The notes under the pieces: generated by a model
Databases searched by the model: none
Seen by the model: the letters and a program-made list of their open reading frames with translations, nothing else
What the model was told of the DNA's origin: nothing
Assembly: GCA_965248475.1 (NCBI GenBank)
Contig: OZ252106.1
Coordinates: 1,775,640 to 1,839,639 of the forward strand
Direction of reading: 5' to 3'
Length of the DNA stretch: 64,000 nucleotides
DNA from: Dehalococcoidia bacterium
GTDB taxonomy: Bacteria > Chloroflexota > Dehalococcoidia > Lucifugimonadales > G965248475
Program-made: the position numbers and the translations under genes
Shown here: piece by piece, positions 1 to 64,000 of the stretch
How positions within the stretch are numbered: position 1 is the first letter of the stretch
Layout: each line of letters begins with the position of its first letter

Positions 1-904
<904 letters not shown>

Positions 905-1028
905 ATCGTCACCGTTGTCGGCGTTATAATGGCGGAGATGGCACCTTAACCGTCAAGGGAGCGGAGTTTCTAGCACTCCTCTGAGCCGGATCAAACAGAA
1001 CAAGGCAAACCAAAAGGGAGGCAACCTC

Positions 1029-2042
1029 ATGGTAACTCGCATAGGCATCAACGGCTTCGGACGAATCGGACGGCAGGTGCTCCGCGCCACTCTGGAGCGC
1101 CATTCAGACAAGCTCGTCGTGGCCGCGGTCAACGACCTGACCGACGCCAAGACCAACGCCCACCTTTTCAAGTACGACAGCACATATGGCCGCTACCCCG
1201 GCACCGTTGAGGCAGAGGAGGACGCGCTGATCATAGACGGCGACGCCGTCAAGGTGATCTCGGAGCGCGACCCGGCAAGCATCCCCTGGGGCGATCTGGG
1301 CGCCGACATCGTCATCGAGTCCACAGGCGTATTCACCGACGCCACACACGCCGCCGGCCACCTGGAGGGCGGCGCCAAGAAGGTCATCATATCGGCCCCC
1401 GCCAGCGGCGAAGACATGACACTTGTCCTGGGTGTCAACGAGGACCGCTACGACCCCAGCCGCCACCACGTGCTGTCCAACGCCTCCTGCACCACCAACT
1501 GCGTAGCGCCCATGGTCAAGGTGCTACACGGCAGCTTCACAGTCACCCGCGGCCTCATGAACACCATCCACTCTTACACCAACGACCAGAAGATACTGGA
1601 CCAGGTACACGGCGACCTGCGCCGCGCCCGCTCAGCGGCGATCAATATCATACCCACAACCACCGGCGCCGCCCGCGCCTGCGGCCTGGTCATTCCGGAG
1701 CTCCAGGGCAAGATCCACGGACTGTCCCTGCGCGTACCCACGCCCTCTGTCTCCGTAACCGACCTTGTGGCCGACCTGGCGCGCGAGGTGACGGTCGAAG
1801 AGGTGAACGACGCATTTAAAGAGGCGGCGAAAGGCCCCCTCAAGGGCATCCTGGACTACTCGGACGAGCCGCTGGTCAGCACCGACTACAGGGGCAATGC
1901 ATACAGCGTCACAATCGACGGCATTTCCACCATGGTCATCGACGGCAGCATGGTCAAGATACTTGGCTGGTACGACAACGAGTGGGGATACTCGTGCCGC
2001 ACCGCGGACCTGGCCGCCTTCATGGCGGACAAAGGGGTATAG
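1029..2042 (+). CDS. gap: type I glyceraldehyde-3-phosphate dehydrogenase
   Basis: 337 aa with INGFGRIGR NAD-binding N-terminus, SNASCTTNC catalytic motif and WYDNEWGYS near the C-terminus. GGGAGG RBS lies 7 nt upstream. Confidence 0.95.
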   Translation: MVTRIGINGFGRIGRQVLRATLERHSDKLVVAAVNDLTDAKTNAHLFKYDSTYGRYPGTVEAEEDALIIDGDAVKVISERDPASIPWGDLGADIVIESTGVFTDATHAAGHLEGGAKKVIISAPASGEDMTLVLGVNEDRYDPSRHHVLSNASCTTNCVAPMVKVLHGSFTVTRGLMNTIHSYTNDQKILDQVHGDLRRARSAAINIIPTTTGAARACGLVIPELQGKIHGLSLRVPTPSVSVTDLVADLAREVTVEEVNDAFKEAAKGPLKGILDYSDEPLVSTDYRGNAYSVTIDGISTMVIDGSMVKILGWYDNEWGYSCRTADLAAFMADKGV

Positions 2043-2148
2043 GGGGAACTTCGTTCCGTTCCCCTGGCCTTACTGGGAAACTTGCCAGGCTAACAGGCTG
2101 AGAATAGTCACTGCTTCAATGCGTCTGCCGTTGGACCGGAAGGTGGTA

Positions 2149-2311
2149 TGGAATCTGGGTTCCCTATGGGGGAGTTTGAGGTCCGATGATGCTCCGATTC
2201 CATCGCGAGTGCTCGACCAAGTCGGCACTTCGCTCATCCCGATGTGTCGGGACAACGTCAGAGGGCATCCCCTCAAACCCCAAAACATACCAAGGGCGGA
2301 GCGAGTGGGAA
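2149..2311 (+). repeat. composite palindromic repeat element, copy A (contains 79-nt core 2177-2255)
   Basis: The core differs at only 2 of 79 positions from the reverse complement of 37807-37885. Flanks resemble the flanks of the copies at 37751-37914 and 61407-61489. Confidence 0.85.
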
Positions 2312-2394
2312 GAAAACGTCTGTCCCAATATGCTAGCCCTATCGCCATAGCCCGCCTTTCCTAGCTATCCCTAGCTTGCTACAATGGGCGGGCT

Positions 2395-5300
2395 ATGGAA
2401 GCCGCGCCTCAATCCACATCGCCCCGCCAGCGGATGCGGGACGTCTGGGACTGGGCCGTAGCGGACAAAGCAGGCTGGATCTCCCCGCTCCTGCTCCTCA
2501 TACTCACCATCGCCCTAGCCTTACGCCTGCACGGCATCGCCTGGGACCAGGGCAACTTCTTCCACCCGGACGAACGGTCCATCTACATGCGGGTGGACTG
2601 CATGTACCGCCTGCTCACCGAAGCTCCGGGCTACCAGGAGTGCACCCGATACGTCCCATTCACCGGCATCCAGCCGGGGTTCCCCAGTCCCGTCACCTTC
2701 CTGGACGCGGACAGGAGCCCCCTGAACCCACACTGGTTCCCCCTGGGAACCATGGTCATCTACCTCCTGCTGTTCATCAAGCTGGCTCTGGCTCCCATTG
2801 TCACCATGGACCTGACCGACCTTGCCTTCGCCGGCAGGACACTGGCCGCCCTGGCGGACGTTGGTACCGTGGCAATGGTATACCTGCTTGGCCGGAGGTT
2901 GTTCGGCAGAAGCGCAGGACTACTTGCCGCCACGCTGGTCACATTCGCCGTCGTCCACATCCAACTGGCCCACTTCTACCGCCCGGAGCCGTTCACCAAC
3001 CTGTTCACCCTAGCCGCTTTCTGGTTCATGCTTCAGGTGTTGGAACACCGTCGTGTCCGCGACTCGGCCCTGCTGGGCCTGTTCGTCGGCTTGGCATTCG
3101 CCACCAAGCTGAGCGTGCTGCCTCTACTCGTTCCTCTGGCATTGCTGTACGGTTACCTTCTGCACCAAATTTTTCGCCAGCCCCCCCCGAACGAGCGTAC
3201 CGAGCTCATCGAGAGGTGGGCCGTGCGCTTGCTGGTCGCCGGAGCCACGGCCGTGGCCGTCTACATCTTCTGGACACCTTACGCCATCCTCTCCTTCCCT
3301 GAGTTCCTGGAGTGGAACCAAAGGGAGCTTGAGATCGTCCGAAACGCCGGCATCGTCCCCTACACCGTCCAGTACATAGGCACGACCAACCTGCTGTACG
3401 AGCTACGACAAACCACACTGTGGGGCCTAGGGCCTCTCCTGGGCGTCCTGGCCTGGGGCGGCGTCCTGGCAACCATAGCCGTCAACGTCCGAAGGCCAAG
3501 GATGGGTCAGGTGCTGATACTGGCATGGGCTATCCCTCTCCTGTTGACCGTGGTCAGCGTGGAGGTCAAGTTCCTGCGTTACACCTTTCCTCTCATGCCC
3601 ATCTTTATCCTGCTGGGAACAGGCACTGCGTTGGCCGGATACCATCGGCTCAGGGAGCACCTTCCATCGCTGAGGGTGGTCGCCGCAGCCGCCATGGGAT
3701 TGGTGGTGGCAACGACAGTCCTATACGCCCTGGCCTTCGAATCCATCTATACCAGGCCGCACACCGCCGTTCAGGCCTCGGACTGGATCAACGAGAATGT
3801 CGCTCCATCCACAACCGTCCTCACAGACAACCACTGGGACGAAGGCATCCCGAACCTGGGCGCGTACCGCGTCCTCCAGCTACCCATGTTCGAGGGCGAC
3901 ACGCAGCCCAAGATGGAGTCCGTAGCCTCTCTCCTGGCCGACGCCGAATACCTGGTCTTCTACAGCAACCGCACCTACGGCGCCATCGCCCGCGTCCCGG
4001 AGCGCTACTACCTGAGCAGCAACTACTACAAGCTCCTTTTCTCGGGCAAGTTGGGGTACGAACTGCAGGAGAGCTTCGACTCCTATCCACGGCTCCTGGG
4101 CGTGGCACTGGCGGACGACCCATTCAGCAGGGCCGGATTGACGCCACCGGAGACGCTCAGGGCTGCGCCGGTCGCACCAGTGACCCTTGACCTAGGCTAC
4201 GCCGACAACGACGCCATTACCTACGACCACCCACTGACGCTGGTGTTCAGGAACGTGTCCAACCTCGATTCGGTACAACTGACCAAACTCCTGCTGGCAC
4301 CAGAGCCGCCCCAAGTGCCAGCCCTGGCCATGATGCTGACTCCTGAGGAGCTGATTACACAGCAGACGGGCGGCACCTGGACACAGATCTTCGACCTGAA
4401 CAGCCTGGCCAACCGCTTTCCCGTGTTGACATGGCTGCTACTGGTGCAGCTCGCCTCTGTAGCAGTGCTGCCTCTTGGATTCCTGGTCTTCCGGGGCCTG
4501 TCGGACAGGGGATATCTGCTCAGCAAGCTGCTGGCGGTGCTTCTGCTGGCCTTCTTCCCGTGGCTCATGGCTGCGCTCAAGCTCCTGGACTTCAACCGAA
4601 CATCCATATACCTGGGGCTGGGCCTCCTAGCCGTAGCCGGTGTCGCCATCGCACTGCGCAATCGACACGAAATGATCGCCTTCATCCGTGAGCGATGGCG
4701 CACGCTGGCCCTGGAGGAAGCGCTGTTCCTGGGAGCGTTCCTGCTCTTCGTCGCCATACGGTGGGCCAACCCGGACCTGTGGCACCCTTTCCGAGGCGGC
4801 GAGAAGCCTATGGACTTCGCCTACCTGACCGCCGTGGTGCGGTCTACTACCGTCCCTCCCTACGATCCCTGGTTCGCGGGGGGTTACCTCAACTACTACT
4901 ACTTTGGCCAGTTCATCATCGCTACACTCATCAAGGCCACGGGCATCCTGCCCGAAGTCGCATATAACCTGGCAATACCGCTGCTCTTCGCGCTGACAGT
5001 AGTTGGCGCCTTCTCCGTGGTCTACAACCTGACCCACGCCATGCGCCAGCGCCAGGACCCGCCAGGCCCATCCTGGGGACCAGCGGCCGCAGGCATTGGA
5101 GCCTCGCTATTGGTTGCGGTACTGGGCAACCTTGGAGGCGGCATCCAGTTCGTACGCTGGCTGTCGAGCCGTGTGACACCCGCCCTGCCTCCGGAGGGTG
5201 ACCCCTTCAACATCTGGGTCTGGGTGCCCAGCCGCATGATACTCAACCAGAACAGCATCACCGAGTTCCCCGCCTGGAGCTTCCTGTTCGGCGACCTACA

Positions 5301-6765
5301 CGCCCATATGATCGCGATCCCATTCACCATACTGGTGGTAGGTCTGTCGCTGGCCCTGGTGCTGGCTGCTCGCAGCAACGGGTTCGGGTGGCGAAACATG
5401 GCCCTTCCTTTGACCGTGCTGGGCCTCACCGTAGGAGCACTGTACGCCATCAGCACTTGGGACTATCCCACATATCTGATGCTGGCCGCGGGCGCCGTGC
5501 TGCTGGCCGCATACGCCGGACGAAGACGGCTGGACTGGGGCCTTCTGGCCAGGGCCGCTGCCGGGATGGCCGTCGTCGTCGGACTGAGTTACCTGGCCTT
5601 CCTCCCCTACCATATCCGCAACCTGACATTTGACGCAGGCATCCACGCCAGCCTCGAGAGGACATCCATCCACCACTATCTCGCTGTCCACGGCTTGTTC
5701 ATCCTGGTTGTGGTCTCCTATCTGGCCTATGAGGCACGCGGACGACTCAAGGGCGGTGTACGGTCGATTGTAGGGCGTACCCCGTTCGCACTGACCATGC
5801 TCGGCGGAGCCCTGTTGGTGGCGACGTATCTGATAGCAGCAAGCTACGCCACAGTGGCCCTTCTATTCATCCTAGCCCTTGCGGTGGCCATGCTGGCCGC
5901 GAACCGGCTCTCGGACCAGGGCGACGACTCGCCTTTCCACCTGTACATCCTGCTCATGATGGCCGGCGCCCTGGCCATGGGCGCTGTGGTTGATCTGGTA
6001 ACTGTAAACAACGACGTTGACCGCATGAACACCGTGTTCAAGCTGTACCTCCAGTCCTGGGTGCTGTACAGCCTGGCGTCGGCGGCCGTCCTGTGGTACC
6101 TGCTCACATCAGCAAGGTTCTCGTGGCGTGGCATCAACCGGGGTAGGGGGGCCTGGGTGGCGCTGCTCCTGGTGCTGGTGGCAGGCACCGCTGTATTCCC
6201 CATACAGGGCACGCGAGTACGCCTATCAGAGCGCTTCACTACCGAATTCACCGGTCTCAACGGTGCCCAGTACATGCAGTACAGCGAGTTCTACGACAGT
6301 AACGGTCTAGTTCCAGGCGCTATAGAACTCAAGTGGGACTGGGAGGCTATCCTGTGGCTCCGGGACACCGTAGAGGGCTCCCCGGTCATAGCAGAAGGCA
6401 ACACCTCTCCGGCCAGGTACCTCTGGGGGTCACGAGTGTCCATCTACACCGGTATGCCAACCGTCATAGGTTGGGACTGGCATCAGACACAACAGCGGCT
6501 CGGTGAGCAGTCCGCGGTGGTGCAACGGGTGAAGCAGCTCAACACGCTATTCTCCACAACCGATCACGCCCTGGCAGAGGAGATACTGCGGGAGTACGGC
6601 GTCGCCTACGTCTACGTTGGAGAGTTGGAGCGCCTCTACTACCCGGAGGAGGGGCTGGCCAAGTTCGCCGCAATGGCAGACAGGGGATTGACCAGGGTGT
6701 ACAACAACCCCCAGGTGGACATCTACCAGGTCTACCAGGTCAAACTGACCGCAGCGCGCGCCTAG
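2395..6765 (+). CDS. giant polytopic membrane protein: ArnT/PMT-like glycosyltransferase N-terminal region fused to DUF2298 / Chlor_Arch_YYY region
   Basis: 1456-aa ORF with many hydrophobic segments. GGYLNYYYFGQ matches the YYYxG hallmark of the Chlor_Arch_YYY family. The N-terminal 450 aa resemble dolichyl-phosphate-mannose type (GT39/GT83) transferases. Confidence 0.75.
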   Translation: MEAAPQSTSPRQRMRDVWDWAVADKAGWISPLLLLILTIALALRLHGIAWDQGNFFHPDERSIYMRVDCMYRLLTEAPGYQECTRYVPFTGIQPGFPSPVTFLDADRSPLNPHWFPLGTMVIYLLLFIKLALAPIVTMDLTDLAFAGRTLAALADVGTVAMVYLLGRRLFGRSAGLLAATLVTFAVVHIQLAHFYRPEPFTNLFTLAAFWFMLQVLEHRRVRDSALLGLFVGLAFATKLSVLPLLVPLALLYGYLLHQIFRQPPPNERTELIERWAVRLLVAGATAVAVYIFWTPYAILSFPEFLEWNQRELEIVRNAGIVPYTVQYIGTTNLLYELRQTTLWGLGPLLGVLAWGGVLATIAVNVRRPRMGQVLILAWAIPLLLTVVSVEVKFLRYTFPLMPIFILLGTGTALAGYHRLREHLPSLRVVAAAAMGLVVATTVLYALAFESIYTRPHTAVQASDWINENVAPSTTVLTDNHWDEGIPNLGAYRVLQLPMFEGDTQPKMESVASLLADAEYLVFYSNRTYGAIARVPERYYLSSNYYKLLFSGKLGYELQESFDSYPRLLGVALADDPFSRAGLTPPETLRAAPVAPVTLDLGYADNDAITYDHPLTLVFRNVSNLDSVQLTKLLLAPEPPQVPALAMMLTPEELITQQTGGTWTQIFDLNSLANRFPVLTWLLLVQLASVAVLPLGFLVFRGLSDRGYLLSKLLAVLLLAFFPWLMAALKLLDFNRTSIYLGLGLLAVAGVAIALRNRHEMIAFIRERWRTLALEEALFLGAFLLFVAIRWANPDLWHPFRGGEKPMDFAYLTAVVRSTTVPPYDPWFAGGYLNYYYFGQFIIATLIKATGILPEVAYNLAIPLLFALTVVGAFSVVYNLTHAMRQRQDPPGPSWGPAAAGIGASLLVAVLGNLGGGIQFVRWLSSRVTPALPPEGDPFNIWVWVPSRMILNQNSITEFPAWSFLFGDLHAHMIAIPFTILVVGLSLALVLAARSNGFGWRNMALPLTVLGLTVGALYAISTWDYPTYLMLAAGAVLLAAYAGRRRLDWGLLARAAAGMAVVVGLSYLAFLPYHIRNLTFDAGIHASLERTSIHHYLAVHGLFILVVVSYLAYEARGRLKGGVRSIVGRTPFALTMLGGALLVATYLIAASYATVALLFILALAVAMLAANRLSDQGDDSPFHLYILLMMAGALAMGAVVDLVTVNNDVDRMNTVFKLYLQSWVLYSLASAAVLWYLLTSARFSWRGINRGRGAWVALLLVLVAGTAVFPIQGTRVRLSERFTTEFTGLNGAQYMQYSEFYDSNGLVPGAIELKWDWEAILWLRDTVEGSPVIAEGNTSPARYLWGSRVSIYTGMPTVIGWDWHQTQQRLGEQSAVVQRVKQLNTLFSTTDHALAEEILREYGVAYVYVGELERLYYPEEGLAKFAAMADRGLTRVYNNPQVDIYQVYQVKLTAARA

Positions 6766-6943
6766 CTGGATGCCCGGCAGCCCCAAATACATCCGCCATA
6801 CGGATTGTGCCTGCGCCCTTTTGATGATAGATTGTTCCGAGTGCTTGGTGCGGATGCATGAATCAATGCACCTTCCGCACCTTGCTTGCTTCTCAGGACT
6901 AGATCGTTACGGATTTCGCCCGGTTAGCACACACTAATAAAGA

Positions 6944-9310
6944 ATGAACCTTTCGTCAGAATCTCTCGCCCGGATCAGCGCCACCCATCCCTGGCGGATG
7001 CTGCTCGTCTGGCTGGTCGTACTTTCCGCTGCCTTCGGGCTCATCTTCACGCTGGTGGAGGAGGCGCTGGGTGGCGAAGACGGGCCGACGCAGGTCCTGG
7101 AGTACGAGCAGGCACAGATCCTGATCAACGAAAGGACTCAGTCCGACGGCGAGCAGGGGGTGTCGCTGACGCCCGGCACAACAGAGCGGTCCACACAAAC
7201 CGAATTCGTAGTCGTCAATTCGGAATCCGTTGCCGTAGGCGACCCTGCCTTCGACGAGCATCTGGACGCCTTCGGGGAGGCATTGGATGAGATCGCCTCC
7301 GAGCTTATCGTGGGAAGCTTCAGCGACTACGAATCCATGCCGTCGCAGGATGGCACCACGACACTCATTCAGCTTCAGATCTTCACCGAGGCCCAGGGAG
7401 ATATCGGACGGCTCCTGGAGACTGCGGAGGAGTTTAGCAGGGACGGATTCCGCGTCCTTGTGGCGGGGAACGCCAGTGTCACCCAGGTGTTTGAGGAGCT
7501 TGCGGAACAGGACCTGCTGGTCGGAGAGTCAATCGGCATCGGAGTAGCCTTGATCATTCTAGCCCTCGTCTTTGGGGCGGTAGTCGCGGCATTCATCCCC
7601 ATCGTCATGGCCATCGTGGCCATCGTCACTGCCATAGGGATTTCCGGGCTGGTGGGGCAGATAATGGAGCTAAACCAGTTCGTGCCCAACATCATTACCA
7701 TGATGGGCCTGGCTGTTGGGATAGACTACTCACTGTTCGTAGTGTCGCGCTACCGTGAAGAGCGGGCAAAGGGACTTGAACAGACGGATGCAATCGCACG
7801 CTCCGGCGGCACGGCAAGCCGAGCCGTCTTCTTCAGCGGACTGACGGTGGTCCTCGCCTTGCTGGGCATGCTCATTCTCCCGGAGCGGACATTTCAGGCC
7901 TTCGGCGTCGCGGCGATTCTCGTAGTTTTCGTCGCCGTCTTCGCCTGCCTGACACTCCTTCCAGCCGTGATAGGGATCCTTGGAGACCGCGTGAACGGCG
8001 TGCGTGTTCCAGCTATCGCCACTCTCGTCCTATTCGGAGCCGGGGTGGCGGCTATACCAGACCGCACCCAGGCCGGCAGGATATTGCTGGTGGCCGCTAT
8101 CGTAATCCTGGTGTTGATCCTGGTAGCAGTGGGTCGCAAGCTTATGAGGATTCGCCGGCCCCAGACAGCTGACGCTGAGGCGCCGGCTAGAGACCAACGG
8201 GGCTTCTGGGTCGCCACAACCAACGTAGTAATGCGCAGGCCATACGTGAGCATGGCCATGGCCCTGGTGATCCTCGTGGGGCTCATCTTCCCGTTCTTTG
8301 ACCTGCGTCTGGGTACAACGGGCATCTCTGCCCTGCCAGATGAGGTTCCGTCCCGACAGGCCTTCGAGCTTCTAAATGAGAAGTACGGGTTCGGGAGTGA
8401 TTCCCCGGCCCTGGTCGTTATCGATGGGGATGTCGATGCGCCTAACATCGCCGCAGCCATATCGGACTTGACGAGTGCCATGGAGGACGATCCGACGCTT
8501 GGAGCGCCGGAGGTGGAGATACACGCCGACACCAATATCGCCATCCTCAGTGCCACGGTTCCCGGGGACCCCACCACTCAGGATGCTCAGGCAACCATCC
8601 GCCGCCTGCGTGAGGAGCACATTCCTGATGCTTTCGCGGGCGTCTCAGCGGATGAATATACGGCGTTAGTGGGCGGCGCTACGGCTGAGGTGGTTGACCT
8701 TGTGGGCATCACGTTGGACTACTCACCTATCGTATTCGCGGCCGTGCTGGGCTTGAGCTTCATTCTACTGCTGGTCGCCTTCAGGTCCGTAGTAATCCCA
8801 CTGGCATCCATCGTCATGAACCTGCTGTCAGTCGGCGCAGCCTACGGCCTGCTGGTGCTGGTGTTTCAGAAGGGGTTCCTGATAGAACTGTTCGACTTCC
8901 AGCCGGTTGACCAGGTGGAGTTCTGGCTTCCGCTGTTCATGTTCACCATACTCTTTGGCTTATCCATGGACTACCAGGTCTTCATGCTCAGCAGGATCAA
9001 GGAGCGTTACGACGAGACCGGTGACCACCCCGGGTCGGTGGCCTTTGGACTGAGCAATACCGGACGCATCATTACCGGAGCCGCGTTGATAATGGCCGCG
9101 GTATTCGGAGGGTTTGCCCTGGGCCAAATCACCTTCTTCGAATCCCTTGGCTTTGGGCTGGGCGCCGCCATAATTCTGGATGCGACCATCGTACGTTCGC
9201 TGCTGGTTCCGTCCGTTCTACGCATACTGGGAACCCGGACGTGGTACTTCCCTGCCATGCTGCGGTGGATCCCCAACATCAGCATCGAAGGCCAGCGCCC
9301 GCCCCAATAG
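6944..9310 (+). CDS. MMPL family (RND superfamily) transporter
   Basis: 788 aa with two TM bundles, each followed by an MMPL-type motif (GIDYSLFVVSRYREE and GLSMDYQVFMLSRIKE). Confidence 0.85.
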   Translation: MNLSSESLARISATHPWRMLLVWLVVLSAAFGLIFTLVEEALGGEDGPTQVLEYEQAQILINERTQSDGEQGVSLTPGTTERSTQTEFVVVNSESVAVGDPAFDEHLDAFGEALDEIASELIVGSFSDYESMPSQDGTTTLIQLQIFTEAQGDIGRLLETAEEFSRDGFRVLVAGNASVTQVFEELAEQDLLVGESIGIGVALIILALVFGAVVAAFIPIVMAIVAIVTAIGISGLVGQIMELNQFVPNIITMMGLAVGIDYSLFVVSRYREERAKGLEQTDAIARSGGTASRAVFFSGLTVVLALLGMLILPERTFQAFGVAAILVVFVAVFACLTLLPAVIGILGDRVNGVRVPAIATLVLFGAGVAAIPDRTQAGRILLVAAIVILVLILVAVGRKLMRIRRPQTADAEAPARDQRGFWVATTNVVMRRPYVSMAMALVILVGLIFPFFDLRLGTTGISALPDEVPSRQAFELLNEKYGFGSDSPALVVIDGDVDAPNIAAAISDLTSAMEDDPTLGAPEVEIHADTNIAILSATVPGDPTTQDAQATIRRLREEHIPDAFAGVSADEYTALVGGATAEVVDLVGITLDYSPIVFAAVLGLSFILLLVAFRSVVIPLASIVMNLLSVGAAYGLLVLVFQKGFLIELFDFQPVDQVEFWLPLFMFTILFGLSMDYQVFMLSRIKERYDETGDHPGSVAFGLSNTGRIITGAALIMAAVFGGFALGQITFFESLGFGLGAAIILDATIVRSLLVPSVLRILGTRTWYFPAMLRWIPNISIEGQRPPQ

Positions 9311-9354
9311 ACGGGATAGCAGGCCCACTGCTAGAGCCTGGTCTCCAATGGCGA

Positions 9355-9579
9355 TTACGGGCTGACCGTGCCGGTACTTTGGGACAGTGCCTCAACAGCC
9401 GCCTTAGCCAGGTTCTCCGCACTCTTAATATCCAGGGAACGGTCCGCCTCCATAATCGCTTGGGCGATATCTCCAAGCGCCGACCGTCCAGCATTGAGTT
9501 GGGCTCCCACCAGTTCGCTCAGGGAGTCCACCGTGAAGTCGGCACAGATATTATCAATACTGAATTGCAGAGACGCCAT
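9355..9579 (-). CDS. hypothetical small protein (74 aa)
   Basis: GAGGAG RBS lies 6 nt upstream of the ATG. It sits downstream of and co-oriented with the hydrolase gene. No recognisable motif. Confidence 0.45.
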   Translation of the reverse strand: MASLQFSIDNICADFTVDSLSELVGAQLNAGRSALGDIAQAIMEADRSLDIKSAENLAKAAVEALSQSTGTVSP

Positions 9580-9635
9580 GTACTACTCCTCACTCTTGTC
9601 AGGTTTGCCGGGAATAGCGGTGGGCACCGTCCGTG

Positions 9636-10403
9636 TTAGCTTTGAAGGTGCTCGGCGAAGAAGGTGAACGTCTTTTCCCAGGCATCCATCGCCTGCTCCT
9701 GCCGATAGTTCTGCCTATCGTAGTACCAGAAGCCGTGACCAGCGCCGTCGTACCTGTGGAATTCGTAGTTCTTGCCATGCTTTTTGAGCTCAGCCTCGAG
9801 CTGGTTCACATGGTCAGGGGACGGGCTTTGATCGTCGTTACCGAACAGCCCCAATACCGGACACGACAAGCCTTCGGTGAGGTCTATGGGTGCCACCGGC
9901 TGTTGGGGTGTCAGCTCATCGCTGGACTGGACGACCCTTCCGCCCCAGCAGTCGACTACCGCGTCAAATCCCGCCACGCTGCACGCCACCAGATATGCGT
10001 GACGTCCACCTGAGCAGGTGCCTATGATGCCCACCTTACCGTTGCTGTAGGGCAGGGAGCGCAACTCATTCATAACTGCCTCGCAGTCGCCTATCACACT
10101 GTCATCAGACACACCGCCCTCGCCACGCGCGGTGGCTGCCATCTCCACCGGCGTCGCGTGGCCGAACCGTTCATACATGTTGGGACAGACAACCGCGTAC
10201 CCATGCTGAGCAAACCTCCGGGCCACCTCCCGGTAGAACTCGTCCCACCCCGGCAGGTGATGGACCAGCACGATTCCAGGATACGGACCTGCCCCCAGAG
10301 GCCGTGCGAAGTAGCCATGAATCGGGTCGCCATTAAACCCTGTAATGGTGATGGTCTCCGCCAGCATTGACTCATACGCGTCGGTTCTAAACTGGTTCCA
10401 CAT
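9636..10403 (-). CDS. dienelactone hydrolase family protein
   Basis: 255 aa. The pattern GFNGDPIHGYFARP..GPYPGIVLVHH and the later GTCSGG nucleophile elbow fit the DLH alpha/beta fold. Confidence 0.85.
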   Translation of the reverse strand: MWNQFRTDAYESMLAETITITGFNGDPIHGYFARPLGAGPYPGIVLVHHLPGWDEFYREVARRFAQHGYAVVCPNMYERFGHATPVEMAATARGEGGVSDDSVIGDCEAVMNELRSLPYSNGKVGIIGTCSGGRHAYLVACSVAGFDAVVDCWGGRVVQSSDELTPQQPVAPIDLTEGLSCPVLGLFGNDDQSPSPDHVNQLEAELKKHGKNYEFHRYDGAGHGFWYYDRQNYRQEQAMDAWEKTFTFFAEHLQS

Positions 10404-10574
10404 TCTTTCCCTCCTTACAATGTTACGGGTGTAGTTATCGGCATGGTCGCCGATCGGAGTCTATGGGCGAATTCCTCTCGGCGGGGCTAGGCCAACCGTC
10501 CCGCACACGGTATACAGTGTAACGCTGATAATAGATAGCATACGCCTCTTCAGGCTAGGTGTTTTCGCACCAAC

Positions 10575-10784
10575 CTACTGTGCCATGCCCAGCCAGCACA
10601 GCAGAGTGCTACTCACTGGCACCAGCCTGGAAAGTTGAAACTCCAGATCACGTCTGGGTAAAGAGGTAGCACAGAATATCTGTGCCTGGTTGAACTCGCC
10701 GCGCTCCCTCACATCAACCAGAACGTAGCTGTCCTGCCCATCAACAAGAGACCTCAGCTCCTCGACCGTCACCGAATGAGCCAT
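10575..10784 (-). pseudogene. rhodanese-like domain fragment (C-terminally truncated)
   Basis: The N-terminal rhodanese pattern (VTVEELRSLVDGQDSYVLVDVRERGEFNQAQI) stops after 69 aa, before the catalytic loop. A rhodanese-like tail (YTVYRVRDGWP) appears in another frame downstream. Confidence 0.4.
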
Positions 10785-10878
10785 CCCGATCCCTCCTTTG
10801 GTGCGTTCACTTCCAGATAAGCAAACCCCCGACCTTCGCCGTGGGATACGCTGCTTTTAGAGAAGCATGATCCTCTTC

Positions 10879-11730
10879 CTATCCCCCGACATCCGTGTAC
10901 CGAGGATAGGAGCCCAGAACCTTCAGCATCGTGGCCCGCTGACGCAGACCGTCGATAGCCTCCTTGACCGCTGGGTCTTCCCTATGCCCGTCCAGGTCTA
11001 TCAGAAAGATGTACCTTCCAAGGCTCTGCCTTGTGGGCCTGGACTCTACTTTGGCCAGGTTGATGTTGCGCTCCGCGAACTCCCGCATGACGTTGTACAA
11101 CAACCCTGGTTTGTCGTCGTCAAAGGAGAAACAGAGGGATGTCTTGTCATCGCCGGTAGGCGAATGATCCACGTGTCCCAGAACTACAAACCTGGTTACG
11201 TTGGACGGATTGTCCTGTATGCCCTTGGCGACTATTTCCATCTCATACAACTCCGCCGCCCTTACCGTCCCTACAGCTACGGCTGAGTCAGAGCTATGAC
11301 GCAGCTGCTCGACAGCGGCGGCGGTGCTCAAAGCGGCCACAGCCACCGCCTTGGGGAAGCGCCGCTCCAGGAACGGTCTGCATTGTGCCAGTGCCTGGGG
11401 ATGTGAATAGATGATTCTGACATCCTCTTCTCTGGTACCGGGTCGGGCCAGAAGACAATGCTCTACGGGCAGCACAAGCTCATGCCGGATGTGCAAGGAG
11501 GAGTCGTGTATCAACAGGTCCAGAGTGTCGGTTACAGAACCTTCCAGGCTGTTCTCTATTGCAACCACGCCCTCGTCCGCCTCACCCGCGACTACGGCCG
11601 CCGCAACAGCCGCAACAGTGGTGCGCGGAACAAGCTCAGCTTCCGGCGCATACCGGAGAGCTACTGCCTCCGTGAATGTACCAGGTGGCCCTAAATAGGC
11701 CAGCCTTCCTGGACTGGCGTCTGATGTCAT
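10879..11730 (-). CDS. pheA: prephenate dehydratase
   Basis: 283 aa with LAYLGPPGTFTE N-terminus, a PDT domain and a C-terminal ACT domain. Its start overlaps the stop of the upstream trkA-like gene. Confidence 0.9.
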   Translation of the reverse strand: MTSDASPGRLAYLGPPGTFTEAVALRYAPEAELVPRTTVAAVAAAVVAGEADEGVVAIENSLEGSVTDTLDLLIHDSSLHIRHELVLPVEHCLLARPGTREEDVRIIYSHPQALAQCRPFLERRFPKAVAVAALSTAAAVEQLRHSSDSAVAVGTVRAAELYEMEIVAKGIQDNPSNVTRFVVLGHVDHSPTGDDKTSLCFSFDDDKPGLLYNVMREFAERNINLAKVESRPTRQSLGRYIFLIDLDGHREDPAVKEAIDGLRQRATMLKVLGSYPRYTDVGG

Positions 11731-12425
11731 TCTGCTACCCGCGTCAGGACGTACAGAAGCTCCTCCTCCGTCTCCGGCGTAGTCACCGCAACCACCTCAT
11801 CGTTGGCATGCAGCGGCTCGCAGAGGGCAGGCAGACGCGGCTCCCCTCCCTCATCTACCAGTAGAGAGACCAGGGTGCCGTTCGGAAGACCCACAGACTC
11901 CAACGGCTTGCCCACCACCTCCGCATCCGGCGGAATGTGGATTCCAACAACTCGTTTCTCCGTGCCCGGAAGGGGCATCAGGTGGACCACAGGATGCTCC
12001 GGAAGCTCCTCCTCCACGTGGGTCAGGATGACCTCTGTGTGGCTTACTATCACGTCTACCCCCAGCTTGCGGAACAGGTCGTCGTTCTCCGGGTCGTTCA
12101 CCAGGGCGATGGTCTTGGGTACGCTGAAATGGTGCTTGGCCACCTGACAGGCGACCAGGTTATCCTCGTCTCGTCCAGTCACGGCTACTACGACGTCGGC
12201 ACGACCGGCGCCAGCCTCCTCCAGTACCGAAACTTCCGAGCCGTCTCCACTGATAGCTACACTCCCCAACTCTTCGACTACAGAGGCATGCTTAGCTGAA
12301 TCTCGTTCAATCGCGAGCACCTCGTTGCCCGCGGAAAGCAGAGCGCGAGTCAACTGGTAGCCCACCTTTCCGCAACCGACGATGATGATATACATAGGCA
12401 AATGTAAGGGAATCTGCAACGTCAA
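11727..12425 (-). CDS. TrkA family K+ uptake regulatory protein (RCK N + C domains)
   Basis: MYIIIVGCGKVG Rossmann motif. The TTG at 12425 overlaps the upstream stop; an alternative ATG start is at 12395. Confidence 0.85.
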   Translation of the reverse strand: MTLQIPLHLPMYIIIVGCGKVGYQLTRALLSAGNEVLAIERDSAKHASVVEELGSVAISGDGSEVSVLEEAGAGRADVVVAVTGRDEDNLVACQVAKHHFSVPKTIALVNDPENDDLFRKLGVDVIVSHTEVILTHVEEELPEHPVVHLMPLPGTEKRVVGIHIPPDAEVVGKPLESVGLPNGTLVSLLVDEGGEPRLPALCEPLHANDEVVAVTTPETEEELLYVLTRVAE

Positions 12426-12820
12426 CCGTACACGGCATCCAGAAGCATCTTTGAAACGGTCGTGGCAGGGCTGAGTGCCTCCAGCCCCAACGTCCTATAC
12501 ATCTCCTGGCGTGCGGGGTCGGCGATTTGGCAGACCACCTTGGCAACGCCGAACGTCTGCCTGACCTTCTGTGCAGCCAGAGCGTTTCTGGCGTCCCTGG
12601 GGTCCACCGCCAGAAAGGCGTCCGCCTCCTCAATCCCCGCTCGTCTCAAGTCCTGTTCCAGCGTACCGTCTCCCAGCAGCGTAGTGATCCCAAGGGAGTC
12701 CGGCAGACGCCGTAGACTCTCCTCGTTCGTATCAAGCACCGTAACCGTGTTCCCGTCCTCCGCCAGGGAGCGACTGACCAGGGCGCCCACCCGAGTGCAC
12801 CCCATTACTACAACGTTCAT
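12422..12820 (-). CDS. TrkA-N (RCK N-terminal) domain protein
   Basis: 132 aa with MNVVVMGCTRVG Rossmann motif and no C-terminal RCK lobe. Confidence 0.8.
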   Translation of the reverse strand: MNVVVMGCTRVGALVSRSLAEDGNTVTVLDTNEESLRRLPDSLGITTLLGDGTLEQDLRRAGIEEADAFLAVDPRDARNALAAQKVRQTFGVAKVVCQIADPARQEMYRTLGLEALSPATTVSKMLLDAVYG

Positions 12821-13293
12821 AGGTCTTTGGGAGCCCCTCCCTGATGACCGTTCTTAGACTTACCGTTAGTGGCGATCTCCTGCCGCCAGAGCAGTACCGG
12901 ACAGGGTGCGTTCCGAAGTATGTACGGAGCGGTCTGACCAAGGCTGAAGACGCCGTGATGCCACCGGTAAGGCGCACCTATGACAATCGCCTCGACCTCT
13001 CGATCCACGGCTTCCTGCACTACAGCAGGGCCGGCATCTCTAGCTCTGAGGATCTCCGCCTCCAGGTCAACATGGAGCTTCTTTCCCAGATTCTCCATAC
13101 GCTGGAGCACATCCTCGCCCCTGGCGTTTTCAACCTCTACGTCAGCGTCCAAGGGAAGGGAGCGCCGGACCTCGATAACGTAGAGTACATAGACCTTGCC
13201 CTTGGCAGGGCGGATTATGTCACATGCCAGCACCAGCGCATCCTCATCAGCGGCCACCCCACACACCGGCACAAGCACCTTACTGGCCTGCAT
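12817..13293 (-). CDS. universal stress protein family
   Basis: 158 aa with a Usp fold pattern ending in GQTAPYILRNAPCPVLL. Confidence 0.8.
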   Translation of the reverse strand: MQASKVLVPVCGVAADEDALVLACDIIRPAKGKVYVLYVIEVRRSLPLDADVEVENARGEDVLQRMENLGKKLHVDLEAEILRARDAGPAVVQEAVDREVEAIVIGAPYRWHHGVFSLGQTAPYILRNAPCPVLLWRQEIATNGKSKNGHQGGAPKDL

Positions 13294-13350
13294 ATTTTCT
13301 CCTGCGGTAAATCACTTTCAGATATCCGTAACCCGCTCGTGAGTCGAGCG

Positions 13351-13380
13351 ATTATACGTCTGACCATACGGAATATTCAA
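13351..13380 (-). promoter_or_regulatory. candidate sigma70-type promoter for the usp-trkA-trkA-pheA operon
   Basis: Minus strand reads TTGAAT, 18 nt, TATAAT, located 58 nt upstream of the usp ATG. Confidence 0.4.
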
Positions 13381-13454
13381 CCTGCAAAGGGTCGAGAATT
13401 GGCGAATGACGGACATACCTTCGCAGCCGTTACCACTCAGGGATAACAACACAA

Positions 13455-14153
13455 CTATCCTACCCTAGACGCCGCCTTTCGGGACGGAGCCGGCTCACCG
13501 CGGCTCACCTTGTCCAGAAGGTCGTCCCTCCCGGCTACGAACAGGATATCGCCCATTTCAATCTGTTCATCCTTGGCTGGAAATAGTATCGGCTCCCTGC
13601 CCCGGCGTATCGCCATGATTGTAATGCCATACCGATCCCTGGTGCCGCCAAGTCCCGCCTCCTCCAGCGTCTGTCCTATTAGATGCTCCGGCGGCTTGAA
13701 GCTGCTGATCCCCAGGTCGCCAGTGACACCTATGTATTCCTGCACGTCCGGGTTGAACAGCCGATGGGCCAACCGTACTCCTGCCTCTCGCTCCGGGTCC
13801 AACACCTTGTCGGCCCCGATCCGTTGCAGCGACTCGCCATGCAGGGGGTTGTTGGCCCGTGCAATGACCTCTTTTACACCTAACGTCTTCAGCAGGAGAG
13901 TTGTCAGGATGCTGGCCTGAATGTCCGTGCCTATGGCCACCACGGCCACGTCATAGCCGGATATGCCAAGCTCACGCAAGGCCGACTCTGAGGTGGAGTC
14001 CGCCCGGACTACGGTGATAAGCTGCTCGGTCTGGGTCTGAGCCACCTGCTCGTCTCGGTCTATACCCAGAACATCGAATCCCAGCTTGTAAAGCTCCTGG
14101 GCCAGACTTACTCCGAACCTACCGAGCCCTATTACAACTGCCTGTTTAGCCAT
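13455..14153 (-). CDS. TrkA/KtrA-type K+ uptake peripheral subunit
   Basis: 232 aa with AVVIGLGRFG Rossmann motif plus a TrkA-C domain. It lies directly downstream of the TrkH/KtrB-like gene. Confidence 0.85.
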   Translation of the reverse strand: MAKQAVVIGLGRFGVSLAQELYKLGFDVLGIDRDEQVAQTQTEQLITVVRADSTSESALRELGISGYDVAVVAIGTDIQASILTTLLLKTLGVKEVIARANNPLHGESLQRIGADKVLDPEREAGVRLAHRLFNPDVQEYIGVTGDLGISSFKPPEHLIGQTLEEAGLGGTRDRYGITIMAIRRGREPILFPAKDEQIEMGDILFVAGRDDLLDKVSRGEPAPSRKAASRVG

Positions 14154-14162
14154 CCCAACTCC

Positions 14163-15590
14163 TTATCCTATTCTAACTCTTTCCTGGGAATAACGGTATA
14201 TCGCGCGCTGGGGAGCCTGCCCCAGCGCCAGTGCCATAGTAAGAGGCCCAAGCCTACCTACGAACATGGTAGCGGCCAGCAGGCTCTTTCCCCATACCGA
14301 AAGATCGGCCGTGATGCCTGAGGACAGACCTACCGTTCCAAAAGCCGACACCGTCTCGAAAAGTATGTCGTCAAAGGGGAAACCCTCTGTCACCACCAGG
14401 AAGAACGCAACGATGAACACAAAGCCGATACCCAGAAAGGCTATGGCAAGTGCTCTCTGGATCTGTGGCGCAGGGATCTCCCGTCCACCCACCTCCACCT
14501 GCGCACGCCCGCGGGTTGATGCCAGGACAGCAACCAGGATCACCGCCATGGTGTTCACCTTGATGCCACCCGCAGTGGAGCCTGAGGCCCCGCCTACGAA
14601 CATCAGACCAGTGAAGAAGAAGTTGGTGTGCTGCTCCGTCTGTGTGAAATCTATCGTAGTGAATCCGGCTGTACGTCCGCTCACCGAGTGGAACATTGAG
14701 TCGACCACCTGGCTGCCCAGCGGCAGCCCCTTGAGCGTTGCGTCGTTGCCGAACTCCGATACGAAAAATACCATCGCACCCAGCAACCACAGCACCAGGC
14801 TGAGAACGATGACCATGCGGCTGTCCAGCGAGATCCGGCTGAATCTCCTGAACCTCATGAGTTCCGCCAGGACGCTGTAGCTGATTCCGCCTACTATGAT
14901 CAGAGCCGTCAATGAGCCAAGGACCCACGTCTCACTGCGGAACAGGGCCACGCTGGCTGACTCGGGAAGGATGTTGAACCCTGCGTTGTTGAAACCGGAT
15001 ATGGTCAGGAACAGCGCCTGCCACACCGCCTCCTCAGGCTCGAAAATGGGCAGGAACCGCCACAGGAAGATCAGAAAGCCTGCCAGCTGAACGATTAGAG
15101 ACACGCTAACCACCTGTATAGATAGCCTTACCAGACCGCTGCGCCGGCTAATACCCAGGAACTCACGCATGATCAGCTGGTTGGCCACCGTTACGCGTTG
15201 AGTGATGATCACCAGCAGGAAGGTAGCTGTGCTCATGAATCCCAGGCCGCCCACCTCCATAAGGACCATGAGGACGCCCTGGCCTGCGCGGTTCCAGTGG
15301 GTTGCAGTGTCTACGACAATCAGACCGGTGACGGTGCTGGCGGATGTGGCTGTGAACAGAGCGGTCATGAAGGGCGCGAACCGGCCTGTGGTGTTGAAGT
15401 AGGGCAGCCATAGCAACAGTGTGCCAATAGCGATCAGGCTGCCGAAGCCATATATAAGGATGACAGGCGACTCGAACCGCCGATTCCGCCGCCGTGGCGT
15501 GGTCTCCTCGATAAGTACCGGCTCCAGCTCCTGCCTTCGAGCCTGACGGATGACCCGGTCGCCTACCCTGTGTCTCCAGCCCTGTTCCAC
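14163..15590 (-). CDS. TrkH/KtrB family potassium transporter
   Basis: 475-aa polytopic protein with repeated MPM-like segments and selectivity-filter-type glycine motifs (TVTGL, NAGF, TAGF, TVGLS). Confidence 0.9.
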   Translation of the reverse strand: MEQGWRHRVGDRVIRQARRQELEPVLIEETTPRRRNRRFESPVILIYGFGSLIAIGTLLLWLPYFNTTGRFAPFMTALFTATSASTVTGLIVVDTATHWNRAGQGVLMVLMEVGGLGFMSTATFLLVIITQRVTVANQLIMREFLGISRRSGLVRLSIQVVSVSLIVQLAGFLIFLWRFLPIFEPEEAVWQALFLTISGFNNAGFNILPESASVALFRSETWVLGSLTALIIVGGISYSVLAELMRFRRFSRISLDSRMVIVLSLVLWLLGAMVFFVSEFGNDATLKGLPLGSQVVDSMFHSVSGRTAGFTTIDFTQTEQHTNFFFTGLMFVGGASGSTAGGIKVNTMAVILVAVLASTRGRAQVEVGGREIPAPQIQRALAIAFLGIGFVFIVAFFLVVTEGFPFDDILFETVSAFGTVGLSSGITADLSVWGKSLLAATMFVGRLGPLTMALALGQAPQRAIYRYSQERVRIG

Positions 15591-15820
15591 TTCGCTCCTG
15601 CCCCTTCTCTAATCCTGCTCCTGCCCGCACAGCATCCACACAGGACACCTACGGGAGGAGATTGAGAAGAGTCTACTGGAGTCCAACATTACTGCTAAAC
15701 GGAACTGACACATACTCTTCTGCGATCCTGCAAAGGAGTACGCCACAGCCCTGAAAGAGGATTCCTGCCATATGTTTTTCACAGTTCATGCCGCACCCTG
15801 GCGGCCCCGACCGAGGCGGT

Positions 15821-15849
15821 ATTCTAATCCCGTCCCCCAAGGGTGTCAA
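15821..15849 (-). promoter_or_regulatory. near-consensus promoter upstream of the K+ transporter operon
   Basis: Minus strand reads TTGACA, 17 nt, TAGAAT, preceded by an A/G-rich UP-like tract. This predicts a 5' leader of about 220 nt. Confidence 0.45.
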
Positions 15850-16132
15850 TCCTTTTTCTTTCCCTTTCTTCCTTTGTGCAGCCTGTTTCGACATTCAGAT
15901 AGGAAGGCTTCAGACTCAGGCCACTTCGCAAGAGAGGGCGGCTAGGAAGCAGAAAGGTACCCACATAGAGTCCTCCAGGAGGCACATCAGGATCGGTGGT
16001 GTGGTCTCAGAGGTACATAACGGCAGTGCGCAGTTGTCTTGACCTGTCGGAACCGGACGGACTATCATCCACGGAAATCCACCCGTCATCCTGAACAGCA
16101 TAGGAGCGACGATGCCAGCAGCATCGCACCTG

Positions 16133-16957
16133 CTAGGATCGCGGCCCGCCCTGCCAGTGGCCGGGCCTACGGCTGCTCTCCTGGAACTGCCTGAGCGTCC
16201 TGCGGTTCCGTAGTACGATCCTCCAGGTCGGGATGTCATAAGGCCTGTCGGTCATACCCCGTACCTTATCCATGACAAGCTCCGTGAGTGGTGGCCCGTG
16301 GCCAAAGCATGCCATGTCCGCCTCCAGCTCCCTGAGGCTCCGGAGCGAAGCGTCCAGCTGCCGCCGTCTGGAACGGTCCCACATCAGTGGACGGCTCAGC
16401 CGGTCAACATTGTTAAGGACCGAGTCTCCCAGGAACAGTACCTTGGGCTCTTCCAGCAGCGGACATATGCTTCCAGGCGTATGTCCGGGCGCATGTATGA
16501 TGCGTATTCCTCCAAGACATGGCAGCACGTCGCCGTCCGCCACCGTCTCGTGGACCTCCGTATCGTGGAACCGCACCGATGTAGGGCGATGGCGTCCACG
16601 CCTGCCAAACATCCAGCGATACCAGATCGGTAGCCTCTCGCCCTCGTTGCCCTTTCGCAGAAGCAGCCTGCCATCGGCAGCCTGCTCAGTTTCCGCCTCA
16701 TGGGCAACAATCTTCGCCCCCGTCAACTCATGCAGCTCGGCGGCGCTTCCGGAATGGTCGTGATGGAGGTGCGTCAGAAGAATCCAGCGGAGATCGGCAG
16801 GATCACGGCCAATCCCCTTGATGTAGGACACAATGGCCTCCCCATTCCCGGGGATCCCCGTGTCGATGACGGCCATCTGCTCCCCGGTTAGTAGAACCGC
16901 ATTGCTGCCGTTGAGGTCATCGATGCGATGAACACCGGTCACTATCTCCATGTGCAA
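16133..16957 (-). CDS. MBL-fold metallo-hydrolase
   Basis: HLHHDHSG (HxHxDH) zinc motif; 274 aa. Confidence 0.85.
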   Translation of the reverse strand: MHMEIVTGVHRIDDLNGSNAVLLTGEQMAVIDTGIPGNGEAIVSYIKGIGRDPADLRWILLTHLHHDHSGSAAELHELTGAKIVAHEAETEQAADGRLLLRKGNEGERLPIWYRWMFGRRGRHRPTSVRFHDTEVHETVADGDVLPCLGGIRIIHAPGHTPGSICPLLEEPKVLFLGDSVLNNVDRLSRPLMWDRSRRRQLDASLRSLRELEADMACFGHGPPLTELVMDKVRGMTDRPYDIPTWRIVLRNRRTLRQFQESSRRPGHWQGGPRS

Positions 16958-17006
16958 GCCCCCCGAATATCACGTTGTAGATTGCCCAGCCTACCGCCAC
17001 CAGGCC

Positions 17007-17822
17007 TTACACCTTCTGCCCCAGAAGCTCCTTTACCCTGGTTACGAGCAGGGGCAGCATCTCCCCAGACGGACCCCGGAACGCCACGTCCACATCGTCG
17101 CTGATGGGTGTTGGCTCGGGGTTTACCTCGATCAGCGCCGCCCCGTGCTCGCGCGCCTGAAACGGGAATCCCGCAGCCGGATACACTGTCCCTGACGTGC
17201 CAAGCACCAGCATGCAGTCGCACCGGTTGGTCTCATCGAAACAACGCTCAAGAACGTCAGGAGGTATTGGCTCCCCGAACATCACGCCATCGCCCTTTAT
17301 GATGCCGCCGCACTGGGGGCACCTGGGAGGCAGGTCGTGCTCGTGAATCTCGAACTCGTCCCTGGGGACGCGGTAGTGGCACTCCACGCACCTGAGAAGC
17401 GTGCGGTTCCCGTGGATCTCAGCCACCAGCCTGCTGCCAGCCGCACGGTGCAGGTTGTCCACATTCTGAGTGATTATGTGCTTGAGCACCCCCATGCGCT
17501 CCAGTTCAACGAGAGCGTAGTGACCCGGATTGGGCGTGGCGTTCTGCATGGCATCGCGGAATCCGGCGCGGTCCGGCGACTCCGGCTGGGTGTCCCTTTC
17601 CAACGAGCGCTTCCACCAACCTTTGGGGTCAGTAGCAAAGTTCTGAAAGGCACGCGGGTCCGGCTCGCCGATGCGGGTCCACAGGCCGCCCGCGCCTCGA
17701 TAGGTGGGAATGCCGCTCTCCGTGCTCATGCCGGCACCTACCATGGCGACCACATAGCTCGAACTCGCCACAATCTGGCTGGCCTTCTCAACGGCCTCCA
17801 GATACTCCTCAGACAGCTCCAT
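17007..17822 (-). CDS. cobB: NAD-dependent protein deacylase (Sir2 family)
   Basis: GAGMSTESGIPTYRG NAD motif and a Zn ribbon (CxxC...CPQCGG). Start chosen at the ATG (MELSEEY) with a GGAGGGAG RBS. Confidence 0.88.
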   Translation of the reverse strand: MELSEEYLEAVEKASQIVASSSYVVAMVGAGMSTESGIPTYRGAGGLWTRIGEPDPRAFQNFATDPKGWWKRSLERDTQPESPDRAGFRDAMQNATPNPGHYALVELERMGVLKHIITQNVDNLHRAAGSRLVAEIHGNRTLLRCVECHYRVPRDEFEIHEHDLPPRCPQCGGIIKGDGVMFGEPIPPDVLERCFDETNRCDCMLVLGTSGTVYPAAGFPFQAREHGAALIEVNPEPTPISDDVDVAFRGPSGEMLPLLVTRVKELLGQKV

Positions 17823-17838
17823 GACTCCCTCCTGCGAT

Positions 17839-17882
17839 AGCTGGCCGGTAGCTGGCCGATAGCTGGCCGGTAGCTGGCGCAA
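17839..17882. repeat. 4 x 11-bp tandem repeat (AGCTGGCCGGT / AGCTGGCCGAT)
   Basis: Direct reading: agctggccggt agctggccgat agctggccggt agctggcgcaa, immediately upstream of the Sir2 RBS in a divergent intergenic region. Confidence 0.85.
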
Positions 17883-17984
17883 TCATACCACAGGGGTCGG
17901 CGCCTGAGCTTATCTACTCTGGTGCATAGAAACCAAGAAGCCGCGGGGGAACGTATATATGACGATTCCAGTAAGGAGACTCCT

Positions 17985-18764
17985 ATGCCAAATAGCCTTC
18001 CAAAGACCATTTCGGGACTCGCTGCCGTAATAGCCGGCCTGGCCGTAATAGCCGCCTGCTCCCAGGCTGAACCGACCCCAACGGCCACAACCGGCCCCGT
18101 AGTTACGTCTCCCATCAGCTTGAGTCCCAGCAAAGACAACACGCTGTATGAGGATGAGGCTGGTTCCGTCAGCAGCGGTGAGGGCTTAAATATGATCTTT
18201 GGCATGACCAACAACCTGTCAGCCCGACGGGGAGTCATCGCCTTTGACATAGCAGCCAACATCCCTGCAGGGTCAACCATTGAAAGCGTGACACTGACTA
18301 TGAGCATGAATAGGACCAACTTCACAGCCGGTCCCCGCGTCGTTGAATTGCACGCCCTCACTGGAGACTGGGGCGAAGGTGCATCCAACGCCGTTTTCCA
18401 ACCGGGACAAGGTATCGCTGCCGCTCCTTCCGACGCGACCTGGCTGCACAACTTCTTCGATACGACAATGTGGGACACGCCGGGAGGAGACTTTTCAACC
18501 ACAGTCAGCAGTAGTACGGAGGTGGATGGCAACGGGTCTTACACCTGGAACTCCACATCTCAGATGGTAAGTGACGTCCAATCGTGGCTCAACGACCCGG
18601 CAGGCAATTTCGGTTGGCTGCTCATGGGTGACGAAACCGACCCCTCGACTGCCAAGCGATTTGATACCCGCGAGGCCCTCCTTGAGGAGAACCGCCCGGT
18701 ACTGGTCATAGAGTTACGCCGTCCGGCGGCTCCTAGCTGCACGCACAGCCTGGTGGTTGGATAG
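17985..18764 (+). CDS. secreted lipoprotein with DNRLRE-like (CBM96-like) domain
   Basis: AAGGAG RBS and lipobox (LAVIAAC). DNTLYED...RRGVIAFDI...VELHALTGDWGEG resembles the DNRLRE domain pattern. Confidence 0.55.
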   Translation: MPNSLPKTISGLAAVIAGLAVIAACSQAEPTPTATTGPVVTSPISLSPSKDNTLYEDEAGSVSSGEGLNMIFGMTNNLSARRGVIAFDIAANIPAGSTIESVTLTMSMNRTNFTAGPRVVELHALTGDWGEGASNAVFQPGQGIAAAPSDATWLHNFFDTTMWDTPGGDFSTTVSSSTEVDGNGSYTWNSTSQMVSDVQSWLNDPAGNFGWLLMGDETDPSTAKRFDTREALLEENRPVLVIELRRPAAPSCTHSLVVG

Positions 18765-18785
18765 GCCACCTCTAACCTGTAACGC

Positions 18786-19943
18786 TCACCCTGAGGTTAT
18801 CGAATGAAAATCACCGGATAGCTCCATGTGCCCGTCACGCAGCATGAATGTCGCCGAAGGCGCTACTGGCGCATCACTTATCAGCGCCGGTTCCGCTGCC
18901 GTCACCACCGCCTGCTCATATTTAGCCGCCTCCTCCAATACCTGCCGCCTCCTTACGGTGTCCAGCTCTGAAAGAACGTCGTCCAGCAACAGTATGGGGC
19001 CCTCTCTACGTTCGCTTTGCAAGAAAGCCGCCTCAGCCAGGCGCAACCCCAGGGCAATAGTGCGAGCCTGGCCTCGAGAGGCGTAGGTACTCGCAGCCAT
19101 CCCGCCTACCTCCAGAATCAGGTCGTCCCGGTGGGGACCAATCAGCGTCATGCCAGCCTTGACCTCCTCACGGCGCTGGGCCCTCAGGCCGTCGGACAGC
19201 TCCTTTGCCGCAGACGACGGCTGGAAGGCAACGGTCATCTCTTCTCCGCCGGACAGTCGCGCGTACGCCTGGACCGCCAGGGGCGACAGATGCTCCATCA
19301 CCTCCTGCCTGCGGGCCACCAGCATAGACCCCTCCTTGGCCAGCTCCACATCCCAGAAGTCCAGCTCGTCAGGCATGCCGCGTCCGTCCCGCACCAGGCG
19401 CAGCAGATGGTTCCTCTGCGTAAGCACGCGCTGGTACCGCTGCAATGTCCTTAAGTAGCCCCGGTCTACCTGGGATATCAGGATATCCAGGAAGCGGCGA
19501 CGGCCGGACGGCGCACCCAACACCAGATCGATGTCCGACGCCGTAAACAGCACTGATGTGACACGCCCAACCAGTCCCACGGCAGAGGTCGCCGCACCGT
19601 TGGCCCGTATCTGCTTCTGGACCAGCGCACCGCCAACCCCCTCCCGCGGCAGGACTCGCAGCGCAATGACGACTTTGAGACGCCCCTCCTGTTGCTCAAC
19701 CTCTCCCGTAATCAGCGTTCCCTCTACGGGCGCATCGCCCTCTTGCTGGGCCGTCCAGCTAATAAGCTCCCGCTCCGTGTTGGTGCGATGCGACTTAGCA
19801 ATGGCCAGGAGATAGGCCGCCTCCAGCAGGTTGCTCTTGCCCTGGGTATTGGCCCCCAGCACGAACACCAAGCCGGACGGCAACTCCAACTCCAGATGGC
19901 TGAAGTTGCGGTAGTTAGTCAGCGCAAGGTGAGATAGGTACAA
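18786..19943 (-). CDS. recF: DNA replication/repair protein RecF
   Basis: 385 aa with N-terminal LALTNYRNF and Walker A GANTQGKSNLLEA, plus C-terminal LLLDDVLSELD. Confidence 0.92.
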   Translation of the reverse strand: MYLSHLALTNYRNFSHLELELPSGLVFVLGANTQGKSNLLEAAYLLAIAKSHRTNTERELISWTAQQEGDAPVEGTLITGEVEQQEGRLKVVIALRVLPREGVGGALVQKQIRANGAATSAVGLVGRVTSVLFTASDIDLVLGAPSGRRRFLDILISQVDRGYLRTLQRYQRVLTQRNHLLRLVRDGRGMPDELDFWDVELAKEGSMLVARRQEVMEHLSPLAVQAYARLSGGEEMTVAFQPSSAAKELSDGLRAQRREEVKAGMTLIGPHRDDLILEVGGMAASTYASRGQARTIALGLRLAEAAFLQSERREGPILLLDDVLSELDTVRRRQVLEEAAKYEQAVVTAAEPALISDAPVAPSATFMLRDGHMELSGDFHSITSG

Positions 19944-20032
19944 CGACGGCTCCTCTCACGAATTCTATCACGACGCCCATCGCCTCCTGGGGATATGCCT
20001 TACAGGAGGAAAGCCTGGATGGGGCCGACTCC

Positions 20033-20626
20033 TTGCCCACACCTACCCCCCCGTGCTATCGTCGAGTTGTGACCAACGCCTCTTCTAAGGGCCAGCCACC
20101 CACCCGGAACAACCTACCCGTCCTCATCTCACGCCAGGAGATAGCCAAAGCCGTACAGCGTATGGCAGAGGAAATACGCCGGGACTACAAGGGCGAAGAA
20201 CCCTTACTCCTAGGGGTACTCAAGGGCGCGTTCATCTTGACGGCAGACCTTATGCGCGCCCTGAGCATGCCCGCCAACGTGGACTTCGTTCGCGTCACCT
20301 CCTACGATGCCAACACCACATCCAGCGGCAGGCCGCGCATCATCCAGGGCGTGCGCTCACCCATCAAAGACAGGCACATCCTCATAGTGGAGGACATCGT
20401 GGACACCGGTCTGACAACCAGACACCTGGAAGGCTACCTGCGACGCAAAGGCGCCGCTTCCGTCAAGCTCTGCGCGCTTCTCAGCAAGCCATCCCGACGC
20501 CAAGTGGAGGCGACGATCGACTATCTGGGTTTCGAAATCCCGGACCGGTTCGTCGTGGGCTACGGCCTGGACTACGACCAACGGTACCGCTACCTGCCTA
20601 ACGTTTGCGTGCTGGACGAGGCATGA
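20033..20626 (+). CDS. hpt: hypoxanthine phosphoribosyltransferase
   Basis: PRPP-binding loop ILIVEDIVDTGLT and C-terminal VVGYGLDYDQRYR. The exact start is uncertain (TTG 20033 or GTG 20069). Confidence 0.9.
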   Translation: MPTPTPPCYRRVVTNASSKGQPPTRNNLPVLISRQEIAKAVQRMAEEIRRDYKGEEPLLLGVLKGAFILTADLMRALSMPANVDFVRVTSYDANTTSSGRPRIIQGVRSPIKDRHILIVEDIVDTGLTTRHLEGYLRRKGAASVKLCALLSKPSRRQVEATIDYLGFEIPDRFVVGYGLDYDQRYRYLPNVCVLDEA

Positions 20627-20719
20627 CCTCCAGGTGATGTGTTGACACATCATCACGCCGTTCATACACTCCGAATGATTCATCGATTGTGTCAGTGATG
20701 TAGCGGGCAGGAGGCAGAA

Positions 20720-21868
20720 ATGGGGCCGTTAGACAACATACGGATCATCGAAATCAGTGAAGGGGAATCGGGGCCTCCTGGCGGAATGCTCTTCAGCGAC
20801 TACGGGGCCGAGGTCATCCGTATTGTCCCTCCAGGTGCGCCATCAGATAGGGATAAGCCAGGGTTTGTGGTATGGGACAGAGGTAAGAAGAGCCTGGCCC
20901 TTGATCTGGAGTCGCCCAAAGGGGTTGAGGTGCTGTTCCGCCTGTTGGAGCGCTGTGACGCTGTGCTGGTGGCACTCCAGCCCGGCGAGGCTGACCGCAT
21001 GCGGTTCAGCTACGAAGCGGTCCAGCAACAGCTGCCGCACATCATCTACTGCTCCCTCACAGGCTATGACCTGCACGGACCGGAATACGACCGCCCTTTT
21101 TATGATGGGCTAGTCCAGGCCAAATCCGGGTTCATGACCAACAACTGGGGCATAGGCGCCGGTGAGAGCAACCCCGGGCCCAAGCGTATGGGCTTTGCCG
21201 CCCCCAGCTACGCCTCCGCGTTTTATGCCTGCCTCGGCATTCTCACAGCGCTTTACATCCGCAACGAAACAGGCGTCGGCCAGCACGTCAACATATCAGC
21301 GCACACGGCGGCACTGTCCATGAGTCGCTGGAACTGGGCGGAGCAGCAGGATAGTGAGCGTCCGGCCGGACGCGGCATCTTCGGCGTCTGGATTTGCGGC
21401 GACGGGCAGTACCAGTGGACTCATACGGGCGCACGCGGCTCTTTCGACCGCTACATGAAGGTGTTTGGCATGGAAGAGTACATGGCCTCCGCGCCGGAAC
21501 CCATGCCGTGGTCTGCGGAGTTGAACCGCGAGGTCCGGGAGAAGGTGGCAGCGCTCATGAAGACCAAGCACCGAGCGGATTGGGTACGCCTCTTCGATGA
21601 GGCAGACGTGCCCAACCACCCTGTCCTCTATCCCGGCGACGCCTTTGAAGACGAACAGGCCCATGCCGTGGACATGGTGGTCTCTGTAGAGGACCCACTT
21701 CTGGGGTGGCTGGAGCAGGTGGGCATCCCCATCAAGTTCGAAAAGACGCCTGGCAGTGTTGAGATGCCGGCGCCCCTAAAAGGCCAACACACTAACGCGG
21801 TGTTGCGGAACTTCGGGTATAGCCAATCCGAGATTGCGCTATTACGCAGTGAGGGTGTTGTGGTATAG
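20720..21868 (+). CDS. family III CoA-transferase (CaiB/BaiF)
   Basis: 382 aa with a family III N-terminal pattern (G..FSDYGAEVIRIVPPG). Confidence 0.85.
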   Translation: MGPLDNIRIIEISEGESGPPGGMLFSDYGAEVIRIVPPGAPSDRDKPGFVVWDRGKKSLALDLESPKGVEVLFRLLERCDAVLVALQPGEADRMRFSYEAVQQQLPHIIYCSLTGYDLHGPEYDRPFYDGLVQAKSGFMTNNWGIGAGESNPGPKRMGFAAPSYASAFYACLGILTALYIRNETGVGQHVNISAHTAALSMSRWNWAEQQDSERPAGRGIFGVWICGDGQYQWTHTGARGSFDRYMKVFGMEEYMASAPEPMPWSAELNREVREKVAALMKTKHRADWVRLFDEADVPNHPVLYPGDAFEDEQAHAVDMVVSVEDPLLGWLEQVGIPIKFEKTPGSVEMPAPLKGQHTNAVLRNFGYSQSEIALLRSEGVVV

Positions 21869-21897
21869 AAGGAACGCTAAGACCGGAGAGAGCAATC

Positions 21898-23094
21898 ATG
21901 CAATACGCGCTAGAAGGCATCAAGGCCATCGACTTTGGAGACTGGCTGGCCGGGCCATACGGTACTCGGCTCATGGCGGACCTGGGAGCGTCAGTCATCA
22001 AGATAGAGCCGCCCGGCGGCCTGGCCATCAGGCCACAGAACCGGTCCTTTGTAGCGCACCGGACCGTCAACTACATCGTTCGGGGTCAGCGGGACGTAGT
22101 CCTGGACCTGAAGCAACCTGAGGGCGTCGAAGCGGCGCACCGCTTGATCGCAGAGGCTGACATCGTTGCACAGAATATGCGTGTGGGCGTCGCGGACCGC
22201 ATCGGCATCGGTTACGAAGAGGTCAAGCGCATCAACCCCCGTGCCATTTACGTCTTCTCGCCCGGGTTTGGCGCCGTCGGCCCGCGGTCCCGCCTGCCCA
22301 GCTTCGAACCGCTGAACTCCGCCTTCGCCGGCATCCATTATCGCAGTGGCGGAAAGGGCAACCCGCCGGCCCAGGGCATCTCCCTGGACGCCTACTGCGG
22401 CCTCATCGCCGCCTGCGGTGCGATGATGGCGCTTTTGTACCGCCAGAAGACGGGTGAGGGCCAGTACCTGGATGTGTCCCAGCTTGCCTGCGCCATGTAC
22501 TACACTTCGGAGACCTATCGCAACGCCGACGGCTCTCTGGGACCGTTGCCGGAACTGGATAACGAGCAGGCCGGTTTCAGCCCAATGGACAGGTTGTACC
22601 GCACCAGCGACTACTGGATCGCCATCTGCTGCCCAAAGGAGGACCAGTGGTACCCCCTGTGCGAGGCCCTCAGCCTGCCCTCCTTGCCGGAGGACCCCAG
22701 GTTCCGCACAGAGGCCGACAGGGCGGCGAACGGTGAATCACTCACGAGCCTGCTGGCGGAGCGCTTCCAGGCCCACAGCGCCCAGGAGTGGTTCGACATG
22801 CTCGATAGGGCAGGTGTGCCCTGTGAGGTTCCTGTGAAGGACGGCCAGACAGCCTTTCTGCAGAACCCGGCGTACCTGGACTCGAGCATGGTTGTGGAAT
22901 ATCCACACCCGTGGTGGGGCCTCATGCGTGATATCGGCCACATACTCAATTTCTCCGAGACGCCTGGCGTAATACGCGGGCCAGCACCGCAGTTAGGCGA
23001 GCACACCGTTGAGGTACTTAGGGAAGCCGGCTACTCCGACACCGAGGTCCAGGCGATGCTTGAAACGGGGGCCGCGTATGCTGCGGAATCATAA
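21898..23094 (+). CDS. family III CoA-transferase (CaiB/BaiF), paralog
   Basis: 398 aa with LAGPYGTRLMADLGASVIKIEPPGG. Confidence 0.85.
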   Translation: MQYALEGIKAIDFGDWLAGPYGTRLMADLGASVIKIEPPGGLAIRPQNRSFVAHRTVNYIVRGQRDVVLDLKQPEGVEAAHRLIAEADIVAQNMRVGVADRIGIGYEEVKRINPRAIYVFSPGFGAVGPRSRLPSFEPLNSAFAGIHYRSGGKGNPPAQGISLDAYCGLIAACGAMMALLYRQKTGEGQYLDVSQLACAMYYTSETYRNADGSLGPLPELDNEQAGFSPMDRLYRTSDYWIAICCPKEDQWYPLCEALSLPSLPEDPRFRTEADRAANGESLTSLLAERFQAHSAQEWFDMLDRAGVPCEVPVKDGQTAFLQNPAYLDSSMVVEYPHPWWGLMRDIGHILNFSETPGVIRGPAPQLGEHTVEVLREAGYSDTEVQAMLETGAAYAAES

Positions 23095-23200
23095 GCATCC
23101 TCTGGAGCGCGCTCTGGCCGGCACGCAGGGAGCGCAACACCTGAACTCCCTGCCAGGGGTCTAAGAGCCTGTCCTAACTAGCCTTGACGCCCACTAGGAA

Positions 23201-23226
23201 AATGTGGGTACAGGGCACGCCCTGCC
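23201..23226 (+). repeat. REP-like palindrome family B (ATGTGGGTRCAGGGCACGCCCTGC)
   Basis: One of five copies: 23201, 24953, 38092, 43151 (reverse) and 58039 (reverse). Confidence 0.8.
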
Positions 23227-23316
23227 GCCACCGAAAAACCGCCAGCCCAGACGATGCCCCATCAGGGCGTCTTGCGATAGACTACGCACCACAGTCACAA
23301 GGGGGAAGAAGGAACG

Positions 23317-24876
23317 TTGAAAGCCATCCTAAGCGTCTACGACAAGACCGGCCTGGTGGAGTTCGCACGGGCCATACAGGGACAGGGCTACGAGCTGGTC
23401 AGCACCGGCGGTACCCACCGGGACCTGTCCCAGGTAGGGTTGAACGTCCAGCAGGTGTCAGAACTCACAGGCTTTCCTGAGATCATGGACGGCCGGGTGA
23501 AGACGCTCCACCCCAAGGTACACGGCGGTATCCTGGCCCGCAGGCAGCTAGCCGCGGACCTGGCCCAGATGTCAGAGCACGGCATCGAAGCGATCGACCT
23601 TGTGGCGGGCAACCTCTACCCCTTCCGTAACACGGTCGCACGCCCCGGCGTAGAGCTGAACGAGGCGCTGGAGAACATCGACATCGGTGGGCCGACACTG
23701 ATCCGTGCCGCCGCCAAGAACTTCCCACACGTAATCGTAGTCGTCGACCCGGCGGATTATACGTGGATATCGGAACGCGTGGCCGGCGGCGGCCTGTCCC
23801 AGGATGAGCGAAAGGCACTGTCCGCAAAGGCATTCCAGCACGTCGCTCACTATGACACCATGGTCGCCGAATACCTGCGCGACGATGGCAACCTGCTCCC
23901 ACAGCAGCTTACCGCCGGCATGACGCGAGTCCAGGAGCTGCGGTATGGCGAGAACCCCCACCAGCGGGGCGCCTTCTACACGCTGGACTCGGTGCGTACA
24001 CCCGTAGAGGGCATCGGCGACTACACTCAGCACCACGGCAAGGCTATGTCCTACGTCAACATCCTTGACGCCGACGCCGCCTTCAACCTGGTGGCTGACT
24101 TCCCTGAGCCCGCCGTTGCCATCATCAAGCACACCAACCCCTGCTGCTTCGCCACCGGAACGGGCGACATCGCCGCGCTCTACCGGCAGGCATTGAGCGA
24201 AGGTGACGCCGTCTCTGCATACGGCGGCATCGTAGCCACCAACCGGCCCATCGATATGGAATACGCCAAGGCACTGCGCGAGATGCTGAGCCCCATCACC
24301 GGCGACCGCATGTTCTTCGAAATCGTCATCGCCCCCGGCTCGGAGTCCGACGGTCTGGACCACCTCAAGAAGAAGTCACGAGACCTGCGAATACTGACCG
24401 CGCCGCTGGGCGACCCGTCGCAGTCGCGTCTGGAGTTCCGGGGCATCCGCGGCGGCGTGCTGGTGCACGAGGCCGATGTCTCCCAAGATGAGGGTTTCAA
24501 GGTGGTCACCAGGCACCAGCCCTCTGAGGAGGAGATGGCAGATGCCAGCGCGGCCTGGCTGGTATGCAAACACGTCAAGTCCAACGCAATCGTACTGGTC
24601 AAGGACGGCGTGCTCATCGGCATGGGGGCCGGACAGCCCAACCGCGTGACCAGCGTTCGACTGGCCGCCCAGGGGGCCGGCGAGCGTTCAAAGGGCGCCA
24701 TCCTGGCGTCCGACGCCATGTTCCCGTTTGCTGACAACGTGGAGGAGGCGGCCCAGGCCGGCGTCAGCGCCATCGTCCAGCCCGGCGGCTCCATCCGCGA
24801 CGAAGAGATCATAGAGGCTGCCGACAAGCTGGGCGTGTCCATGATGTTCACCGGCGTCCGCCACTTCCGGCACTAG
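23317..24876 (+). CDS. purH: bifunctional AICAR transformylase / IMP cyclohydrolase
   Basis: 519 aa with MGS-like N-terminus (SVYDKTGL, KTLHPKVHGGILARR) and an AICARFT C-terminus. TTG start with a purine-rich RBS. Confidence 0.95.
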   Translation: MKAILSVYDKTGLVEFARAIQGQGYELVSTGGTHRDLSQVGLNVQQVSELTGFPEIMDGRVKTLHPKVHGGILARRQLAADLAQMSEHGIEAIDLVAGNLYPFRNTVARPGVELNEALENIDIGGPTLIRAAAKNFPHVIVVVDPADYTWISERVAGGGLSQDERKALSAKAFQHVAHYDTMVAEYLRDDGNLLPQQLTAGMTRVQELRYGENPHQRGAFYTLDSVRTPVEGIGDYTQHHGKAMSYVNILDADAAFNLVADFPEPAVAIIKHTNPCCFATGTGDIAALYRQALSEGDAVSAYGGIVATNRPIDMEYAKALREMLSPITGDRMFFEIVIAPGSESDGLDHLKKKSRDLRILTAPLGDPSQSRLEFRGIRGGVLVHEADVSQDEGFKVVTRHQPSEEEMADASAAWLVCKHVKSNAIVLVKDGVLIGMGAGQPNRVTSVRLAAQGAGERSKGAILASDAMFPFADNVEEAAQAGVSAIVQPGGSIRDEEIIEAADKLGVSMMFTGVRHFRH

Positions 24877-24884
24877 GGACGGTA

Positions 24885-24901
24885 CCTGGGCATTGCCCAG
24901 G
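24885..24901 (+). terminator. candidate terminator hairpin after purH
   Basis: cctgggc-att-gcccagg hairpin 9 nt after the stop, followed by a weak T-containing tail. Confidence 0.35.
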
Positions 24902-24952
24902 CCCATATTTCCCATCCACATCAATAGCTAACCTTGTTATCGGGCTTCGGAG

Positions 24953-24979
24953 ACATGTGGGTGCAGGGCACACCGTGCC
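24953..24979 (+). repeat. REP-like palindrome family B, degenerate copy
   Basis: acatgtgggtgcagggcacaccgtgcc. It shares the ATGTGGGTGCAGGGCAC arm with the other copies. Confidence 0.7.
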
Positions 24980-25037
24980 GAATGCCATTCTCCATTGAAG
25001 CAGGTGGACCATCGCAGAGGGCTATACTGTCATTGAT

Positions 25038-26525
25038 ATGGTTCACAACACGCTCCCACAGCTTTCCAAATCGCGATTCGGAGCCGGCCTACAGTGCTTA
25101 AAACGGCTCTATTTGGAATGCTACTCGCGTGAGCTGGCGGACCCCATTGATCCGAGTCAGCAGGCGCTTTTCGACTCTGGGACCGCTGTCGGAGAACTGG
25201 CCAGGCAACGGTTCCCCAGAGGCCGCCTCATTGCGGAACAGTACTTCGAACACTCCCGCGCGGAGGCGACCACTTCAGATGCTATCGCTGACCCGCTCGT
25301 ATCCGCCATCTACGAAGCGGCGTTTACCTTCGAGCGTATCCGGGTCAGGATAGATGTACTCAGTCGCAATAGTGGGGATACATTCGATCTGGCGGAGGTC
25401 AAATCCAGCACAGGCGTGAAGACGGAGCATATCGCAGACGCTGCGATCCAACTGCATGTAGTGGAAGGTTCCAGTATACCTGTACGGACAGTTTCCCTGG
25501 TACATATCGATAACAGCTATGTCTACGAAGGCGGCCCGTATGACCTGAGCAAGCTGTTCCATCTGGAGGACATAACTGACCAGGCGCGCACTTACTTGGC
25601 CTCCATACAAGGCTTGCTAGCTGAGATGTGGGAAATGCTGCGGCAAGACGAATCGCCCGGCGTTGAGATCGGATCCCAGTGCACCAGGCCTTACCAGTGC
25701 CCATTCTACGGCTACTGCCGACAGGACTCACCGGAACACCACATTGAGCAGCTCCCACGGGCCAGGCCGGAGCTCATGGAAAGGCTACGTACAGCCGGTG
25801 TCTTCGACATCAGCAAGATTCCTCTCGATTTTCCAACGCTGTCAGAAACCCAACAGCGCGTCCGAGATGCCGTAGCTACAGGCCAGCCATATATCGGCCC
25901 AGAGCTATCCGCTGAACTCGCACAGGCCACCTATCCACTGCATTTCCTGGACTTCGAGACGTTCAACCCAGCACTCCCGGCGTACTCTGGGACCCGCCCA
26001 TATCAGATAATCCCCTTCCAATGGTCGCTACACGTGCGAGACTCCGCGGGCAACCTCACCCATAACTCGTTCCTGCATGACGGGGACGGAGACCCACGCG
26101 ACGCCTTCGCCACAAGCCTCCTTGACGCCATAGGATCAGAGGGGTCAATCGTAGTCTACTCTGGCTACGAGCAGACAGTGATAAAGCGCCTGGCTGAAGA
26201 GTTCCCCCAGTATAGGAACCCCCTGTTGGCGCTATGCGACCGGCTGTTCGATCTCCTGGCTATCATAAGGTCTCACTACTACCACCCGGAGTTCCACGGT
26301 AGCTACTCCATCAAGTCAGTGCTCCCGGCCCTGGTTCCCGACCTGACGTACAGCGACCTTGAGATACGGGATGGCTCGAACGCATCGGTTGCATTCGCTC
26401 AGTTGATTGCGCCTGACACGGAGGAGCCTGAGCGGGAGCGGATCAGGAATGCGCTGTTGGATTACTGCAAGATGGATACGCTGGCAATGGTCGGGCTTAT
26501 GGACACGCTTCAAGGAGGACGCTAA
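25038..26525 (+). CDS. DUF2779-like protein: Cas4/RecB-like PD-(D/E)XK nuclease N-domain plus DEDD-like exonuclease C-domain
   Basis: LSKSRFGAGLQC N-terminus, IDVL...LAEVK nuclease motif and a Cys cluster (CTRPYQCPFYGYC). FLDFET, YSGYE and YCKMDT resemble RNase H-fold exonuclease motifs. Confidence 0.75.
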   Translation: MVHNTLPQLSKSRFGAGLQCLKRLYLECYSRELADPIDPSQQALFDSGTAVGELARQRFPRGRLIAEQYFEHSRAEATTSDAIADPLVSAIYEAAFTFERIRVRIDVLSRNSGDTFDLAEVKSSTGVKTEHIADAAIQLHVVEGSSIPVRTVSLVHIDNSYVYEGGPYDLSKLFHLEDITDQARTYLASIQGLLAEMWEMLRQDESPGVEIGSQCTRPYQCPFYGYCRQDSPEHHIEQLPRARPELMERLRTAGVFDISKIPLDFPTLSETQQRVRDAVATGQPYIGPELSAELAQATYPLHFLDFETFNPALPAYSGTRPYQIIPFQWSLHVRDSAGNLTHNSFLHDGDGDPRDAFATSLLDAIGSEGSIVVYSGYEQTVIKRLAEEFPQYRNPLLALCDRLFDLLAIIRSHYYHPEFHGSYSIKSVLPALVPDLTYSDLEIRDGSNASVAFAQLIAPDTEEPERERIRNALLDYCKMDTLAMVGLMDTLQGGR

Positions 26526-27283
26526 TGTCAGCCTTCATTGATTACCTGCGGTCATTCAACAGAAAGGAGAGGTTCTTACTCGTTGGCAGGGCTCTCGGCA
26601 ATCGGGACTTTCAGCTAGGTAAATCGTTCCGCCAGCAACTCGGTGATCGCTTCGCCCTGGATGTGCCTTCAAACGCGTTTGTGGCCATGGACTACCATCT
26701 GGACTGGATCTATGCTAGCGCCTACTTGAGCCAGGAGGGGGTTAACGCCTCGGGCGTACATCCGAATGCGGCGGGACTTGTGTCCGGCAACCAGGAAGAT
26801 GTGGACCTGATCGTAGCGTTCGACGCGGGCGAGACTACTCATCTCATCATGCTTGAGGCCAAGGCTGAGACGGGCTGGACGAAAAAGCAAACGGATTCCA
26901 AAGTGAAGCGCCTGACCGCGATATTCGGGAAAGAGAGTAATACCTTCCCTCAGTTGCAGCCTCGCTTCGGTCTGATGTCGCCTCGGCAGCCGAGCCGCCT
27001 CAAGGCTGACTACTGGCCCTCATGGATGCGGTCCCCGGAGGGCGGCCCGCTGTGGATGAAGCTCGCATTTCCGCCTGGCCGAAGGAAGCCGACCAGGTGG
27101 GACAACGACTCTGACAAGCAGAGCAAGAATGGCGACTACTTCAAGGTTGAATCGACCGACAAGAAGCAGAAATATACGGAGCCTGCTGGTCGTCCAACTC
27201 GCCTTTGCCATGGTCGTACTTCCCTACGGCATACCCCACCGTTTACCAGTTCTGGCCCAACGGCGAGTCCAATTACCCGTTAG
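26525..27283 (+). CDS. hypothetical protein with PD-(D/E)XK-like motif, translationally coupled to DUF2779 gene
   Basis: TAATG stop/start overlap. The core EDVDLIVAFD...HLIMLEAK fits a D...ExK restriction-endonuclease-like motif. The C-terminal tail is low complexity. Confidence 0.5.
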   Translation: MSAFIDYLRSFNRKERFLLVGRALGNRDFQLGKSFRQQLGDRFALDVPSNAFVAMDYHLDWIYASAYLSQEGVNASGVHPNAAGLVSGNQEDVDLIVAFDAGETTHLIMLEAKAETGWTKKQTDSKVKRLTAIFGKESNTFPQLQPRFGLMSPRQPSRLKADYWPSWMRSPEGGPLWMKLAFPPGRRKPTRWDNDSDKQSKNGDYFKVESTDKKQKYTEPAGRPTRLCHGRTSLRHTPPFTSSGPTASPITR

Positions 27284-27294
27284 GCCAAACTGGT

Positions 27295-28041
27295 ATGCTG
27301 AGACCCATGCGAACCTTTGGATTACTATTCCTTCTCCTGTCCGCGCTAGTTTTTGCGCTAACTGCATGCGGTGAAGAGAGAGGATATCCAGAGGGCACGG
27401 ACCAACAAGGGAGTCCGGTTTCCCAGGGGCCACCTCCACAACCGGACACCTATCCTGAGGTGTGGTCCAGCAATGGATACGATGGATAGACCTACGAATT
27501 CAAGGTGAACTGCTTTGGGGAGTTCGATACCCTAGAGACCTGTTTTCTGTTTGACCTGACCAGGGTGACCGTCGTAGACCCGGAGGGCACCGAATTCGAT
27601 CTGAACAAGGACTTCAACATCAACACCTTTTCGGGTGAGGTCACCAGGAGATGGGTCCTCTACGGGCCACCGGCTCAAGGTCTGCCGCTACCCGGTGAAT
27701 ACCGTTTCCAGTACTACCGCGATGCGGAGCTCATGCGTGAGCAGACCGTTGAGTACGAACCCGAGGTTGCCGATTATCCACGAAACGTATCCTGGTACAG
27801 AGATGGGAATGACCTGGTTGTAAGTTGGGATCCGCCAGAGGGCGTGAAGACTGGCATGTGGTACAAAGTCCTGGTATTCCCGGAAGCCAGGGAGCTCATA
27901 AGCCTCCAGTTCGACTGGGACGTGAATGAAGCGCGCCTGGAAAATGTTCCCCTTGAAGACGGCGACCAGGCAGAGTTAAATGTCGCCATATTCTTTAGTG
28001 GCGGATACGCCTACTCCGAAAATTCCCCGCTGACGTGGTAG
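27295..28041 (+). pseudogene. lipoprotein gene interrupted by an in-frame TAG (27487-27489)
   Basis: A signal peptide with lipobox (LTAC) is followed by 65 aa, then a TAG. The same frame continues 178 aa with no RBS before the GTG at 27505. Confidence 0.5.
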
Positions 28042-28796
28042 GAGGTCCAGCAAGGACCATGATATCCAAGCCCTCCATTGACATAGTCATCCCCGTCCTC
28101 AACGAGGAGCGGGCCCTACCCCACTGTGTGGTAACCCTCCGGCACTTCCTTATCGATGCCATCCCTAACCCGTGGCGCATCGTCATCGCTGACAACGGCT
28201 CCGACGACTCTACGCCGAGGGTGGGACGCAGCCTGGCAGACCAGCATCCGGACGTGGCCTACCTGCGACTGGAGCAGCGGGGACGCGGACGGGCCCTGCG
28301 CCGCGCCTGGCTGGAGAGTCAGGCGGACCTGGTCAGCTACATGGACGTGGACCTGTCCACAGACCTGAGCGCCTTCCCACCCCTCGTCCAGGCCCTGGAG
28401 GACGGGTATGACCTGGCCATTGGCTCCCGGCTGGCTAAGGAATCGACGGTGCGACTGCGCTCCCTCAAACGGGAGGTCATCTCCCGAAGCTACAACCTGC
28501 TCATCAAGGCGATGTTCTTCACCGGGTTCAGCGATGCCCAGTGCGGGTTCAAGGGCATGACCAGCGCCGCTGCGCGGACACTGTTGCCCCACGTACAGGA
28601 CCAGGGCTGGTTCTTTGATACGGAGCTTCTCATCCTGGCCGAGAAGCGGGAGTTCCGCATAGTGGACGTCCCAGTGACCTGGACGGACGACCCGGACACG
28701 CGGGTGAAGGTAGTGCGCACGGCCTTGGACGACTTGAAGGGCCTGCTGCGACTGCGGTTCGGAGGACTGCCCCGAGTGGAGCGGCCAACCGGCTGA
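28035..28796 (+). CDS. family 2 glycosyltransferase (dolichyl-phosphate glycosyltransferase-like)
   Basis: DIVIPVLNEE, ADNGSDD and DVDLS motifs. An alternative ATG start is at 28059. Confidence 0.85.
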   Translation: MVGGPARTMISKPSIDIVIPVLNEERALPHCVVTLRHFLIDAIPNPWRIVIADNGSDDSTPRVGRSLADQHPDVAYLRLEQRGRGRALRRAWLESQADLVSYMDVDLSTDLSAFPPLVQALEDGYDLAIGSRLAKESTVRLRSLKREVISRSYNLLIKAMFFTGFSDAQCGFKGMTSAAARTLLPHVQDQGWFFDTELLILAEKREFRIVDVPVTWTDDPDTRVKVVRTALDDLKGLLRLRFGGLPRVERPTG

Positions 28797-28853
28797 TTCC
28801 CAGCGCCGCGGAGTAGGTGTCGGGGAGCACCACAGCAATCCCCTTCTGGCTAG

Positions 28854-30332
28854 TTAATCCTTCCCCAGCAAGTACCGGAGCACGTCTGCCGCTGTATAAC
28901 ACCCTTCGTCACTGTCAATTAGATCGTGAATGAACTCTGTACTGCGGCCTAGCGTCACAATCGGGAGCTCCGCACCATCTTTGCGCTTCTGTCCTAACCC
29001 AACTGTGGCAAGAAGCCCGTTGCATAGGCACTTCCTTCCTATAGTGTCTTCAAACTTGCCACCCCGGTTTAGATATGTATTCTCGGGTTCAGACGGGCAA
29101 CGGAACGAAACCTTTCCATGTTCATTCTTGTATGCGTGTCTCAGATAGCCAAGGTCACAAATCCTCGTCCTTGAATCGAAGACTTCTACTTCAGACATGG
29201 TGTCTGGCAGTTGCGCCACATTAAAAGGGAATCCGGAGGAAGAGCCAACGGCGTCCACCACCACATTGAGCTCTTTCCTGTAAGCTTGACCCCTTAATTC
29301 CTGTTTAATATCTGCTCTTAGTCCGGACTCTTCGCAAAGCGCAAATATGGTCCCAAGCTGACATCCAGTAGCGCCCTCTGCCAGCGCTTCCTTAATTTTT
29401 CCCGGATGGGCATTTGAACCGGCCAGCCAGAAAGGCCTTCCCAGCTCCCGCATCTTATCTAGATCGGCAATATCCTTTTCACCGTAAATCGGCTCCCCTA
29501 GATCATTGAAGGTTGGCCTACCTCTTGGAGGTGCGTTGTGACCTCCAGCAGTTGGACCTTCCACTATGAACCCATCTACCCATCCCGTGGTTCTTCGAGG
29601 GTCGCACAGAAACTGCGCAAGAACATGGGTGGCGACTATGGCAAAGAAGTTCGGCCTTTTCAACTGTTCAATGTATCTTTCAGGCACGAGAGAGGCGGGG
29701 TCAAGAGCCATTGCGAACTCTTTAGACTCTGCACCTTCAACATCCAGGTAGTAAGAGGCGGGTTCGTAAGCGGCAAACCTATCCAGCACGCCCGGGACCT
29801 GGTGGGGAATCCCCGCTCCCATCAGGATAACGTCTACTCCCGCCATCATCGCTCCCAGCATTTCAGGTAGGCGAGGGGTTTGTATTTTCTCCAGATAGTT
29901 TATGCCGACTAGACCATCGTGACCTTGCTTCGCCAACCAAACTTCAGCAAAGTTGCTGCAAAGGATGAGTTCAGCGATGTCATTCCTCATTACATGATTG
30001 ATCATAGGGCTGGGTTTGTAGGGCCTATCTTCAGGTATTCCACCTTCAACGTACCAGTTACGCCAGACCCGATCCGCCAATTCCTGATAGGGAAAAGCAT
30101 CCAGGGCTTTGCGGAAATACCCCCCAGGGTCACCCTCTTGCAGTTGCCTGGCGAACACGGTATCTATACCGGTTCCGGAAACCACACCCATCGTCTCCAC
30201 ACCCAGCCGTCCTCCGGCTGAGGCTACGGCATTAGCCAACTGCCAGTTGGAAACCCTGACTCCCATGCCGCCTTGTATTAGAAGCGGGAATCGGGAATGA
30301 TCCCCGGATTTTCTCTCAGAAGTCGGATTCAT
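28854..30332 (-). CDS. nitronate monooxygenase / NPD-like FMN oxidoreductase (long form)
   Basis: LIQGGMGVRVSNWQLANAVASAGG N-terminal motif and EGPTAGGH FMN-binding motif. Codon usage is visibly more A+T-rich than in neighbouring genes. Confidence 0.75.
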   Translation of the reverse strand: MNPTSERKSGDHSRFPLLIQGGMGVRVSNWQLANAVASAGGRLGVETMGVVSGTGIDTVFARQLQEGDPGGYFRKALDAFPYQELADRVWRNWYVEGGIPEDRPYKPSPMINHVMRNDIAELILCSNFAEVWLAKQGHDGLVGINYLEKIQTPRLPEMLGAMMAGVDVILMGAGIPHQVPGVLDRFAAYEPASYYLDVEGAESKEFAMALDPASLVPERYIEQLKRPNFFAIVATHVLAQFLCDPRRTTGWVDGFIVEGPTAGGHNAPPRGRPTFNDLGEPIYGEKDIADLDKMRELGRPFWLAGSNAHPGKIKEALAEGATGCQLGTIFALCEESGLRADIKQELRGQAYRKELNVVVDAVGSSSGFPFNVAQLPDTMSEVEVFDSRTRICDLGYLRHAYKNEHGKVSFRCPSEPENTYLNRGGKFEDTIGRKCLCNGLLATVGLGQKRKDGAELPIVTLGRSTEFIHDLIDSDEGCYTAADVLRYLLGKD

Positions 30333-30807
30333 GATGAAGAGATACGTTGCCTAGCGTAGTCAGCCTCAAGTTTGTCTTGGTCAAAGAGCCGTGCAAATCA
30401 AAAGTCTCAGAATAAGGATATCGAGAAAAGACTTCTTGATTAAGGACGCCACTGTGCCAGGATAGCCGAACATTCCTGACACATACTGCATGCCCCGTGT
30501 GCTGACTCCTTAGGTTAAATATGGTGGAGCAGATCAGTCAGCAGCGCGACGCAGGGAGGGGTCAAATAAATACGCTACAGATAATTCCTTTGCCGCGCCC
30601 ACTCATTATGGTGGGCTGCCTAATATGCAACACCGCACCAAGGATACCAGAAAACAGGGAGTCAGTGTGCTGCCATAGGCCTGGGGCGCATGCGTCCAGG
30701 GTTTCACAGCTCTTCCGCAGCCAACCGATACGTGCTGCGTGCGTGCAGAACGAAGCGCCGGGATAGTGTGACTCCCAATGGTCGGCATCAACCGAATTGC
30801 GCGGGAG

Positions 30808-31470
30808 CTACTTGCTGGGGTCTTTGACCTTCCTCAGATAAGGCTTGACGGTCTCCCATCCCTGAGGGAAAAGCTCCTTCGCTGCATCATTGTCCACCGC
30901 AGGCAGAATGATGACGTCTTCACCCTGTTTCCAATTCCCCGGAGTGGCCACTCTGTATTTCGCCGTCAACTGAACCGAATCGAGAACACGAAGCAGCTCG
31001 TCGAAATTACGGCCCGTGCTCATTGGGTAGGCAAGGCTCATTTTGACCGTTTTGTCAGGGGCTATCAGGAAAACCACACGTACCGTCTGGTTATCGCCCG
31101 CAGTCCTGCCTGCGGAGCTATCACCAACGTCAGCGGGCAACATATCATAGAGCTTGGCCACGCTGAGGTCTTCGTCGGCGATCAGGGGAAAGTTGAGCTT
31201 GGTCCCGGCGAGTTCCTCTATGTCAGTTGCCCATTTCAAATGGTCATCAACACGATCAACACTCAACCCAATAACCTTGCAGCCTCTCTTGGCGAACTCA
31301 CCGCTGAGTTGTGCTACGTAGCCTAGCTCGGTGGCACAAACGGGAGTGAAATCCTTTGGATGAGAGAACAACATCGCCCACCCGTCGCCCATCCATTCAT
31401 GGAACTTGACAGTTCCCAAGCTGGTGGCCGCAGTGAAATCTGGTGCCGTATCATTAATTCGTAGCGCCAT
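30808..31470 (-). CDS. 1-Cys peroxiredoxin (Prx6 type)
   Basis: APDFTA...WAMLFSHPKDFTPVCATELG signature; 220 aa. Confidence 0.92.
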   Translation of the reverse strand: MALRINDTAPDFTAATSLGTVKFHEWMGDGWAMLFSHPKDFTPVCATELGYVAQLSGEFAKRGCKVIGLSVDRVDDHLKWATDIEELAGTKLNFPLIADEDLSVAKLYDMLPADVGDSSAGRTAGDNQTVRVVFLIAPDKTVKMSLAYPMSTGRNFDELLRVLDSVQLTAKYRVATPGNWKQGEDVIILPAVDNDAAKELFPQGWETVKPYLRKVKDPSK

Positions 31471-31742
31471 TGACTTACGCCTCCTCCGTTAGGTCAGCAG
31501 GGACTAAGGCAATCTATAATACTGGAGCTACAGTTGAAAGTACATTGTCTAATGTGACGCAGGTTAGGTGCTGCCGCACCAAGCAAAGGGGCTGGATTTA
31601 CGGTCAAAGTACCATGCTTGATGGCGAGACCATCGAGATGGATCCACCTCATGGATTCGTGATATACCACGAAGAATGGACACACCGGGTAGAGAACATC
31701 GGCACGGCAGACCTGAAGGCAATCGTCGTAGAAAGCAAGTAG
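31470..31742 (+). pseudogene. possible cupin-domain remnant
   Basis: Only the C-terminal 45 aa (ETIEMDPPHGFVIYHEEWTHRVENIGTADLKAIVVE) look cupin-like. The N-terminal part is low quality and has no RBS. Confidence 0.25.
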
Positions 31743-31769
31743 CGGGGCAGCCAGGAAGAAAGCGGTTGT

Positions 31770-33212
31770 TCACGGCTCCCAAGAAAGGGAGAGCTCAACT
31801 ACCTGGCGGGTCTCAGGAGTAACCCTGGCCCAGTGCGCTATACGCCACCCGCCTACCCACGCCACCCCATGCCGGCCTACCACCAGCGGAATGCCGTCGC
31901 GCCATGCCCTTGGTACGTGGGCGTCTATCATGAACTCCTTGAGCTTCTTGGTCCCATCCATACCAAGCGGCTGAAACCGGTCGTCTGGCCTGCGAGTCCT
32001 CAACGACAGCTCCTTCCCCAGGTCGTCCAGGCTCAGACGCACGCAGAACGGACCGCCATTGGAGAGTTGATCAGCCGATTCTGGAACAGGGACCTCTCTT
32101 GCCACAACTCGCCATCCGCCGGTGCACACTGATCCCGGGACAGGCAGGTACTGATCCTCAAATGGAGGCCACTGCGAATCCGGAGCCCGCCCGGTAATTA
32201 CCATGTCCTCATAGGAGGTAATGAACCGCAGTCCACGGCCCAGGGAAAGGGAGCGGCCCGCCCCTTCACTGGCTAGCCGCAGTGCTTCTTCCACCTGGAC
32301 CAGGCTCATCTGCTCGCCGTCGCCCGCCAGATAAGCATAGGCATGCTGAATAAGATGCGCCCGAATCGACGAGTGCATGGAGTTGAATGCGCTCGTATCC
32401 AACCGCAGCCCCCACGGCTCCTGGGTTACTACCCGGGGCCAGACATCCCGCACCCGCTGGTCGATGTAGGCCATGTCCCTGGCCATGGTCTGCGACAGAC
32501 GAGTCAGCGCCTCCCGAACCGCGGGATTGTACCTGCGCAGCTGGGGCATGAGCGATATGCGAATTCGGTTGCGGGTGAACCGCTCCTCCGTATTGGATGA
32601 GTCCTGGCGCGGGCTGATTCCATTTTCGGCACAGTAGGCCTCTGTCTCCTGTCGGGTCACACGCAACAGGGGCCGGATGAGGGGTACGTCCAAGGCACCG
32701 TCCCGGCCACGCCAGCGGGATAGGGGCAGCATGCCCTGGAGGCCGCGCATGCCTGTACCTCTAAGGAGGTGGAGCAGCACCGTTTCCGCCTGGTCGTCCG
32801 CTGTGTGGCCCAAGACTACCGCAGGGGCTCCGACGGAGGCTGCGATCCGGGCCAGGAAGTCGTAGCGAGCTTCCCTTGCCGCAGCCTCCCAGGATAGGCG
32901 GCGGCAAGCGCGCAGAGCGGCCACGTCCGCCCTTTCCACCACGACCGCAACACCCCAGCGGCGGCAGGTCTCATCCACGTACCTGGCGTCCGCCTCACCC
33001 TCCTCATCCCTCAACCCATGGTCCAGATGCGCAGCACAGACTCTCAAGGAGTACCTTTCACTCAGTTCCCAAAGAAGGCCCAGGAGAGTCATTGAGTCCT
33101 GACCGCCGGAGACCGCTGCTACGACTGTGCAGCCTTCGGGACGCAGAAGGCCCGCATCGCCAAGGGCGACCTCCACCCGTTCAAGGAGGGATGAATGAGG
33201 TATCGCTGCCAT
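31770..33212 (-). CDS. tilS: tRNA(Ile)-lysidine synthetase
   Basis: PP-loop VAAVSGGQDS. Start chosen at MAAIPHS, just after the upstream stop. Confidence 0.88.
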   Translation of the reverse strand: MAAIPHSSLLERVEVALGDAGLLRPEGCTVVAAVSGGQDSMTLLGLLWELSERYSLRVCAAHLDHGLRDEEGEADARYVDETCRRWGVAVVVERADVAALRACRRLSWEAAAREARYDFLARIAASVGAPAVVLGHTADDQAETVLLHLLRGTGMRGLQGMLPLSRWRGRDGALDVPLIRPLLRVTRQETEAYCAENGISPRQDSSNTEERFTRNRIRISLMPQLRRYNPAVREALTRLSQTMARDMAYIDQRVRDVWPRVVTQEPWGLRLDTSAFNSMHSSIRAHLIQHAYAYLAGDGEQMSLVQVEEALRLASEGAGRSLSLGRGLRFITSYEDMVITGRAPDSQWPPFEDQYLPVPGSVCTGGWRVVAREVPVPESADQLSNGGPFCVRLSLDDLGKELSLRTRRPDDRFQPLGMDGTKKLKEFMIDAHVPRAWRDGIPLVVGRHGVAWVGGWRIAHWARVTPETRQVVELSLSWEP

Positions 33213-33216
33213 CGAT

Positions 33217-33858
33217 CTAGCGGCCAGGGGAGCCGTCGATGCCTTCCAGATGGCAGGCATCATTGAGATGGACCAGCCGGCACCTGTCCGGCCGCATGTC
33301 TACCGTGGAGAGGGACCCCAGGCCAACCCTCAGGCGGCGAAATCCCGCCAGGGGCAGCTCCAGCACCCGACATAGCAGAGCCACAATCGAGAAGTTGTGG
33401 GACACGACCACCACGCTGTCCTCGACATGGTGTCCCAGAATAGTCTGGGCCACCTGCCACACCCTCTGCTGAAGTTGGGCAAGAGACTCGCCGTCAGGCA
33501 TCTGCACGCTACTGGGGTCTCTGTCCCACATTGCCATAAGGTCAGGATACTGAGTTCGCATCTCTCCGGATGTGAGACCCTCCAGCTTACCAACGTCCAT
33601 CTCCGCTAACGAATCTTCTGTACGAACGGGCACGTCCAGCTCCCGGCTGATGCGCTCTGCTGTCTCTGCAGCCCTAGGCAAGGGACTGGAGTAGATTGCG
33701 GCGATCGCACCATCCGACAGCACGCGGGCTGACAGCGCACCGGCAGCCGCCGCCGCCTGATCGCGGCCGCGTTGGTTTAGCCCTGGCCCGCCCCTACCCA
33801 GCACTCGGCCTTCAGCGTTGTACTGTGTCTCGCCATGGCGTACCAGGATCAGGTTCAT
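33217..33858 (-). CDS. histidine phosphatase family protein (phosphoglycerate mutase-like)
   Basis: LVRHGETQYN RHG motif and VVVSH second His motif. Confidence 0.85.
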   Translation of the reverse strand: MNLILVRHGETQYNAEGRVLGRGGPGLNQRGRDQAAAAAGALSARVLSDGAIAAIYSSPLPRAAETAERISRELDVPVRTEDSLAEMDVGKLEGLTSGEMRTQYPDLMAMWDRDPSSVQMPDGESLAQLQQRVWQVAQTILGHHVEDSVVVVSHNFSIVALLCRVLELPLAGFRRLRVGLGSLSTVDMRPDRCRLVHLNDACHLEGIDGSPGR

Positions 33859-35132
33859 TGGCTTGCCTCTGCATCGGGTCGGGCCACACGCGTCACCCTC
33901 ACCTGTTCAATCCGTACTCCCTTCATCTCCACGACCTGCAACTGGAAACCGTTGTGATGAATGTACTCCTCTTCCCTGGGTATGTGCCCGAAGCGAGTCA
34001 ACAGGAAGCCGGCAAGCGTCTCGTACTCACCTTCCGGGATACCCAAGGCCAGTTGAGCATTGGCCTCTTCCACGTGCATGCCTGCATCGGCCTGGAAGGT
34101 ATTAGAGTCGATAGCCTGGTACTCCTCGGATTCCTGCACTCCCTCATCACTGACCCGGCCCACGATCTCCTCCACCATCTGCTTTAGAGTCACCAGGCCC
34201 GCCAACCCGCCGAACTCGTCGGCCACCATGACCACCTGGTACCCGGACTGGCGCAACTCATCGAAAAGCTGGCCCACGAGCTTCGTTTCAGGGACGAAGT
34301 ACGCCTCTCTCAGGACGTCGGTAACGTCATCTTCAGGGCCTATATCACCGGCGGTCATGGCCCGAACCACGTCCTTGACTGAGAGGGTGCCAATGACGTT
34401 ATCCACGGTGCCATCGAATATGGGGAACCTCGTGTGGGAATGATCCTGGTATACACCGAGGAATATCTCCAGAGTAGCGCCCTTCTCCAGGGAGATGATC
34501 TCGGTGCGAGGCGTCATCACCTCCCGGATCTGCCTGTCACCGAAACGGAACACATTCTCCAAGAGCCGGGCCTCCGAGGGTTCTACTGCACCATCCTCGC
34601 GGCCCGTATCGATGAGCGCCCGTATCTCTCCTTCGGCAAACATCGCTGCGTCCGACGCGCCGAAAAGCCGTCCCACGGAGTTGCTGAGCCTTCGCAACAC
34701 CCACACGGCCGGTAGAAGCAGCGCCTCTGCCAGCAGAAGAGGGCCAACCACTATGATCGCGAACCGCTCAGCGTTCCTGGCGGCCACCGTCTTCGGTATG
34801 ATCTCGCTGAAGACCAGCAGGAGGATTGTCACCCCCGCGGTGGCCGCTACGATGGCGATGTTGGGCTCCAGAAAGGACATCGCCAGGGCGGTCCCCAGTA
34901 CGGCCGCAGCAGTGTTAACCAGGTTGTTTCCCGTCAGGACGGTTGGTAGAAGCTTCTCTGGGTGCCCAGCGATTAGAGCTACCTTATCTGCTCCCTTCAC
35001 GCCGTTCTTCGTCAGGTAGGCCAGTCTTCCTCGTTGTATGGAGAGAAACGCTGCTTCAGAGCCCGAAAAAAACGCGGAGAGCAACAGGGCAACCAGCAAG
35101 AGGACCAGTCTGGCTACGTCACTACCTTCCAT
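33855..35132 (-). CDS. hemolysin-family/CNNM protein (DUF21 + CBS pair + CorC_HlyC)
   Basis: 425 aa with an N-terminal 4-TM DUF21, tandem CBS region and a C-terminal transporter-associated domain. Confidence 0.88.
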   Translation of the reverse strand: MEGSDVARLVLLLVALLLSAFFSGSEAAFLSIQRGRLAYLTKNGVKGADKVALIAGHPEKLLPTVLTGNNLVNTAAAVLGTALAMSFLEPNIAIVAATAGVTILLLVFSEIIPKTVAARNAERFAIIVVGPLLLAEALLLPAVWVLRRLSNSVGRLFGASDAAMFAEGEIRALIDTGREDGAVEPSEARLLENVFRFGDRQIREVMTPRTEIISLEKGATLEIFLGVYQDHSHTRFPIFDGTVDNVIGTLSVKDVVRAMTAGDIGPEDDVTDVLREAYFVPETKLVGQLFDELRQSGYQVVMVADEFGGLAGLVTLKQMVEEIVGRVSDEGVQESEEYQAIDSNTFQADAGMHVEEANAQLALGIPEGEYETLAGFLLTRFGHIPREEEYIHHNGFQLQVVEMKGVRIEQVRVTRVARPDAEASQ

Positions 35133-35149
35133 GCGCTACCCCCTTGTAA

Positions 35150-35184
35150 ACGCAAAGAACCCCCCAGGAAACTCCTGAGGGGCC
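35150..35184 (-). terminator. intrinsic terminator closing the phage-like operon
   Basis: Minus strand: CCCCTCAGGA-GTT-TCCTGGGGGG (10-bp stem) followed by TTCTTTGCGTTT. Confidence 0.6.
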
Positions 35185-35290
35185 TTCTCTTCTTACATTA
35201 ATTCTGTTGGATTCTCGAAGGGCTGAGACTATAGGCCTCCCTTCCAAGCAGAACTATATCATTGGCGATTACAGGTGTCAAAAGAAGGGG

Positions 35291-35926
35291 CTACGGCCCC
35301 CAGTCGGTGGTCTGGCTGGGGCCGGGCTGGGCCGGTACGTACATGGAGCACACGCGGACTGTGTTGTTGCGACCCATCTCTGCCAGGCGGCGCATGAAGG
35401 CGGCCATGCGGTCCTGCCCCCAGGTGAGGTACTGCTTCCACGTCTCTTCGCCGCCCAGGTTGATGCGGTTGGATGCGAAGCTGGACCACTCCAGGGCAGC
35501 ATAGGCGCCGGCACCAGTGGCCACCAGATCCTCCAGGGGCACCGGCAGGGTGGAGGTGGTGCCGTCCAGGGTATGCACGGCCCCGTAGTAGACGTCCACG
35601 TCCTCGCTGCCGGCGGGGGCGGAGTCCACCAGCAGGGTCAGCGCACCGGCCCAAACGCTGAACCGCACATAGGTGGGCGGGTAGTTGCCGGTGGGGTACT
35701 CCACCGCCTCCACGGAGACCAAGCCGGTGAGAGATGCAAGGCTCAGGTCACGACTACCCGCCGTGGCAGTGAGGGTGGCCTTCATCTCCCTGGGCGCGGC
35801 GCTGCCTACCTCATCCAGGGCACGCTGTAGATGCCGATCGAGCTCGTTGTCAGTCCATCGATAGTTCAGCGAGTCTTCATCGTGCAGGTCACGCCGGACT
35901 CTGGTCCGCATGGTTGGAAGGTCCAT
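35291..35926 (-). CDS. phage-like structural protein (211 aa)
   Basis: AGGAGG RBS 8 nt before the ATG (MDLPTMRTRVRRDL). The N-terminus resembles phage head-tail connector/adaptor-type proteins. Confidence 0.5.
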   Translation of the reverse strand: MDLPTMRTRVRRDLHDEDSLNYRWTDNELDRHLQRALDEVGSAAPREMKATLTATAGSRDLSLASLTGLVSVEAVEYPTGNYPPTYVRFSVWAGALTLLVDSAPAGSEDVDVYYGAVHTLDGTTSTLPVPLEDLVATGAGAYAALEWSSFASNRINLGGEETWKQYLTWGQDRMAAFMRRLAEMGRNNTVRVCSMYVPAQPGPSQTTDWGP

Positions 35927-36196
35927 GTGTCGTCGCCTCCTGGGCAGAGTTTGGGAAAGGTGCGTGTCCGTTGGCCGTGCCTTCGTCCGCCACGCCTTCA
36001 TCCAATGTAATGACGCCGGTCTGCATGTCGAGCTGCGCCACCTTGGCCAGCAGCCCGTAGCGCCGCCCAGGTCCAGGGTGGTCTCCTGCAACTCCTGCTG
36101 GGCCATCTGGGCCCGCAGCGTTGCACGCTGGAGCGACAGCCGGGCGCGGCGCAGACGGTAGAGGTCGCGGGGTGTGAGCTGCACGGTGCTTTTCAC
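35889..36196 (-). pseudogene. small coiled-coil phage-like gene needing a -1 frame change near 36065
   Basis: The GTG start 4 nt after the upstream stop gives MKSTVQ...QETTLDLG. Protein-like sequence then continues only in the -1 frame (RRYGLLAKVAQLDMQTGVITLDEG...). Confidence 0.35.
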
Positions 36197-36199
36197 GGG

Positions 36200-36412
36200 T
36201 TAGCCCTGTAGCTCCGCCTCGACCGCGGCTATGCCGTTCTTGCCCGCTTCGATACCGGACACAAGGACGGTCTTCAGGCCGCTCTTTTGTCCCGACGTGT
36301 GCGCCACACCCACTACCCGGCCCCGCCTCCACTCCTCGGCGACGTTGCGTGCTTCATTCAAGCCGCGGCGGGCCTCATCCAGCTTTTCGATAATCACGTT
36401 TATATCAGGCAT
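36200..36412 (-). CDS. hypothetical small protein (70 aa)
   Basis: GGAGGA RBS, tightly packed in the phage-like operon. Confidence 0.5.
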   Translation of the reverse strand: MPDINVIIEKLDEARRGLNEARNVAEEWRRGRVVGVAHTSGQKSGLKTVLVSGIEAGKNGIAAVEAELQG

Positions 36413-36426
36413 CCTGTCCTCCTAGT

Positions 36427-37206
36427 TCACGTAGGGTTGGCTGTGTACCAGTTATAGGTATGAATGTCATATGTGCCGCTTGCCATCGCCAGGTTCAGTG
36501 TTTGACTTACGATGGTGTATGTCCTGGCAGGAGGCGTTCCCCTAACACTGTTGCCACCTAAGACGGTCGGAGTCCCTTCACGGCCCCAGAGCACAAGGTC
36601 AACAAACCGTGGAGTCGTACCTCCTTCGATCTCCCCGCCTACGATGGTCAGGACGCCGAAGTTGGTTGCGCTGGCGACGGGAGTCGCACTGGTGCTGACG
36701 TCTTGTGTATTGATCGTCTGAACCACCATCCCGTCGTTCCCTGAGCCGTGGGTCAGCGCAAGCCCGGAAGCCAGCGTGAGTGTCGTAGCCGTCCAGTCGT
36801 TGCCAGCAGCACCGACGTTGAGCAATGAGCCGGAGGAGCCGAGGTCGACGCCGCCGTTGAATGTCTGCAACGCCGTGAACGCCTGTGCCTCCTGCAGAAA
36901 GGCGAATGTGCTGTTCTGGCCCACGGCAGGAAGGGTGAGTGTCCTGGGCGCAGAAGGGTTGGACGGAGTGATCGTAACGTCGTTTGCCAGGTCAAAGACC
37001 AGGCTGCCGACCAGAGTGACGTCTCCGCCATCTGGCAGGTACATCTTGGAGGAACCGCCGTCCTGAAAGTCGAAGATTCGACCCACGCCCTGCTGGTCTA
37101 TCTTCAGGCCGGGCAGGGCGTCCAGGGCGGTAATCTCGCGCACCCACCCCTGGGCGTCGGCACCCTGGATGGACTGGAGCGCCTCCCCAGCTAATAACAG
37201 TGCCAT
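36427..37206 (-). CDS. tail-fibre-like protein (259 aa)
   Basis: GGAGG RBS. RTLTLPAVGQNSTFAFLQEAQAFTALQTFNGG resembles the (x)TLPxxxGTLA...QTFTG motif common in phage fibre proteins. G/T/S/N-rich beta-type composition. Confidence 0.5.
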   Translation of the reverse strand: MALLLAGEALQSIQGADAQGWVREITALDALPGLKIDQQGVGRIFDFQDGGSSKMYLPDGGDVTLVGSLVFDLANDVTITPSNPSAPRTLTLPAVGQNSTFAFLQEAQAFTALQTFNGGVDLGSSGSLLNVGAAGNDWTATTLTLASGLALTHGSGNDGMVVQTINTQDVSTSATPVASATNFGVLTIVGGEIEGGTTPRFVDLVLWGREGTPTVLGGNSVRGTPPARTYTIVSQTLNLAMASGTYDIHTYNWYTANPT

Positions 37207-37302
37207 TGGAACCTCCGGTTCTTTCCTTTTTCTTTCCCTTTACAGTGGCCTCTTTAAGAGAAGCTAGTAGAGCCACCGGTAGCGCAGGGCCTGCCGCATC
37301 CG

Positions 37303-37683
37303 CTACGAGAGCACGTAGTCAACGTCCAGCGTGAACGATGTGCCGGTGAATGCCACGACCTTGAGGAAGACGACTGCACCCCGTACGGCGGCGACCAGCG
37401 CGTGCTGGCCGGTGGCGGTGAATACTCGGGAACCGCCAGTGAACCATTTGCTCTGTCGGGTGTTCCAGAAAAGGGCGGCCACCTCCAGCGAGGTAAGTGC
37501 AACGCCCGCAAGGGTAAGTTCACAGCGGCACTCCTGGAAGCCCTCGCAGTCAACGGCGCCGGTGGTATCTGCAGGGTCGGAGGCGTCCACGGCGGTGACG
37601 CTGGCGCGATGCGCCAAAGGCGCCAGGGGGTTGTAGGCGGGGCCCATCGGGACGCCGTCGCCATCGAATCTAACGTTGGCCAT
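37303..37683 (-). CDS. hypothetical phage-associated protein (126 aa)
   Basis: First gene after the repeat cluster downstream of the capsid gene. GAGAGG RBS. Confidence 0.45.
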   Translation of the reverse strand: MANVRFDGDGVPMGPAYNPLAPLAHRASVTAVDASDPADTTGAVDCEGFQECRCELTLAGVALTSLEVAALFWNTRQSKWFTGGSRVFTATGQHALVAAVRGAVVFLKVVAFTGTSFTLDVDYVLS

Positions 37684-37750
37684 TGGTTGTTACCTCTCGA
37701 TCCAAGGGCTAGGCCCTTGGGAACCTTGTTTTTGTTTGGCAAATCCGTAT

Positions 37751-37914
37751 TTCCCACCCACCCGCCCTCGAAATGTTTAGATTTAGGGAGGACACCTCCT
37801 CCGACTTTGTCCCGACATATCGGGATGAGCGAAGTGCCGACTCGGTCGAGCACTCGCGATGGAATCGGAGCATCATCGGACCTCAGACTCCCCGGCAGGA
37901 AACCTAGGTTTCCT
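37751..37914 (-). repeat. composite palindromic repeat element, copy B (core 37807-37885)
   Basis: Reverse complement of copy A. Includes the palindromes AGGGAGGACACCTCC, GTCCCGACATATCGGGAT and AGGAAACCTAGGTTTCCT. Confidence 0.85.
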
Positions 37915-37974
37915 ACACCTTCCTAGGTCTCCTGGACTTTCCTGATCGGTGGGCGTGATTCCCGGACCAACCTG

Positions 37975-38110
37975 TGGTTTTGGCCCACCCACCTGCCCTC
38001 GGACTGCATCCATACCGTAGGGGCGAGGTCACCTCGCCCCTACGACCCCTCACCAGATTCTTCGCTGCGCCCAGAATGGCGTGAAGCGTTTAGCAGGGCA
38101 CGCCCTGCTG
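37975..38110. repeat. cluster of further REP-like hairpins
   Basis: Contains cccacccacctgccctcgg, CGTAGGGGCGAGGTCACCTCGCCCCTACG (38016-38044), ccagattcttcgctgcgcccagaatg, and AGCAGGGCACGCCCTGCT (38092-38109). Confidence 0.7.
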
Positions 38111-38111
38111 C

Positions 38112-39004
38112 CTAGTCGCGGACACCTATGAGCTTTGCCAGTTTCACGGTGTTGTACAGGGCGACGGAGACGTACCATTTGACCCGCGTGCGGGTGGCGT
38201 CCTTGGTCTCCAGGCTGCCAACGCGCTCCACCTGCAGACCGCCGGGGCCGGTGAGGCCCACCACCGAGCCTTCTCCGAACTGCAGGCCGTAGACGGTGGA
38301 GCAGTCGGTGCTGCTGCCGACGGTCTGGGCATCGGAGATGTAGTCATTGATGCCCACGGGGATCCCATCGTAGAACTGGACCATCTGGCCGAACTCGTTG
38401 CGGTCGGTCTCCAGCAGGCCGGAGCCGGTGGCCCTGGATAGGGCTTTCATCTTGCGTCGGGAGCGTCGGCTCATGAGCAGCATGTGGGGCTTGTTGCCCT
38501 TGACGGTGTCTATGAGCTCGTCCAGCTTGTCCAGGGAGAGGGTTGCGCCGTTGGTGCCCATTGATACGGTCTGGCCGGCGGTGGTCAGCTTGTCCACGCC
38601 GTCGAATGCCTTGGGATCGGAGCCTGTGTCGCCGTTGATGAATGTGTCTTCGAACTTGTCGCGGACGGCCCTGGCCTTTAGCTCGACGGCGGCGGCCTCG
38701 AGGTCCTGTACGTTGGATCGAGTCGATTTAAGGTAGTTGTCGACGTCGGCATCGCCACCCAGGATGGCCAGGGCGGTGGTGACCTGGGTGGAAGGTGGGG
38801 GGTGGATTCGGCCCATGCGTCGCCAACGTCATAGAAGGCGGCGGCGGCGGCGGTGTCCTCGCGGTTGTAGGTGAGGCCGTTGCCCACGATTTCCACGAAG
38901 GGCATGGTCTCAAGGATGGGGCTCTCCTTGGTTATGGACTCGACGGCGGCGGCGAGGAGCAGGTCGTTGGAGAGTTTGGCGGCTTCTGCTAGTGTGAGTA
39001 CCAT
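38112..39004 (-). pseudogene. HK97-fold phage major capsid protein, reading frame broken in a C6 run
   Basis: N-part MVLTLAEAAKLSNDLL...YNREDT...AWAESTP and C-part TQVTTALAILGGDADVDNYL...VKWYVSVALYNTVKLAKLIGV lie in two frames. The frames switch at G6 38797-38802 (plus strand). Confidence 0.75.
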
Positions 39005-39017
39005 CTGATTGTCCTCC

Positions 39018-39350
39018 TTATTTTGCTACTGGCTGTTGATTGATATTTTCGGTTTTCTGTGCCTGGGCCTGTCTGAAATCGTGCAGGAGCGGACCTAGGG
39101 GATGTTGATTGTCCTGCGACGGTGGGATGGCCCAGGCGAGCTGTTGAAGAACGTCCTTGGCGGCGCGGACGGCCTTGCGCTCCATGCGCTCGTGGTGGCG
39201 CTGGTAGGCGACGAGGGCAGCCATGATGTCGGGGATGCTGAGCAGTGCCTCAAAGAGGTCCGCCACCTGCCTTGAGTGGTTACCGTGCTTGAGGGCGTTG
39301 AGGTTGCCCCTGGGTGCGCCAGCACCGGGTCTTTTGCTTCCACGGGGCAT
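39018..39350 (-). CDS. small basic protein with GAPRGNLNALKHG motif (phage/MGE-associated)
   Basis: AGGAGG RBS 5 nt before the ATG. I recall the GAPxGNxNAxKHG motif from phage and plasmid small proteins. Confidence 0.55.
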   Translation of the reverse strand: MPRGSKRPGAGAPRGNLNALKHGNHSRQVADLFEALLSIPDIMAALVAYQRHHERMERKAVRAAKDVLQQLAWAIPPSQDNQHPLGPLLHDFRQAQAQKTENINQQPVAK

Positions 39351-39353
39351 TGG

Positions 39354-39429
39354 TGCCTCCTGTCTTGCAGAGTAGTGACGGCAGGATAGTAGAACAAATG
39401 TGCGGTTACGGGGAGGGGGGAGATGGCAG
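39354..39429 (-). promoter_or_regulatory. duplicated promoter/leader module, copy P1
   Basis: About 80% identical over about 76 nt to 40269-40345. Shared blocks are CTGCCATCTCCCCCCT and TCCTGCCGTCACTACT just before the RBS. Confidence 0.6.
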
Positions 39430-39464
39430 GGGGTGGTTTGACGGTGTTGAACAGACACCCTAAC

Positions 39465-39719
39465 ATGGCGATGAGTGACCAATCAGCACAGGGGGTAACG
39501 GTGAGGACTTTTACGGCGTATTTAGAGTGGGACACTGAGACGAACCTCTACGTAGGGAGCATACCGGGAATACCCGGCGCTCACAGCCAGGGGGCAACTC
39601 TGGACGAGCTACACCAGAACCTCAAAGAGGTTCTGGTGCTGTGTCTTGAGGAGTACAAAGGAAGCATTGAAGACCTTCCGAACTTTGTGGGCACTCAGCA
39701 GATAGAAATCGCAGTATGA
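39465..39719 (+). CDS. hicB: HicB family antitoxin
   Basis: TAYLEWDTETNLYVGSIPGIPGAHSQGATLDELHQNLKEVLVLCLEE fits the HicB/UPF0150 fold. ATGA overlap with hicA. Confidence 0.8.
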   Translation: MAMSDQSAQGVTVRTFTAYLEWDTETNLYVGSIPGIPGAHSQGATLDELHQNLKEVLVLCLEEYKGSIEDLPNFVGTQQIEIAV

Positions 39720-39949
39720 ACCGGCTGCCCACCATTGATGCCCGCACAATGGAAAGGGCTTTGTTCCACCTTGGTTTTGAAGCTGTGCGGCAGAGAGGCA
39801 GCCACGTTTTCTACAGACATCCCGACGGCAGAACCACGTCAGTACCCCGACATCCAGGAAGAGATCTAGCGCGTCCGCTAGTCCGTGAGATCCTGAGAGA
39901 AATCGATCTTTCTCCTGCCGATTTCCAAGAGGTGCTTGGGGCGATCTAG
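39716..39949 (+). CDS. hicA: HicA family mRNA interferase toxin
   Basis: 77 aa; GSHVFYRHPDGRTTSVPRHPGRDLARPLVREILREI fits the HicA/YcfA pattern. Confidence 0.88.
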   Translation: MNRLPTIDARTMERALFHLGFEAVRQRGSHVFYRHPDGRTTSVPRHPGRDLARPLVREILREIDLSPADFQEVLGAI

Positions 39950-40265
39950 GAGTGGTCGGGGATTCCGAAATATGACAGGGGGAGCGGCGGTATGTCGTAC
40001 TCCTCCACGTAAGCGAGTAGGGGGTTGTTCGCGGACGGCAAGGGCGTGGTGAACAGGACGTCCTTAAGGGCCTCAAAAGCGATGGTCTCGGCATCATGGC
40101 TGTGACACCCGTGGCGACGGCTGAACCCCCCCGCAGGAAGCCGCGCCGCTCCGGGTCCTGTACGAAGCGTCTTGCTTGCTGGCGCAGGGCATCAGTGGAG
40201 GGATGGCCGATGGGGGTCTGGCCGTTGGGTGCGTCAGTACCAGGGTATTCTCCTTCTCCAGTCAT
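39946..40265 (-). pseudogene. hypothetical 105-aa gene disrupted in a G7 (plus-strand C7) run
   Basis: With one extra G at 40126-40132 the ORF (MTGEGEYPG...IAFEALKDVLFTTPLPSANNPLLAYVEEYDIPPLPLSYFGIPDHS) ends at 39946, overlapping the hicA stop. As sequenced it runs antisense through hicBA. Confidence 0.45.
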
Positions 40266-40268
40266 GTG

Positions 40269-40345
40269 GGTCTCCTGTCCTGTGAAGTAGTGACGGCAGG
40301 ATGGTAGGACAGTCGTGCGTGTACGGGGAAGGGGGGAGATGGCAG
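40269..40345 (-). promoter_or_regulatory. duplicated promoter/leader module, copy P2
   Basis: See P1. It lies directly upstream of the 40265 start. Confidence 0.6.
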
Positions 40346-40366
40346 AGAGTGAGAAACCGCCAACTC

Positions 40367-41146
40367 CTACGTCTGCTGGGCTACTGGTCGAGGTACACGA
40401 ACCTTAAGGTCGTGCTCCTCCACTCCCAGAGTGTTCGATGTGGTGACCCTGAGTCGAACCTGCATGATGGTAGCGCGATTGGGAAGGGTGTCGAACGTTA
40501 CGGTAAACAATCGCGAGGCATGCCGATTCAAGACTTCAAAGTCCCAGCCGTGACTTGCCTCAACTCTGACCCAATAGGGGGGCTCACTTGAAACTTCAAT
40601 TTGAATATGTTCGTAGGGGATGAGACCAATGTTGTGGGCCCGTACCGTACCCGCAACGGCCCGGTCGCGAACGACAAGCAGCGGCAGTACCTTCCGCTCC
40701 AAGTCGTTCGAATCAGTGTCCCACTCAAGGAGCATTAACGGAGGGCGCAGTCTGGGAACCTGGTTGGCGGCCACACCCACGATTGCAATGACTGTCCCGA
40801 TCGTTACGGCCAATATAACGACAACGTCGCTTCGGTCGTCTACGACTGACCAAGGGCTTCCAAGGTCGAGAACGGAGAATACCAGTATGGCCGCGCTAGG
40901 AGGCCCCGTAACGTACGTGAGCAATACTCCGAGTTGTTGGCTCCGGCTTAGCCAAAGCCTGTCGGATGGTCCGAGAGTTCGATACACGAAGCGATACACA
41001 CCAGGCAGGAGTACCGTGAGTATCACGGCAATAAGTCCAACGATAGACCGTGTGAAAGCGCTGACGACGCTGATGGTCGCTATAACCATGAACCAGACAC
41101 CGCGAAGTGCGGCACCTATCGTTTGGAGTGCTCGCCGGATTGTCAC
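40367..41146 (-). CDS. hypothetical membrane protein (about 4 TM + C-terminal beta-rich domain)
   Basis: 259 aa with N-terminal hydrophobic helices and a soluble beta-type tail. A+T-richer than flanking DNA. Confidence 0.55.
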   Translation of the reverse strand: MTIRRALQTIGAALRGVWFMVIATISVVSAFTRSIVGLIAVILTVLLPGVYRFVYRTLGPSDRLWLSRSQQLGVLLTYVTGPPSAAILVFSVLDLGSPWSVVDDRSDVVVILAVTIGTVIAIVGVAANQVPRLRPPLMLLEWDTDSNDLERKVLPLLVVRDRAVAGTVRAHNIGLIPYEHIQIEVSSEPPYWVRVEASHGWDFEVLNRHASRLFTVTFDTLPNRATIMQVRLRVTTSNTLGVEEHDLKVRVPRPVAQQT

Positions 41147-41287
41147 ATGGCGGATTATACAGCGACGTCAGAGCCAAATAATCGGCCAGACAGACCCGGA
41201 GCTGGAGTGGGCGCGGCAGGACGAAAGGGTGAGAAGGCTGCTGGGTATGGAGGAATAGCTATGGTCGCTACTGGGCTAATAGTAGAA

Positions 41288-41701
41288 CTAACGCCGATGG
41301 AAAAACGCCTCGGTTAGTTTTACCCATACGATCCCCATCATAAACAGTATCACCACAAGCCCGATCAAGGAGTCAACAGATCTTTCGTGGTAAAGAATGA
41401 CGGCATTATCCAGGGCGGCAGGTAGCAATGCAAAGGTGATCACCCCTCTAATGAGCGTCCAAACCTGACCCTCAGCCCAACTATTCCAAGAATAGAACCG
41501 GCGGGCACCCATGTTTCCCAGAATGACCGCTATCACCCCAATTACTAGAAACCCAACAATTACAACACCAACGTCCCAAATCCGGATGGAAGCCCGGACG
41601 CCAATGGACGTTACGGACCAGAAGAGAATCCGCACCCTCCATCGCTGAGGTAACTTCAGCCAAGTTCCCCAGAGTTTTCGCATCCAACCCACGGCAATCA
41701 A
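41288..41701 (-). CDS. hypothetical membrane protein (about 4 TM)
   Basis: 137 aa and W/I/V-rich. Co-oriented with the gene at 40367-41146. Confidence 0.5.
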   Translation of the reverse strand: MIAVGWMRKLWGTWLKLPQRWRVRILFWSVTSIGVRASIRIWDVGVVIVGFLVIGVIAVILGNMGARRFYSWNSWAEGQVWTLIRGVITFALLPAALDNAVILYHERSVDSLIGLVVILFMMGIVWVKLTEAFFHRR

Positions 41702-41746
41702 CCCCCATAGTCACTGCTGCGCTGAGCCTAACACAACACCCCTGCC

Positions 41747-41892
41747 CCAGATTCTTCGTCCCGACTTTATCGGGACTCAGAATGACAGGACCCGCTCATG
41801 TCCTTCCCTTCGGCTTCGCTCAGGTCCGATGCCCTGTGGGCATACGGACTCGCGACGAAGTCGGAGATAAACTCGGCTCAGGATGAGCGGGG
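41747..41892. repeat. REP/MITE-like element with long imperfect inverted repeat
   Basis: ccagattcttcg + GTCCCGACTTTATCGGGAC + ctcagaatgac, then arms cccgctcat...atgagcggg (41791-41891). Internal strings are related to the 79-nt core. Confidence 0.6.
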
Positions 41893-42005
41893 CACCGCCT
41901 TAGATGCTTCGTCCGCGGACGCATGCTGTAGGCAGAGGAGTACAACCAACTCCTCAGCATGACAACCTGAAAAGACGCAAAATGCGCATTACCCGCAGCG
42001 AACGC

Positions 42006-42034
42006 TTGACATGGCTGTTTCTGCATGCTAGCCT
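42006..42034 (+). promoter_or_regulatory. candidate promoter with AATGCGCA operator-like motifs
   Basis: TTGACA, 17 nt, TAGCCT. A perfect palindrome AATGCGCATT at 41981-41990 and a half-site AATGCGCA at 42035-42042 flank it. Confidence 0.35.
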
Positions 42035-42082
42035 AATGCGCAGAACCCGCAAGACACGCAGAATAAGCGAAAGGGGTGTGGG

Positions 42083-42286
42083 ATGAATGTCACGGCTGTA
42101 GCCATGAGGGGAGTAAACCTAGCCCCAGTAATGACCAAGGTGGGAGCACGACTCCACTACGTATCAAGATCACCCGAAGTACGAGACGCGTCCCGCAGGG
42201 TGGGTGAGGCGTTCGGTGAGGTCTGGACGCGTTTCCGTGACCTGGGAGACTCGGTCACCGAAGCATGGCATGGCGTGGACTACTAA
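42083..42286 (+). CDS. hypothetical small protein (67 aa)
   Basis: Weak AAAGGGG RBS. First ORF after the candidate promoter. Confidence 0.3.
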   Translation: MNVTAVAMRGVNLAPVMTKVGARLHYVSRSPEVRDASRRVGEAFGEVWTRFRDLGDSVTEAWHGVDY

Positions 42287-42327
42287 AAGGCCAACAAAGA
42301 GGACAAGGGTTAAAGAGGGAAAGAAAA

Positions 42328-42795
42328 ATGAGGATTGGGAAGACGGACTTTGAGGTGGGGAACATGGGTAGGGTGCATCAGGCGGTGCTGGACGCGGTGC
42401 CCAATGAGGAGGCTATCGAGGAGTCGGAGCTGCGCGCCGCCTACGACAAGGTGTCGGAGGATGACAAGCCCCCTTTCGAACAGGTAATGAAGAACCTGTC
42501 GCACCTGGTCAACGAGAGGCGGATAGATGGTCGCACCTTCTATCGCAAACGGGTGTGGCTGTCCAGCGCGGAGGTGTCCCGCCGACTGGAGGTGTCTATG
42601 AGGACGGTGCAGTCGTGGGGGCAGCGGGGTGTGATGGGGGCGCGGTACGTGGGCGACCGTCTGCGGTTCGCCACGGAGCAGGTGGAGGAGTGGGTCCGTG
42701 GCAGGCGCAGCGGCGTGGCGACGGCCCAGCCCGGCTCTTCTACGACCACGCAGGTGTGGGATAACGAAAGGGACGCACAGTATGACCGAATATAG
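42328..42795 (+). CDS. excisionase/MerR-type HTH domain protein, putative antitoxin-like partner of MazF-like toxin
   Basis: GAGGGA RBS. LSSAEVSRRLEVSMRTVQSWGQRGVMGARYVGDRLRFATEQVEEWV resembles the HTH_17 excisionase-type domain. 14-nt overlap with the next gene. Confidence 0.55.
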   Translation: MRIGKTDFEVGNMGRVHQAVLDAVPNEEAIEESELRAAYDKVSEDDKPPFEQVMKNLSHLVNERRIDGRTFYRKRVWLSSAEVSRRLEVSMRTVQSWGQRGVMGARYVGDRLRFATEQVEEWVRGRRSGVATAQPGSSTTTQVWDNERDAQYDRI

Positions 42796-43120
42796 TCGTG
42801 GAGACGTGGTGCTGGTGCGCTACCAGGCAACGGCTGAGGAGGAGGCGTGGCTGAGGCCCGCCGTGGTGGTCAGCTCCGAGACGTATCACCAGGGTCGCGG
42901 ACAACTGCTGCTGGCGGCCGTTACCAGCAGTGAGCGGTCGCTGGAGCCCGGCGACACGGTGGTACAGGGGTGGCAAGAGGCCGGCCTGCTTGGAGCGTCG
43001 CTGGTGACGGGGGTGCTGCTCACGGTGGAGCCGGAGGTGATCGAGCGGCGGCTGGGTGTGCTGTCGGCGCAGGATGCGCAGGGCGTGGAAAGCAGCCTGC
43101 GGCTGAGCCTGGGTGTGTAG
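42782..43120 (+). CDS. PemK/MazF family toxin
   Basis: GDVVLVRY...RPAVVVSSETYH...LLLAAVTS matches the PemK fold pattern; 112 aa. Confidence 0.78.
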   Translation: MTEYSRGDVVLVRYQATAEEEAWLRPAVVVSSETYHQGRGQLLLAAVTSSERSLEPGDTVVQGWQEAGLLGASLVTGVLLTVEPEVIERRLGVLSAQDAQGVESSLRLSLGV

Positions 43121-43150
43121 GTAGGCAGGGCACTACCGTTTTCTTCCCAC

Positions 43151-43175
43151 GCAGGGCGTGCCCTGCACCCATAAT
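43151..43175 (-). repeat. REP-like palindrome family B
   Basis: gcagggcgtgccctgcacccataat, the reverse orientation of the 23201 copy. Confidence 0.8.
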
Positions 43176-43220
43176 CTCAGGGAGAAGAAGCGGTCTTTCA
43201 CGTAGGCAAGAGGAGTAGAG

Positions 43221-43424
43221 ATGATTAATTGGATTCCGAATTTCATACGCCCTGGAGTCGCCCTGCTAGCCATCGGGCTGGTGGCGGTGCTTGTGGCGAG
43301 CATGGCGGAGGCGCTGATCAAGCTAATTGGCTACGCTCTGATGATCGCAGGTTTCGCCGTTATCGTCGTTGGACTGATGAAGCGGTGGAGGCGCCCACGG
43401 TTCCGGCGAAGGATGGCGCACTAG
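43221..43424 (+). CDS. hypothetical 2-TM small protein with basic tail
   Basis: 67 aa with two hydrophobic helices followed by KRWRRPRFRRRMAH. Confidence 0.4.
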   Translation: MINWIPNFIRPGVALLAIGLVAVLVASMAEALIKLIGYALMIAGFAVIVVGLMKRWRRPRFRRRMAH

Positions 43425-43430
43425 GCGTAG

Positions 43431-43448
43431 GTCCCGACCTGTCGGGAC
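43431..43448 (+). terminator. GTCCCGAC-CT-GTCGGGAC hairpin (REP family A) after the small TM gene
   Basis: Perfect 8-bp arms 7 nt after the stop codon. Same stem sequence as the hairpins at 2237, 37809 and 41758. Confidence 0.4.
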
Positions 43449-43512
43449 ACCCATATTTCTCAAGAACCGGACAGGTCGAATGGTAGGAACTTACTATTTG
43501 GAGGTATCGAAT

Positions 43513-43809
43513 ATGAAGGTAGTCAAGCAACACAACCTATCTCAGGAAGAGGCTACAAGAAAGGTTAGCCGTTTGCTCAAGCGATTGGTGCAGCAGTACG
43601 GTGGGGAGATCGCTGATCCTATCAGTGTGTGGACGCAGGATACGCTGGACTTCTCTTTCCGAACCTGCGGCATGAGTTTCAAAGGTAAGGTCGAGGTCGG
43701 CGAGTCGGATGTGACACTTGACCTTGGCATACCGCAGTTTGCGGAACCTTTCGAGGGAGGGATACGGTCTAGTGTTGAACGCGAACTCAGTTTCCTCTTT
43801 CCACACTGA
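43513..43809 (+). CDS. small protein resembling PHA-granule-region (PHA_gran_rgn) family
   Basis: GGAGG RBS. 98 aa with H.L..EEA..KV..L...L...YG....W....L.F......G..GKV.V....V.L.L pattern. Confidence 0.4.
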   Translation: MKVVKQHNLSQEEATRKVSRLLKRLVQQYGGEIADPISVWTQDTLDFSFRTCGMSFKGKVEVGESDVTLDLGIPQFAEPFEGGIRSSVERELSFLFPH

Positions 43810-43841
43810 GCCGAGAGCAGAGATAATAAAGGAGGCATGCT

Positions 43842-44214
43842 GTGGCAAAGAAGAAGGTGTTCATCAGCTATGAGTATGATCATGACCACCACTTGAAAGG
43901 CAGCTTAATTGCTCAAGCCGAGTGGCCTGATTCTCCATTCTCTATATCAGATTTTTCACTGTAAGGAGTCCACTCCGGACCCCGAATGGTTACGTAAAGC
44001 ACAGAGTAGAATTAGTCGTTGTGATGTCGTTGTTGTTCTGCTTGGACCAAATACCCACAACGCATCAGGCGTACGGAAAGAAGTCAACATTGCCGAGGGT
44101 CTTGGCAAGCCTAGGTTCCAGCTCAGGCCTCAAGGCAGGCTCTATGGGAAGGTAAAGAATGCTGGAGAGGTACATGCCTGGAAATGGAAGAACCTGAAGG
44201 AGCTGCTGGCGTAG
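43842..44214 (+). pseudogene. TIR-like domain protein (DUF1863 / MTH538-type), +1 frame break next to a T5 run
   Basis: Part 1 is VAKKKVFISYEYDHDHH...SISDFSL followed by TAA. Part 2 in the +1 frame is KESTPDPEWLRKAQSRISRCDVVVVLLGPNTHNASGVRKEVNIAEGLGKP. Joined length 123 aa fits DUF1863. Confidence 0.6.
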
Positions 44215-44216
44215 CT

Positions 44217-44642
44217 GTGACGGACTCCGAATCTGCCAGGATAGAGCACCTGAAGCTCATCCAAGCCGTGATCGCGCGGATGGCCCGGAACTCCTTTGCT
44301 ATCAAGGCAGCCGCATCAACAATAACCGCTGCTCTGGTTGCCGTGACTGCAGGCTCAGGAACTCCCCTAGCCGCAATCGGCGGAATACCACTCATTATGC
44401 TATGGCTATTGGACGGGTATTACCTACGTCAAGAGCGACTGTTCCGCGAGCTATTCGACTTCGTGAGCACGGGCCAGCCTCCTGAACCAGGTAGCGAAGC
44501 CTACTTCTCCATGAAAACCGAAGGCCTTCATTCCAAAGCTGGCAGCCTGCAGCGAATATTGGTCAGAGGAACGCTACTGGCCTTCTACGTACCATTGCTA
44601 CTTATACTGGCGCTTAGTGCCATATTGGTGAGTCTCACCTAG
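44217..44642 (+). CDS. multi-TM protein coupled to the TIR-like gene (possible SLATT-like effector)
   Basis: GAAGGAG RBS inside the end of the TIR-like gene and a GTG 3 nt after its stop. ARIEHLKLIQAVIARMARNSFAIK amphipathic helix followed by 2-3 TM segments. Confidence 0.5.
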   Translation: MTDSESARIEHLKLIQAVIARMARNSFAIKAAASTITAALVAVTAGSGTPLAAIGGIPLIMLWLLDGYYLRQERLFRELFDFVSTGQPPEPGSEAYFSMKTEGLHSKAGSLQRILVRGTLLAFYVPLLLILALSAILVSLT

Positions 44643-44888
44643 CCCGTTTCAGCTCCCTCCCACCCATCCACCCTCCTGCGCCGTCGCTCCGTCCTGCCCC
44701 ACCCATTCTCCATTGTGTATAATGCGCCCGCCAGAGGAGAGATGAGTGACCCGCGCAAGCCAGCCCAAGCTACGGGCATGCCGTGGGCCATCTATAGTTA
44801 GCACCAATCCAAAGTAACCTACGCAAGGGCAACGAGGCGGACGGGACAGGCGCACTGCATGACCCCGCCTACCAAGGGAGGTGTCAGC

Positions 44889-45806
44889 ATGACCGAGCAT
44901 ACCGTTCCAACCAAGGCAGAGGTGGAGTCCTACCTGCGGGACCGCCGTAACTGGGGACGCTGGGGAGACAAGGGCTCGGCAGGAGCGATAAACCTGATTA
45001 CGCCTGAGAAGCGCCGGGCGGCTGCGGCCCTGGTGCGATCGGGACGGACTGTATCGCTGAGTCGCCCGTTCCCGGTTACGCCATCCGTAGAGAACCCGCA
45101 GCCAGCACAGCACTTCATGATGAAGAACGATAGGCCCGGCGGATGGGGGTCAGCAACGGACTACTACGGCATACGGTACCACGGCGTAGCTACAACGCAC
45201 ATAGACGCCCTCTGCCACATGTGGAACGCCGACGGTATGTGGGACGGACGGGACCCGGACGACACCATCACATTCAACGGCTCTACCTACGGAACCATTG
45301 ACCAGTGGAGCGACGGCATATTGACTCGCGGCGTACTCCTGGACGTGCCGAAACACAGGGGCAGGCCGTACGTGACGCTGGAGGAGCCGGTCCAGGGCTG
45401 GGAGTTGGATGAGATCGTCAGGGGGTCAGGAGTAACGCTGGAGCCGGGTGACGCCATAATGGTATACAGCGGTCGGGAGGCGTACGCACAGGACCACGAC
45501 GGCGCCTGGGGAGGCCGTCCGGAGCGGGCGGGCCTCCACGCCTCATGCCTGCCATTCATCCGCGACAACGACATATCAATACTGGGTTGGGATATGATGG
45601 ACGCCCAACCCAACGAGTACGACATGCCGTGGTCCGTGCACGCCGTCCTATTCACCTACGGCGTGGCACTACTGGACAATGCGCTGCTCCAGCCCCTGGC
45701 AGAAGCGTGCGCCCAGGAGGCCACATACGAATTCATGCTTACGATCAACCCATTGAGGGTCATAGGAGGCACAGGGTCGCCGGTGAACCCCATCGCTGTA
45801 TTCTGA
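44889..45806 (+). CDS. cyclase family protein (kynurenine formamidase-like)
   Basis: AAGGGAGG RBS. RNWGRWG...GAINLITPE and HIDALCHMW motifs. Confidence 0.85.
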   Translation: MTEHTVPTKAEVESYLRDRRNWGRWGDKGSAGAINLITPEKRRAAAALVRSGRTVSLSRPFPVTPSVENPQPAQHFMMKNDRPGGWGSATDYYGIRYHGVATTHIDALCHMWNADGMWDGRDPDDTITFNGSTYGTIDQWSDGILTRGVLLDVPKHRGRPYVTLEEPVQGWELDEIVRGSGVTLEPGDAIMVYSGREAYAQDHDGAWGGRPERAGLHASCLPFIRDNDISILGWDMMDAQPNEYDMPWSVHAVLFTYGVALLDNALLQPLAEACAQEATYEFMLTINPLRVIGGTGSPVNPIAVF

Positions 45807-45815
45807 GTATTCTGA
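45798..45815 (+). repeat. 2 x 9-bp tandem duplication GTATTCTGA spanning the cyclase stop codon
   Basis: Direct reading gtattctga gtattctga, immediately followed by a REP half-site. Confidence 0.9.
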
Positions 45816-45834
45816 GTTTGAAACCCGCCCCTAC
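45816..45834 (+). repeat. REP family C half-site (GTTTGAAACCCGCCCCTAC)
   Basis: Right arm of the GGGCGGGTTTGAAACCCGCCC palindrome, 15 nt upstream of the RAYT-1 start. Confidence 0.8.
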
Positions 45835-45849
45835 AAAATGTGCAATGCC

Positions 45850-46383
45850 ATGGCATACGACCCAGACAGACACCACCGACGTTCCATCCGGCTACCCAGA
45901 TATGATTACAACCAGGCAGGTGCGTATTTTCTCACTATCGTTGCATATGATAGGCAATGCGCCTTCGTCGACATCGTAGATGGGAACATGGCGGTGAACA
46001 GATACGGGCAGGTTGTGTCAGACGGTTGGGATGATCTGGTAAACCACTATCCACATGTTGCCCTAGACTCATTTGTGGCCATGCCCAACCATATACATGG
46101 AATCATTGTATTGAATGACGAGGTATGGGCGGGTTTGAAACCCGCCCATACCAAACGTCACCCTCTGTCGGAGATCGTTCGTGGATTCAAGACCTTCTCA
46201 TCACGACGCATAAACCAGATACGCAACACCCCAGGTCTGCCGGTATGGCAACGCAACTACTATGAGCACGTGATCCGCAGCGAAGACGAAATGGACGGCA
46301 TCCGCCAGTATATTCTCGACAATCCTTTGAAGTGGCCCAAGGACGAAGAGAACCCTCAAAATGTCCAGAAAATGCCATCGTAG
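45850..46383 (+). CDS. REP-associated tyrosine transposase-like (IS200/Y1 HUH family), copy 1
   Basis: HUH motif MPNHIHGII and catalytic-Tyr region WQRNYYEHVIR. Paralogous to 48192-48725. Confidence 0.85.
   Translation: MAYDPDRHHRRSIRLPRYDYNQAGAYFLTIVAYDRQCAFVDIVDGNMAVNRYGQVVSDGWDDLVNHYPHVALDSFVAMPNHIHGIIVLNDEVWAGLKPAHTKRHPLSEIVRGFKTFSSRRINQIRNTPGLPVWQRNYYEHVIRSEDEMDGIRQYILDNPLKWPKDEENPQNVQKMPS
46123..46151 (+). repeat. 29-bp REP family C palindrome inside the RAYT-1 coding sequence
   Basis: gtatgggcgggtttgaaacccgcccatac has 14-nt perfect arms and encodes VWAGLKPAHTK. Confidence 0.9.
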
Positions 46384-46396
46384 GGGCGGGTTTGAA
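46381..46396 (+). repeat. REP family C half-site overlapping the RAYT-1 stop codon
   Basis: taggggcgggtttgaa. Confidence 0.75.
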
Positions 46397-46473
46397 GGAC
46401 TTAAGCCCGATCTGGAGCGCCTGGCCACAACCTCCACTCCCATACCGCTGCTGGACGTCCTGCTACAGCCGCC

Positions 46474-47170
46474 TTTGCCGAGGCCGGGCAAGATCCTGTG
46501 CTGCATAGGCAACTACTGGGAGCATATGCAGAGGGACGCCCGCCCGCTGAACATGTTCCTCAAGAACCCGGACGCTGTGATCGGCCCGGGGGATACGATA
46601 GTGCTGCCGAAGTTCGAGGAGCCGTATGTATTCCACCACGAGGCGGAGCTCGCTATCGTCATCAAGGGACCAGCCAAGGAGATCAGCCAGGCCAACCATA
46701 TGGACGCGATATTCGGATACACCTGCCTAATAGACGTATCGGCAAGGGCCGAGGGACGCAGCACCTGGCGCTCAGGGAGCTGGATGGGCAGGTCGTTCGA
46801 CACATTCGCACCGCTGGGGCCTTGCATTGTCACAGCCGACGAGATAGAAGACCCCAACGACGTAGAGGTCAGATTCTGGAATAGAGGCGAGCTTTACAAC
46901 CTGTACAGCACCGGCGACATGGAACACCGGGTACCGGAGCTGATAGAGTTCGCAACGACCATAATGACGCTGAACAGCGGAGACGTGATATCGTGCGGGA
47001 CCAACCATGAAGGGCTTGGGCCGCTACAGGACGGTGACGTCGCTGAGATCGAGATCCAAGGGGCCGGACGCCTGTCTGTAAACGTATCTGACCCGCTGAA
47101 GCGCAGCTGGGAGCGCGGCATCTACGTGGGGCCAAGCTCCACCGCTCCAGCCGCGCGGGGACAACGATAG
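46474..47170 (+). CDS. fumarylacetoacetate hydrolase (FAH) family protein; N-terminus uncertain or truncated
   Basis: PGKILCCIGNYWEH, HHEAELAIVI and DVSAR FAH motifs. The ORF is open back to 46361, inside RAYT-1 and its REP. TTG 46474 is the first start past the REP. Confidence 0.8.
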
Positions 47171-47231
47171 GGATTGCGTCGTCGTGAGATACTAGAGGAC
47201 AACAGCTTTCACGGAGGTACCTTTCAGGCCA

Positions 47232-48122
47232 ATGGAGCAGAGACTTCAATACAGATGCGATTCCGAGGACCTGTGGCTCAAGGTGGGGGACATGGACATG
47301 CACTACCTGGACTGGGGCGGCACCGGTGAGCCGGTTGTGGCGCTGCACGGGCTAGCTTCCTCATGCCACTGGTACGACCTGGTCATCCCATACCTTACGG
47401 ACAGGTTCAAGCTCGTGGCACTGGACCAGCGCGCCCACGGCCAGACGGAGCAGCCATCCACAGGCTACGACTGGGACACCCTGGCCGGAGACGTGGTGGC
47501 GGCACTCGACCAACTGGGGCTTGAACGCGCCGCAATCTTAGGCCACTCCTGGGGAGCAAGCGTCGCCCTTTCAGTAGCAGCCCTTCACCCTGACCGTGTG
47601 AGTGCGCTGGCCCTGATTGACGGAGGGTTCGGCGCAGGCCCCCGCTCCCCGGATATGACGTGGGAGGACTTCAAGGCACGACTAAGCCCGCGCGACATCT
47701 ACGGCCCGGCTGGTCGGTACCTCGGCGCACTCCAAAGGCAGTTCGACCACTGCTGGTGCAACGAGTTGGAGCATATGGTTATGTCCATGGTGGGCATAAA
47801 TCCCGATGGCACGACGTACGAGCGGCTGCAGCCAGAGAACCACGAGCAGGTCCTGTGGGCTATGTGGTCTGACCCCACCTCACAGAAGCTTCCCCAGGTA
47901 CAATGCCCCACAATCTTGGTCGCGGCAGAGCGCCGCCCACGTGATGGTAACGAGGAGTTTCTCAGGCGCAGGCAGGAACAGGTCAGCGCCGCCCAGGCGA
48001 TCATTCCGAACTGCCAGGTGGCCTGGATAGCGGACTCCAGCCACGATATAGGGTACGAGAAGCCCAAAGAGCTGGCGGACGTGCTGGCGAGCTTCCTGAG
48101 CAACAAGGCAACACGCATTTAG
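47232..48122 (+). CDS. alpha/beta hydrolase
   Basis: HGLASS oxyanion region and GHSWGA nucleophile elbow; 296 aa. Confidence 0.85.
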   Translation: MEQRLQYRCDSEDLWLKVGDMDMHYLDWGGTGEPVVALHGLASSCHWYDLVIPYLTDRFKLVALDQRAHGQTEQPSTGYDWDTLAGDVVAALDQLGLERAAILGHSWGASVALSVAALHPDRVSALALIDGGFGAGPRSPDMTWEDFKARLSPRDIYGPAGRYLGALQRQFDHCWCNELEHMVMSMVGINPDGTTYERLQPENHEQVLWAMWSDPTSQKLPQVQCPTILVAAERRPRDGNEEFLRRRQEQVSAAQAIIPNCQVAWIADSSHDIGYEKPKELADVLASFLSNKATRI

Positions 48123-48147
48123 GGACGGGTTTGAAACCTATCCATAC
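48119..48147 (+). repeat. REP family C, degenerate copy overlapping the hydrolase stop
   Basis: ttagggacgggtttgaaacctatccatac. Confidence 0.7.
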
Positions 48148-48153
48148 TCCCCA

Positions 48154-48173
48154 GGGCGCGGTTACCGCGCCCC
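48154..48173 (+). repeat. GGGCGCGGTTACCGCGCCC hairpin (a further REP type)
   Basis: 8-bp GC arms, located between the REP C copy and the RAYT-2 start. Confidence 0.6.
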
Positions 48174-48191
48174 TACGAGAGGTCATGGTCT

Positions 48192-48725
48192 ATGGAATAC
48201 GCCCCCAGCAAACACCGTCGCCAATCCATTCGTCTACCCGGATATGGCTACAGCCAAGCCGGAGCGTATTTTGTCACTATCTGCACACGAAACAGGCAAT
48301 GCTTATTCGGAGAGATCCTGAATGAGGAAATGGTACCGAGCAAGTATGGGCAGATTGTATTAGACGGCTGGTATGATTTGGCAAGCCACTATCCACATGT
48401 TGCCCTAGACTCATTCGTGGTCATGCCCAACCATATACATGGCATCATTGTATTGAATGACAATGTAGGGGCGGGTTTGAAACCCGCCCCTACCAAACGC
48501 CACCCATTGTCAGAGATCGCTCGTGGATTCAAGACCTTCTCATCACGTCGCATCAACCAGATCAATAGCACGCCCGGCTTACCTGTATGGCAACGCAACT
48601 ATTATGAACACGTAATCCGCAATGAAGACGAAATGGACCGCATCCGGCAGTACATTCTCGGCAATCCTATGAAGTGGCTGGAGGACGAGGAGAATCCTCA
48701 GAATATCCAGAAAGTACGTTCATAG
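48192..48725 (+). CDS. REP-associated tyrosine transposase-like (IS200/Y1 HUH family), copy 2
   Basis: MPNHIHGII and WQRNYYEHVIR. The central 100 nt are nearly identical to copy 1. Confidence 0.88.
   Translation: MEYAPSKHRRQSIRLPGYGYSQAGAYFVTICTRNRQCLFGEILNEEMVPSKYGQIVLDGWYDLASHYPHVALDSFVVMPNHIHGIIVLNDNVGAGLKPAPTKRHPLSEIARGFKTFSSRRINQINSTPGLPVWQRNYYEHVIRNEDEMDRIRQYILGNPMKWLEDEENPQNIQKVRS
48465..48493 (+). repeat. 29-bp REP family C palindrome inside the RAYT-2 coding sequence
   Basis: gtaggggcgggtttgaaacccgcccctac encodes VGAGLKPAPTK. Confidence 0.9.
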
Positions 48726-48729
48726 TCAT

Positions 48730-48753
48730 GAGGCGGGTTTGAAACCCATCCTG
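48730..48753 (+). repeat. REP family C, degenerate copy just after the RAYT-2 stop
   Basis: gaggcgggtttgaaacccatcctg. Confidence 0.7.
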
Positions 48754-48797
48754 TAACGTGGACACGGGCCAACCCGCCTTGCGCCGCATCATGGGGC

Positions 48798-49487
48798 ATG
48801 CTAACCTTCGCTGCCGTGCCCATCTACGACTTCCATACCCACACCTACCTAAGCGATGGTGTCCTATCCCCTATGGAACTCATACGCCGCGCCTACGACC
48901 GGGGGTACCGGGCTATCGCCATTACGGACCACGTAGGTCTGGCGGATCAGTCGCGTGTAGTCCCGGTGCTGGTAGAGGAGTGCGCCAATGCTATGAGCCG
49001 CTGGGACATCATAGCTATAGCCGGCGTGGAGATAACACACCTGCCTGCGAGTCTGATCCCGGAAGCGGCTGAAAGCGCCAAGGCGCTCGGGGCACAGCTA
49101 GTTGTGGTACACGGAGAGACCATTGTGGAGCCTGTGGAGCCGGGGACCAACGCCTCAGCAGTCGGTTCATCACACGTGGACGTACTGGCCCACCCCGGCC
49201 TTGTCACGGCAGAAGAGGCAACGACTGCCGCTCAGCGTGGCGTGTACCTTGAACTGTCCGCCCACAGAGGACACAGCTTAACCAACGGCCACGTTGTCAG
49301 AGTAGGGCAGCAAGCAAACGCCAGCTTAATCCTGGACTCCGATGCTCACGAACCCGAGGACCTGCTCACGGAGCATATGAAGCGTCAAATAGCAACAGGG
49401 GCCGGAATACAAGAAGAAGACTTAGACACCCTGCTAGACAGCAATCCAAGAAGGTTGCTGGAAAAGCTGGGCTTCCCCTTGCCCTAG
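48798..49487 (+). CDS. PHP-domain (histidinol-phosphatase-like) hydrolase
   Basis: YDFHTHTYLSDG and AITDH metal-binding motifs. Confidence 0.8.
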   Translation: MLTFAAVPIYDFHTHTYLSDGVLSPMELIRRAYDRGYRAIAITDHVGLADQSRVVPVLVEECANAMSRWDIIAIAGVEITHLPASLIPEAAESAKALGAQLVVVHGETIVEPVEPGTNASAVGSSHVDVLAHPGLVTAEEATTAAQRGVYLELSAHRGHSLTNGHVVRVGQQANASLILDSDAHEPEDLLTEHMKRQIATGAGIQEEDLDTLLDSNPRRLLEKLGFPLP

Positions 49488-49536
49488 CCCCTGAAAACAG
49501 CTGACCAGGCAAATAGATACCTGGTCAACACCGGCC

Positions 49537-49680
49537 CTAGCCTCTGCCGATACGGAACACCTTTGTGCTGCATACAGGGCAGACGCCCTGAGTAGCAGGC
49601 CGGCCATTCTTCAGCGTCACACTGGTGGGGTTACGGATCTCCCGCTTAGCTCGGCACTTGAAGCAATATGCATCGGGCAT
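49537..49680 (-). CDS. DUF5679-like zinc-ribbon protein (47 aa), absent from the ORF track
   Basis: Own translation: MPDAYCFKCRAKREIRNPTSVTLKNGRPATQGVCPVCSTKVFRIGRG. CxxC...CxxC pattern, GGGAGGGAGG RBS, TTGACA-17-TTATCT upstream. Confidence 0.75.
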   Translation of the reverse strand: MPDAYCFKCRAKREIRNPTSVTLKNGRPATQGVCPVCSTKVFRIGRG

Positions 49681-49883
49681 TTATAAAGTCCTCCCTCCCT
49701 AGCTTGGAATTGAAGATAAGCCGTATCTAGCGCCCTTGTCAAGCCCTTAGCGGCTTCATTATGGCTCTTGTCAGCCCCTTTTAACACCGTAGCCTATATC
49801 CGCAAGCTAGGCGCCGCTTATATTGGGGCGGTACGCTTGGGTCTGGACCACACGCCGGAGAAGGCCAGGTGGGGCAGGACTAA

Positions 49884-50228
49884 CTAACTAAAGCCCTCTG
49901 CATCCAGCTGGAAACTTGGGGTATGTACCAACAATAACCGGGCAGTATCCTCTGTTCTGTTGACATACGAGAAGCGCTGACCTTGATCTACCACGCAGAG
50001 GTCCCCCGCCGTGAGGTCGTACTCGTCTCCATCGAGCGAGAAAGCGATCCGCCCAGCAACAACGTAGTAGTACTTATCGGACCGCTGTGAGTACGCTTCC
50101 TGGTGCGTCCCGCCTGGCGGCACTTCAACGATCGCAAGGGAAGACCTGGTGTCATGCCCAGCCGTGTAGTCGAGTATTTGAAGGCCATCAAAGTCGATCA
50201 CCTCAGCTAATGCTCGCTTGACTATCAT
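49884..50228 (-). CDS. cupin domain protein
   Basis: 114 aa with a beta-barrel pattern (G..H.E......YYYVV.G...F). Confidence 0.7.
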   Translation of the reverse strand: MIVKRALAEVIDFDGLQILDYTAGHDTRSSLAIVEVPPGGTHQEAYSQRSDKYYYVVAGRIAFSLDGDEYDLTAGDLCVVDQGQRFSYVNRTEDTARLLLVHTPSFQLDAEGFS

Positions 50229-50333
50229 TCGGCTCCCTTCTTGTCATGCAGCGCACCGGAACGCCCCTGGCTCGTGAACACGCGCGCGTTCAACCATCGA
50301 CTTAATGGAAAGCCGTCAGGCAAGGGGCTGCGA

Positions 50334-51278
50334 CTAGGTCAGTACCTTCTCTACGCTGTACGGGGACGGCTCTTTGAGCTGCAGGACTTTGAAGGGCTGC
50401 CAGAGGCTTTGGGGCCTGTTGAACCGCACCAGGGCAACGAACCTGCCGTCTGAGCTGTAGGCCCTACATGTTTCCATATGTTGCGAGTAGTGGGTGCGTG
50501 GCGCCAGAGGCACCGGCTGGCCGTTGCGCACCTGCAGTTCCTCCACATCGCTGAGGAGCACGGCGTTCAGATGAAGCACCAGATAGTCTGGTGGGTAGAA
50601 CAGGGAGGGCCAGGTGTCCTCCTGGTAGGCCTCTTCCAGATGCTCCACTGTAATCGAAGTGTCGGCATGGAAGGGACCCGTCTGCAAACGGCGTAGCTCG
50701 GCAAGGTGGGCACCACAGTCCAGCGCCTGGCCAAGATCGTAGGCCAGGGAGCGAACATACATACCGCGGCTGCACTTGATGGACAGCGACACCAAGGGTG
50801 ACTGCCAATCAACCATGTCCAACTTCATAATCTCAACGGTGCGCGGCTCGATATCCACCTGCACCCCGGCCCTTGCCAGCTCGTGCAGGCGGCGGCCCTG
50901 GCGCTTGAGGGCGCTGTACATTGGGGGCGTCTGCTCAATGGCGCCTCTGAACGATTCCAGCGCGGCCTCCACATCTTCAAGCGTGACGCCGGAAGGGTCC
51001 CTTTCCTCCACGATCCGGCCCTCGGCATCGTAGGTATCGGTGGTTACGCCTAGGCGAACGGTGGCCAGATACTCCTTCTCCCCGTTCACCAGGTACTCCA
51101 TAAGTCGTGTGGCCTGGCCCATACAGACCGGAAGGACACCGGTGGCCATAGGGTCCAGCGTACCGCCGTGACCGACGCGGCGCTGAAAGGAGACGCGCTT
51201 GACGCGCCTGACCACGTCCATAGAGGTAGGACCACCGGCCTTATCTATGTTGAAGACACCATCCAGCACGGGGCTCAC
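50334..51278 (-). CDS. truB: tRNA pseudouridine(55) synthase
   Basis: GHGGTLDPMATGVLPV catalytic Asp motif. Conserved position after rbfA. Confidence 0.92.
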   Translation of the reverse strand: MSPVLDGVFNIDKAGGPTSMDVVRRVKRVSFQRRVGHGGTLDPMATGVLPVCMGQATRLMEYLVNGEKEYLATVRLGVTTDTYDAEGRIVEERDPSGVTLEDVEAALESFRGAIEQTPPMYSALKRQGRRLHELARAGVQVDIEPRTVEIMKLDMVDWQSPLVSLSIKCSRGMYVRSLAYDLGQALDCGAHLAELRRLQTGPFHADTSITVEHLEEAYQEDTWPSLFYPPDYLVLHLNAVLLSDVEELQVRNGQPVPLAPRTHYSQHMETCRAYSSDGRFVALVRFNRPQSLWQPFKVLQLKEPSPYSVEKVLT

Positions 51279-51658
51279 TCTTTTACCTCCGCAGGCATTT
51301 CCAGGGGCGTCTCCGCCAGCGATGGGGCTCCGTCCATAATGCCGAGCAGTCTGGCGCCCTCCTCCAGGGAGCGGTCCTGCTGGAAGGTCAGGGCCGGAAC
51401 GTAGCGCAGGGTCAGTTTAGGCTTAAGCTCCCTTTGAATGAACCGTGCGGCCGACTGCAACATCTGCATTGCGGAGCGCTGGTCATCTTCGGTCCCCATA
51501 ACGCTCACGAAGACCCTGGCGCGGCGCAGGTCGGAGGAGGTCTCGACGCGGGTGATGGATACGAGGGTAGGAAGTCTGGGATCCGCCATCTGGTTGGCGA
51601 GGACCCAGCTTACCTCCTTGCGCAGAAGCTCACCAACCCGTTCTGTGCGTCTGGTCAT
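51275..51658 (-). CDS. rbfA: ribosome-binding factor A
   Basis: RVGELLRKEVS...DPRL...ITRVETSSDLRRARVFVS pattern. Start chosen at MTRRTER. Confidence 0.9.
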   Translation of the reverse strand: MTRRTERVGELLRKEVSWVLANQMADPRLPTLVSITRVETSSDLRRARVFVSVMGTEDDQRSAMQMLQSAARFIQRELKPKLTLRYVPALTFQQDRSLEEGARLLGIMDGAPSLAETPLEMPAEVKE

Positions 51659-51759
51659 TGAGGGCCTCTCTGGCAATACAGGTCGGCAACCCTGGGGCAA
51701 CAAGGTTATGCCACCAATAACGATATAGTTGGACTATTGTGCCTTGAAGGGGCGGGCGA

Positions 51760-53571
51760 CTAGGCTGGGACCTGGTCGAGCCGGTGGACCTGGATAACGT
51801 CCTCTTCCTGGAAGTCGTCAAACCCGGTCACTGCAATTCCACATTCGTAGCCCGTGGCCACCTCACGAACGTCATCTTTGAACCGCCTGAGGCTGGCGAT
51901 GGGCCCGTCATGGAGCAACTCACCATTCCGCAAGATACGTGCCATAGCAGTCCTGAGCAGGCGTCCATCGGTGACGTAGACGCCCGCTACGTTGGCCTGA
52001 CGGCCCCGCTTGAATACTTCACGTACGGTGGCATTGCCTTCGACAACATCCTGCATCTCCGGCTTGACCAGTCCCTGCAGGACATTGGTGACATCCTCCA
52101 GCAGGTTGTAGATGACGTTATAGAGGCGTATTTCAACACCTTCCGCATCTGCCACTCGCCGGGCACCCGGATCAATCGATGTGTTGAAACCTATGACGAT
52201 GGCCTGAGATGCCACGGCCAGGAATATGTCCGACTCGGAAATCGCGCCGGAGCCGGAATGAATAATATGCACCTGTGCCTTATCCGTACTGAGGCGGGAA
52301 ACGCTGTCCAGAACGGCCTCCGCGCTTCCCTGTACATCAGCCTTGATTATCAGGTTCAACTCCCGGGACTCGCCGGTGCAGATCCTGTTGAACATCTCCT
52401 CCATGCTGACCCGACGGGAAGCACCTTGCTGGCGCTCGCGTTCCTCCACCATTGTCCGTGCCTCACGGTCGCTCCCAGCAACCTCGAAGAGGTCTCCGGC
52501 AGAGGGCAGGTCAGCAAGCCCCAGTATCTCCACGGGCATGGCGGGTGTAGCGGACTTAATACGTTCCCCCGCATAGTTGACCAGGGCTTTGACGCGGCCA
52601 CGGATGGTGCCGACCACAACGTGATCTCCAAGCTCGAGTGTCCCGCCTTTGACCAGTACCGTGGCCACGGGGCCACGACTCCTGTCCAGCTTGGCCTCCA
52701 CGACGACGCCGTTGGCCTGCCTGTCCGGGTTAGCCTTGAGATCCGCAACCTCTGCCACCACCAATATGTTCTCCAGCAGGTCATCTACCCCCAAGCCTGT
52801 TTTGGCGGAGACCTCCACGCCCACCACCTCGCCACCCCAATCCTCCAACAGCAGGTTCTGCTCTGCCATCTGGCGCTTCACACGTTCGGGGTCAGCGTCC
52901 GGCAGGTCCACCTTGTTGATGGCTACAATGATGGGAACATCCGCCGCTCTGATGTGTGAGATAGCCTCCATGGTCTGAGGCATGATGCCGTCGTCGGCAG
53001 CCACCACCAGTACGGCGATATCAGTGACGTCAGCTCCCCGTGCCCTCATAGCGGTGAACGCCGCATGGCCGGGTGTATCCAGAACGGTAATAGGATGGTC
53101 TTTGAACTCGATCTGATAGGCGCCGATGTGCTGGGTAATGCCTCCGGCCTCGCGTTCGGCGACCCTGGTGTTACGAATGGCGTCCAGAAGAGTCGTCTTC
53201 CCGTGGTCCACGTGTCCCAACACAGTCACAACCGGGGGCCGCAGCTTCAGGAGCGCTGCGTCCTCCTCAATCTGGGTACCTTCCTGTACCCGTGACGTGG
53301 TTTCATCTGCCACAGCCCGGTAGCCGTAGAGGGGTGTAATGGCAGACGCCGTCTCGAAGTCGATGGCCTGGTTGATGCTGGCCATGATGCCTGCCCTCAT
53401 TAGGTGTTTCATGACCTCAATGGGGGTGGCGCCAATCAACTCCGCCAGACGGGCCACCGTAATGGCCTCCGGTATCTTTACTGGCCTGGGGGCCGGAGCT
53501 GTCCTTCGCCTGGCACCTTCGGATTCGTTGCCGGGCTGGTCAGATTGAACTTCTGAGTCGCTAGTCACCAA
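51760..53571 (-). CDS. infB: translation initiation factor IF-2
   Basis: [17 protein letters not shown] and NKVD GTPase motifs; 603 aa. Confidence 0.95.
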
Positions 53572-53591
53572 CGTCTGATTGCACCTCCGGG

Positions 53592-53879
53592 TCAGGCTGT
53601 TCGAGCCATTTCCCTGGCATACTCTTCTAGTTGCTGGCGGTCCTCTGGCGACACGCTGCCTCTCAGCGCGTACCCGAGCCGGTCCTTCTTAAGGGCCTGC
53701 TCCCAGCAGGCAAGGGCGTGGCAAAGGTAGGTGCCGCGACCGTTCATCCTGCTCGGGCCGGGGTCTACACCGACATGTCCTTCAGGAGAGCGCACTATAC
53801 GGGTCAACTCTCGCTGAGGAAGCCGGGTCCCGCAGTTCACGCATCGCCTCAGCGGGATATGTCTTTGCCGTACCGCCAC
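53592..53879 (-). CDS. ylxR: YlxR (DUF448) family RNA-binding protein
   Basis: LRRCVNCG...RIV....G.V..D......GRG.YLC pattern. GTG start 25 nt after the nusA stop. Confidence 0.8.
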   Translation of the reverse strand: MAVRQRHIPLRRCVNCGTRLPQRELTRIVRSPEGHVGVDPGPSRMNGRGTYLCHALACWEQALKKDRLGYALRGSVSPEDRQQLEEYAREMARTA

Positions 53880-53904
53880 AAGACGTTCTCCGGCGTTCCG
53901 CCTG

Positions 53905-55524
53905 CTACGGGGTCGGGGTCCCGCCGCCCTGGTTGGTGCCCCGCTTGGCTGCTGCTTTGCGAGCTTTGCGGGAGTCCTCCATCCCACCACCCCTACCCCT
54001 TCCACGGCGTCTGCCTTCGGGGGCTCTGGACACCATGATATCTTCAGCAAATCTTATCTGTGCCCCACCAACCGATGCCAGCTGGGGCACCTGCCAAACG
54101 TCATCTGTAAGAGGTATAGAGTCCTCTTCCTCATCATCAGCATCCGTGTCGGCCTGTGGCGGGACGGTGAAGGTTGCAAGCTGCTCCTCTGCACTGAGGG
54201 CCGGCGCCTCCACCTTGTCTTCTTCCTGTTCTGCTTCCGAAACTTCTATCTCAGGCTTAGGCTCAGCTGGTTCAACTTCAGCAACAGGTTGAGCTTCCGG
54301 TTGCTTGTCAGCAGAGGGGTCGGCAACAGGCTCTGCGACTGGCTCGGCCACGGGTGCTTCAACCTCGACCACAAGGGCAACCACCTCTGCTGCGGTCTCT
54401 ACCACTTCCGCCACCACTGGCTCCGCCTCTGTAGACACGACCTCTTCTGTAGCGGTGGCAGCCACCGGTGTACGGCCCATCCGCTCCATCTCAGCCTCGG
54501 TGGAGCTGAGTATATCTATTTTCCAGCCTGTTAGCTTGGCGGCCAGGCGTGCGTTCTGGCCCTCTCTGCCTATGGCGAGGGAGAGCTGTTTCTCCTGCAC
54601 CACTACGGTAGCTGCCTGCTCCGCTTCATCCAGATCAACGCGCAGGACCTGAGAAGGGTTCAACGAGTTGGAGATGAACATGGTGGGATCGCGGTGCCAC
54701 TGCACCACGTCGATCTTTTCGCCCTGTAGTTCGTTGACAATGTTCTGGATGCGAATACCCCGTAAGCCAACGCATGAACCTACAGCGTCCACACCCTGTT
54801 GGCGCGCCCATACTGCCACCTTGCTGCGGGAGCCCGGCTCACGGGCGATGGCCTTGATCTCAACGATACCGTTGAATATCTCTGGGACTTCGATCTCAAA
54901 CAGCCGCTTGAGCAGGTTCTTATGAGACCGGGAAACGATAATCTCCGGCCCCCTGACGGTGCGTGCCACCTCTACGATGAACACCTTGAGCTTCTGGTTG
55001 TGGCGGTAGCGCTCCGTGGGCACCTGTTCCACTTCAGGAAGCACAGCTTCCGTCCGGCCCAGGTCCAGCGTTATCTGCCGCGGCTCCATGCGCTGAATCG
55101 TGCCCGTGACAACGTCTTCGGCGCGACCGGAGTACTCTTCAAATACGATTTCACGCTCGGCCTCACGGAGGCGCTGCATGACCACCTGTTTCGCCGTTTG
55201 AGCGGCGATGCGTCCGGACAGTTGGGTCGGGGACTCGATCTCGATAACGTCGCCAACGGCGGCATCCTTTTTGATCTCCCTGGCCTGCTTAACCGTCATC
55301 TGCACATGCGAATCCTCCACCTCATCCACCACGTCCAAGAGGACAAAGGTTCTTATGCCGCCGCTACCTGGATCAAGCCGGACGGCTATGTTCTGCCCTT
55401 CCGATTCAGTGTCCCTCTTGTATGCGGAGGCTAGGGCGGCTTCAATAGCTGAAAGCACGCTCTCCTGAGGCAGGTTTCTCTCCGCAGCAAGCTGCTTTAG
55501 GGCGACCAAGAAATCGCTCTTCAT
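53905..55524 (-). CDS. nusA: transcription termination/antitermination factor NusA with long acidic + RGG C-terminal extension
   Basis: N-terminal, S1 and KH1/KH2 regions are recognisable. The last 190 aa are E/A/V/P-rich and end in RRRGRGRGGG. Confidence 0.93.
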   Translation of the reverse strand: MKSDFLVALKQLAAERNLPQESVLSAIEAALASAYKRDTESEGQNIAVRLDPGSGGIRTFVLLDVVDEVEDSHVQMTVKQAREIKKDAAVGDVIEIESPTQLSGRIAAQTAKQVVMQRLREAEREIVFEEYSGRAEDVVTGTIQRMEPRQITLDLGRTEAVLPEVEQVPTERYRHNQKLKVFIVEVARTVRGPEIIVSRSHKNLLKRLFEIEVPEIFNGIVEIKAIAREPGSRSKVAVWARQQGVDAVGSCVGLRGIRIQNIVNELQGEKIDVVQWHRDPTMFISNSLNPSQVLRVDLDEAEQAATVVVQEKQLSLAIGREGQNARLAAKLTGWKIDILSSTEAEMERMGRTPVAATATEEVVSTEAEPVVAEVVETAAEVVALVVEVEAPVAEPVAEPVADPSADKQPEAQPVAEVEPAEPKPEIEVSEAEQEEDKVEAPALSAEEQLATFTVPPQADTDADDEEEDSIPLTDDVWQVPQLASVGGAQIRFAEDIMVSRAPEGRRRGRGRGGGMEDSRKARKAAAKRGTNQGGGTPTP

Positions 55525-55712
55525 AAGCTTGCATCCTCCTTGCCTTCGGTTCTATATGAATACCCCCTATCGAACAAAAAAGTGGGACAAAACCCACTTC
55601 TATGCATACGATCCGATAGGCTGGTCAGCTCAAAGGCAGCATAAGTATAGCACCTTTCCCAGCCTCTGACACCCTCTAATCCGCTCCCTCTCTTCTGCTA
55701 AACTGGCTTTCT

Positions 55713-56399
55713 ATGGCTATCCAGCGCAGCAGACACCCAGAGCACCGAACAGCACTGCTGCTGGACTTTGACGGCACATTGACAGAACGGGACGTCGGGG
55801 GGCTCCTGCTGGACGCATTCGCACCGCCAGAGTGGCGTCAGGAGGAGGCAGCCTGGCGCGCGGGCGACATCACATTCAAGCTGATGAACGAGCGGGGGTT
55901 CGCCTACCTGCCGGCGGGCAGGCGTACCGAGATGGAGCGTTACGCCGTGGAGCAGGCAAGGCCGCGGCCCGGAGGCTCAGAGCTGGTAGATTTCTGCCGG
56001 GTGAGTGATATCCCGGTGGAGATAGTATCCAGCGGGCTGGACTTGTACATCCGGCCGTTGCTGGAAAGGTTCGGTATGGGGCACCTGCAGGTCCACGCCA
56101 TGAAACATGCCGAGTTCTCCCAGGGTGAGACCATAGTGCCTACCTACCCTGATGGAATTACTGTATGCGACATCACCGGAGCCTGCAAATGCTCCAGGCT
56201 GTGGCACTACCAGGAGAAGGGATACCGGGTGGTTTTCGTTGGCGACGGCAACTCAGACCGGTGCGTGGCCTCCAGGGTGGACGCCGTGTACGCTCGAGAC
56301 AACCTGGCCCGCTACTGTCGTGATAAGGGCATAGCATTCACGCCGTATGAGACGCTGCACGACGTGCTGGCGGGGCTAAGGGAGATGGTGGGCGAGTAG
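55713..56399 (+). CDS. HAD-IB phosphatase, MtnX-like
   Basis: LLDFDGTLT motif I, GDGNSD motif and an internal Cys-containing cap. Confidence 0.7.
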   Translation: MAIQRSRHPEHRTALLLDFDGTLTERDVGGLLLDAFAPPEWRQEEAAWRAGDITFKLMNERGFAYLPAGRRTEMERYAVEQARPRPGGSELVDFCRVSDIPVEIVSSGLDLYIRPLLERFGMGHLQVHAMKHAEFSQGETIVPTYPDGITVCDITGACKCSRLWHYQEKGYRVVFVGDGNSDRCVASRVDAVYARDNLARYCRDKGIAFTPYETLHDVLAGLREMVGE

Positions 56400-56442
56400 G
56401 GAATGAACGGCTCCCGTCCCTGAAGGAGATACGGAGGAGAGT

Positions 56443-57225
56443 ATGGTCCACTTACGCCGCACCCAGAGCGAACACTGGCTGGAGATTATACCCTGCCCCA
56501 AGTGGGTGCGGGTGGTACTGGGCGGAGCGGTCATCGCGGACAGCAAGGCAGTGATGTTGCTTCGCGAAAGCGGACACACGCCTGTGTACTACTTCCCGTC
56601 GGAAGATGTAGGCACGGGGCTCCTGACACTGAGCGATCAAACCACCCACGACGCTCACAAAGGCGAGGCCACCTACTGGAGCGTCGCGGCCTGCGCAAAG
56701 GTAGCTGAGAATGCCGCCTGGAGCTATCCGGAGCCACCGGTCGAGGCGGCCGGTCTCAAGGGGCTGATAGCTTTCGAGTGGGGCAAGATGGACGCGTGGT
56801 TTGAAGAGAACGAGGAGGTGTTCGTCCACCCACGCGACCCATACAAGCGGATAGATGTGATTCAAAGCTCCCGCCACGTCCAGGTGGTGGTTGGTGGCGA
56901 GACGGTGGCTGAAACGCACAACCCCGTCATGCTGTTTGAGACGGGCCTGCCAACCAGATACTACATACCCAAGATGGACGTGCGCCAGGACCTGCTCAAG
57001 CCCAGCGAAAGGCTGACCTACTGTCCCTACAAAGGAGAAGCCGCCTACTACTCGATCGCGGTGGACGGCCAGGTGTCCACGGATCTGATCTGGTACTACG
57101 CCTATCCCACTGCGGAGTCAGCCAGGATAGCTGGACTGCTCTGCTTCTTCAACGAGCGGGTGGACGCGCTCTACGTGGACGGCGAGCTCATGCCCAAGCC
57201 AAAGACACGGTGGTCGGAGCTATAG
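56443..57225 (+). CDS. DUF427 domain protein (two tandem DUF427 repeats)
   Basis: Two repeats of the V.V..GG..IA.S.....L.E......YY.P..DV......S...T.C..KG.A.Y.S pattern. Confidence 0.75.
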   Translation: MVHLRRTQSEHWLEIIPCPKWVRVVLGGAVIADSKAVMLLRESGHTPVYYFPSEDVGTGLLTLSDQTTHDAHKGEATYWSVAACAKVAENAAWSYPEPPVEAAGLKGLIAFEWGKMDAWFEENEEVFVHPRDPYKRIDVIQSSRHVQVVVGGETVAETHNPVMLFETGLPTRYYIPKMDVRQDLLKPSERLTYCPYKGEAAYYSIAVDGQVSTDLIWYYAYPTAESARIAGLLCFFNERVDALYVDGELMPKPKTRWSEL

Positions 57226-57278
57226 CGAGGAATTGCAGGCGCCAAAGAGTCCACCGGAATGTTGTACTTCACTAACGG

Positions 57279-57316
57279 CGAAAAGAGGCCCCCATCACGA
57301 AAAGAGGCCCCCATCA
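57279..57316. repeat. perfect 2 x 19-bp tandem duplication (CGAAAAGAGGCCCCCATCA)
   Basis: Direct reading: 57279-57297 is identical to 57298-57316. It creates the TGA that ends the lipoprotein gene. Confidence 0.95.
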
Positions 57317-57858
57317 TAGGTGACAAGATCCACAACCCAGCTAGCTGTCGCTCCGTCCACGGTATCAGCATTTGAATCTGTAATCGTACCGGGCATCTCT
57401 AGCTCCCACAAAATCAACATGGTTCCGGTCAACATTGCCTTCATTGCCTCATCAAGCTCTTCTTCAGGTTCGGATTGATCAGATGTATCACTCTCCAGTT
57501 CAATGGACACTCTATAGACGGTCTTCTCATCAGTCTCATCAATGGTTACGATGAATCCATCCAAACCAGAGCCTTCTTGGTCACGCGCCAGTTGGATCTC
57601 TTCTAATGTGAAGACGCCAGACGCCTGGATGGTCAGGTTTTCTCCTTCGCGGGTCAAATTGACTTCATCCCACCCAAGCCGCTGCATCTCATCAGCGTCA
57701 AATGTAGATTGCATCAGGTTGGCCATTGCTCCCGTAGCAGTGATGGCAATGTTATGTCGGATGTCATCAGGCCCCCGTATGCTCGTTGTGAGTTCCATTG
57801 TGACGGTCCCACAGCCAATTAGTAGCAGGGCAACGAGTGCTATCGGTCTTCTTGTCAT
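57295..57858 (-). CDS. hypothetical lipoprotein
   Basis: Signal peptide with lipobox (LLIGC) and acidic mature part. The C-terminus is set by the 19-bp duplication. Confidence 0.6.
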   Translation of the reverse strand: MTRRPIALVALLLIGCGTVTMELTTSIRGPDDIRHNIAITATGAMANLMQSTFDADEMQRLGWDEVNLTREGENLTIQASGVFTLEEIQLARDQEGSGLDGFIVTIDETDEKTVYRVSIELESDTSDQSEPEEELDEAMKAMLTGTMLILWELEMPGTITDSNADTVDGATASWVVDLVTYDGGLFS

Positions 57859-58038
57859 GTCTCACGCCTCCACATTGGCGCCGCTCAGTATGTAACATTC
57901 AAGGGACGCCGGGCCAAGTCCTACTCCCAGGGCGACTCGGCTACGGCGTTACGGCCAGATATCCGGCACCAGCATGCGCTTTTGCCGAGCGTAAGGATAC
58001 ATCCACGGCGAGCTCCTTGCACGCCTCTGATCCGGGGT

Positions 58039-58066
58039 GGCAGGGCGTGCCCTGCACCCACATTTC
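58039..58066 (-). repeat. REP-like palindrome family B
   Basis: ggcagggcgtgccctgcacccacatttc, the reverse complement of the 23201 type. Confidence 0.8.
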
Positions 58067-58093
58067 TTCAGAAACCACAGAGCCATCCCCAGC

Positions 58094-59317
58094 CTACTGG
58101 GGCACCGCCTCCGGAACGAGACGCCGTATCTCCCGCTGGTTGGAGTAGTAGACAATTCCATCAGGGCTGGTAGCGATGTCCAGGAAACAGTCCTCAACCA
58201 CTACGCTGTCGTCAACAACGCGGTCCAAAGAGGGCCCGGCCAGGGCCAACCGGCGCATGAAGCCGGTGTTGAACTCACAGTACAGCAGTGTGTCTCCCAG
58301 GGAGGGATAGACCTCCCCCGAGACGAATTGAATCCCGACAGGCGCTGCGTTGGAGCCAAACTCCTCAGGGCGCATCCCTGGCTTGTGAGGCAGATAAATA
58401 GCCGGAACGCCCGCCCGCTCAAGACATGGTGGCTTCTCCGCATCGGTGTAAGACTCGGGATGGCCGTAGTACTCGCCGGCGACGATGATGTTGATCTCAT
58501 CGCAGTTGCTGGGGCCGTTCTCGGACTCGTAGAGCCGCCCCGTCTCCGGATGAAACGTGAAGTCGAATGGATTGCGCAGCCCATAGGCGAAGACCCGGTC
58601 GTCAGCACCGCGTCGCCCCACAAAGGGGTTGTCCGGGGCCGCCAAGCCGTCCTCTTTGCGGAGGCGCAGGATTTTGCCAAGAGGACTGCCCACGTCCTGG
58701 GCCGGTTCCTTAAGCTCCATCTCCCCAATAGAGAGGTACAGATAGCCGTCCGGGCCAAAGTGCAGGTTGCCTGAGACGTGGCCGCAGATAATCGGGTTGG
58801 TGGTAGGCAGATCATCAAGCAGCACCGTGGGCTCTTGCCCCTGCCCGTCCACATCTGTGAATCGGACGATGACAGGGTGCCCTATCCGGCTGTCACTCTC
58901 CACCGGTTCAATGTAATAGACGTACACATAGCCCGTCCGCTCAAACTCCGGGTCCAGGGCCACACCAACCAGGCCACATTCACCCAGCGCTAAAGAGTCC
59001 ACGTGGGCGAAGAGCCTGGGCCCAGACTCTCCCGGAAGGAGCGTCTGGATGTTCCCCTTAGCAAACTCGTTGTAAAACAGCCGACCGTCCGGCGCGAAGG
59101 CCATGGTCACAGGGAAGCTGGCGGAGATGACCAGTTCGGAGGTCACCGCAGGCACAGGCGGAGGTGTGGAGGTAGGAGTGGGAGAGGGAGTGCTCTCAAA
59201 TTGGCCACACCCCATCAGCAGGGCCAGCCCCAGCGTTACGGTCAACCAGCCCCAGCCAAGGTAAGCGGCGGGACTGCTCCTGCTGGTGATCTCCTGTACC
59301 TCTTGCTCAACCGCCAT
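58094..59317 (-). CDS. PQQ-dependent sugar (glucose/sorbosone) dehydrogenase, membrane-anchored
   Basis: N-terminal TM then beta-propeller motifs (GLRNPFDFTFHPETGRLYESENGP). Confidence 0.85.
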   Translation of the reverse strand: MAVEQEVQEITSRSSPAAYLGWGWLTVTLGLALLMGCGQFESTPSPTPTSTPPPVPAVTSELVISASFPVTMAFAPDGRLFYNEFAKGNIQTLLPGESGPRLFAHVDSLALGECGLVGVALDPEFERTGYVYVYYIEPVESDSRIGHPVIVRFTDVDGQGQEPTVLLDDLPTTNPIICGHVSGNLHFGPDGYLYLSIGEMELKEPAQDVGSPLGKILRLRKEDGLAAPDNPFVGRRGADDRVFAYGLRNPFDFTFHPETGRLYESENGPSNCDEINIIVAGEYYGHPESYTDAEKPPCLERAGVPAIYLPHKPGMRPEEFGSNAAPVGIQFVSGEVYPSLGDTLLYCEFNTGFMRRLALAGPSLDRVVDDSVVVEDCFLDIATSPDGIVYYSNQREIRRLVPEAVPQ

Positions 59318-59364
59318 GCGCTACGGCTCCGCCATCCGGAGGGGCTTGAATATACATGCGCTGC

Positions 59365-59664
59365 CTAAAGCTCCGGCGTAACCTCGAAGGTCTTGCTCTC
59401 AATGGGCGCGGACCACATGGTTGGAGCGTCGGGCTGAGGCTGAGGTCGGCCGGGCCGGTTGCCCCAGGCTTGAAAGTCCCCGACGCTGTTCCAGGTGGTT
59501 ACGCTCGTGATCTGGAGCGGGTCTTCCTGGGCGTAGAGCGTCTGCCGTGAGACGAAACCTTGAAAGTCGCGCATGGCCTTGCCATTGCCCTTGATGGCCG
59601 ACTCGGCCTGCTCCAGTTGTTCGCGCAGTACGTAGTGGTGGACTATCACTGTGATCATTGACAT
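59365..59664 (-). CDS. antibiotic biosynthesis monooxygenase (ABM)-like domain protein
   Basis: 99 aa with a ferredoxin-like pattern (F.GF.S..L.........T.W.S...F..W). Confidence 0.6.
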   Translation of the reverse strand: MSMITVIVHHYVLREQLEQAESAIKGNGKAMRDFQGFVSRQTLYAQEDPLQITSVTTWNSVGDFQAWGNRPGRPQPQPDAPTMWSAPIESKTFEVTPEL

Positions 59665-59728
59665 ACCTCCTTCTGCTTACGCAAGGCACAATACTACAAC
59701 GCTAGCCCCCCACATTAGGCCTCCGTAA

Positions 59729-59748
59729 GGGCAATTCATGAATTGCCC
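59729..59748. promoter_or_regulatory. perfect 20-bp palindrome GGGCAATTCATGAATTGCCC in a divergent promoter region
   Basis: Direct reading. A TATAAT box lies at 59787-59792, downstream toward the oxidoreductase gene. Confidence 0.4.
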
Positions 59749-59829
59749 CTCTAGCTAGCCGAGTTTTTAGGCAGAGCCGGGGTAGGCTATAATACTACCT
59801 TCCACAGCATCCTATCACGAGAGGTTAGC

Positions 59830-60840
59830 ATGGCCCAGCAGACGGTACGTATCGGCTTCGTCGGCGCGGGCGGGTTCAGCAAGCGCCGGCTTCTTCCCGG
59901 CCTTCAGAATGTCCCAGGCGTGGAACTGGTTGTTGTGTGCAACAGCAGCCCCGAGTCCAGCCAGCAGGCCGCCAGCGAATTCGGGTTTCAGCGCACAGCA
60001 TCCGACTGGCGCGAGGTGGTGGAGGCATCGGATGTGGACGCTGTCGCCCTGGGCACGCGGACGGCGCTGCACTACGAGATAGCGATGCCCGCACTGGACG
60101 CCGGCAAGCATGTGCTCACCATGAATGCAATGGCGCGGACGGTGGAAGAGGCAGCGGAGATGTACCAGAAGTCTCAGGAGAAGAGCAACCTGGTCAGCCT
60201 GGTCTACCCCGTGCAGTTCTACACGCGTGAGGACGCCATGCTCCGCTGGCTTCTGGAGCAGCGATACGTAGGCGAGATGCTCAACGTGATTGACTACTGG
60301 TACACGCCCTTCTTCGGCCTGGGCAGCCAGTTCGAAATTGCGAACCGGTGGTTCGGGGACCACACCCGCGTCCTGGCATACAGGAAACGGTTCGAGGTCG
60401 AGAGCCCCGGCGTGGACCGTCACGAACGCGACGTTCGACCGGAGACCAACGTGGTGGTATCTGAGCTGCGGAGCGGCGCAACTATCACGTACCTGCATAC
60501 CACCATAGCCGGCGACACGGCCCTGACACGCTTCGAGATTTACGGTACGGATGGTGTGCTGACCTGCTACCCACAGAACCAGTCCCGCCAGGGCTTTTTC
60601 GGTGCCAGGACGGGGGACAGCGACTTTCGACAAATCGAGATACCGCCGCACTTGAGGCAGGCCTGGGACAGCGAGTACGGCATTGAGGTGGAGGCGGAAT
60701 TCATAGCAGCCATCCGGGGAGAGGGCGAGCCTTCACCAGCCATTCCACGCTTTGAGGACGGGCTTAAGCTGATGCAGTTCACGGAGACATGGCGCGCCGC
60801 GCAGACCGGCGGCGTCTGGGCTGACATGCCGGCTCTGTAG
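59830..60840 (+). CDS. Gfo/Idh/MocA family oxidoreductase
   Basis: IGFVGAGGFSKRRLLPGL Rossmann N-terminus; 336 aa. Confidence 0.88.
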   Translation: MAQQTVRIGFVGAGGFSKRRLLPGLQNVPGVELVVVCNSSPESSQQAASEFGFQRTASDWREVVEASDVDAVALGTRTALHYEIAMPALDAGKHVLTMNAMARTVEEAAEMYQKSQEKSNLVSLVYPVQFYTREDAMLRWLLEQRYVGEMLNVIDYWYTPFFGLGSQFEIANRWFGDHTRVLAYRKRFEVESPGVDRHERDVRPETNVVVSELRSGATITYLHTTIAGDTALTRFEIYGTDGVLTCYPQNQSRQGFFGARTGDSDFRQIEIPPHLRQAWDSEYGIEVEAEFIAAIRGEGEPSPAIPRFEDGLKLMQFTETWRAAQTGGVWADMPAL

Positions 60841-60882
60841 ATTACGAGTGGCCATCTATCCCGGTCATAGAGGAGACGTACC

Positions 60883-61338
60883 ATGACAGAAATGCAGGCT
60901 CCTGAACAGATACAGCCCCAGTCCCTGGGGGACTACCTTGAGGTGATGAGCAAGGCGGCGTTCCAGGCCGGAATCTCCTGGCGGGTGGTGGAGTCCAAGT
61001 GGCCCGGCATCAAAGAGGCCTTCCACGACTTCGATGCGGAGCGGGTGGCGGACATGACGGAGCCGGAGATAGAGGCGCTAGCGCAGGACACGCGGGTCAT
61101 ACGCAACCGCCGCAAGCTGGAGGCGGTGGTGAGCAACGCCAACCGCATGGTGCACCTGGCGGAAACGCATGGCTCCTTTCAGAACTACCTGCGCTCCCAC
61201 GCGGACTTTCAGGCCACGGTGAAGGACCTAGGAAAGCAGTTCAAGTTCCTTGGCGACTTTGGCTGCTACCACTTCCTATACGTGGTCGGCGAGGCGGTAC
61301 CCTCCCACGATGAGTGGGCGGCGTCACGCGGCCGGTAG
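60883..61338 (+). CDS. tag: DNA-3-methyladenine glycosylase I (TAG)-like protein
   Basis: QAGISWRVVESKW..IKEAFHDFD...IRNRRKLEAVVSNA matches the Adenine_glyco core. It is shorter than E. coli Tag at the N-terminus. Confidence 0.7.
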   Translation: MTEMQAPEQIQPQSLGDYLEVMSKAAFQAGISWRVVESKWPGIKEAFHDFDAERVADMTEPEIEALAQDTRVIRNRRKLEAVVSNANRMVHLAETHGSFQNYLRSHADFQATVKDLGKQFKFLGDFGCYHFLYVVGEAVPSHDEWAASRGR

Positions 61339-61406
61339 TCGCTAAACACTTGGCAAGATGACTGGAAGGTATCCCGATCTGTTATGACCGGGGTTCTAGC
61401 GTCTTT

Positions 61407-61489
61407 TTCCCACCCACCCGCCCTCGAATGTTTATGAGATAGGGAGGACACCTCCCTAAAACCCTCCAGCAGGAAACCTAGGTTTCCTG
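61407..61489 (-). repeat. composite repeat element, core-less copy D
   Basis: ttcccacccacccgccctcgaatgttta + AGGGAGGACACCTCCCT + CAGGAAACCTAGGTTTCCTG. Same order and orientation as copy B but without the 79-nt core. Confidence 0.8.
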
Positions 61490-61536
61490 CACCATCCCGT
61501 CTTTCAGTCGAGTCTCTGGGACACGGCCGTTTCTAG

Positions 61537-61701
61537 CTAGCCCCGCCTTCTACGCCGCAGGCCCCTGTCCGTCCAGCCCTGAGCCACATCCAGGCAACGC
61601 ATGAACTCGACGCCCTGGTGGGAACGGATGTATTTGATCAGATGCTCCAGCGCCACAATTCTGGCCAGGCGTCCGCTTGTGTAGGGATACATGGTCAGCA
61701 T
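61537..61701 (-). pseudogene. C-terminal remnant of a polysaccharide-deacetylase/PuuE-like gene
   Basis: Own translation: MLTMYPYTSGRLARIVALEHLIKYIRSHQGVEFMRCLDVAQGW. It resembles the conserved C-terminus (HP..SGR..R...LE.....I....GV.F). A stop lies 30 nt upstream. Confidence 0.35.
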
Positions 61702-61772
61702 AATGGCGCGTCCGCACCCTCTGCGTTACCACTCTCCCCCGAATGGCTGGCAGATGAGCCCTGGAGAAACGT

Positions 61773-61798
61773 CTCGGCCCCGACTAGTCGGGGCCGAG
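61773..61798. repeat. CTCGGCCCCGAC-TA-GTCGGGGCCGAG perfect hairpin (12-bp arms)
   Basis: Direct reading. Lies about 100 nt downstream of the 61899-62237 gene; the stem is related to REP family A. Confidence 0.6.
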
Positions 61799-61898
61799 GA
61801 TGGAGCGGTTTGGTAGAAGGCACCCACCTAAGAGGCTACGGATACCGCCTGGTAGCTGTGGGCTACCGGCCCCTCAAGGGTGCGAATGGAAAGGCGGA

Positions 61899-62237
61899 TC
61901 AAGCTCCGCTGTCTAAGTAAAGCTCAGGCATTGGTCCAGGCGGCGGCTGAGTGACATCCATGCCGTGAATCTCCAAAAGCTTCTGTTTGAACCCTATGTC
62001 AAACTCGTTCTGCGAAGGTGCCAGCTTGGGCATGAACTCACCTGAACCCGGACCTTCATGTATCGCCACCACCACTGTGCCCGAGGGGGTTTCAGCGAGC
62101 CACGCCGAATGCTTTGTCAGTCCATATCGCCTGTTCATGTCAGCCAGGTCATTACTGCGAGACCCCTGCAAATCCGCTACCCACTGCTTCCAGGCATCGA
62201 CCTTGCCTTCCAGAATCGGTGCCACGATTAGTGCCAT
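61899..62237 (-). CDS. hypothetical protein (112 aa)
   Basis: AAAGGAGGAG RBS. No motif recognised. Confidence 0.5.
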   Translation of the reverse strand: MALIVAPILEGKVDAWKQWVADLQGSRSNDLADMNRRYGLTKHSAWLAETPSGTVVVAIHEGPGSGEFMPKLAPSQNEFDIGFKQKLLEIHGMDVTQPPPGPMPELYLDSGA

Positions 62238-62329
62238 GTCTCCTCCTTTTAGTGTGTTTGCGTCAACTTTACGCTCAAGTCCCAGAAAGCCAACGACCCG
62301 TGCCAGACATAGTCTTATGACCTAAATGA

Positions 62330-62473
62330 CCTAAGTTCAGAGGTGCGGCGGAACTGGACACAGAGCTGCAGCTACAATTGCATGGTGAGATAGCCGAACC
62401 AACCATCCGGCCCCACCAGGCGCTGGGATACCTCACCCCCCAAGAGTTCCTCGCTCAGCACCAATCCCCATGA
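62330..62473 (+). mobile_element. IS remnant: 3' end of a DDE (rve) transposase gene
   Basis: Own translation ends ...IRPHQALGYLTPQEFLAQHQSP*. This is the typical C-terminal RPHxxLGxxTPxEF tail of IS3/IS481-type integrase cores. A stop lies just upstream. Confidence 0.5.
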
Positions 62474-62631
62474 AGGGAGGCCGAGTGTCACTAACCCCCT
62501 GGACGAGTACAGGCCCTCGACGCCGCACGCCCGGCCATGGTAACATCCCCGCTGCGCGCGGGCCAAGGCTAGCCCGGAATCGCTGTATCGGAAGCGCTTG
62601 GCGGTTCACAGCCTGCAATAAGGAGCCTCGA

Positions 62632-62994
62632 ATGATAACGTTTCGTGATGAGATAACGATCAACCGGACGCCTGAGGAGGTTTTCGCGTACTTTGCCGAT
62701 TTTCGAAATTACGCTTTCTGGCAGGACTCGACCGAGGAGATGGTCCAAACGAGTGAGGGGCCTCTTGCCGTCGGCTCGACCTTCCGGGTAACAGCGAAGT
62801 TCATGCCCATGATGAAGCCGACGTTTTCTGGCCGTGTCACCGAGTACGAGCCTCCCAACAAGATGTCCATGGAAACCAGCAGAGGCGCTCCTTTCTCTGC
62901 AACAGGTAACTACTCGTTTGAGCCGATAGACGGGGGCACCAAGATGACCTTCGACGCTACATTGGCAATGAAGGGCTTGCTCAAGCTCATCTAA
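62632..62994 (+). CDS. SRPBCC (polyketide cyclase/dehydrase-like) family protein
   Basis: AAGGAG RBS. INRTPEEVFAYFADFRNYAFW N-terminal pattern; 120 aa. Confidence 0.7.
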   Translation: MITFRDEITINRTPEEVFAYFADFRNYAFWQDSTEEMVQTSEGPLAVGSTFRVTAKFMPMMKPTFSGRVTEYEPPNKMSMETSRGAPFSATGNYSFEPIDGGTKMTFDATLAMKGLLKLI

Positions 62995-63148
62995 CCCCTG
63001 ATGCGCACCAGTCTTCAGAAACAGGGAGCAGCTGAGAATCGCAAGCTGAAGGAGATACTGGAAAGTCGGCAATAGGCGCAGATGGCCGAGTCGGCCGGAA
63101 CCATCGGCAGCGATGAACTCGGGTTTCTCCTCCACTACCAGCCACCTG

Positions 63149-64000
63149 CTATCTCACGGCCAGGCTCGCAGCGCCCACCTGGATGCTAAGGTCTATCCTG
63201 CGGTCTGCGGTATCGTAGTCTAGCGACTGATAAGCGCCACCCGTCCTGGCAAACCGTTCCGGGTCAACGTTGACGTCTGCCAGGGCAGCGTCAACGTCTA
63301 TGCGAGCGGCCACGCCCTCCGGCACTGTCACCGTCAGGTCGGCAGCGCCAGCGAGTATGGTAACCGAGGCGAACTCCATGACGTCAGGAAGGGTGATTGT
63401 GGCGTCGATGGCACCCAGGTTCATACGGATATCTTCAGCAAGCAGACCCGTCAGGTCTATGTCTGCATCGCTGGCGCCGGAGTTCAGCTCCAGCTCTATT
63501 GGAATATCCTGGGCTAGCTGGATGTCCCACACCCGCTCGGTTCCGCCAAAGAAAAAGGGCGGCGAAGTATTCGTAGACTCGATAAGTAGCTCGACCCTGT
63601 CTCCGATCCTGTCTATGGAGTAGGATGCGCCTGCCGATTCGCCGGAGCCCCGAAATAGGCCGTGGACCAGGTCAGGCGAACCCGCAGGCAGAGCCGATAG
63701 GTTTATCTGTCCGGCACCGAAGTTGATCCGGACGTGCAGACTGGCAGCACCATCCAGGGGTTCACGCAGCTCAGATGTAGTGGAACGAGTATCTTGGTCA
63801 GGTGCCAGCAGGGCTGCACCGCCGACAGCACCCAGGAGGAGCAGTGCCGTAACAGCCGACGCAAGCAGTGGGGCCCGTCGTCCAAGCAGCAGGACAACAC
63901 CCGCGATGATGAATACAACGGGCCAGAACCGCCAGAGGTTCCACCAGGCGGCCCAGGTAACGACTCCCAGCGACTGGAGCAGCAGAAGGCCGCCCAGTAT
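63149..64000 (-). CDS. LiaF/DUF2154-like (toastrack) membrane protein, 5' end outside window
   Basis: The frame is open to the window end (own translation of 63533-64000: TM segments then GAGQINLSALP...). The C-terminal repetitive beta pattern (ADIDL, ATITLP, ADLTVTVP, ARIDVD) is toastrack-like. Confidence 0.55.
   Translation of the reverse strand: MLGGLLLLQSLGVVTWAAWWNLWRFWPVVFIIAGVVLLLGRRAPLLASAVTALLLLGAVGGAALLAPDQDTRSTTSELREPLDGAASLHVRINFGAGQINLSALPAGSPDLVHGLFRGSGESAGASYSIDRIGDRVELLIESTNTSPPFFFGGTERVWDIQLAQDIPIELELNSGASDADIDLTGLLAEDIRMNLGAIDATITLPDVMEFASVTILAGAADLTVTVPEGVAARIDVDAALADVNVDPERFARTGGAYQSLDYDTADRRIDLSIQVGAASLAVR

Follow-up and report, generated by a model that had tools for sequence, protein, structure and literature searches.

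A loosely paired two-gene cassette of a DUF2779 protein and a member of a widespread, unnamed family of predicted PD-(D/E)XK-like nucleases

Results

Two overlapping genes lie downstream of purH

We analyzed a 64,000-nt stretch of a Dehalococcoidia genome (the window), in which two genes, here called gene 1 and gene 2, overlap downstream of purH (PF01808, E 1e-101) (Table 1). Both open reading frames lie where a sequence-only reading of this DNA had placed them. The TAATG junction that it described was also found: the TAA of gene 1 (26523-26525) and the ATG of gene 2 (26525-27) have one A in common. A GGAGG motif sits 6 nt 5' of the gene 2 ATG, and the same one-base overlap recurs in three related loci (L141, L143, and L168). 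The geometry of this junction fits the translational coupling that had been proposed for the pair.

The upstream surroundings were likewise as described. Upstream, purH is followed by a copy of a REP-type repeat, of which the window holds three copies against none expected (at up to 3 mismatches), and no methylase, helicase, or ATPase gene lies inside the cassette. The same REP copy forms the left edge of the similarity to the syntenic relative L165, where the blastn match begins at 24980. The sequence GCTATACTGTCA is kept in the window, L143, and L165, and diverges farther upstream. Because no Shine-Dalgarno sequence precedes gene 1 and TATACT lies 9 nt before its ATG, we predict that the gene 1 transcript is leaderless or near-leaderless. 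A consensus scan found no promoter or terminator sites at the locus, and a hairpin 3' of gene 2 was not significant (z = -1.9).

Table 1. Features of the cassette, in window coordinates
Feature	Coordinates	Strand	Description	Basis or remark
Gene 1	25038..26525	+	DUF2779 protein, 495 aa	PF11074 match, conserved residues, AF2 model
Gene 2, conserved core	26525..27166	+	214 aa	Undescribed PD-(D/E)XK-like family; putative catalytic E15, D56, D94, E111, K113
Gene 2, read-through tail	27167..27283	+	38 codons plus new stop	
GGAGG	26514..26518	+	Ribosome-binding site of gene 2	Inside gene 1 3' end; read directly
TATACT	25023..25028	+	-10-like hexamer	9 nt before gene 1 ATG
REP-type palindromic repeat copy	24955..24980	+		Between purH and gene 1
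693-bp segment	26553..27245	+	Nearly whole gene 2	Missing from syntenic relative L165/L166 (blastn)

Gene 1 is a full-length DUF2779 protein with two nuclease-type domains

In a Pfam search, gene 1 matched DUF2779 (PF11074) from position 1 to position 126 of the 126-position profile (E 2.6e-42; 144.5 bits against a cut-off of 23.3) and is a clear, full-length member of this family. Residues ~1-235 form a Cas4/Exo5-like PD-(D/E)XK domain with a four-cysteine cluster, and residues ~296-495 form a DEDDy exonuclease domain of the RNase H fold, for which Pfam returned an RNase_H_2 match (E 1.9e-4). Against PADLOC-DB v2, gene 1 gave weak matches to Cas4 models only (E 1.7e-5). When the AF2 model (pLDDT 90.1) was searched with Foldseek, the N-terminal half matched Cas4 (8d3l, E 1.6e-4; 4ic1), Exo5 (7lw9), and AdnA at a probability of 1.00, and the C-terminal half matched RNase H-fold proteins.

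All of the gene 1 motifs quoted in the sequence-only reading are there, and an alignment of 38 homologs shows conservation of the catalytic positions. In the PD-(D/E)XK core, D106 (IDVL), E120 and K122 (AEVK), and Q138 are 100% conserved; the cysteines C20, C215, C221, and C227 are invariant, as are D305 and E307 (FLDFET), E378 (YSGYE), and Y476 and D480 (YCKMDT) of the exonuclease domain. From the four cysteines and these motifs, we predict that gene 1 carries an Fe-S cluster and has nuclease activity. The dual-nuclease architecture of DUF2779 proteins is already in the literature (PMC3985635, PMC13621843), and one homolog, MMSYN1_0389, is quasi-essential in JCVI-syn3.0 (PMC13621843).

A search for Cas1 (PF01867) across the 2.4-Mb, single-contig, 93% complete genome returned no match, whereas control genomes did match; gene 1 thus lacks, genome-wide, the association with cas1 that would mark it as a CRISPR-associated Cas4. 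A 22-member DUF2779 clade tracks the families of Dehalococcoidia, as if vertically inherited, and solo DUF2779 genes in this class have no conserved neighbors beyond within-family synteny.

Gene 2 belongs to a widespread family with a D...ExK signature

Gene 2 had been said to match no recognized family, and we found the same: Pfam, NCBIfam, PADLOC, and PHROGs gave 0 matches even at E<=1, and a profile of the gene 2 family retrieved nothing from PDB sequences at E<=10. A single-sequence query recovered 937 homologs and a profile 2,340, with 1,073 clusters at 50% identity; about 2,300 proteins, spread over at least 11 phyla, make up the family. A wider profile search, over 5.8 billion proteins, added one fusion to a GIY-YIG domain (P0413) and otherwise retrieved core family members only. 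A tblastn search of 72,556 plasmids and 50,697 phages for gene 2 returned nothing.

The DVDL...LEAK motif singled out earlier holds up across the family: D94, E111, and K113 are invariant both in 20 homologs and in 26 diverse homologs. D56 is invariant in both alignments, and E15 is nearly so (all 20 homologs; at least 90% in the 26). The AF2 model of gene 2 (pLDDT 84.4) has strands at residues 52-58, 92-101, 104-112, and 144-152 with helices in between. Its fold matches are all weak (best E 1.5e-2 in PDB and 1.4e-3 in BFVD; TM 0.2-0.3), and the top matches in both databases are nearly all PD-(D/E)XK enzymes. Together, the conserved residues and the model suggest that gene 2 is a PD-(D/E)XK-like nuclease of an unnamed, widespread family. 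The earlier count of three predicted nuclease-type modules is supported for both halves of gene 1 by the model and for gene 2 by its conserved residues, with fold matches that are weak. We also considered whether gene 2 is a diverged copy of the Cas4-like domain of gene 1, and rejected this: hhalign gave a probability of 0.3%, and only the D...ExK motifs align.

The ancestral stop codon of gene 2, TAG or TAA in L141 and L142, aligns with CAG at 27167-27169 in the window, so that the last 38 codons form a read-through tail. This tail (residues 215-252 of gene 2) has pLDDT below 50-60 and is predicted to be disordered.

Gene 2 and DUF2779 pair recurrently but optionally

We found DUF2779 adjoining gene 2 in 12 of 80 GTDB loci, in Chloroflexota, Myxococcota, Ignavibacteriota, and Bacteroidota. 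The pairs occur in both gene orders and in a divergent arrangement, with 4-nt overlaps in four loci (L003, L005, L032, and L040). For two genes that are each present in about 6-15% of genomes, chance adjacency is of the order of 1e-4, and the adjacency seen is far above chance. Mapped onto the gene 2 tree, linkage to DUF2779 has a scattered distribution (9 changes), and a single 97%-supported clade includes both orders. DUF2779 is also the commonest immediate neighbor of gene 2 (9/114).

The sequence-only reading had taken the two genes for one module. The recurrent adjacency in four phyla bears this out in part; however, DUF2779 is not found within 6 kb of gene 2 at 68 of the 80 loci (85%), deletion has removed gene 2 from beside an intact gene 1 in the closest relatives (see below), and co-occurrence in whole genomes is at the level of chance. 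Among 401 genomes of the class, gene 2 is present in 26 and DUF2779 in 62; both are present in 5, against about 4 expected if they were independent, and they are adjacent in 2 of these 5, that is, in about 3% (2/62) of the DUF2779 genomes. Within the same 401 genomes, gene 2 is sometimes multi-copy or pseudogenised, and it is absent from those sampled from the window's own order. Because the pair is found repeatedly, in several phyla, yet is not obligatory and has often been lost, we conclude that gene 2 and DUF2779 form a loose, optional nuclease partnership and not a fixed new system.

The cassette has moved between contexts, and gene 2 is repeatedly lost

In the window's clade, the pair is ancestral. 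When the window or L141 was compared with L143, DNA similarity was confined to the two genes (25015-27166); beyond them, the three loci have unrelated flanks that are rich in transposase or integrase genes. The GC content of the cassette is 0.56-0.58, compared with 0.62-0.66 for purH. Both genes are under purifying selection in this clade, with dN/dS of 0.14-0.27 for gene 1 and 0.30-0.55 for gene 2. An empty-site comparison with the genome carrying the nearest PurH (G406, 71% identical) found no synteny beyond purH.

We then compared seven close relatives whose gene 1 is 76-86% identical. Gene 1 is intact in all of them, and gene 2 is compromised in four: two lineages (L165/L166 and L167) have a deletion of it, L168 has a truncated copy, and L169 has none. 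By blastn, positions 314-1884 of L165 correspond to 24980-26552 of the window and positions 1917-3473 to 27246-28802. L165 retains the first 27 nt of gene 2, which run directly into the 3' flank across a GGTC(A/G)T microhomology; because this remnant is still there, the 693-bp indel is a deletion in L165/L166. Gene 2 also occurs without gene 1 in L142. In the window's lineage, gene 2 is under relaxed constraint and has been lost repeatedly.

Elsewhere, gene 2 alone has been duplicated as a 692-bp unit inside one genome (L031 versus L041). The similar sizes of this unit and the 693-bp indel had raised the possibility that gene 2 is a mobile insertion of ~690 bp, which the L165 remnant rules out for the window.

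Gene 2 neighbors include other nucleases and, at some loci, defense-type genes

Among the immediate neighbors of gene 2 (n=114), the defense-like ones are one HEC-01A, three UvrD/GajB-like, and three NYN proteins; the second and third neighbors are mostly metabolic genes. At five of the six gene 2 loci examined in Proteobacteria and Bacteroidota, however, restriction-modification, Dnd/Ssp-type, STAND-Mrr, or OLD-like ATPase genes lie nearby. A defense-island setting, enrichment in which the sequence-only reading had proposed as a check, appears only at this handful of loci; elsewhere gene 2 has mostly ordinary metabolic neighbors. Apart from DUF2779, its nuclease partners are the GIY-YIG fusion (P0413) and the NYN neighbors, and DUF6508 is both a fusion partner and a neighbor. 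In Pirellulales, an AddA-like helicase-nuclease immediately precedes gene 2 (three related genomes), and UvrD-type helicases are also found among its neighbors. In PADLOC-DB v2, gene 1 and gene 2 together match the components of no described defense system.

Discussion

The reading that we favor, with a probability of roughly 45%, is that the locus is a mobile two-gene nuclease cassette in which gene 2 nicks or breaks a target and gene 1 processes the ends, the partnership being facultative and modular. The cassette, about 2.15 kb long, is horizontally mobile, and its two genes would be transcribed as one unit. Gene 2 would act as a metal-dependent endonuclease that makes the first nick or break in target DNA, possibly foreign, damaged, modified, or branched. 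Gene 1, which would unite an Fe-S-bearing PD-(D/E)XK nuclease of the Cas4/Exo5 type with a DEDDy 3'-5' exonuclease, would then resect, destroy, or process the ends left by gene 2; because both nuclease domains are joined in one protein, it could probably trim DNA ends from both polarities. Each gene would mostly operate without the other, and gene 2 also pairs or fuses with DUF6508, NYN, and GIY-YIG.

It is somewhat unlikely, in our judgment, that the two are independent accessory nucleases whose adjacency reflects co-transfer in variable regions without joint function, with gene 2 acting as a solo structure-, damage-, or modification-dependent endonuclease and gene 1 as a solo end-processing exonuclease. 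The 85% of gene 2 loci that lack DUF2779, the chance-level co-occurrence in the 401 genomes of the class, the small fraction of DUF2779 genomes with gene 2 adjacent, the repeated loss of gene 2 beside an intact gene 1, and the duplication of gene 2 alone all speak for such independence. However, it accounts poorly for an adjacency that spans four phyla and either gene order and that comes with overlaps of 1 or 4 nt and an internal ribosome-binding site, when chance adjacency is so rare, or for gene 1 and gene 2 shifting between genomic contexts as a unit. That compact, overlapping, mobile arrangement would also suit a toxin-antitoxin or addiction-type pair, in which one protein is a toxic nuclease that the other neutralizes. 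This we regard as highly improbable, since each gene is usually found alone with its catalytic residues intact and no substitute partner, each can survive the loss of its partner (as gene 1 has in L165/L167 and gene 2 in L142), and neither protein is antitoxin-like or has a DNA-binding regulator domain.

A role in conflict with phages or plasmids appears unlikely: the gene 2 family would serve as a plug-in cutting module of anti-phage or anti-plasmid systems with interchangeable partners (DUF2779, NYN, GIY-YIG, and DUF6508 with ADP-ribosylglycohydrolase), and DUF2779 plus gene 2 would be a minimal, nuclease-only defense system with no methylase or NTPase. We consider it quite unlikely that the pair instead repairs or recombines the cell's own DNA, gene 2 being a structure- or lesion-specific endonuclease and DUF2779 a helicase-independent end-resection enzyme. 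Several observations are consistent with repair: the quasi-essential MMSYN1_0389 (PMC13621843), the 22-member DUF2779 clade that follows Dehalococcoidia families, the repair nucleases Exo5 and AdnA among the fold relatives of gene 1, the AddA-like and UvrD-type helicases near gene 2, and the prevalence of metabolic over defense genes among its neighbors. On the other hand, gene 2 is patchy (26/401 genomes of the class and 0 of those sampled in the window's order), sometimes multi-copy or pseudogenised, and readily lost; because of this patchiness and ready loss, it does not resemble a core repair factor. Only three related genomes underlie the Pirellulales synteny, and the cassette lies below its flanks in GC content, with transposases nearby.

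We see the present finding as a solid gain in annotation rather than a surprise. The gene 2 family is large and conserved across phyla, yet missing from Pfam, NCBIfam, PADLOC, and PHROGs, and thousands of "hypothetical proteins" could be better annotated if the family were named and its conserved nuclease signature shown. The close relatives amount to a natural experiment: beside gene 1, gene 2 may be complete, truncated, or missing, which indicates that the partnership is dispensable. Should phages or plasmids prove to be restricted by the pair, or by gene 2 on its own, this would be a compact, nuclease-only defense module; should the function prove to be repair, it would offer the first functional handle on DUF2779, a homolog of which is quasi-essential in JCVI-syn3.0.

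Compared with known systems, gene 1 shares with described DUF2779 proteins (MMSYN1_0389; family F.17 in the RNase H-like classification) the fusion of a Cas4-like PD-(D/E)XK domain to a DEDDy exonuclease and the conserved D/E/K and DEDD-Y residues (PMC3985635, PMC13621843). It retains all four Cas4-type cysteines, whereas the Mycoplasma protein retains two, and it is followed by an overlapping small nuclease-like gene, an arrangement seen in only 2/62 of the DUF2779-bearing genomes sampled in the class. Solo Cas4, Exonuclease 5, and AdnA-AddB provide the best structural matches to its N-terminal half (8d3l, 4ic1, 4r5q, 7lw9, and 9np6) and likewise have a four-cysteine cluster and D...ExK...Q motifs; gene 1 differs from them in having no CRISPR context, helicase partner, or motor domain, and in its additional, fused C-terminal exonuclease.

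The weak fold matches of gene 2 fall within the PD-(D/E)XK superfamily (Cap4, MspJI, McrC, BamHI, and the bunyaviral cap-snatching endonuclease), with which it shares a D...ExK signature on consecutive predicted strands, along with the upstream acidic residues E15 and D56. It has no sequence-profile match to any described member family searched and carries no sensor, methylase, or specificity domain. Features of its own are a conserved helix (FNRKERF) near the N terminus and, toward the C terminus, a beta-rich part with SPR, WPxWM, and TRCD motifs.

Layout of the two-gene cassette

ORF calling and reading of the sequence bore out both ORFs and the TAATG junction at which gene 2, encoding a small PD-(D/E)XK-like protein, opens on the stop codon of gene 1, encoding a DUF2779 (PF11074) protein. 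The flanks named in the sequence-only reading, purH and a copy of a palindromic repeat (REP) upstream and a lipobox ORF downstream, held as well. The GC content of the cassette is below that of purH. More broadly, we observed a GC mosaic across 24800-28100 and 28700-31700: the purH and glycosyltransferase genes are at ~0.62-0.66, the lipoprotein gene and the two-nuclease cassette at 0.55-0.58, and the stretch that starts with the NMO-like gene at 0.51-0.55. An imperfect long hairpin at 27243-27297, just 5′ of the lipoprotein start, is also kept in the related locus L165; its folding z-score of -1.9 is not significant.

Features of the cassette and its flanks (window coordinates)
Feature	Position	Details
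purH	5′ of gene 1	PF01808, E = 1e-101
REP copy	24955-24980	3 in the window versus 0 expected
Gene 1	25038-26525	495 aa; ORF call
GGAGG	26514-26518	6 nt 5′ of the gene 2 ATG
Gene 2 start ATG	26525	A common to the gene 1 stop TAA (TAATG)
Lipobox ORF, family-2 glycosyltransferase gene, NMO-like gene	3′ of cassette	

Gene 2 has been lost repeatedly beside an intact gene 1

We compared the window with loci carrying close relatives of gene 1, and this lineage comparison gave our most informative result, direct and new evidence of repeated gene 2 loss. In L165/L166 (P0268, gene 1 protein 86% identical), synteny with the window runs from 24980 past 30700, in the order DUF2779, lipoprotein, GT2, ABM, NMO, but window positions 26553-27245 are missing. 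These loci keep ATGTCAGCATTCATTGATTACCTGCGG, the first nine codons of gene 2, fused to the 3′ flank at a GGTC(A/G)T repeat; this remnant at a short repeat shows that gene 2 was deleted in L165/L166 rather than inserted in the window. Gene 2 is also missing from L167 (81% identical), where a remnant of ~11 nt persists, and from L169 (76% identical), and is reduced to residues 1-121 in L168 (78% identical). L142 lacks gene 1 but carries gene 2. Wherever present among L142 and L165-L169, gene 1 was intact, and dN/dS estimates (gene 1, 0.14-0.27; gene 2, 0.30-0.55) agree with repeated gene 2 loss beside it. Overall, the pair is ancestral to the window's clade, gene 1 can do without gene 2, and the constraint on gene 2 is relaxed.

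Coupling of gene 2 to DUF2779 is recurrent but facultative

The two genes had been proposed to form one module, and their linkage stood in part. DUF2779 adjoins gene 2 in 12 of the best 80 GTDB loci, from four phyla (Chloroflexota, Myxococcota, Ignavibacteriota, and Bacteroidota), but the other 68 are without it, and among 401 genomes sampled evenly from the class Dehalococcoidia, 26 contained gene 2, 62 DUF2779, and 5 both, versus ~4 by chance, with the two adjacent in only 2 of these 5. DUF2779 is the commonest immediate neighbor of gene 2 (9/114). The order is gene 1 then gene 2 in L008, L009, L015, and L041, and the reverse in L002, L003, L005, L032, L040, and the remnant in L074, while L011 and L021 have the two genes divergent; four linked loci show 4-nt gene overlaps. 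The linked state is scattered over the gene 2 tree (nine changes), one well-supported clade of which contains both gene orders, and linked copies are gathered in two clades of the DUF2779 tree. Among metagenomic sequences, the nearest relatives (P0003 and P0008, at 72-75% identity) share the one-base overlap but lie in unrelated surroundings with many transposase and integrase genes, and the DNA similarity of their loci to the window covers 25015-27166 only, exactly the two genes. Coupling of the gene 2 family to DUF2779, newly recognized here, is recurrent but facultative. Separately, two contigs of one Dehalococcoidia MAG (L002 and L003) carry two gene 2 to DUF2779 pairs of ~82-83% DNA identity, which could reflect paralogy, strain mixture, or a binning artifact.

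Gene 1 encodes a predicted double nuclease

All motifs picked out earlier in gene 1 were found, and an alignment of 38 DUF2779 homologs conserves their positions. Residues D106, E120, K122, Q138, C20, C215, C221, C227, D305, E307, E378, Y476, and D480 are conserved in that alignment, and so they are in a second one of 29 sequences. Pfam returned DUF2779 (E = 2.6e-42) and, weakly, RNase_H_2; PADLOC gave weak Cas4 matches only, and NCBIfam sub-threshold matches to TM0106 RecB-like and UU173. The AlphaFold2 model (29 homologs) was confident (pLDDT 90.1, pTM 0.85). For the N-terminal half of the model, Foldseek returned Cas4 structures (8d3l, E = 1.6e-4; 4ic1; and 4r5q), human Exo5 (7lw9), the AdnA nuclease domain, and lambda exonuclease; for the C-terminal half, it returned RNase H-fold proteins. 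A search of the window's genome for Cas1 found none, so gene 1 encodes a "solo" Cas4-like enzyme.

Gene 2 belongs to a large, unnamed family

Consistent with the sequence-only reading that gene 2 matched no recognized family, we found nothing at E ≤ 1 among Pfam, NCBIfam, PADLOC, and PHROG models, and its family profile matched no PDB sequence at E ≤ 10. A single-sequence query retrieved 937 homologs and a profile 2,340; an exhaustive HMMER scan yielded 1,073 clusters at 50% identity, and GTDB genomes of at least 11 phyla carry homologs. Family members measure ~210 aa and share 40-77% identity with the window protein. The family is newly recognized here as large, unnamed, and PD-(D/E)XK-like. 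Two alignments, of 20 and 26 sequences, both show invariant N12, K14, R16, D56, Y57, H58, W61, D94, E111, A112, K113, K126, S152, P153, and W167; E15 does not vary in the former and is at least 90% conserved in the latter. These residues give the E...D...D...ExK pattern seen in restriction-endonuclease-like enzymes. Modeled with AlphaFold2, residues 1-214 were predicted with confidence (mean pLDDT 84.4), and the model had no strong Foldseek match; the weak matches were almost all PD-(D/E)XK nucleases, from the PDB (Cap4, MspJI, cap-snatching endonucleases, R2 endonuclease, PaqCI, McrC, BamHI, Can2, and FokI) and from viral models (UL24, "PD-(D/E)XK nuclease," and "restriction endonuclease"). 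By motif and predicted fold, we read gene 2 as a putative new family in the PD-(D/E)XK superfamily. Compared with the nuclease domain of gene 1 itself, it proved not to be a close copy.

The window protein exceeds its relatives by 38 aa, with a tail predicted to be disordered; at 27167-27169, CAG stands in place of the ancestral stop (TAG/TAA in L141/L142). In the lipoprotein gene, an in-frame TAG at 27487-27489 corresponds to CAG (Gln) in L165, where the 233-aa ORF is intact. No more than 320 nt separate these two TAG/CAG differences. Each is a single C/T transition in the first codon position, and each could be a true mutation or a base-calling error.

Genomic surroundings of gene 2

The immediate, second, and third neighbors of gene 2 are mostly metabolic genes, with few PADLOC matches among the 114 immediate ones. 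Of six loci examined in Proteobacteria and Bacteroidota, five have defense-island-type neighbors: Aeromonas caviae has an Mrr-nSTAND3 protein, A. veronii an OLD/AbiEii-like ATPase, Maribellus DUF4007, Draconibacterium an RM enzyme of the Eco57I/MmeI type, and Psychromonas a DndB-like protein. In the remaining locus, from Oceanospirillum, the neighbor is an MFS transporter. HEC-01A is present in one Desulfobacterales locus. No homolog was found on the plasmids or phages searched. The distribution is patchy, with several copies or fragments in some genomes, and in one Dehalococcoidia genome gene 2 alone is duplicated (692 bp, 96% identical; L031 5952-6643 and L041 5952-6643). The duplicate spans the homolog with ~48 nt upstream and ~30 nt downstream, at sites 1.1 Mb apart; one copy adjoins a frameshifted DUF2779, and tyrosine-recombinase fragments are duplicated nearby at differing offsets.

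Other recurrent partners are DUF6508 (eight loci and the fusion P0148), NYN nucleases (Binatia), and UvrD/AddA-like helicase-nucleases, and P0413 is a homolog fused to a LEM-3-like GIY-YIG nuclease. DUF6508 (PF20118, uncharacterized; L013, L019, L037, L043, L044, L050, L060, and L003) is usually convergent and just downstream of gene 2, and is fused N-terminally in P0148; nearly all its loci fall in one 21-member gene 2 clade without DUF2779. An ADP-ribosylglycohydrolase homolog (blastp cluster 26) also adjoins both genes in L037 and L060, fused in L037 to a DSP-PTPase ("Swiss Army Knife"-type) domain. Read by eye, a solo DUF2779 lies beside an ADP-ribosylglycohydrolase-like protein in three Dehalococcoidia genomes of one family (L114, L122, and L128), which may be plain synteny.

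A tentative model for the pair

The best-supported view, to which we give a probability of about 0.45, is a mobile two-nuclease cassette whose products cooperate without being obligate partners. Gene 2 would presumably cut, and DUF2779 might then resect the putative target from both polarities. The main rival, that independent accessory nucleases merely travel together, seems to us rather unlikely. We give still less weight to housekeeping repair, which draws support from the quasi-essential status of DUF2779 in a minimal cell and from its fold relatives Exo5 and AdnA but poorly fits the patchy, unstable distribution of gene 2. Since each gene persists alone, a toxin-antitoxin pair is highly improbable.

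Returning to the two-nuclease cassette, its DUF2779 half is familiar: Majorek et al. put PF11074 with 3′-5′ exonucleases fused to a PD-(D/E)XK domain (PMC3985635), and a 2026 analysis described MMSYN1_0389 of JCVI-syn3.0, itself quasi-essential, as a Cas4-like and DEDDy fusion (PMC13621843). The DUF2779 architecture was already known in silico; new here is the recognition of the gene 2 family.

Follow-up and report, generated by a model that had tools for sequence, protein, structure and literature searches.

A probable type V Thoeris locus, thsB and thsF, with an interrupted thsB gene in a marine Dehalococcoidia bacterium

Two small adjacent genes of a Dehalococcoidia genome, lying between positions 43842 and 44642 of the window (the whole stretch of 64,000 nt that was analysed), raise the question whether a frame-broken TIR-like gene and the membrane protein gene behind it form a defence system, to which system they belong and what the frame break signifies. 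The first-pass annotation, made from the letters of the DNA, had proposed a signalling/effector pair which follows a Thoeris-like logic, had likened the membrane protein to SLATT-type effectors and had not recognized any named system in the pairing. The locus is, with a probability of about 0.85, a type V Thoeris system consisting of thsB and thsF, in which thsB is interrupted by an extra T at position 43962. As such, the pair adds one more member, apparently a disabled one, to a system catalogued in 2024 and verified in 2025, and it extends the host range of this system to SAR202-like marine Dehalococcoidia.

The first gene opens as a reading frame of 40 codons, which runs from a GTG at 43842 to a TAA at 43962-43964 and is followed in the +1 frame by an open stretch up to a TAG at 44212-44214. 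The 5' piece of thsB (43842..43961, plus strand), as delimited by the ORF list, collinearity with homologues and DNA alignment, comprises codons 1-40 including the GTG start, and the 3' piece in the +1 frame (43963..44214, plus strand) comprises codons 41-123 and the TAG and carries Glu80. Joining codon 40 (CTG) to the AAG at 43963 restores a protein of 123 aa, which matches Pfam ThsB_TIR (PF08937) with 32.6 bits at a Pfam cut-off of 21.2 bits, the match extending over residues 7-96 and hence across residues 40/41, where the break falls. Among 5.8 billion proteins searched, there were 32 intact homologues of 121-136 aa, with which the joined protein is collinear and free of gaps at the junction; the best of them, P0121, is 89% identical to the joined thsB product and was used in its place for fold prediction. 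The AF2 model of P0121 (pLDDT 91.4) has its best structural match in the Bacillus cereus TIR 8fz9 (TM 0.81-0.83), with further matches to EcThsB, ThsB1, the SARM1 TIR and MTH538, while the TIR family profile recognizes the solved ThsB structures 8fz9, 8wcf, 9b7d and 6lhy by sequence. The TIR-like product of 123 aa that had been read across the +1 shift is thereby borne out by profile as well as by fold, and the two halves belong to one gene and are not unrelated ORFs, as collinearity with the intact homologues and the DNA alignment with relatives demonstrate. Glu80 is invariant among 37 members of the TIR family and is aligned with the conserved Glu of the solved ThsB proteins; by analogy with TIR NADases, we take this position to be the catalytic one. 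Apart from the window pair, the genome contains no ThsB_TIR locus. At its start, thsB has a GTG (43842-43844) where the relatives possess an ATG, i.e. the weaker codon.

The second gene, thsF, is an intact open reading frame of the PDC-M50A family (44217..44642, plus strand; 141 aa), assigned by PADLOC match, BLASTP, AF2 model and hydropathy, which ends with a TAG at 44640-44642 and might start either with the GTG at 44217 or with an ATG at 44184. The GTG is favoured because ThsF homologues are typically about 139 aa long. With this start the gene follows the TAG of thsB (44212-44214) on the same strand with a gap of 2 nt, so that the tight coupling of the two genes noted in the first-pass annotation stands, while the distance of 3 nt given there has to be corrected. 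The ribosome binding site that had been placed inside the end of thsB does not hold up equally well, as the candidate GAAGGAG (44196-44202) sits 14 nt from the start and reads GAAGGAA in relatives; spacing and sequence make termination-reinitiation coupling likelier than a classical Shine-Dalgarno interaction. In the start region (44217-44222), the window has an ACG where three relatives have an ATG, the GTG being located one codon upstream, so that thsF, like thsB, has a weaker start codon than its relatives. A promoter and terminator scan gave nothing above chance.

The predicted ThsF protein agrees with the amphipathic helix and two to three TM helices that had been proposed for it, in that model and hydropathy indicate three TM helices after an N-terminal amphipathic helix. 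Hydropathy places the TM segments at about residues 27-47, 48-68 and 116-140, and the AF2 model (pLDDT 89.7) consists of a long helix 4-47 and helices 50-85 and 118-140. Polar residues that are nearly invariant in the family (H11, Q16, R21, S26, K30, W63, D66, E73, R74 and R77) accompany a conserved motif, W-x-L-D-x-x-Y-L-R-Q-E-R-x-F-R. The window protein matches all four PADLOC PDC-M50A models (best 9.2e-30); it has no match in Pfam or NCBIfam, a fold search of its AF2 model against the PDB retrieved nothing below E = 1, and the 141-aa protein carries no Macro domain and no soluble domain. The family as a whole is large, with 5,925 clusters at 50% identity (E <= 0.001), and is carried by the genomes of at least 556 species from many bacterial phyla and some archaea.

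Type V Thoeris has been defined as the combination of a TIR protein, ThsB, with the three-TM protein ThsF, annotated as DUF2270, and two systems, of Bacillus sp. 1NLA3E and Bacillus thuringiensis DAR 81934, have been verified in Bacillus subtilis, where both were protective (Yirmiya et al., bioRxiv 10.64898/2025.12.03.692087). The signalling/effector logic suspected for the window pair has thus been demonstrated experimentally for this type. In PADLOC, PDC-M50 was listed as an untested candidate, cassette CAS_00164, which was first recognized inside loci of restriction and BREX systems (Payne et al., bioRxiv 10.1101/2024.01.29.577857). The two descriptions are tied together directly by the 1NLA3E locus: a search with a Bacillaceae family member found the 1NLA3E protein P0336 (132 aa), the gene of which starts, in CP005586.1, 1 nt after the gene for a 195-aa protein that contains, letter-identical, the verified type V TIR sequence of Table S1 of Yirmiya et al. 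As P0336 matches PDC-M50A (1.1e-44) and aligns with the window ThsF at 33% identity across 121 aa (BLASTP, E 2e-19), PDC-M50A is ThsF and the window pair is of type V. What had been regarded as a pairing without a name is therefore PADLOC PDC-M50, which is type V Thoeris, and the link between the two is now direct. The joined TIR matches PDC-M50B weakly (E 3.8e-4), and the adjacent genes match both PDC-M50A and PDC-M50B. Moreover, TIRs found beside thsF in the surveyed loci share 60-88% identity with those to which Table S1 gives the label 'DUF2270 - Type V'; the untested '3TM' class of the same table was considered as well and rejected, its TIRs being only 25-30% identical to ThsF-adjacent TIRs. 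A TIR protein with the conserved Glu, a three-TM ThsF homologue and adjacency on the same strand are all found in the window, and of the two reading frames thsF is intact and thsB is broken. On plasmids, homologues of the TIR from the B. thuringiensis type V system have SIR2 or Macro genes as their neighbours, and a small TM ORF was not seen beside them.

Whether genes of the ThsF family are linked to TIR genes elsewhere, as the defence reading presupposes, was surveyed in 80 ThsF loci from different species. Of the ORFs close to the membrane gene, 25 of 41 on its downstream side and 7 of 42 on its upstream side matched ThsB_TIR, and a further 7 downstream and 8 upstream neighbours matched TIR_2. 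An iterated TIR profile identified a same-strand TIR ORF within 200 nt (<= 200 nt) in 36 loci, to which 6 loci with overlapping ORF calls and 1 locus recognized by Pfam are added, so that a TIR gene adjoins thsF in at least 43 of the 80 species loci and the family linkage is established. The usual order is membrane gene, then TIR gene; the TIR gene comes first in the clade of the window and in the Bacillus examples. ThsF partners with many different TIR clades. Restriction enzymes of the MmeI/Eco57I type are three of the upstream neighbours of ThsF-family genes, in keeping with the description of PDC-M50 as a cassette that came from within restriction and BREX loci. Streptomyces ThsF homologues (L015, L020, L021, L039, L064, L072 and L078) show no adjacent TIR gene in simple ORF calls, and their scanned neighbours have no Pfam match or are housekeeping genes (OsmC, glycerate kinase); these homologues could be orphan effectors or could work with an unrecognized partner.

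By analogy with the verified members, phage infection would cause ThsB to convert NAD+ into a cyclic ADP-ribose isomer, this isomer would activate ThsF, a predicted ring-shaped membrane oligomer, and active ThsF would damage the membrane or arrest growth and thereby stop phage replication. According to Yirmiya et al. (bioRxiv 10.64898/2025.12.03.692087), 3'cADPR is the molecule used by the type V system of B. thuringiensis, models of ThsF show a ring-shaped homo-heptamer in which positively charged pockets lie between the protomers, and 3'cADPR added to cells was toxic only if these carried the verified type V system. The last result puts ThsF downstream of the signal. For the window the mechanism is taken over from these authors, and which molecule TIRs of the window clade would make is likewise a matter of inference. 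As sequenced, translation of thsB in the window would end after codon 40, so that no signal would be made and the intact thsF would stay silent. We also considered, as a doubtful extension, that the ThsF channels of Dehalococcoidia may be gated by a signal other than 3'cADPR, on the grounds that the minimal TIR stems from a clade otherwise linked to type IV Thoeris, whose characterized member, the TIR of Pseudomonas sp. 1-7, makes N7-cADPR (bioRxiv 10.64898/2025.12.03.692087). If true, this would help to explain why the verified 1NLA3E ThsF is not triggered by 3'cADPR (bioRxiv 10.64898/2025.12.03.692087).

The roles of the two proteins might, in principle, be reversed, with the TIR protein as an NAD+-depleting effector and the membrane protein as a sensor or anchor rather than as the killer. 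Such an arrangement has its precedent in some bacterial TIRs, in CBASS, Pycsar and SPARTA, which act as NADase effectors (bioRxiv 10.64898/2025.12.03.692087), but it is very unlikely here in view of the confinement of 3'cADPR toxicity to cells with a verified type V system, of the diversity of TIR clades with which ThsF is paired and of the fusion of ThsF to a ligand-sensor domain in P0239. In this protein of 378 aa, a SLOG domain (LD_cluster2, 1.7e-15) precedes a C-terminal ThsF/PDC-M50A module (1.2e-48), so that sensor and effector of the system seem to be united in one protein; the fusion supports an effector role of the ThsF module and would suit an effector driven by a nucleotide signal. 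Equally, the literature label 'DUF2270' could suggest that the membrane gene is a housekeeping gene of DUF2270 type that merely happens to lie beside a TIR pseudogene, the more so as 20 of the 251 Chloroflexota genomes searched (L095-L119) contain canonical DUF2270 genes, located within open frames of 260-490 aa. We consider this exceedingly improbable. Pfam DUF2270 (PF10028) has no match at E <= 1 in the window protein and 22 relatives, hhalign against canonical Chloroflexota DUF2270 gave a probability of 5.5%, and a detectable homology of ThsF to DUF2270 is accordingly rejected; over half of the surveyed loci have a TIR gene next to that of the membrane protein; and the pair is patchy, the thsF region having one weak match among 40 genomes of the same order, a distribution among relatives that is typical of defence genes. 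DUF2270 was found in none of the 5 genomes that carry the pair and in none of 301 Bacillota genomes, and among the 240 homologues listed only P0362 has a stored PF10028 match. The label thus probably rests on remote similarity, and as it misses most ThsF proteins, annotation pipelines that rely on Pfam will miss the system.

The position of the lesion in thsB is fixed by a DNA alignment with L002 and L003, two metagenomic relatives that both encode P0121: where these read TCACTG-AAGGAG, the window reads TCACTGTAAGGAG, and this single length difference, the extra T at 43962, creates the in-frame TAA (43962..43964, plus strand). The break had been placed next to the T5 run at 43952-43956; the shift is indeed present, but the extra base lies 6 nt downstream of the run and outside it, and no homopolymer has changed its length. 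As sequenced, thsB encodes no working TIR, because the product of the 3' piece would miss the first strand and helix. Pairwise comparison with relatives (dS ~0.45) gave a dN/dS of 0.14 in thsB and of 0.19 in thsF. Purifying selection has thus acted on both genes during most of their past, and this selection, together with the singleness of the lesion, makes the lesion either recent or an artefact. We lean, at somewhat better than even odds, towards a real lesion in the organism, in which case the break may possibly inactivate a costly system. At well below even odds, the system is intact in the organism and the extra T arose as an error of consensus calling or assembly in this long single-contig metagenome-type assembly, an explanation with which the purifying selection and the single lesion also agree and which gains from indels in thsB of two other Dehalococcoidia assemblies, L004 and L007; the extra T lies, however, outside a homopolymer, whereas errors of long reads usually fall in homopolymers. 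Altogether, indels in thsB affect three of the six Dehalococcoidia copies seen (window, L004 and L007), which is compatible with a real decay of accessory genes and also with indel-prone assemblies. A repeated knock-out of thsB in marine Dehalococcoidia owing to a costly TIR would be a reading weaker than that of a gating signal other than 3'cADPR. A programmed +1 frameshift or phase switch that controls the expression of ThsB would find the break suitably placed, as it coincides with a stop codon (CUG UAA G) a few bases past a T5 run, but has next to no probability, as all of the 32 homologues (32/32), 89%-identical relatives included, are encoded in a single frame without the extra base, as this base falls outside the T5 run and as re-pairing from CUG to UGU would be poor. 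With respect to the two other assemblies, an indel in an A7 run of L004 (3626-4417) fuses thsB and thsF into one ORF of 263 aa, and this TIR-ThsF fusion, being the product of the indel, was rejected as Rosetta-stone evidence. In L007 (3564-4031), two compensating indels of 1 nt, about 110 nt apart, leave the middle of thsB out of frame.

The type V assignment can further be judged by comparison with the other named systems. With type V Thoeris, the window locus shares the two-gene operon, in which a TIR protein is joined by a three-TM membrane protein some 135 aa long, and with the 1NLA3E system in particular the gene order TIR-then-ThsF and homologous ThsF proteins, both of which match PDC-M50A. 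It differs in that the window TIR is a minimal ThsB_TIR/DUF1863 protein of 123 aa, whereas the verified TIRs have 195 aa and 251 aa and are of TIR_2 type, in the frame break of thsB and in its host, a marine member of the Dehalococcoidia. Relative to PADLOC PDC-M50 (CAS_00164), both models of which are matched, model A best, the difference lies in the order, which is usually A then B, with the TIR gene first in the window. Among the experimentally characterized TIRs compared, the type IV TIR of Pseudomonas sp. 1-7 comes closest to that of the window, with 35% identity in an alignment of 82 aa and a shared motif, F-x-x-D-x-S-x-K-E. Type IV Thoeris, however, combines its TIR with the caspase-like ThsD/E, and the window contains no caspase-like gene, the partner being ThsF. 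The window TIR shows 43% identity to a TIR which Table S1 lists as type V and which carries the same cluster label, 2635319349, as that of Pseudomonas sp. 1-7. Type II Thoeris, in which ThsB is combined with the TM-Macro protein ThsC, is set apart by its effector, as that of the window lacks a Macro domain.

Type VII Thoeris, composed of ThsB and the SLATT protein ThsH, and the SLATT proteins of CBASS resemble the window pair in that a small membrane effector answers a nucleotide-derived signal. The proposed likeness to SLATT-type effectors did not survive the profile searches, though: none of 23 family members matched Pfam SLATT_1-6 or SLATT_fungal at E <= 1, membership of these families is rejected, and ThsF has three TM helices and a different conserved motif. 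SLATT proteins were reportedly described as two-TM proteins by Burroughs et al. in 2015. A genome search with SLATT_5 yielded one strong sequence only.

The pair resides in an accessory island which contains MazF and HTH genes as well as remnants of phage capsid and adaptor genes at 35-39 kb. An HTH gene, a gene for a MazF-type toxin, a small 2-TM gene and a PHA_gran_rgn-like gene are located upstream of the pair. The last of these (43513..43809, plus strand; 98 aa; Pfam PF09650 at 4.5e-13) directly precedes thsB, occupies the same position in the closest relative, L002, and has a dN/dS of 0.19. It was considered as a third component and rejected, as no homologue is present in 80 other ThsF loci; it is probably a lineage-specific neighbour outside the system. 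The phage remnants comprise Phage_capsid/SU10_MCP and SU10 adaptor matches at 38112-38816 and 35291-36196, respectively, on the minus strand, and as the capsid match starts at profile position 92, the capsid gene seems to be truncated or frame-broken. The small 2-TM gene is separated from the PHA_gran_rgn-like gene by a stretch with a REP-like hairpin with an 8-bp stem, GTAGGTCCCGACCTGTCGGGACACCC (43427-43452), of which at least 8 near-identical copies are present elsewhere in the genome.

Follow-up and report, generated by a model that had tools for sequence, protein, structure and literature searches.

TnpA_REP subclass 2.4 is characterized by double-foot REPs and by REPs inserted in frame in the stretch that separates beta3 from alphaC, both of which are unique to the subclass (Quentin et al. 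2018, BMC Genomics 19:475, PMC6006769). In the E. coli TnpA_REP/RAYT system with its REP-BIMEs (Ton-Hoang 2012, PMC3333891; Messing 2012, PMC3479197), REPs are imperfect: the enzyme depends on a mismatch in the stem and fails to bind or cleave a perfect palindrome. Here we analysed two RAYT genes in a 64,000-nucleotide stretch of DNA from a Dehalococcoidia bacterium (the window, whose positions are used throughout). Its locus architecture is the one already described in 2018 for subclass 2.4. To that description we add counts for positional fixity and covariation of the internal REP (20 perfect variants, one forbidden frame) and the dated gain of one unit, accompanied by truncation of an adjacent gene. 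The additions, which are modest, also comprise empty-site evidence for RAYT-unit gain, a foot with a compensated change (GTAT/ATAC) and a short patch of gene conversion.

Two RAYT genes and their described relatives

RAYT1 (45850–46383, + strand; alternative ATG at 45838) and RAYT2 (48192–48725, + strand; intact in the window) are listed among the window's ORFs as co-oriented frames of 177 amino acids each. They are paralogues with 74% amino acid and 80% nucleotide identity (pairwise alignment), and exactly two genes lie between them, an FAA_hydrolase (FAH) gene followed by an Abhydrolase_1 gene (Pfam), as a preliminary description of the locus had noted. That description proposed a composite-transposon-like pair around cargo. 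We instead consider it about 85% probable that the locus holds two separate subclass 2.4 'REPtrons', with RAYT2 old and RAYT1 gained lineage-specifically, and that FAH and the hydrolase are not cargo.

The identification of both ORFs as RAYT-like Y1/HUH proteins stood. Pfam Y1_Tnp scores (23.4 bits for RAYT1, 25.3 for RAYT2) barely exceed the cut-off of 23. NCBIfam REP_Tyr_transpos scores (66.8 and 69.7 bits) are under the equivalog cut-off of 80, which is a point against our main explanation. MPNHIHGII and WQRNYYEH are present in both proteins. YYEH had been taken for the tyrosine region, but alignment to E. coli TnpA_REP places the catalytic residue at Y154 within RQYILGNP, with Y154/N158 aligned to Y115 and the metal ligand N119. 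WQRNYYEHVIR corresponds to the GTAG-recognising block, its WQ..EH..R residues aligning to E. coli W94/Q95/E100/H101/R104. An AF2 model of RAYT2 (pLDDT 80.9) had as its best PDB match 4ER8 (Foldseek, E = 1.8e-6), a complex of E. coli TnpA_REP with a REP hairpin (Messing 2012, PMC3479197); the Y1/HUH fold shared with IS200/IS605 elements was seen at ranks 2–30. Both proteins are of the TnpA_REP kind.

Placement in subclass 2.4 rests on the features described for it, from which the window RAYTs show no essential difference: HUH plus a single catalytic Tyr, the conserved W/Q/E/H/R block recognising GTAG, double-foot REPs with 5' GTAG and 3' CTAC, an in-frame REP that makes a variable loop at the periphery, placed between beta3 (the HUH strand) and alphaC, and a patchy distribution across phyla. 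With E. coli TnpA_REP the window RAYTs share the fold (the E = 1.8e-6 match), identical catalytic residues by alignment, and the REPtron arrangement of a gene flanked by GTAG-footed hairpins. However, sequence identity is just ~22%, the E. coli gene has a C-terminal extension and no internal REP, and the imperfect E. coli REPs differ from the perfect, double-footed window hairpins. IS200/IS605 elements (TnpA_IS200, for example, IS608 and ISDra2) resemble the window units in the Y1/HUH fold, in the small size (~0.6 kb, one gene between hairpins) and in the gain of a unit at a site where close relatives have none. Unlike them, the window units show no separate subterminal imperfect hairpins with guide sequences at their left and right ends, have junctions within hairpins, and differ from each other by 20% instead of being near-identical; by profile and by structure, TnpA_REP and not IS200 transposases gave the best matches. 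GTAG-tagged palindromes are also tolerated in frame within ORFs elsewhere (Di Nocera et al. 2013, PMC3733652), but in that case they sit at varying sites in unrelated genes (uvrA, recB, dnaE and others), whereas in the window the REP lies in the gene for its own nuclease, at a position fixed family-wide.

A double-foot REP inside the RAYT reading frames

The palindrome occurs in the window five times against zero expected, and the two perfect GGGCGGGTTTGAAACCCGCCC copies (46127–46147 and 48469–48489) are both inside RAYT ORFs, where they encode V-[GW]-A-G-L-K-P-A-[PH]-T. A copy or half-copy had been reported at each gene boundary; this held in part. Half or degenerate copies are found at 45814–45834, 46380–46396, 48119–48147 and 48731–48751, but the perfect copies lie within the genes and there is none at the FAH/hydrolase boundary.

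In RAYT1, the unstranded in-ORF REP (46122–46152) reads GGTATGGGCGGGTTT G AAACCCGCCCATACC, a perfect 15-bp stem (DNA fold −17.8 kcal/mol, z = −8.2) encoding V-W-A-G-L-K-P-A-H-T. That of RAYT2 (48465–48493, also unstranded) reads GTAGGGGCGGGTTT G AAACCCGCCCCTAC, a perfect 14-bp stem (−16.4 kcal/mol, z = −6.9) encoding V-G-A-G-L-K-P-A-P-T in a predicted disordered surface loop (residues 92–97, pLDDT <50 in the AF2 model). Both lie between the HUH motif and the helix that follows it. Relative to RAYT2, the RAYT1 foot GTAT/ATAC carries G>T with a compensating C>A, and RAYT1 alone among 20 hairpin types has a T-A pair at stem position 4.

Across many phyla, this loop holds a perfect stem of 9 bp or longer in 59/83 homologues, compared with 1/82 and 2/83 in control regions. 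The homologue set contains 20 distinct perfect 14-bp hairpins of the form GTAGGGGC-N6...N6'-GCCCCTAC, every one compensated, with positions 1–8 conserved and 9–14 co-varying; the in-ORF hairpin thus shows family-wide covariation. One could ask whether the palindrome is a mere by-product of the peptide VGAGLKPAPT, free of nucleotide-level constraint, given that among the closest homologues the peptide is nearly invariant (A94, G95 and P98 entirely so in the alignment). The covariation counts refute this reading, to which we give almost no weight. Wobble positions are paired with each other and remain complementary, and across the family the peptide changes wholly (RGGSRTAPT, VGAQHAAPL, VGAKNFSPL, VGAIHELPL and others) without loss of the perfect stem. 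Two reading frames are in use and the TAG-creating frame never is, the compensated double change in RAYT1 alters two residues (G>W, P>H) with the base pair kept, and the same sequence is found outside genes.

The palindrome also flanks the RAYT gene in many loci. The exact RAYT2 29-mer occurs 83 times, dispersed, in 80 metagenome loci; 80/83 occurrences are outside any RAYT ORF, and 60 of these 80 have no RAYT within 1.5 kb. The flanking copies and the dispersed 29-mer support the palindrome as the REP of the window RAYTs. Dispersal was seen in metagenome contigs; in the window, no REP copy was found in the other ~61 kb, which counts against our main explanation. Each REPtron would comprise a small gene for a Y1/HUH tyrosine nuclease, closely bordered by cognate double-foot REPs (GTAG...CTAC), with one extra in-frame REP in the surface loop that separates the HUH strand from the helix after it. 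By analogy with E. coli TnpA_REP, we infer that the RAYT proteins may bind and cleave GTAGGGGCGGGTTTGAAACCCGCCCCTAC REPs as single-stranded hairpins; since the E. coli enzyme neither binds nor cleaves a perfect palindrome, its mechanism is not simply transferable to perfect double-foot hairpins, which also weighs against our main explanation.

RAYT units and their chromosomal neighbours

We compared the locus with three close relatives, L081, L082 and L083. All three have the order cyclase–FAH–hydrolase with FAH intact at 311 amino acids, the 296-amino-acid hydrolase orthologue after it, and no RAYT between cyclase and FAH (3/3). In L081 and L082 the order continues as Cyclase-FAH(311 aa)-Abhydrolase-[RAYT remnant]-PHP-DUF5679-TruB-RBFA-IF2. 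Window positions 44875–45807 match L081 5019–5951 and positions 46387–49853 match L081 6153–9580, with corresponding blocks in L082 and L083.

RAYT2 is 93–94% identical in nucleotides to its L081 and L082 counterparts; both of these are pseudogenes with a common in-frame stop, and the L081 one also has a 35-bp deletion. The RAYT at this hydrolase–PHP site in L081 and L082 is diverged as much as the neighbouring genes (about 88–89%). RAYT2 is old and orthologous to these copies, and would be a long-standing resident of the hydrolase–PHP spacer that decayed to a pseudogene in related genomes. Upstream of it (48119–48176, + strand) are a degenerate REP (TTAGGGACGGGTTTGAAACCTATCCATAC, 48119–48147), whose degenerate foot contains the stop TAG of the hydrolase gene (47232–48122, + strand; 296 amino acids; Abhydrolase_1, 1.6e-24), and a second, different hairpin (48154–48176: GGGCGCGGT T ACCGCGCCC followed by CTAC); this flank folds at −14.2 kcal/mol (z = −2.6). 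The downstream flank (48731–48779, + strand) has a degenerate REP (AGGCGGGTTTGAAACCCATCC, 48731–48751) that matches the palindrome with three mismatches and a distal complementary arm (AACCCGCCT, 48771–48779); its fold is not significant (z = −0.96).

RAYT1 was not found at the corresponding site in L081, L082 or L083, and is probably specific to the window lineage. Homology to these relatives ends at 45807 and restarts at 46387, such that the 579-bp RAYT1 unit stands in place of 201 bp. At the left junction (45807–45834, + strand), the cyclase 3' end occurs a second time (GTATTCTGAG), and after it comes a half REP consisting of loop and 3' arm (TTTGAAACCCGCCCCTAC, with CTAC foot). At the right junction (46380–46396, + strand), the REP 5' arm and loop (GTAGGGGCGGGTTTGAA) are joined straight onto FAH codon ~52 (GGACTTAAGCCC...), where intact homologues show SGFEGLKPE or SGFDELRPE. 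The RAYT1 stop TAG doubles as the TAG of this downstream GTAG foot. Neither half REP folds (left, z = 0.07). Both junctions are within REP arms or loop and none is at a hairpin foot, which is not the expected product of clean Y1-type cleavage and is a further point against our main explanation. RAYT1 has ~50% GC compared with ~61% in the neighbouring genes.

The FAH gene (46361–47170, + strand; FAA_hydrolase, 4e-47) is not intact: it lacks its native start and ~51 codons relative to homologues of ~311 amino acids beginning MKLVLF.... The sole available ATG, 46361, sits within the RAYT1 3' end, and the first nine codons would be chimeric. Absent from the FAH 5' end are 201 bp of L081 (5952–6152), a stretch that takes in the start codon and 51 codons together with the ribosome-binding region. 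They may have been lost by the RAYT1 insertion itself or by a later deletion, an order of events that we infer; a later deletion could have reached from the loop of the REP downstream of RAYT1 as far as a comparable, GGGTTTGA-like sequence within FAH.

These comparisons make joint mobilisation of the FAH–hydrolase pair by two RAYTs and their REPs very improbable. Co-oriented paralogues do bracket exactly two genes, with REP-derived sequence at outer and inner boundaries, and at other loci, too, unrelated genes are enclosed by a co-oriented RAYT pair (a kinase in L011, a toxin–antitoxin-like pair in L034). However, cyclase–FAH–hydrolase occurs with intact FAH and without RAYT1 in three relatives, through PHP, TruB, RbfA and IF2 in L081 and L082, where RAYT2 is orthologous and RAYT1 missing; the supposed 'cargo' is therefore fixed chromosomal synteny, and FAH and the hydrolase are ordinary chromosomal genes. 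The supposed cargo FAH is moreover cut short by the RAYT1 unit, the two RAYT copies are merely 80% identical, and the outer flanks are decayed half REPs without fold. Because RAYT1 is absent from the relatives and RAYT2 in L081 and L082 is diverged like its neighbours, the RAYTs arrived at different times. Synteny kept with independently inserted RAYTs is the pattern that the preliminary description had itself set against its proposal. Its premise that paired RAYTs are unusual was also weakened: 6/80 homologous loci have two co-oriented RAYT genes within 10 kb, and RAYT copies per replicon number 1.3–1.8 (Bertels et al. 2017).

Alternatively, RAYT1 might have been ancestral to the cyclase–FAH spacer and cleanly lost from L081, L082 and L083, only the 201-bp FAH deletion being window-specific. 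RAYT1–RAYT2 divergence (20% of nucleotides) exceeds window–relative divergence (8–12%); the duplication therefore predates the genome split, and RAYT1 existed somewhere in the ancestor. Nor was a closer donor copy found among 5.8 billion proteins, in which the closest relative of RAYT1 is RAYT2 (74%). We nevertheless regard ancestry at this site as unlikely: the 50-bp cyclase–FAH spacer of L081 and L082 has no recognisable REP or RAYT remnant, the empty site is common to three relatives, and a single gain is more parsimonious than the exact, scarless loss of 579 bp. In the favoured account of two separate REPtrons, RAYT1 would be a diverged paralogue that entered this spacer in the window lineage only.

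Probable sequence exchange between the copies

Identity between RAYT1 and RAYT2 (80%) is below that between RAYT2 and its orthologues (93–94%) and is uneven along the gene. The near-identical central region and diverged 5' part reported earlier were borne out (88–95% identity over 46038–46200; 57–75% in the 5' part), and of the gene conversion then suggested we found a trace. In a tract at 48395–48411 (+ strand; counterpart 46053–46069 in RAYT1), RAYT2 equals RAYT1 and differs from both RAYT2 orthologues at 8 sites in 17 nt (permutation p = 0.0002), suggesting that central-region similarity reflects short-patch gene conversion plus constraint.

Two RAYT genes with REPs inside and beside them

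RAYT1 (45850-46383) and RAYT2 (48192-48725), two TnpA_REP-like Y1/HUH genes on the plus strand, each encode 177 aa and share 74% protein and 80% DNA identity; we found no third RAYT copy in the 64-kb window. Their G+C content is about 50%, against about 61% in the neighbouring genes. As had been described, two genes lie between them, a FAA_hydrolase-family gene (FAH; 46361-47170) and an Abhydrolase_1 gene (47232-48122), with a putative cyclase gene upstream and a PHP-domain phosphatase gene downstream of the bracketed region. Both RAYTs passed the gathering threshold of Pfam Y1_Tnp (PF01797; 23.0 bits) only marginally (23.4 bits for RAYT1, 25.3 for RAYT2). They matched the NCBIfam model of REP-associated tyrosine transposases (NF047646) with strong E-values (1e-18 to 1e-19), yet their scores (66.8 and 69.7 bits) lie under its equivalog cut-off of 80; that model was presumably built on proteobacterial RAYTs lacking the loop insertion.

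The HUH motif noted from the sequence is present in both ORFs as H81-I-H83 in MPNHIHG, on strand E81-88 of an AlphaFold2 model of RAYT2 (mean pLDDT 80.9), and is invariant in our alignment of homologues (A1). The 'YYEH' block, by contrast, had been mistaken for the tyrosine region. The catalytic tyrosine is Y154 in RQYILGNP, which aligns with Y115 of Escherichia coli TnpA_REP, as N158 does with N119; both are invariant in A1, and in the E. coli enzyme Y115 is catalytic and N119 a metal ligand (PMC3333891, PMC3479197). Residues W133-Q134, E139-H140 and R143 in VWQRNYYEHVIR are equivalent to E. coli W94, Q95, E100, H101 and R104, a block that recognises the GTAG foot of the REP, a palindromic hairpin, according to Quentin et al. 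(2018, BMC Genomics 19:475, PMC6006769). The top PDB match of the RAYT2 model in Foldseek was 4ER8 (E = 1.8e-6, TM 0.54-0.58), the structure of E. coli TnpA_REP in complex with a REP hairpin (PMC3479197); IS200/IS605 TnpAs ranked after it. Among 5.8 billion proteins, the nearest relative of RAYT1 was RAYT2 itself (74%; next match 71%), so that the two are old paralogues with no known donor copy.

The REP motif of the window, GTAGGGGCGGGTTTNAAACCCGCCCCTAC, was said to mark every gene boundary with a copy or half-copy. Its perfect copies instead lie inside the two ORFs. In RAYT1 the hairpin occupies 46122-46152 (15-bp arms GGTATGGGCGGGTTT and AAACCCGCCCATACC around a G) and encodes V-W-A-G-L-K-P-A-H-T; in RAYT2 it occupies 48465-48493 (14-bp arms GTAGGGGCGGGTTT and AAACCCGCCCCTAC around a G) and encodes V-G-A-G-L-K-P-A-P-T. 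Folded as single-stranded DNA, they reach -17.8 kcal/mol (z = -8.2) and -16.4 kcal/mol (z = -6.9), respectively. Both span codons 91-101, in the loop between E81-88 and H106-125, and this is the sole internal stretch of low pLDDT in the RAYT2 model. The RAYT2 copy is a double-foot REP (5' GT[AG]G, 3' C[TC]AC) that reads GTAGGGGCGGGTTTGAAACCCGCCCCTAC. In RAYT1 the foot is GTAT/ATAC rather than GTAG/CTAC, a compensated double change that keeps the base pair and alters two amino acids.

At gene boundaries there are half or degenerate copies, in the arrangement of a REPtron (a nuclease gene flanked by its own REPs): RAYT1 has a half REP on its left (loop and 3' arm, 45814-45834) and on its right (5' arm and loop, 46380-46396), and RAYT2 a degenerate REP upstream (48119-48147) and downstream (48731-48751). 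Besides these and the in-ORF copies, no REP was found in the 64-kb window, the boundary between FAH and the hydrolase gene included. Upstream of RAYT2, at 48154-48176, is another hairpin, which differs from the REP and has a CTAC foot. All four flanking copies have decayed, the half REPs around RAYT1 folding no better than shuffled sequence, whereas the in-ORF copies are still perfect. The stop codons of RAYT1 (46381-46383) and of the hydrolase gene (48120-48122) are the TAG of a REP foot, degenerate (TTAG) in the latter, and REP feet thus double as gene terminators at both sites. An Rfam scan of 44500-50000 returned no family, and a literature search with the raw motifs GTAGGGGC and GCCCCTAC retrieved only unrelated papers.

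Probable gain of RAYT1 and truncation of FAH

The preliminary description had proposed a composite-transposon-like RAYT pair around a hydrolase cargo. Close relatives, whose loci encode the closest FAH homologue (P0122), share the gene neighbourhood: L081 (a 129-kb JGI contig) and L082 (from ENA) both read Cyclase-FAH(311 aa)-Abhydrolase(296 aa)-[small ORF/weak Y1_Tnp]-PHP-DUF5679-TruB-RbfA-IF2, and L083 reads FAH-Abhydrolase. In blastn, window 44875-45807 matched L081 5019-5951 at 92%, and window 46387-49853 matched L081 6153-9580 at 88% and L082 1204-4666 at 89%. Between these blocks, a 579-bp RAYT1 unit (45808-46386) stands in place of 201 bp in the relatives, made up of a 50-bp spacer and FAH codons 1-51. 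None of the three relatives has RAYT1 at that site, and FAH is truncated only in the window. RAYT2 lies within the continuous alignment and is therefore orthologous to the copies in L081 and L082 (93-94% identical). The arrivals of the two RAYTs were thus separate in time, and the genes they enclose belong to a fixed chromosomal order. That the relatives keep the presumed cargo in the same context without RAYT1 is the outcome that the preliminary description had itself named as speaking against its proposal; what it observed is real but partly mislocated, and a cargo-carrying RAYT composite transposon is refuted for this locus. Distant FAH homologues (P0141 and P0125, in loci L084-L087) sat in unrelated contexts that were uninformative about the site.

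The usual picture of RAYTs is of domesticated genes that do not move and are present in a single copy. Here, clean empty sites indicate that one RAYT unit (REP-gene-REP, 579 bp) was gained at a new chromosomal site. The gain cost an adjacent metabolic gene its 5' part, and an older copy nearby is decaying in sister genomes. FAH homologues are about 311 aa long and start with MKLVLF, and the closest (P0122) is 93% identical; in the window ORF, homology to them starts only at 46387 (GFEGLKPDLERL onwards). The sole ATG that opens the FAH frame, at 46361, lies inside the 3' end of RAYT1 and would give a putative product with nine chimeric codons.

At the left junction, another GTATTCTGA(G) comes after the cyclase stop (ending in GTATTCTGA), with TTTGAAACCCGCCCCTAC next, so that the tandem duplicate of the cyclase 3' end sits where the REP 5' arm would be expected. 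At the right junction, GTAGGGGCGGGTTTGAA runs directly into GGACTTAAGCCC of FAH, where intact relatives have GGCTTTGATGAGCTTAGGCCC (S-G-F-D-E-L-R-P; SGFEGLKPE in P0121, the closest protein). The REP arm and loop thus resemble FAH coding sequence, placing the break in a short stretch of similarity. Both junctions fall inside hairpins, not at the feet, and from this we infer that clean cleavage and joining of the Y1 type is less likely than illegitimate or microhomology-type events, in which a deletion accompanied or followed the insertion. IS200/IS605 elements come as multiple near-identical copies that have distinct imperfect left-end and right-end hairpins and insert cleanly on the 3' side of a tetra- or pentanucleotide target. 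In contrast, the RAYT copies are only 80% identical and the junctions lie inside REP arms with 201 bp of target lost; overall, the locus does not behave as such an element.

The RAYT2 orthologues are pseudogenes with an in-frame stop common to L081 and L082, and the hairpin of the L082 copy is starting to decay. The L081 copy also carries a frameshifting 35-bp deletion (about 8240-8260) that begins directly after GCCCCT, inside the 3' CTAC foot of its internal REP. It may be a nuclease footprint at the in-ORF REP or a coincidence; one cleavage site of E. coli TnpA_REP overlaps CTAC (PMC3333891, PMC3479197).

These orthologues also bear on the near-identity of the central parts of the two RAYTs, which had been attributed to gene conversion or a mosaic origin. 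Third-codon-position identity between RAYT1 and RAYT2 is 0.90-0.95 over codons 61-100, 0.55-0.65 over codons 1-60 and 0.5-0.6 over codons 111-140. Over most of the central block, however, RAYT1 is as close to the L082 orthologue (0.88-0.90) as to RAYT2, and the similarity there is therefore old or constrained. Recent conversion of the whole block is rejected on this ground, and window-specific change is confined to gene nt 204-220 (48395-48411 in RAYT2, 46053-46069 in RAYT1): at 8 of these 17 positions, RAYT2 agrees with RAYT1 and departs from both orthologues (clustering, permutation P = 0.0002). This short tract looks like short-patch gene conversion, either between RAYT1 and RAYT2 in the window lineage or from another paralogue in the sister lineage, and the earlier suggestion of conversion or a mosaic is to that extent correct.

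Two further differences from the relatives were observed. Synteny between window 41800-44875 and L081 1-5018 breaks just upstream of the cyclase gene, and the one perfect REP of L081 upstream of that gene (same sequence as the double-foot REP of RAYT2, at 4950-4978) lies about 40 bp from the break; farther upstream, L081 carries Sulf_transp and TusA genes that match nothing in the window. The window has in their stead several small genes whose G+C is lower, namely an HTH_17 excisionase-like gene (42265-42795), a PemK/MazF toxin gene (42698-43120), a PHA_gran_rgn gene (43480-43809) and a weak ThsB_TIR-like gene (43909-44214). A REP may have been the point at which this segment was inserted or exchanged as an island; 36000-52000 contains no tRNA. 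In addition, the 465 bp of window 49854-50318, with a Cupin_2 gene (49884-50228, minus strand), have no counterpart in L081 or L082, in which only about 29 bp separate the homologous blocks; the match resumes over window 50319-53642.

The in-ORF hairpin across the family

A protein search returned about 8000 RAYT homologues, of which we aligned 32 (A1), and we collected 80 genomic loci from Chloroflexota, Nitrospirota, Planctomycetota, Cyanobacteria, Proteobacteria, Zixibacteria, Patescibacteria and other phyla. The loop peptide VGAG[LF]KPAPT is nearly invariant among the 32 aligned homologues, and in some is repeated in tandem. In distant members it is wholly different (RGGSRTAPT, GTLQRAPT, VLQYAPT, VGAQHAAPL, VGAHGRAPL, VGAKNFSPL, VGAIHELPL, GADPCVCP and others), and each of these peptides is likewise encoded by a perfect palindrome. 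In the loop region, 59/83 genes had a perfect stem of 9 bp or more enclosing no more than 8 nt, against 1/82 and 2/83 for control stretches of the same genes. The REP sits at the same position as in the window in 59-66 of the 83 homologues.

The 38 genes with a stem of at least 14 bp contain 20 distinct hairpins. Stem positions 1-8 (GTAGGGGC/GCCCCTAC) are almost invariant; at each of positions 9-14, up to four Watson-Crick pair types occur, without exception as compensated changes. GTAG starts at codon position 1 in 25 genes, at position 2 in 17 and at position 3, which would put TAG in frame, in none. The same palindrome recurs in many loci, at 30-140 nt on the upstream side of the gene, at 10-60 nt on the downstream side, or farther off, and in many the flanking copies are intact. 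The exact 29-mer of the window occurred 83 times in 80 metagenome loci, 3 times inside a RAYT ORF and 80 times outside, with no RAYT within 1.5 kb of 60 of the copies; stop-to-stop ORFs of at least 150 aa span 35/83 copies, an ambiguous measure in GC-rich DNA. Given this covariation and the flanking and dispersed copies, the internal palindrome is a copy of a GTAG-tagged REP family that is truly dispersed in metagenome contigs, with its hairpin maintained at the nucleotide level.

The in-ORF REP is not universal in the family, as a minority of homologues have a short loop and no palindrome (L007, L008, L010, L013, L027, L030, L037 and L079), mostly from Cyanobacteria (Microcoleus, Calothrix) and also from Deinococcales and Capsulimonadaceae. 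Where it is present, its type seemed by eye to go with the sequence of the following helix: a GGTTCG/CGAACC hairpin with KPLGRLIGAFKTVSTK (L005, L012, L018, L024, L038, L040, L053), GAAAAA/TTTTTC with TIGSIVRGFKIGVTKW (L033, L052, L071) and GCACGG/CCGTGC with SLGSFVAGFKS (L034, L038, L047, L080). This suggests that REP type and protein sub-type may have been co-inherited or have co-evolved across phyla. Some members have REP arms in tandem arrays that are read through in frame, in the loop or at the C-terminus (L005, L045, L049, L080, P0013, P0017 and P0095; for example, NVGAGFNPD x2-4 and RAGLE x~8), and REPs appear to multiply beside REPs, even within an ORF.

This architecture is already known. 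The account of TnpA_Y1 subclass 2.4 in Quentin et al. (2018, PMC6006769) defines it by double-foot REPs (5' GT[AG]G and 3' C[TC]AC), describes in-frame REPs within the gene and an insertion between beta3 and alphaC that is very variable in length and sequence and peripheral in the model, and reports a patchy spread over phyla. The window genes share the double-foot REP and the in-frame REP between the HUH strand (beta3) and alphaC; with the taxonomic pattern, these two diagnostic features make the locus a probable further member of that described subclass. Our family-wide counts sharpen a published but little-known observation, that of a REP within its own nuclease gene, and what they add is quantitative: a fixed position, a forbidden frame and 20 variants that covary perfectly. 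The locus itself adds a small, concrete data point on the turnover of subclass 2.4 REPtrons, its remaining interest lying in the empty-site evidence for a REPtron gain with truncation of a neighbour, in the compensated foot mutation and in why a REP is kept in its own gene. 'Group 4' RAYTs of Bertels et al. are common in Cyanobacteria, Chlorobia and Caldilineae; they are a plausible candidate for the same family.

Why the REP stays in the gene

By homology with E. coli TnpA_REP, the RAYT1 and RAYT2 proteins would use the GTAG foot to bind the REP in the form of a single-stranded hairpin, and would cleave and rejoin DNA nearby. The E. coli enzyme, however, needs a mismatch in the stem and is inactive on a perfect palindrome (PMC3333891, PMC3479197), whereas the hairpins of subclass 2.4 are perfect and double-footed.

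The family raises the testable question of whether the in-ORF hairpin is selected, or merely tolerated and renewed. It could be a selected cis-element, a 'master copy' that links nuclease and substrate, rather than a tolerated insertion, although we give this only about one chance in five. Consistent with selection are the site fixed across phyla, the 20 perfectly compensated variants, the hairpin type that seems to track protein sub-type, the absence of the TAG frame, the perfect in-ORF copies beside decayed flanks, and the hairpin beginning to decay in the L082 pseudogene. The enzyme's own insertion or exchange at a pre-existing REP, occurring repeatedly, would fit equally well, and such renewal would also explain the in-frame tandem arrays of REP arms in L005, L045, L049 and L080. 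If the REP is indeed a selected cis-element, every horizontally transferred RAYT would come with a seed REP that matches its specificity, the enzyme could also use the in-ORF copy to act on its own gene, be it in autoregulation or in recombination at the hairpin, and co-oriented REPtron pairs could occasionally mobilise the genes between them.

Two RAYT genes lay within 10 kb of each other, always co-oriented, in 6/80 loci (L011, L024, L034, L038, L053 and L057), and L051 also has two, one with a stop. This pairing may reflect REP-targeted insertion, replication-strand bias or occasional joint mobility. Some pairs bracket unrelated genes, such as a 778-aa Ser/Thr-kinase-like ORF in L011 and a 534-aa ORF in L057, and those of L034 and L051 bracket small ORFs that, judged by eye, are toxin-antitoxin-like.

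Follow-up and report, generated by a model that had tools for sequence, protein, structure and literature searches.

Quentin, Siguier, Chandler and Fichant (2018; BMC Genomics 19:475, PMC6006769) have sorted the Y1 HuH proteins into classes. Among these, the TnpA-REP subclass 2.4 is the RAYT group 4 defined by Bertels et al. (2017) and is characterized by the motifs NH[IFV]H, WQ and YIxNNP. Its REPs are of the 'double foot' kind, with GT[AG]G at the 5′ end and C[TC]AC at the 3′ end, and its genes predominantly carry a REP inserted in frame into the β3–αC loop, which lies between HuH and Y. The same study modelled this loop as a peripheral extension lying away from the DNA-binding and catalytic sites, considered that it would probably have little impact on the activity, and read the insert as tolerated (PMC6006769). 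More generally, a GTAG-type REP is defined by the GTAG tetranucleotide at the foot of a GC-rich palindrome of 20–40 nt, and REPs are known to occur in frame within many unrelated genes (Di Nocera et al. 2013, PMC3733652).

In our search of the literature, the in-gene REP layout was found in Quentin et al. 2018 alone and was not mentioned in Nunvar 2010, Bertels 2017, Di Nocera 2013 or Corneloup 2021; the same search found no paper that tested the function of the subclass 2.4 in-gene REP. This element has so far been described and not explained. It bears on two questions: how REPs and their domesticated transposases remain matched over long periods, and what role RAYTs have in the cell. We analysed a 64-kb window (the whole stretch of DNA that was analysed) from an uncultured genome. 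In each RAYT gene of this window, the loop that connects the HUH strand (β3) with helix αC contains a single copy of the gene's own 'double-foot' GTAG REP, and this copy is read through in frame.

Two predicted RAYT genes of subclass 2.4

The window contains two co-oriented open reading frames that share 74% amino acid identity and are the sole RAYT genes of this 2.4-Mb single-contig genome:

45838..46383, + strand, RAYT1: ORF of 181 aa, predicted Y1 HUH transposase-like protein of the TnpA-REP subclass 2.4 type
48192..48725, + strand, RAYT2: ORF of 177 aa

Both passed the gathering cutoff (23 bits) of the Pfam model PF01797 Y1_Tnp, RAYT1 with 23.3 bits and RAYT2 with 25.3 bits. Against the NCBIfam equivalog model NF047646 (REP_Tyr_transpos) they scored 66.7 and 69.7 bits, respectively, and did not reach the curated cutoff of 80; judged from these scores, both are related to the model but lie outside its equivalog boundary. 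The HuH motif, NH[IFV]H on β3, is found as PNHIHGII in both ORFs, and the region of WQ and the catalytic tyrosine as VWQRNYYEH. The residues H81 and H83 of the former and W133, Q134 and Y137 of the latter are invariant in the alignment of homologs. The YIxxNP-type motif reads YILGNP in RAYT2 and YILDNP in RAYT1. We modelled RAYT2 with AlphaFold2, giving a 67-sequence alignment as input, and obtained a confident structure (pLDDT 88.5). In a Foldseek search with this model, the top PDB match was the E. coli TnpA-REP with REP bound (4ER8; E 7e-8), followed by the IS200/IS605 TnpA structures.

Because the motifs NHIH, WQ and YIxxNP, the match to Pfam Y1_Tnp and the 4ER8-like predicted fold all point the same way, RAYT1 and RAYT2 are, on sequence and modelling grounds, RAYT/TnpA-REP enzymes of subclass 2.4 (RAYT group 4), predicted to bind and cleave their REPs as single-stranded DNA.

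A perfect hairpin is read in frame in both genes

The original prediction had placed a perfect 29-bp palindrome in frame between the HUH and Tyr motifs of each gene. We confirmed both:

46123..46151, no strand assigned, internal in-frame hairpin 1, GTATGGGCGGGTTTGAAACCCGCCCATAC: inside RAYT1, with the foot GTAT/ATAC and not GTAG/CTAC
48465..48493, no strand assigned, internal in-frame hairpin 2, GTAGGGGCGGGTTTGAAACCCGCCCCTAC: inside RAYT2, a 'double-foot' GTAG REP whose peptide VGAGLKPAPT forms residues 92–101

Each hairpin is 29 nt long and consists of a perfect 14-bp stem with one central base; in hairpin 1 the pairing reaches out to 46122–46152. They are situated between PNHIHGI (HUH) and WQRNYYEH (Tyr), directly after the HUH strand (HIHGIIVL) and ahead of LSEI(V/A)RGFK. 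The chance expectation of the 21-nt core in the window was 0.00 (100 shuffles). The encoded peptides are VWAGLKPAHT in RAYT1 and VGAGLKPAPT in RAYT2. In the peptide (W/V)GAGLKPA(H/P)TK given earlier, the variable residue W/V needs correction to W/G. The RNA of the sense strand was predicted to fold strongly in both regions (−26 to −33 kcal/mol, z = −4.9 to −7.1). As the stem has no downstream T-run, we ruled out that it is an intrinsic terminator within the RAYT gene.

In the AlphaFold2 model, residues 89–105 of RAYT2 form a coil between the HUH strand (81–88) and a helix (106–125), and the mean pLDDT falls to 54 over residues 91–100. The original prediction had proposed to ask whether the insert is a surface loop; by this model, it is predicted to be an unstructured one.

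Hairpins 1 and 2 differ by one base pair (two paired positions), in which both sides have changed, so that the pairing is compensated. At the protein level both changes are nonsynonymous and radical (G to W and P to H). When we applied the foot of the GTAG-type REPs (Di Nocera 2013), hairpin 2 was found to have it as GTAG...CTAC, whereas hairpin 1 has GTAT...ATAC and lacks this foot. With RAYT1 having no canonical GTAG foot on either strand, selection or correction for pairing would fit this hairpin better than selection for recognition.

Flanking copies and other hairpins of the genome

From the surroundings of the two genes and from a scan of the window for hairpins, we recorded the following elements (no strand assigned):

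45816..45834, half REP upstream of RAYT1, GTTTGAAACCCGCCCCTAC: loop and right arm
46380..46396, half REP at the 3′ end of RAYT1, GTAGGGGCGGGTTTGAA: left arm and loop; its foot gives the TAG stop at 46381–46383
48120..48147, degenerate REP upstream of RAYT2, TAGGGACGGGTTTGAAACCTATCCATAC, of the same (LK) type: the upstream hydrolase gene ends in its TAG (48120–48122)
48150..48176, second-type REP just upstream of RAYT2, GGGCGCGGTTACCGCGCCC plus CTAC foot: 'GAVTAPL' type, from the window hairpin scan
48729..48756, degenerate LK-type REP just downstream of RAYT2: strongly diverged in the orthologous contig L099
38017..38043, perfect GTAG REP between genes, GTAGGGGCGAGGTCACCTCGCCCCTAC: 'GEVTSPL' type, belonging to the ~10-copy family GGGGCGAGGTSACCTCGCCCC
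59729–59748, AIHELPL-type core: from the window hairpin scan

The palindrome inside the genes had also been said to flank them. Its type is indeed present beside both, not as the same intact element: RAYT1 is bracketed by complementary half copies and RAYT2 by degenerate full copies. Placed end to end, the two half hairpins of RAYT1 would restore a single complete REP, as the junction of a circle would. Immediately ahead of the upstream half (region 45798–45834), a 9-bp tandem duplication (GTATTCTGA ×2) repeats the stop codon of the preceding gene. We also observed that the REP foot supplies stop codons, as the TAG of RAYT1 and that of the upstream hydrolase lie in (G)TAG feet. Likewise, in at least four homologs (loci L024, L025, L028 and L032), a full REP core begins 3 nt past the last sense codon and the stop of the RAYT gene is the TAG of the REP.

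The LK-type hairpin is rare in this genome. We counted two internal copies, one perfect extragenic copy (at genome position 547473, with one inner pair compensated), one imperfect extragenic copy (at 981212) and four half or degenerate copies adjacent to the genes. A high-copy, mostly extragenic REP family in the sense of Di Nocera 2013 was not found for the LK type in this genome, and with a handful of copies genome-wide this candidate was dropped.

Other hairpins of the form GTAGGGGC...GCCCCTAC are present in the genome without a matching RAYT. Three such orphan GTAG-REP families with no cognate RAYT in the genome are GGGGCGAGGTSACCTCGCCCC (~10 copies), GGGCGCGGTTACCGCGCCC and GTAAGGGCAATTCATGAATTGCCCC, represented in the window at 38017–38043, 48150–48176 and 59725–59752. 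Among the further hairpin families previously listed for the window, GEVTSPL (38017–38043) and GAVTAPL (48150–48176) were recovered; the ARHAVPL type is absent from the 64 kb, its peptide and hairpin being found in the homologs L026 and L043. The most frequent perfect palindrome of the genome is GCAGGAAACCYAGGTTTCCTGC, with nine identical copies and variants (37897–37914 and 61469–61490 in the window). This palindrome lacks a GTAG foot and does not look related to the hairpins of the RAYT genes.

Homologs conserve the loop as a DNA palindrome

The RAYT family is very large, with at least 7996 proteins at E ≤ 1e-5 among 8000 candidates scored. In 118 of the 120 closest proteins the hairpin-encoded peptide follows the HUH motif; it has the exact form GAG[LF]KPAPT in 85 of the 120, and 25 have two or more copies of the peptide. 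We fetched 80 loci from many phyla and analysed 82 genes at the nucleotide level. The loop DNA, between the HUH strand and the next helix, was cut out from the protein alignment, and a hairpin score of at least 11 was taken as strong.

A strong loop hairpin was obtained for 54 of the 82 genes, mostly with perfect 14-bp stems and a length of 28–29 nt. These hairpins share a constant outer stem, GTAGGGGC/GCCCCTAC, and have inner stems that vary among clades, always by paired changes (for example GGTTCGCGAACC, ACGTTGCAACGT, ACGGCATGCCGT, GAAAAATTTTTC and AATTCATGAATT). The median best-hairpin score was 14 for the loop, 6 for the remainder of the same genes and 5 for the loop after shuffling of synonymous codons, and for 42 of the 54 strong loops the observed score was matched by none of 200 synonymous shuffles. 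Almost all stem pairs (644/662) of the 54 hairpins are Watson–Crick, with four G·T and six A·C; within these 662 pairs, an excess of G·U on the sense strand, sought as a sign of selection at the RNA level, was not found. The unpaired central base can be G, C, A or T, which results in an alternation of L and F in the peptide (78 AGLKPA versus 49 AGFKPA).

The same hairpin can be translated in different ways. In L026 and L043, GTAGGGGCACGGCATGCCGTGCCCCTAC yields VGARHAVPL, and in L029 it yields GRGTACRAPT; GTATGGCCATAC is likewise found in two frames. Frame 2, in which the foot would read as a TAG stop, is not used among the hairpins of the sampled homologs.

Conservation of the peptide was therefore rejected, since a single hairpin can serve two reading frames and the signal disappears when synonymous codons are shuffled. 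What is conserved is the DNA palindrome, to which the translated decapeptide is incidental. The expectation that homologs would have palindromic codons at this position has thus been borne out by compensatory changes, by the use of two frames and by the loss of the hairpin upon synonymous shuffling (mean 5 versus median 14). In annotation, VGAGLKPAPT, RGGSRTAPT, VGARHAVPL and similar peptides in 'transposase' matches should be taken as translated REPs.

The length of the loop ranges from 7 to more than 100 residues among the homologs. In P0013, P0017, P0055, P0099, L061, L064 and L076 it is expanded by tandem repeats of partial arms (for example, repeats of DNVGAGFNP and of TLRRAPT), adding ~120 residues at most, in a pattern that looks like slippage at the palindrome.

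The internal hairpin and the REPs outside the gene are of matching type

The core of the internal hairpin was found again, with ≤ 2 mismatches, in the ±6-kb flanks of 24 of the 54 loci, usually within ~100 nt of the gene; in the cross-locus control, 53 of 2498 pairs (2%) gave such a match. G002, a complete genome, has six RAYT paralogs whose internal hairpins all differ from one another, and each of these six types also occurs outside the genes. We compared 21 genomes in a 2 × 2 test. Extragenic copies of the GGTTCGCGAACC type were present in 7 of the 10 genomes having a RAYT of this type and in 1 of the 11 having an LK-type RAYT (Fisher p = 0.0075), and those of the LK type in 9 of 11 own-type genomes and 5 of 10 other-type genomes.

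The copy numbers of the REPs are modest, 1–70 per genome in the other genomes, counts on which the incompleteness of the MAGs bears. The most abundant REP type need not be the internal one: another type dominates in G004 and G005, and G001 has one RAYT and at least three REP families. A one-to-one match with the dominant REP family was rejected on the basis of these three genomes. The co-variation with the dominant REP family of the host that had been proposed thus holds only loosely: the internal type matches the flanking and genomic REPs, but the dominant family is a different one in G004 and G005, and the type is rare in the genome studied here. In 5 of the 21 genomes the internal copy is the sole copy found, and it is still perfect; several of these five are incomplete MAGs.

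The hairpin descends with its gene

We built a protein tree from 149 columns, excluding those of the loop, and observed that the hairpin type tracks the protein clade with few exceptions. Only a few types were seen in two frames or in two clades. Within a type the frame is constant: the GGTTCGCGAACC hairpins are in frame 1 in 11 of 11 cases and the LK-like ones in frame 0 in 17 of 17. Such constancy speaks for descent together with the gene and against re-insertion time after time, and the idea of a freely swappable module is not supported by this comparison, the hairpin being mostly co-inherited.

The identity of the hairpin core is 0.96 and 0.90 within the two clades, whereas 4-fold degenerate sites elsewhere in the gene are identical at 0.32 and 0.29 (saturated) and the amino acid identity is 0.59 and 0.57. 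With a core at 0.90–0.96 against ~0.3 at 4-fold sites, the hairpin is the best-conserved DNA in the gene. Taken together, the sequences show a hairpin that is passed on along with its gene and stays in one frame within a clade; its only changes are compensatory pairs, and its type is that of the adjacent and genomic REPs.

In about one-third of the homologs, the hairpin is degenerate or missing. It is absent in L014, L022 and L040, reduced to one arm in L007 and split in L008; as all five are inside the LK clade, these are secondary losses. Intact-looking genes are among them (L014, L022 and L040 without the hairpin, L008 with a split one), and the internal hairpin is therefore not essential. 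Conversely, copies with premature stops retain perfect hairpins, namely L001 and L057, whose in-frame stops come early, and the L099/L100 orthologs. Perfection can thus outlast the gene, or else the breaks are recent.

The metagenome contigs L099 and L100 are orthologous to the RAYT2 locus, with nucleotide identities of 88.5% and 93.5% to the window. In their RAYT2 ortholog (L099:502-849, L100:222-569), codon 51 has changed from TAT to the stop TAA. Divergence is strong in all three flanking REPs of these contigs (7/28 positions, 3/23 positions and an indel-ridden downstream copy), and the internal hairpin differs from that of RAYT2 at the central base only; this comparison alone does not isolate the hairpin, because good conservation extends over the entire central part of the gene. 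The two paralogs form a mosaic at the nucleotide level. Codons 56–125 are 87–96% identical, third positions included, and the N-terminal third is ~60–70% identical. This pattern suggests gene conversion between RAYT1 and RAYT2, which are 2.3 kb apart, across the central part containing the hairpin.

Possible functions of the internal hairpin

We propose that purifying selection may act on the nucleotide sequence of the internal copy because this copy is the hairpin that the enzyme itself recognises. While the gene is single-stranded, during replication or in the transcription bubble, either strand could extrude a GTAG-footed hairpin to which the RAYT would bind. The result would be a resident 'master' REP, invariably passed on together with its enzyme, and most likely also a cis site by which the RAYT protein senses or limits its own gene. 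Because of the strong sequence conservation, the constancy of the frame and the persistence without other copies, we favour purifying selection on the hairpin as a recognition site (a resident master copy and/or a cis-regulatory site), and put its chances at about even. A further reading goes beyond this and is offered more tentatively: the hairpin might be a selected cis copy of the substrate instead of a tolerated insert, bound by RAYT in its own gene or message for autoregulation, and a protected 'master' REP might seed the REP family of each lineage and keep it matched to the enzyme.

A REP that once landed in a permissive surface loop could also be a passive passenger, tolerated there as Quentin et al. 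2018 (PMC6006769) read it and kept perfect by mutational mechanisms and not by function. These could be template-switch 'quasipalindrome correction', in which one arm is copied onto the other, or conversion with paralogs or extragenic REPs filtered by RAYT recognition. Much of what we observed is compatible with such a history: the low-confidence coil of the AlphaFold2 model, the in-frame REPs of many unrelated genes (PMC3733652), the intact-looking genes in which the hairpin has decayed or gone, the pseudogenised copies in which it is perfect, the conversion-like mosaic of codons 56–125 and the partial-arm expansions of many homologs. Arm-to-arm correction would also yield the compensated GTAT/ATAC foot of RAYT1. 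However, such correction preserves pairing and not sequence, yet the core is 0.90–0.96 identical across phyla at saturation of the synonymous sites. Conversion would need a donor, and 5 of 21 genomes yielded no extragenic copy of the type; repeated re-insertion is spoken against by the constant frame within types. Moreover, an occupancy of 54 to ~65 of the 82 genes at one loop of one gene family is far above that of random tolerated insertion. We regard the passenger, the main rival reading, as somewhat unlikely.

That the 14-bp GC-rich stem acts in the transcript, without RAYT binding, by slowing the ribosome, by protecting from or exposing to RNase, or by keeping the transposase output low, we consider improbable, even though the predicted RNA fold is strong (−26 to −33 kcal/mol). 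REPs act as stabilisers of mRNA 3′ ends, and IS200 tnpA is repressed by mRNA hairpins (discussed in PMC3733652), which by analogy might lend this role some support. But a role in RNA alone would not need a palindrome that is strictly symmetric including both feet, and the sense strand shows no G·U-compatible excess (4 G·T vs 6 A·C in 662 pairs); further, the primary sequence is conserved and not the pairing alone, and no T-run follows the stem to make it an intrinsic terminator. A specificity cassette at the peptide level, with the encoded decapeptide contacting DNA and setting which REP is recognised, had been raised as well and would account for the correlation of hairpin type, and hence peptide, with protein clade and REP family. 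This is by far the hardest to sustain, as one DNA hairpin gives unrelated peptides in two frames, its central base is free (L or F), and the loop varies from 7 to >100 residues, is a low-confidence coil and was modelled away from the DNA-binding and catalytic sites (PMC6006769).

If the hairpin is indeed a selected cis copy, a subclass 2.4 RAYT gene would physically carry its own recognition site in its reading frame under purifying selection. Its conservation, its frame and the tracking of clade and REP type turn the 'tolerated insert' into a testable claim of function. Since the loop peptide is unconstrained, the palindrome could be recoded away without harming the protein, and this would offer a clean experimental handle on RAYT regulation and REP seeding.

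Comparison with known systems

In the E. coli REPtron (TnpA-REP YafM, PDB 4ER8; Nunvar 2010, Ton-Hoang 2012, Messing 2012), the enzyme has the same fold, with HUH and Tyr, and its gene is flanked by GTAG-footed hairpins that it binds and cleaves as single strands. The E. coli enzyme belongs to subclass 2.2, however; its β3–αC loop is short, six residues (PEGDDD) without an internal REP, and its REPs are single-footed and bulged. The intragenic REPs and Rickettsia palindromic elements (Di Nocera et al. 2013, PMC3733652) are likewise short GC-rich palindromes read in frame, in loops or linkers of intact proteins. Those elements reside in unrelated host genes at idiosyncratic sites, whereas here the host gene encodes the REP's own enzyme, and the site is one and the same loop throughout the subclass, with a sequence that is conserved across phyla.

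IS200 tnpA offers a looser parallel, as it is also a Y1 transposase gene with a stable stem-loop in its transcript, which by analogy could limit expression here. Its hairpins, in contrast, are in the 5′ UTR and the terminator and not in the ORF, and they are not copies of the DNA substrate of the enzyme.

The closest relatives are the subclass 2.4 genes themselves (PMC6006769). RAYT1 and RAYT2 share with them the motifs, the double-foot REPs and the in-frame REP in the β3–αC loop, and, like the present genes and their homologs, the members are ~180–195 aa long and scattered over many phyla. The two genes have each of the sequence features that we tested, and so their in-gene REP layout is one already published; they do not differ in kind and are new members of the subclass from an uncultured genome that is probably of the Chloroflexota. 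What our analysis adds to PMC6006769 is the conservation at the sequence level, the constancy of the frame, the reading of one hairpin in two frames and the quantified matching of types between the internal hairpin and the REPs outside the gene.
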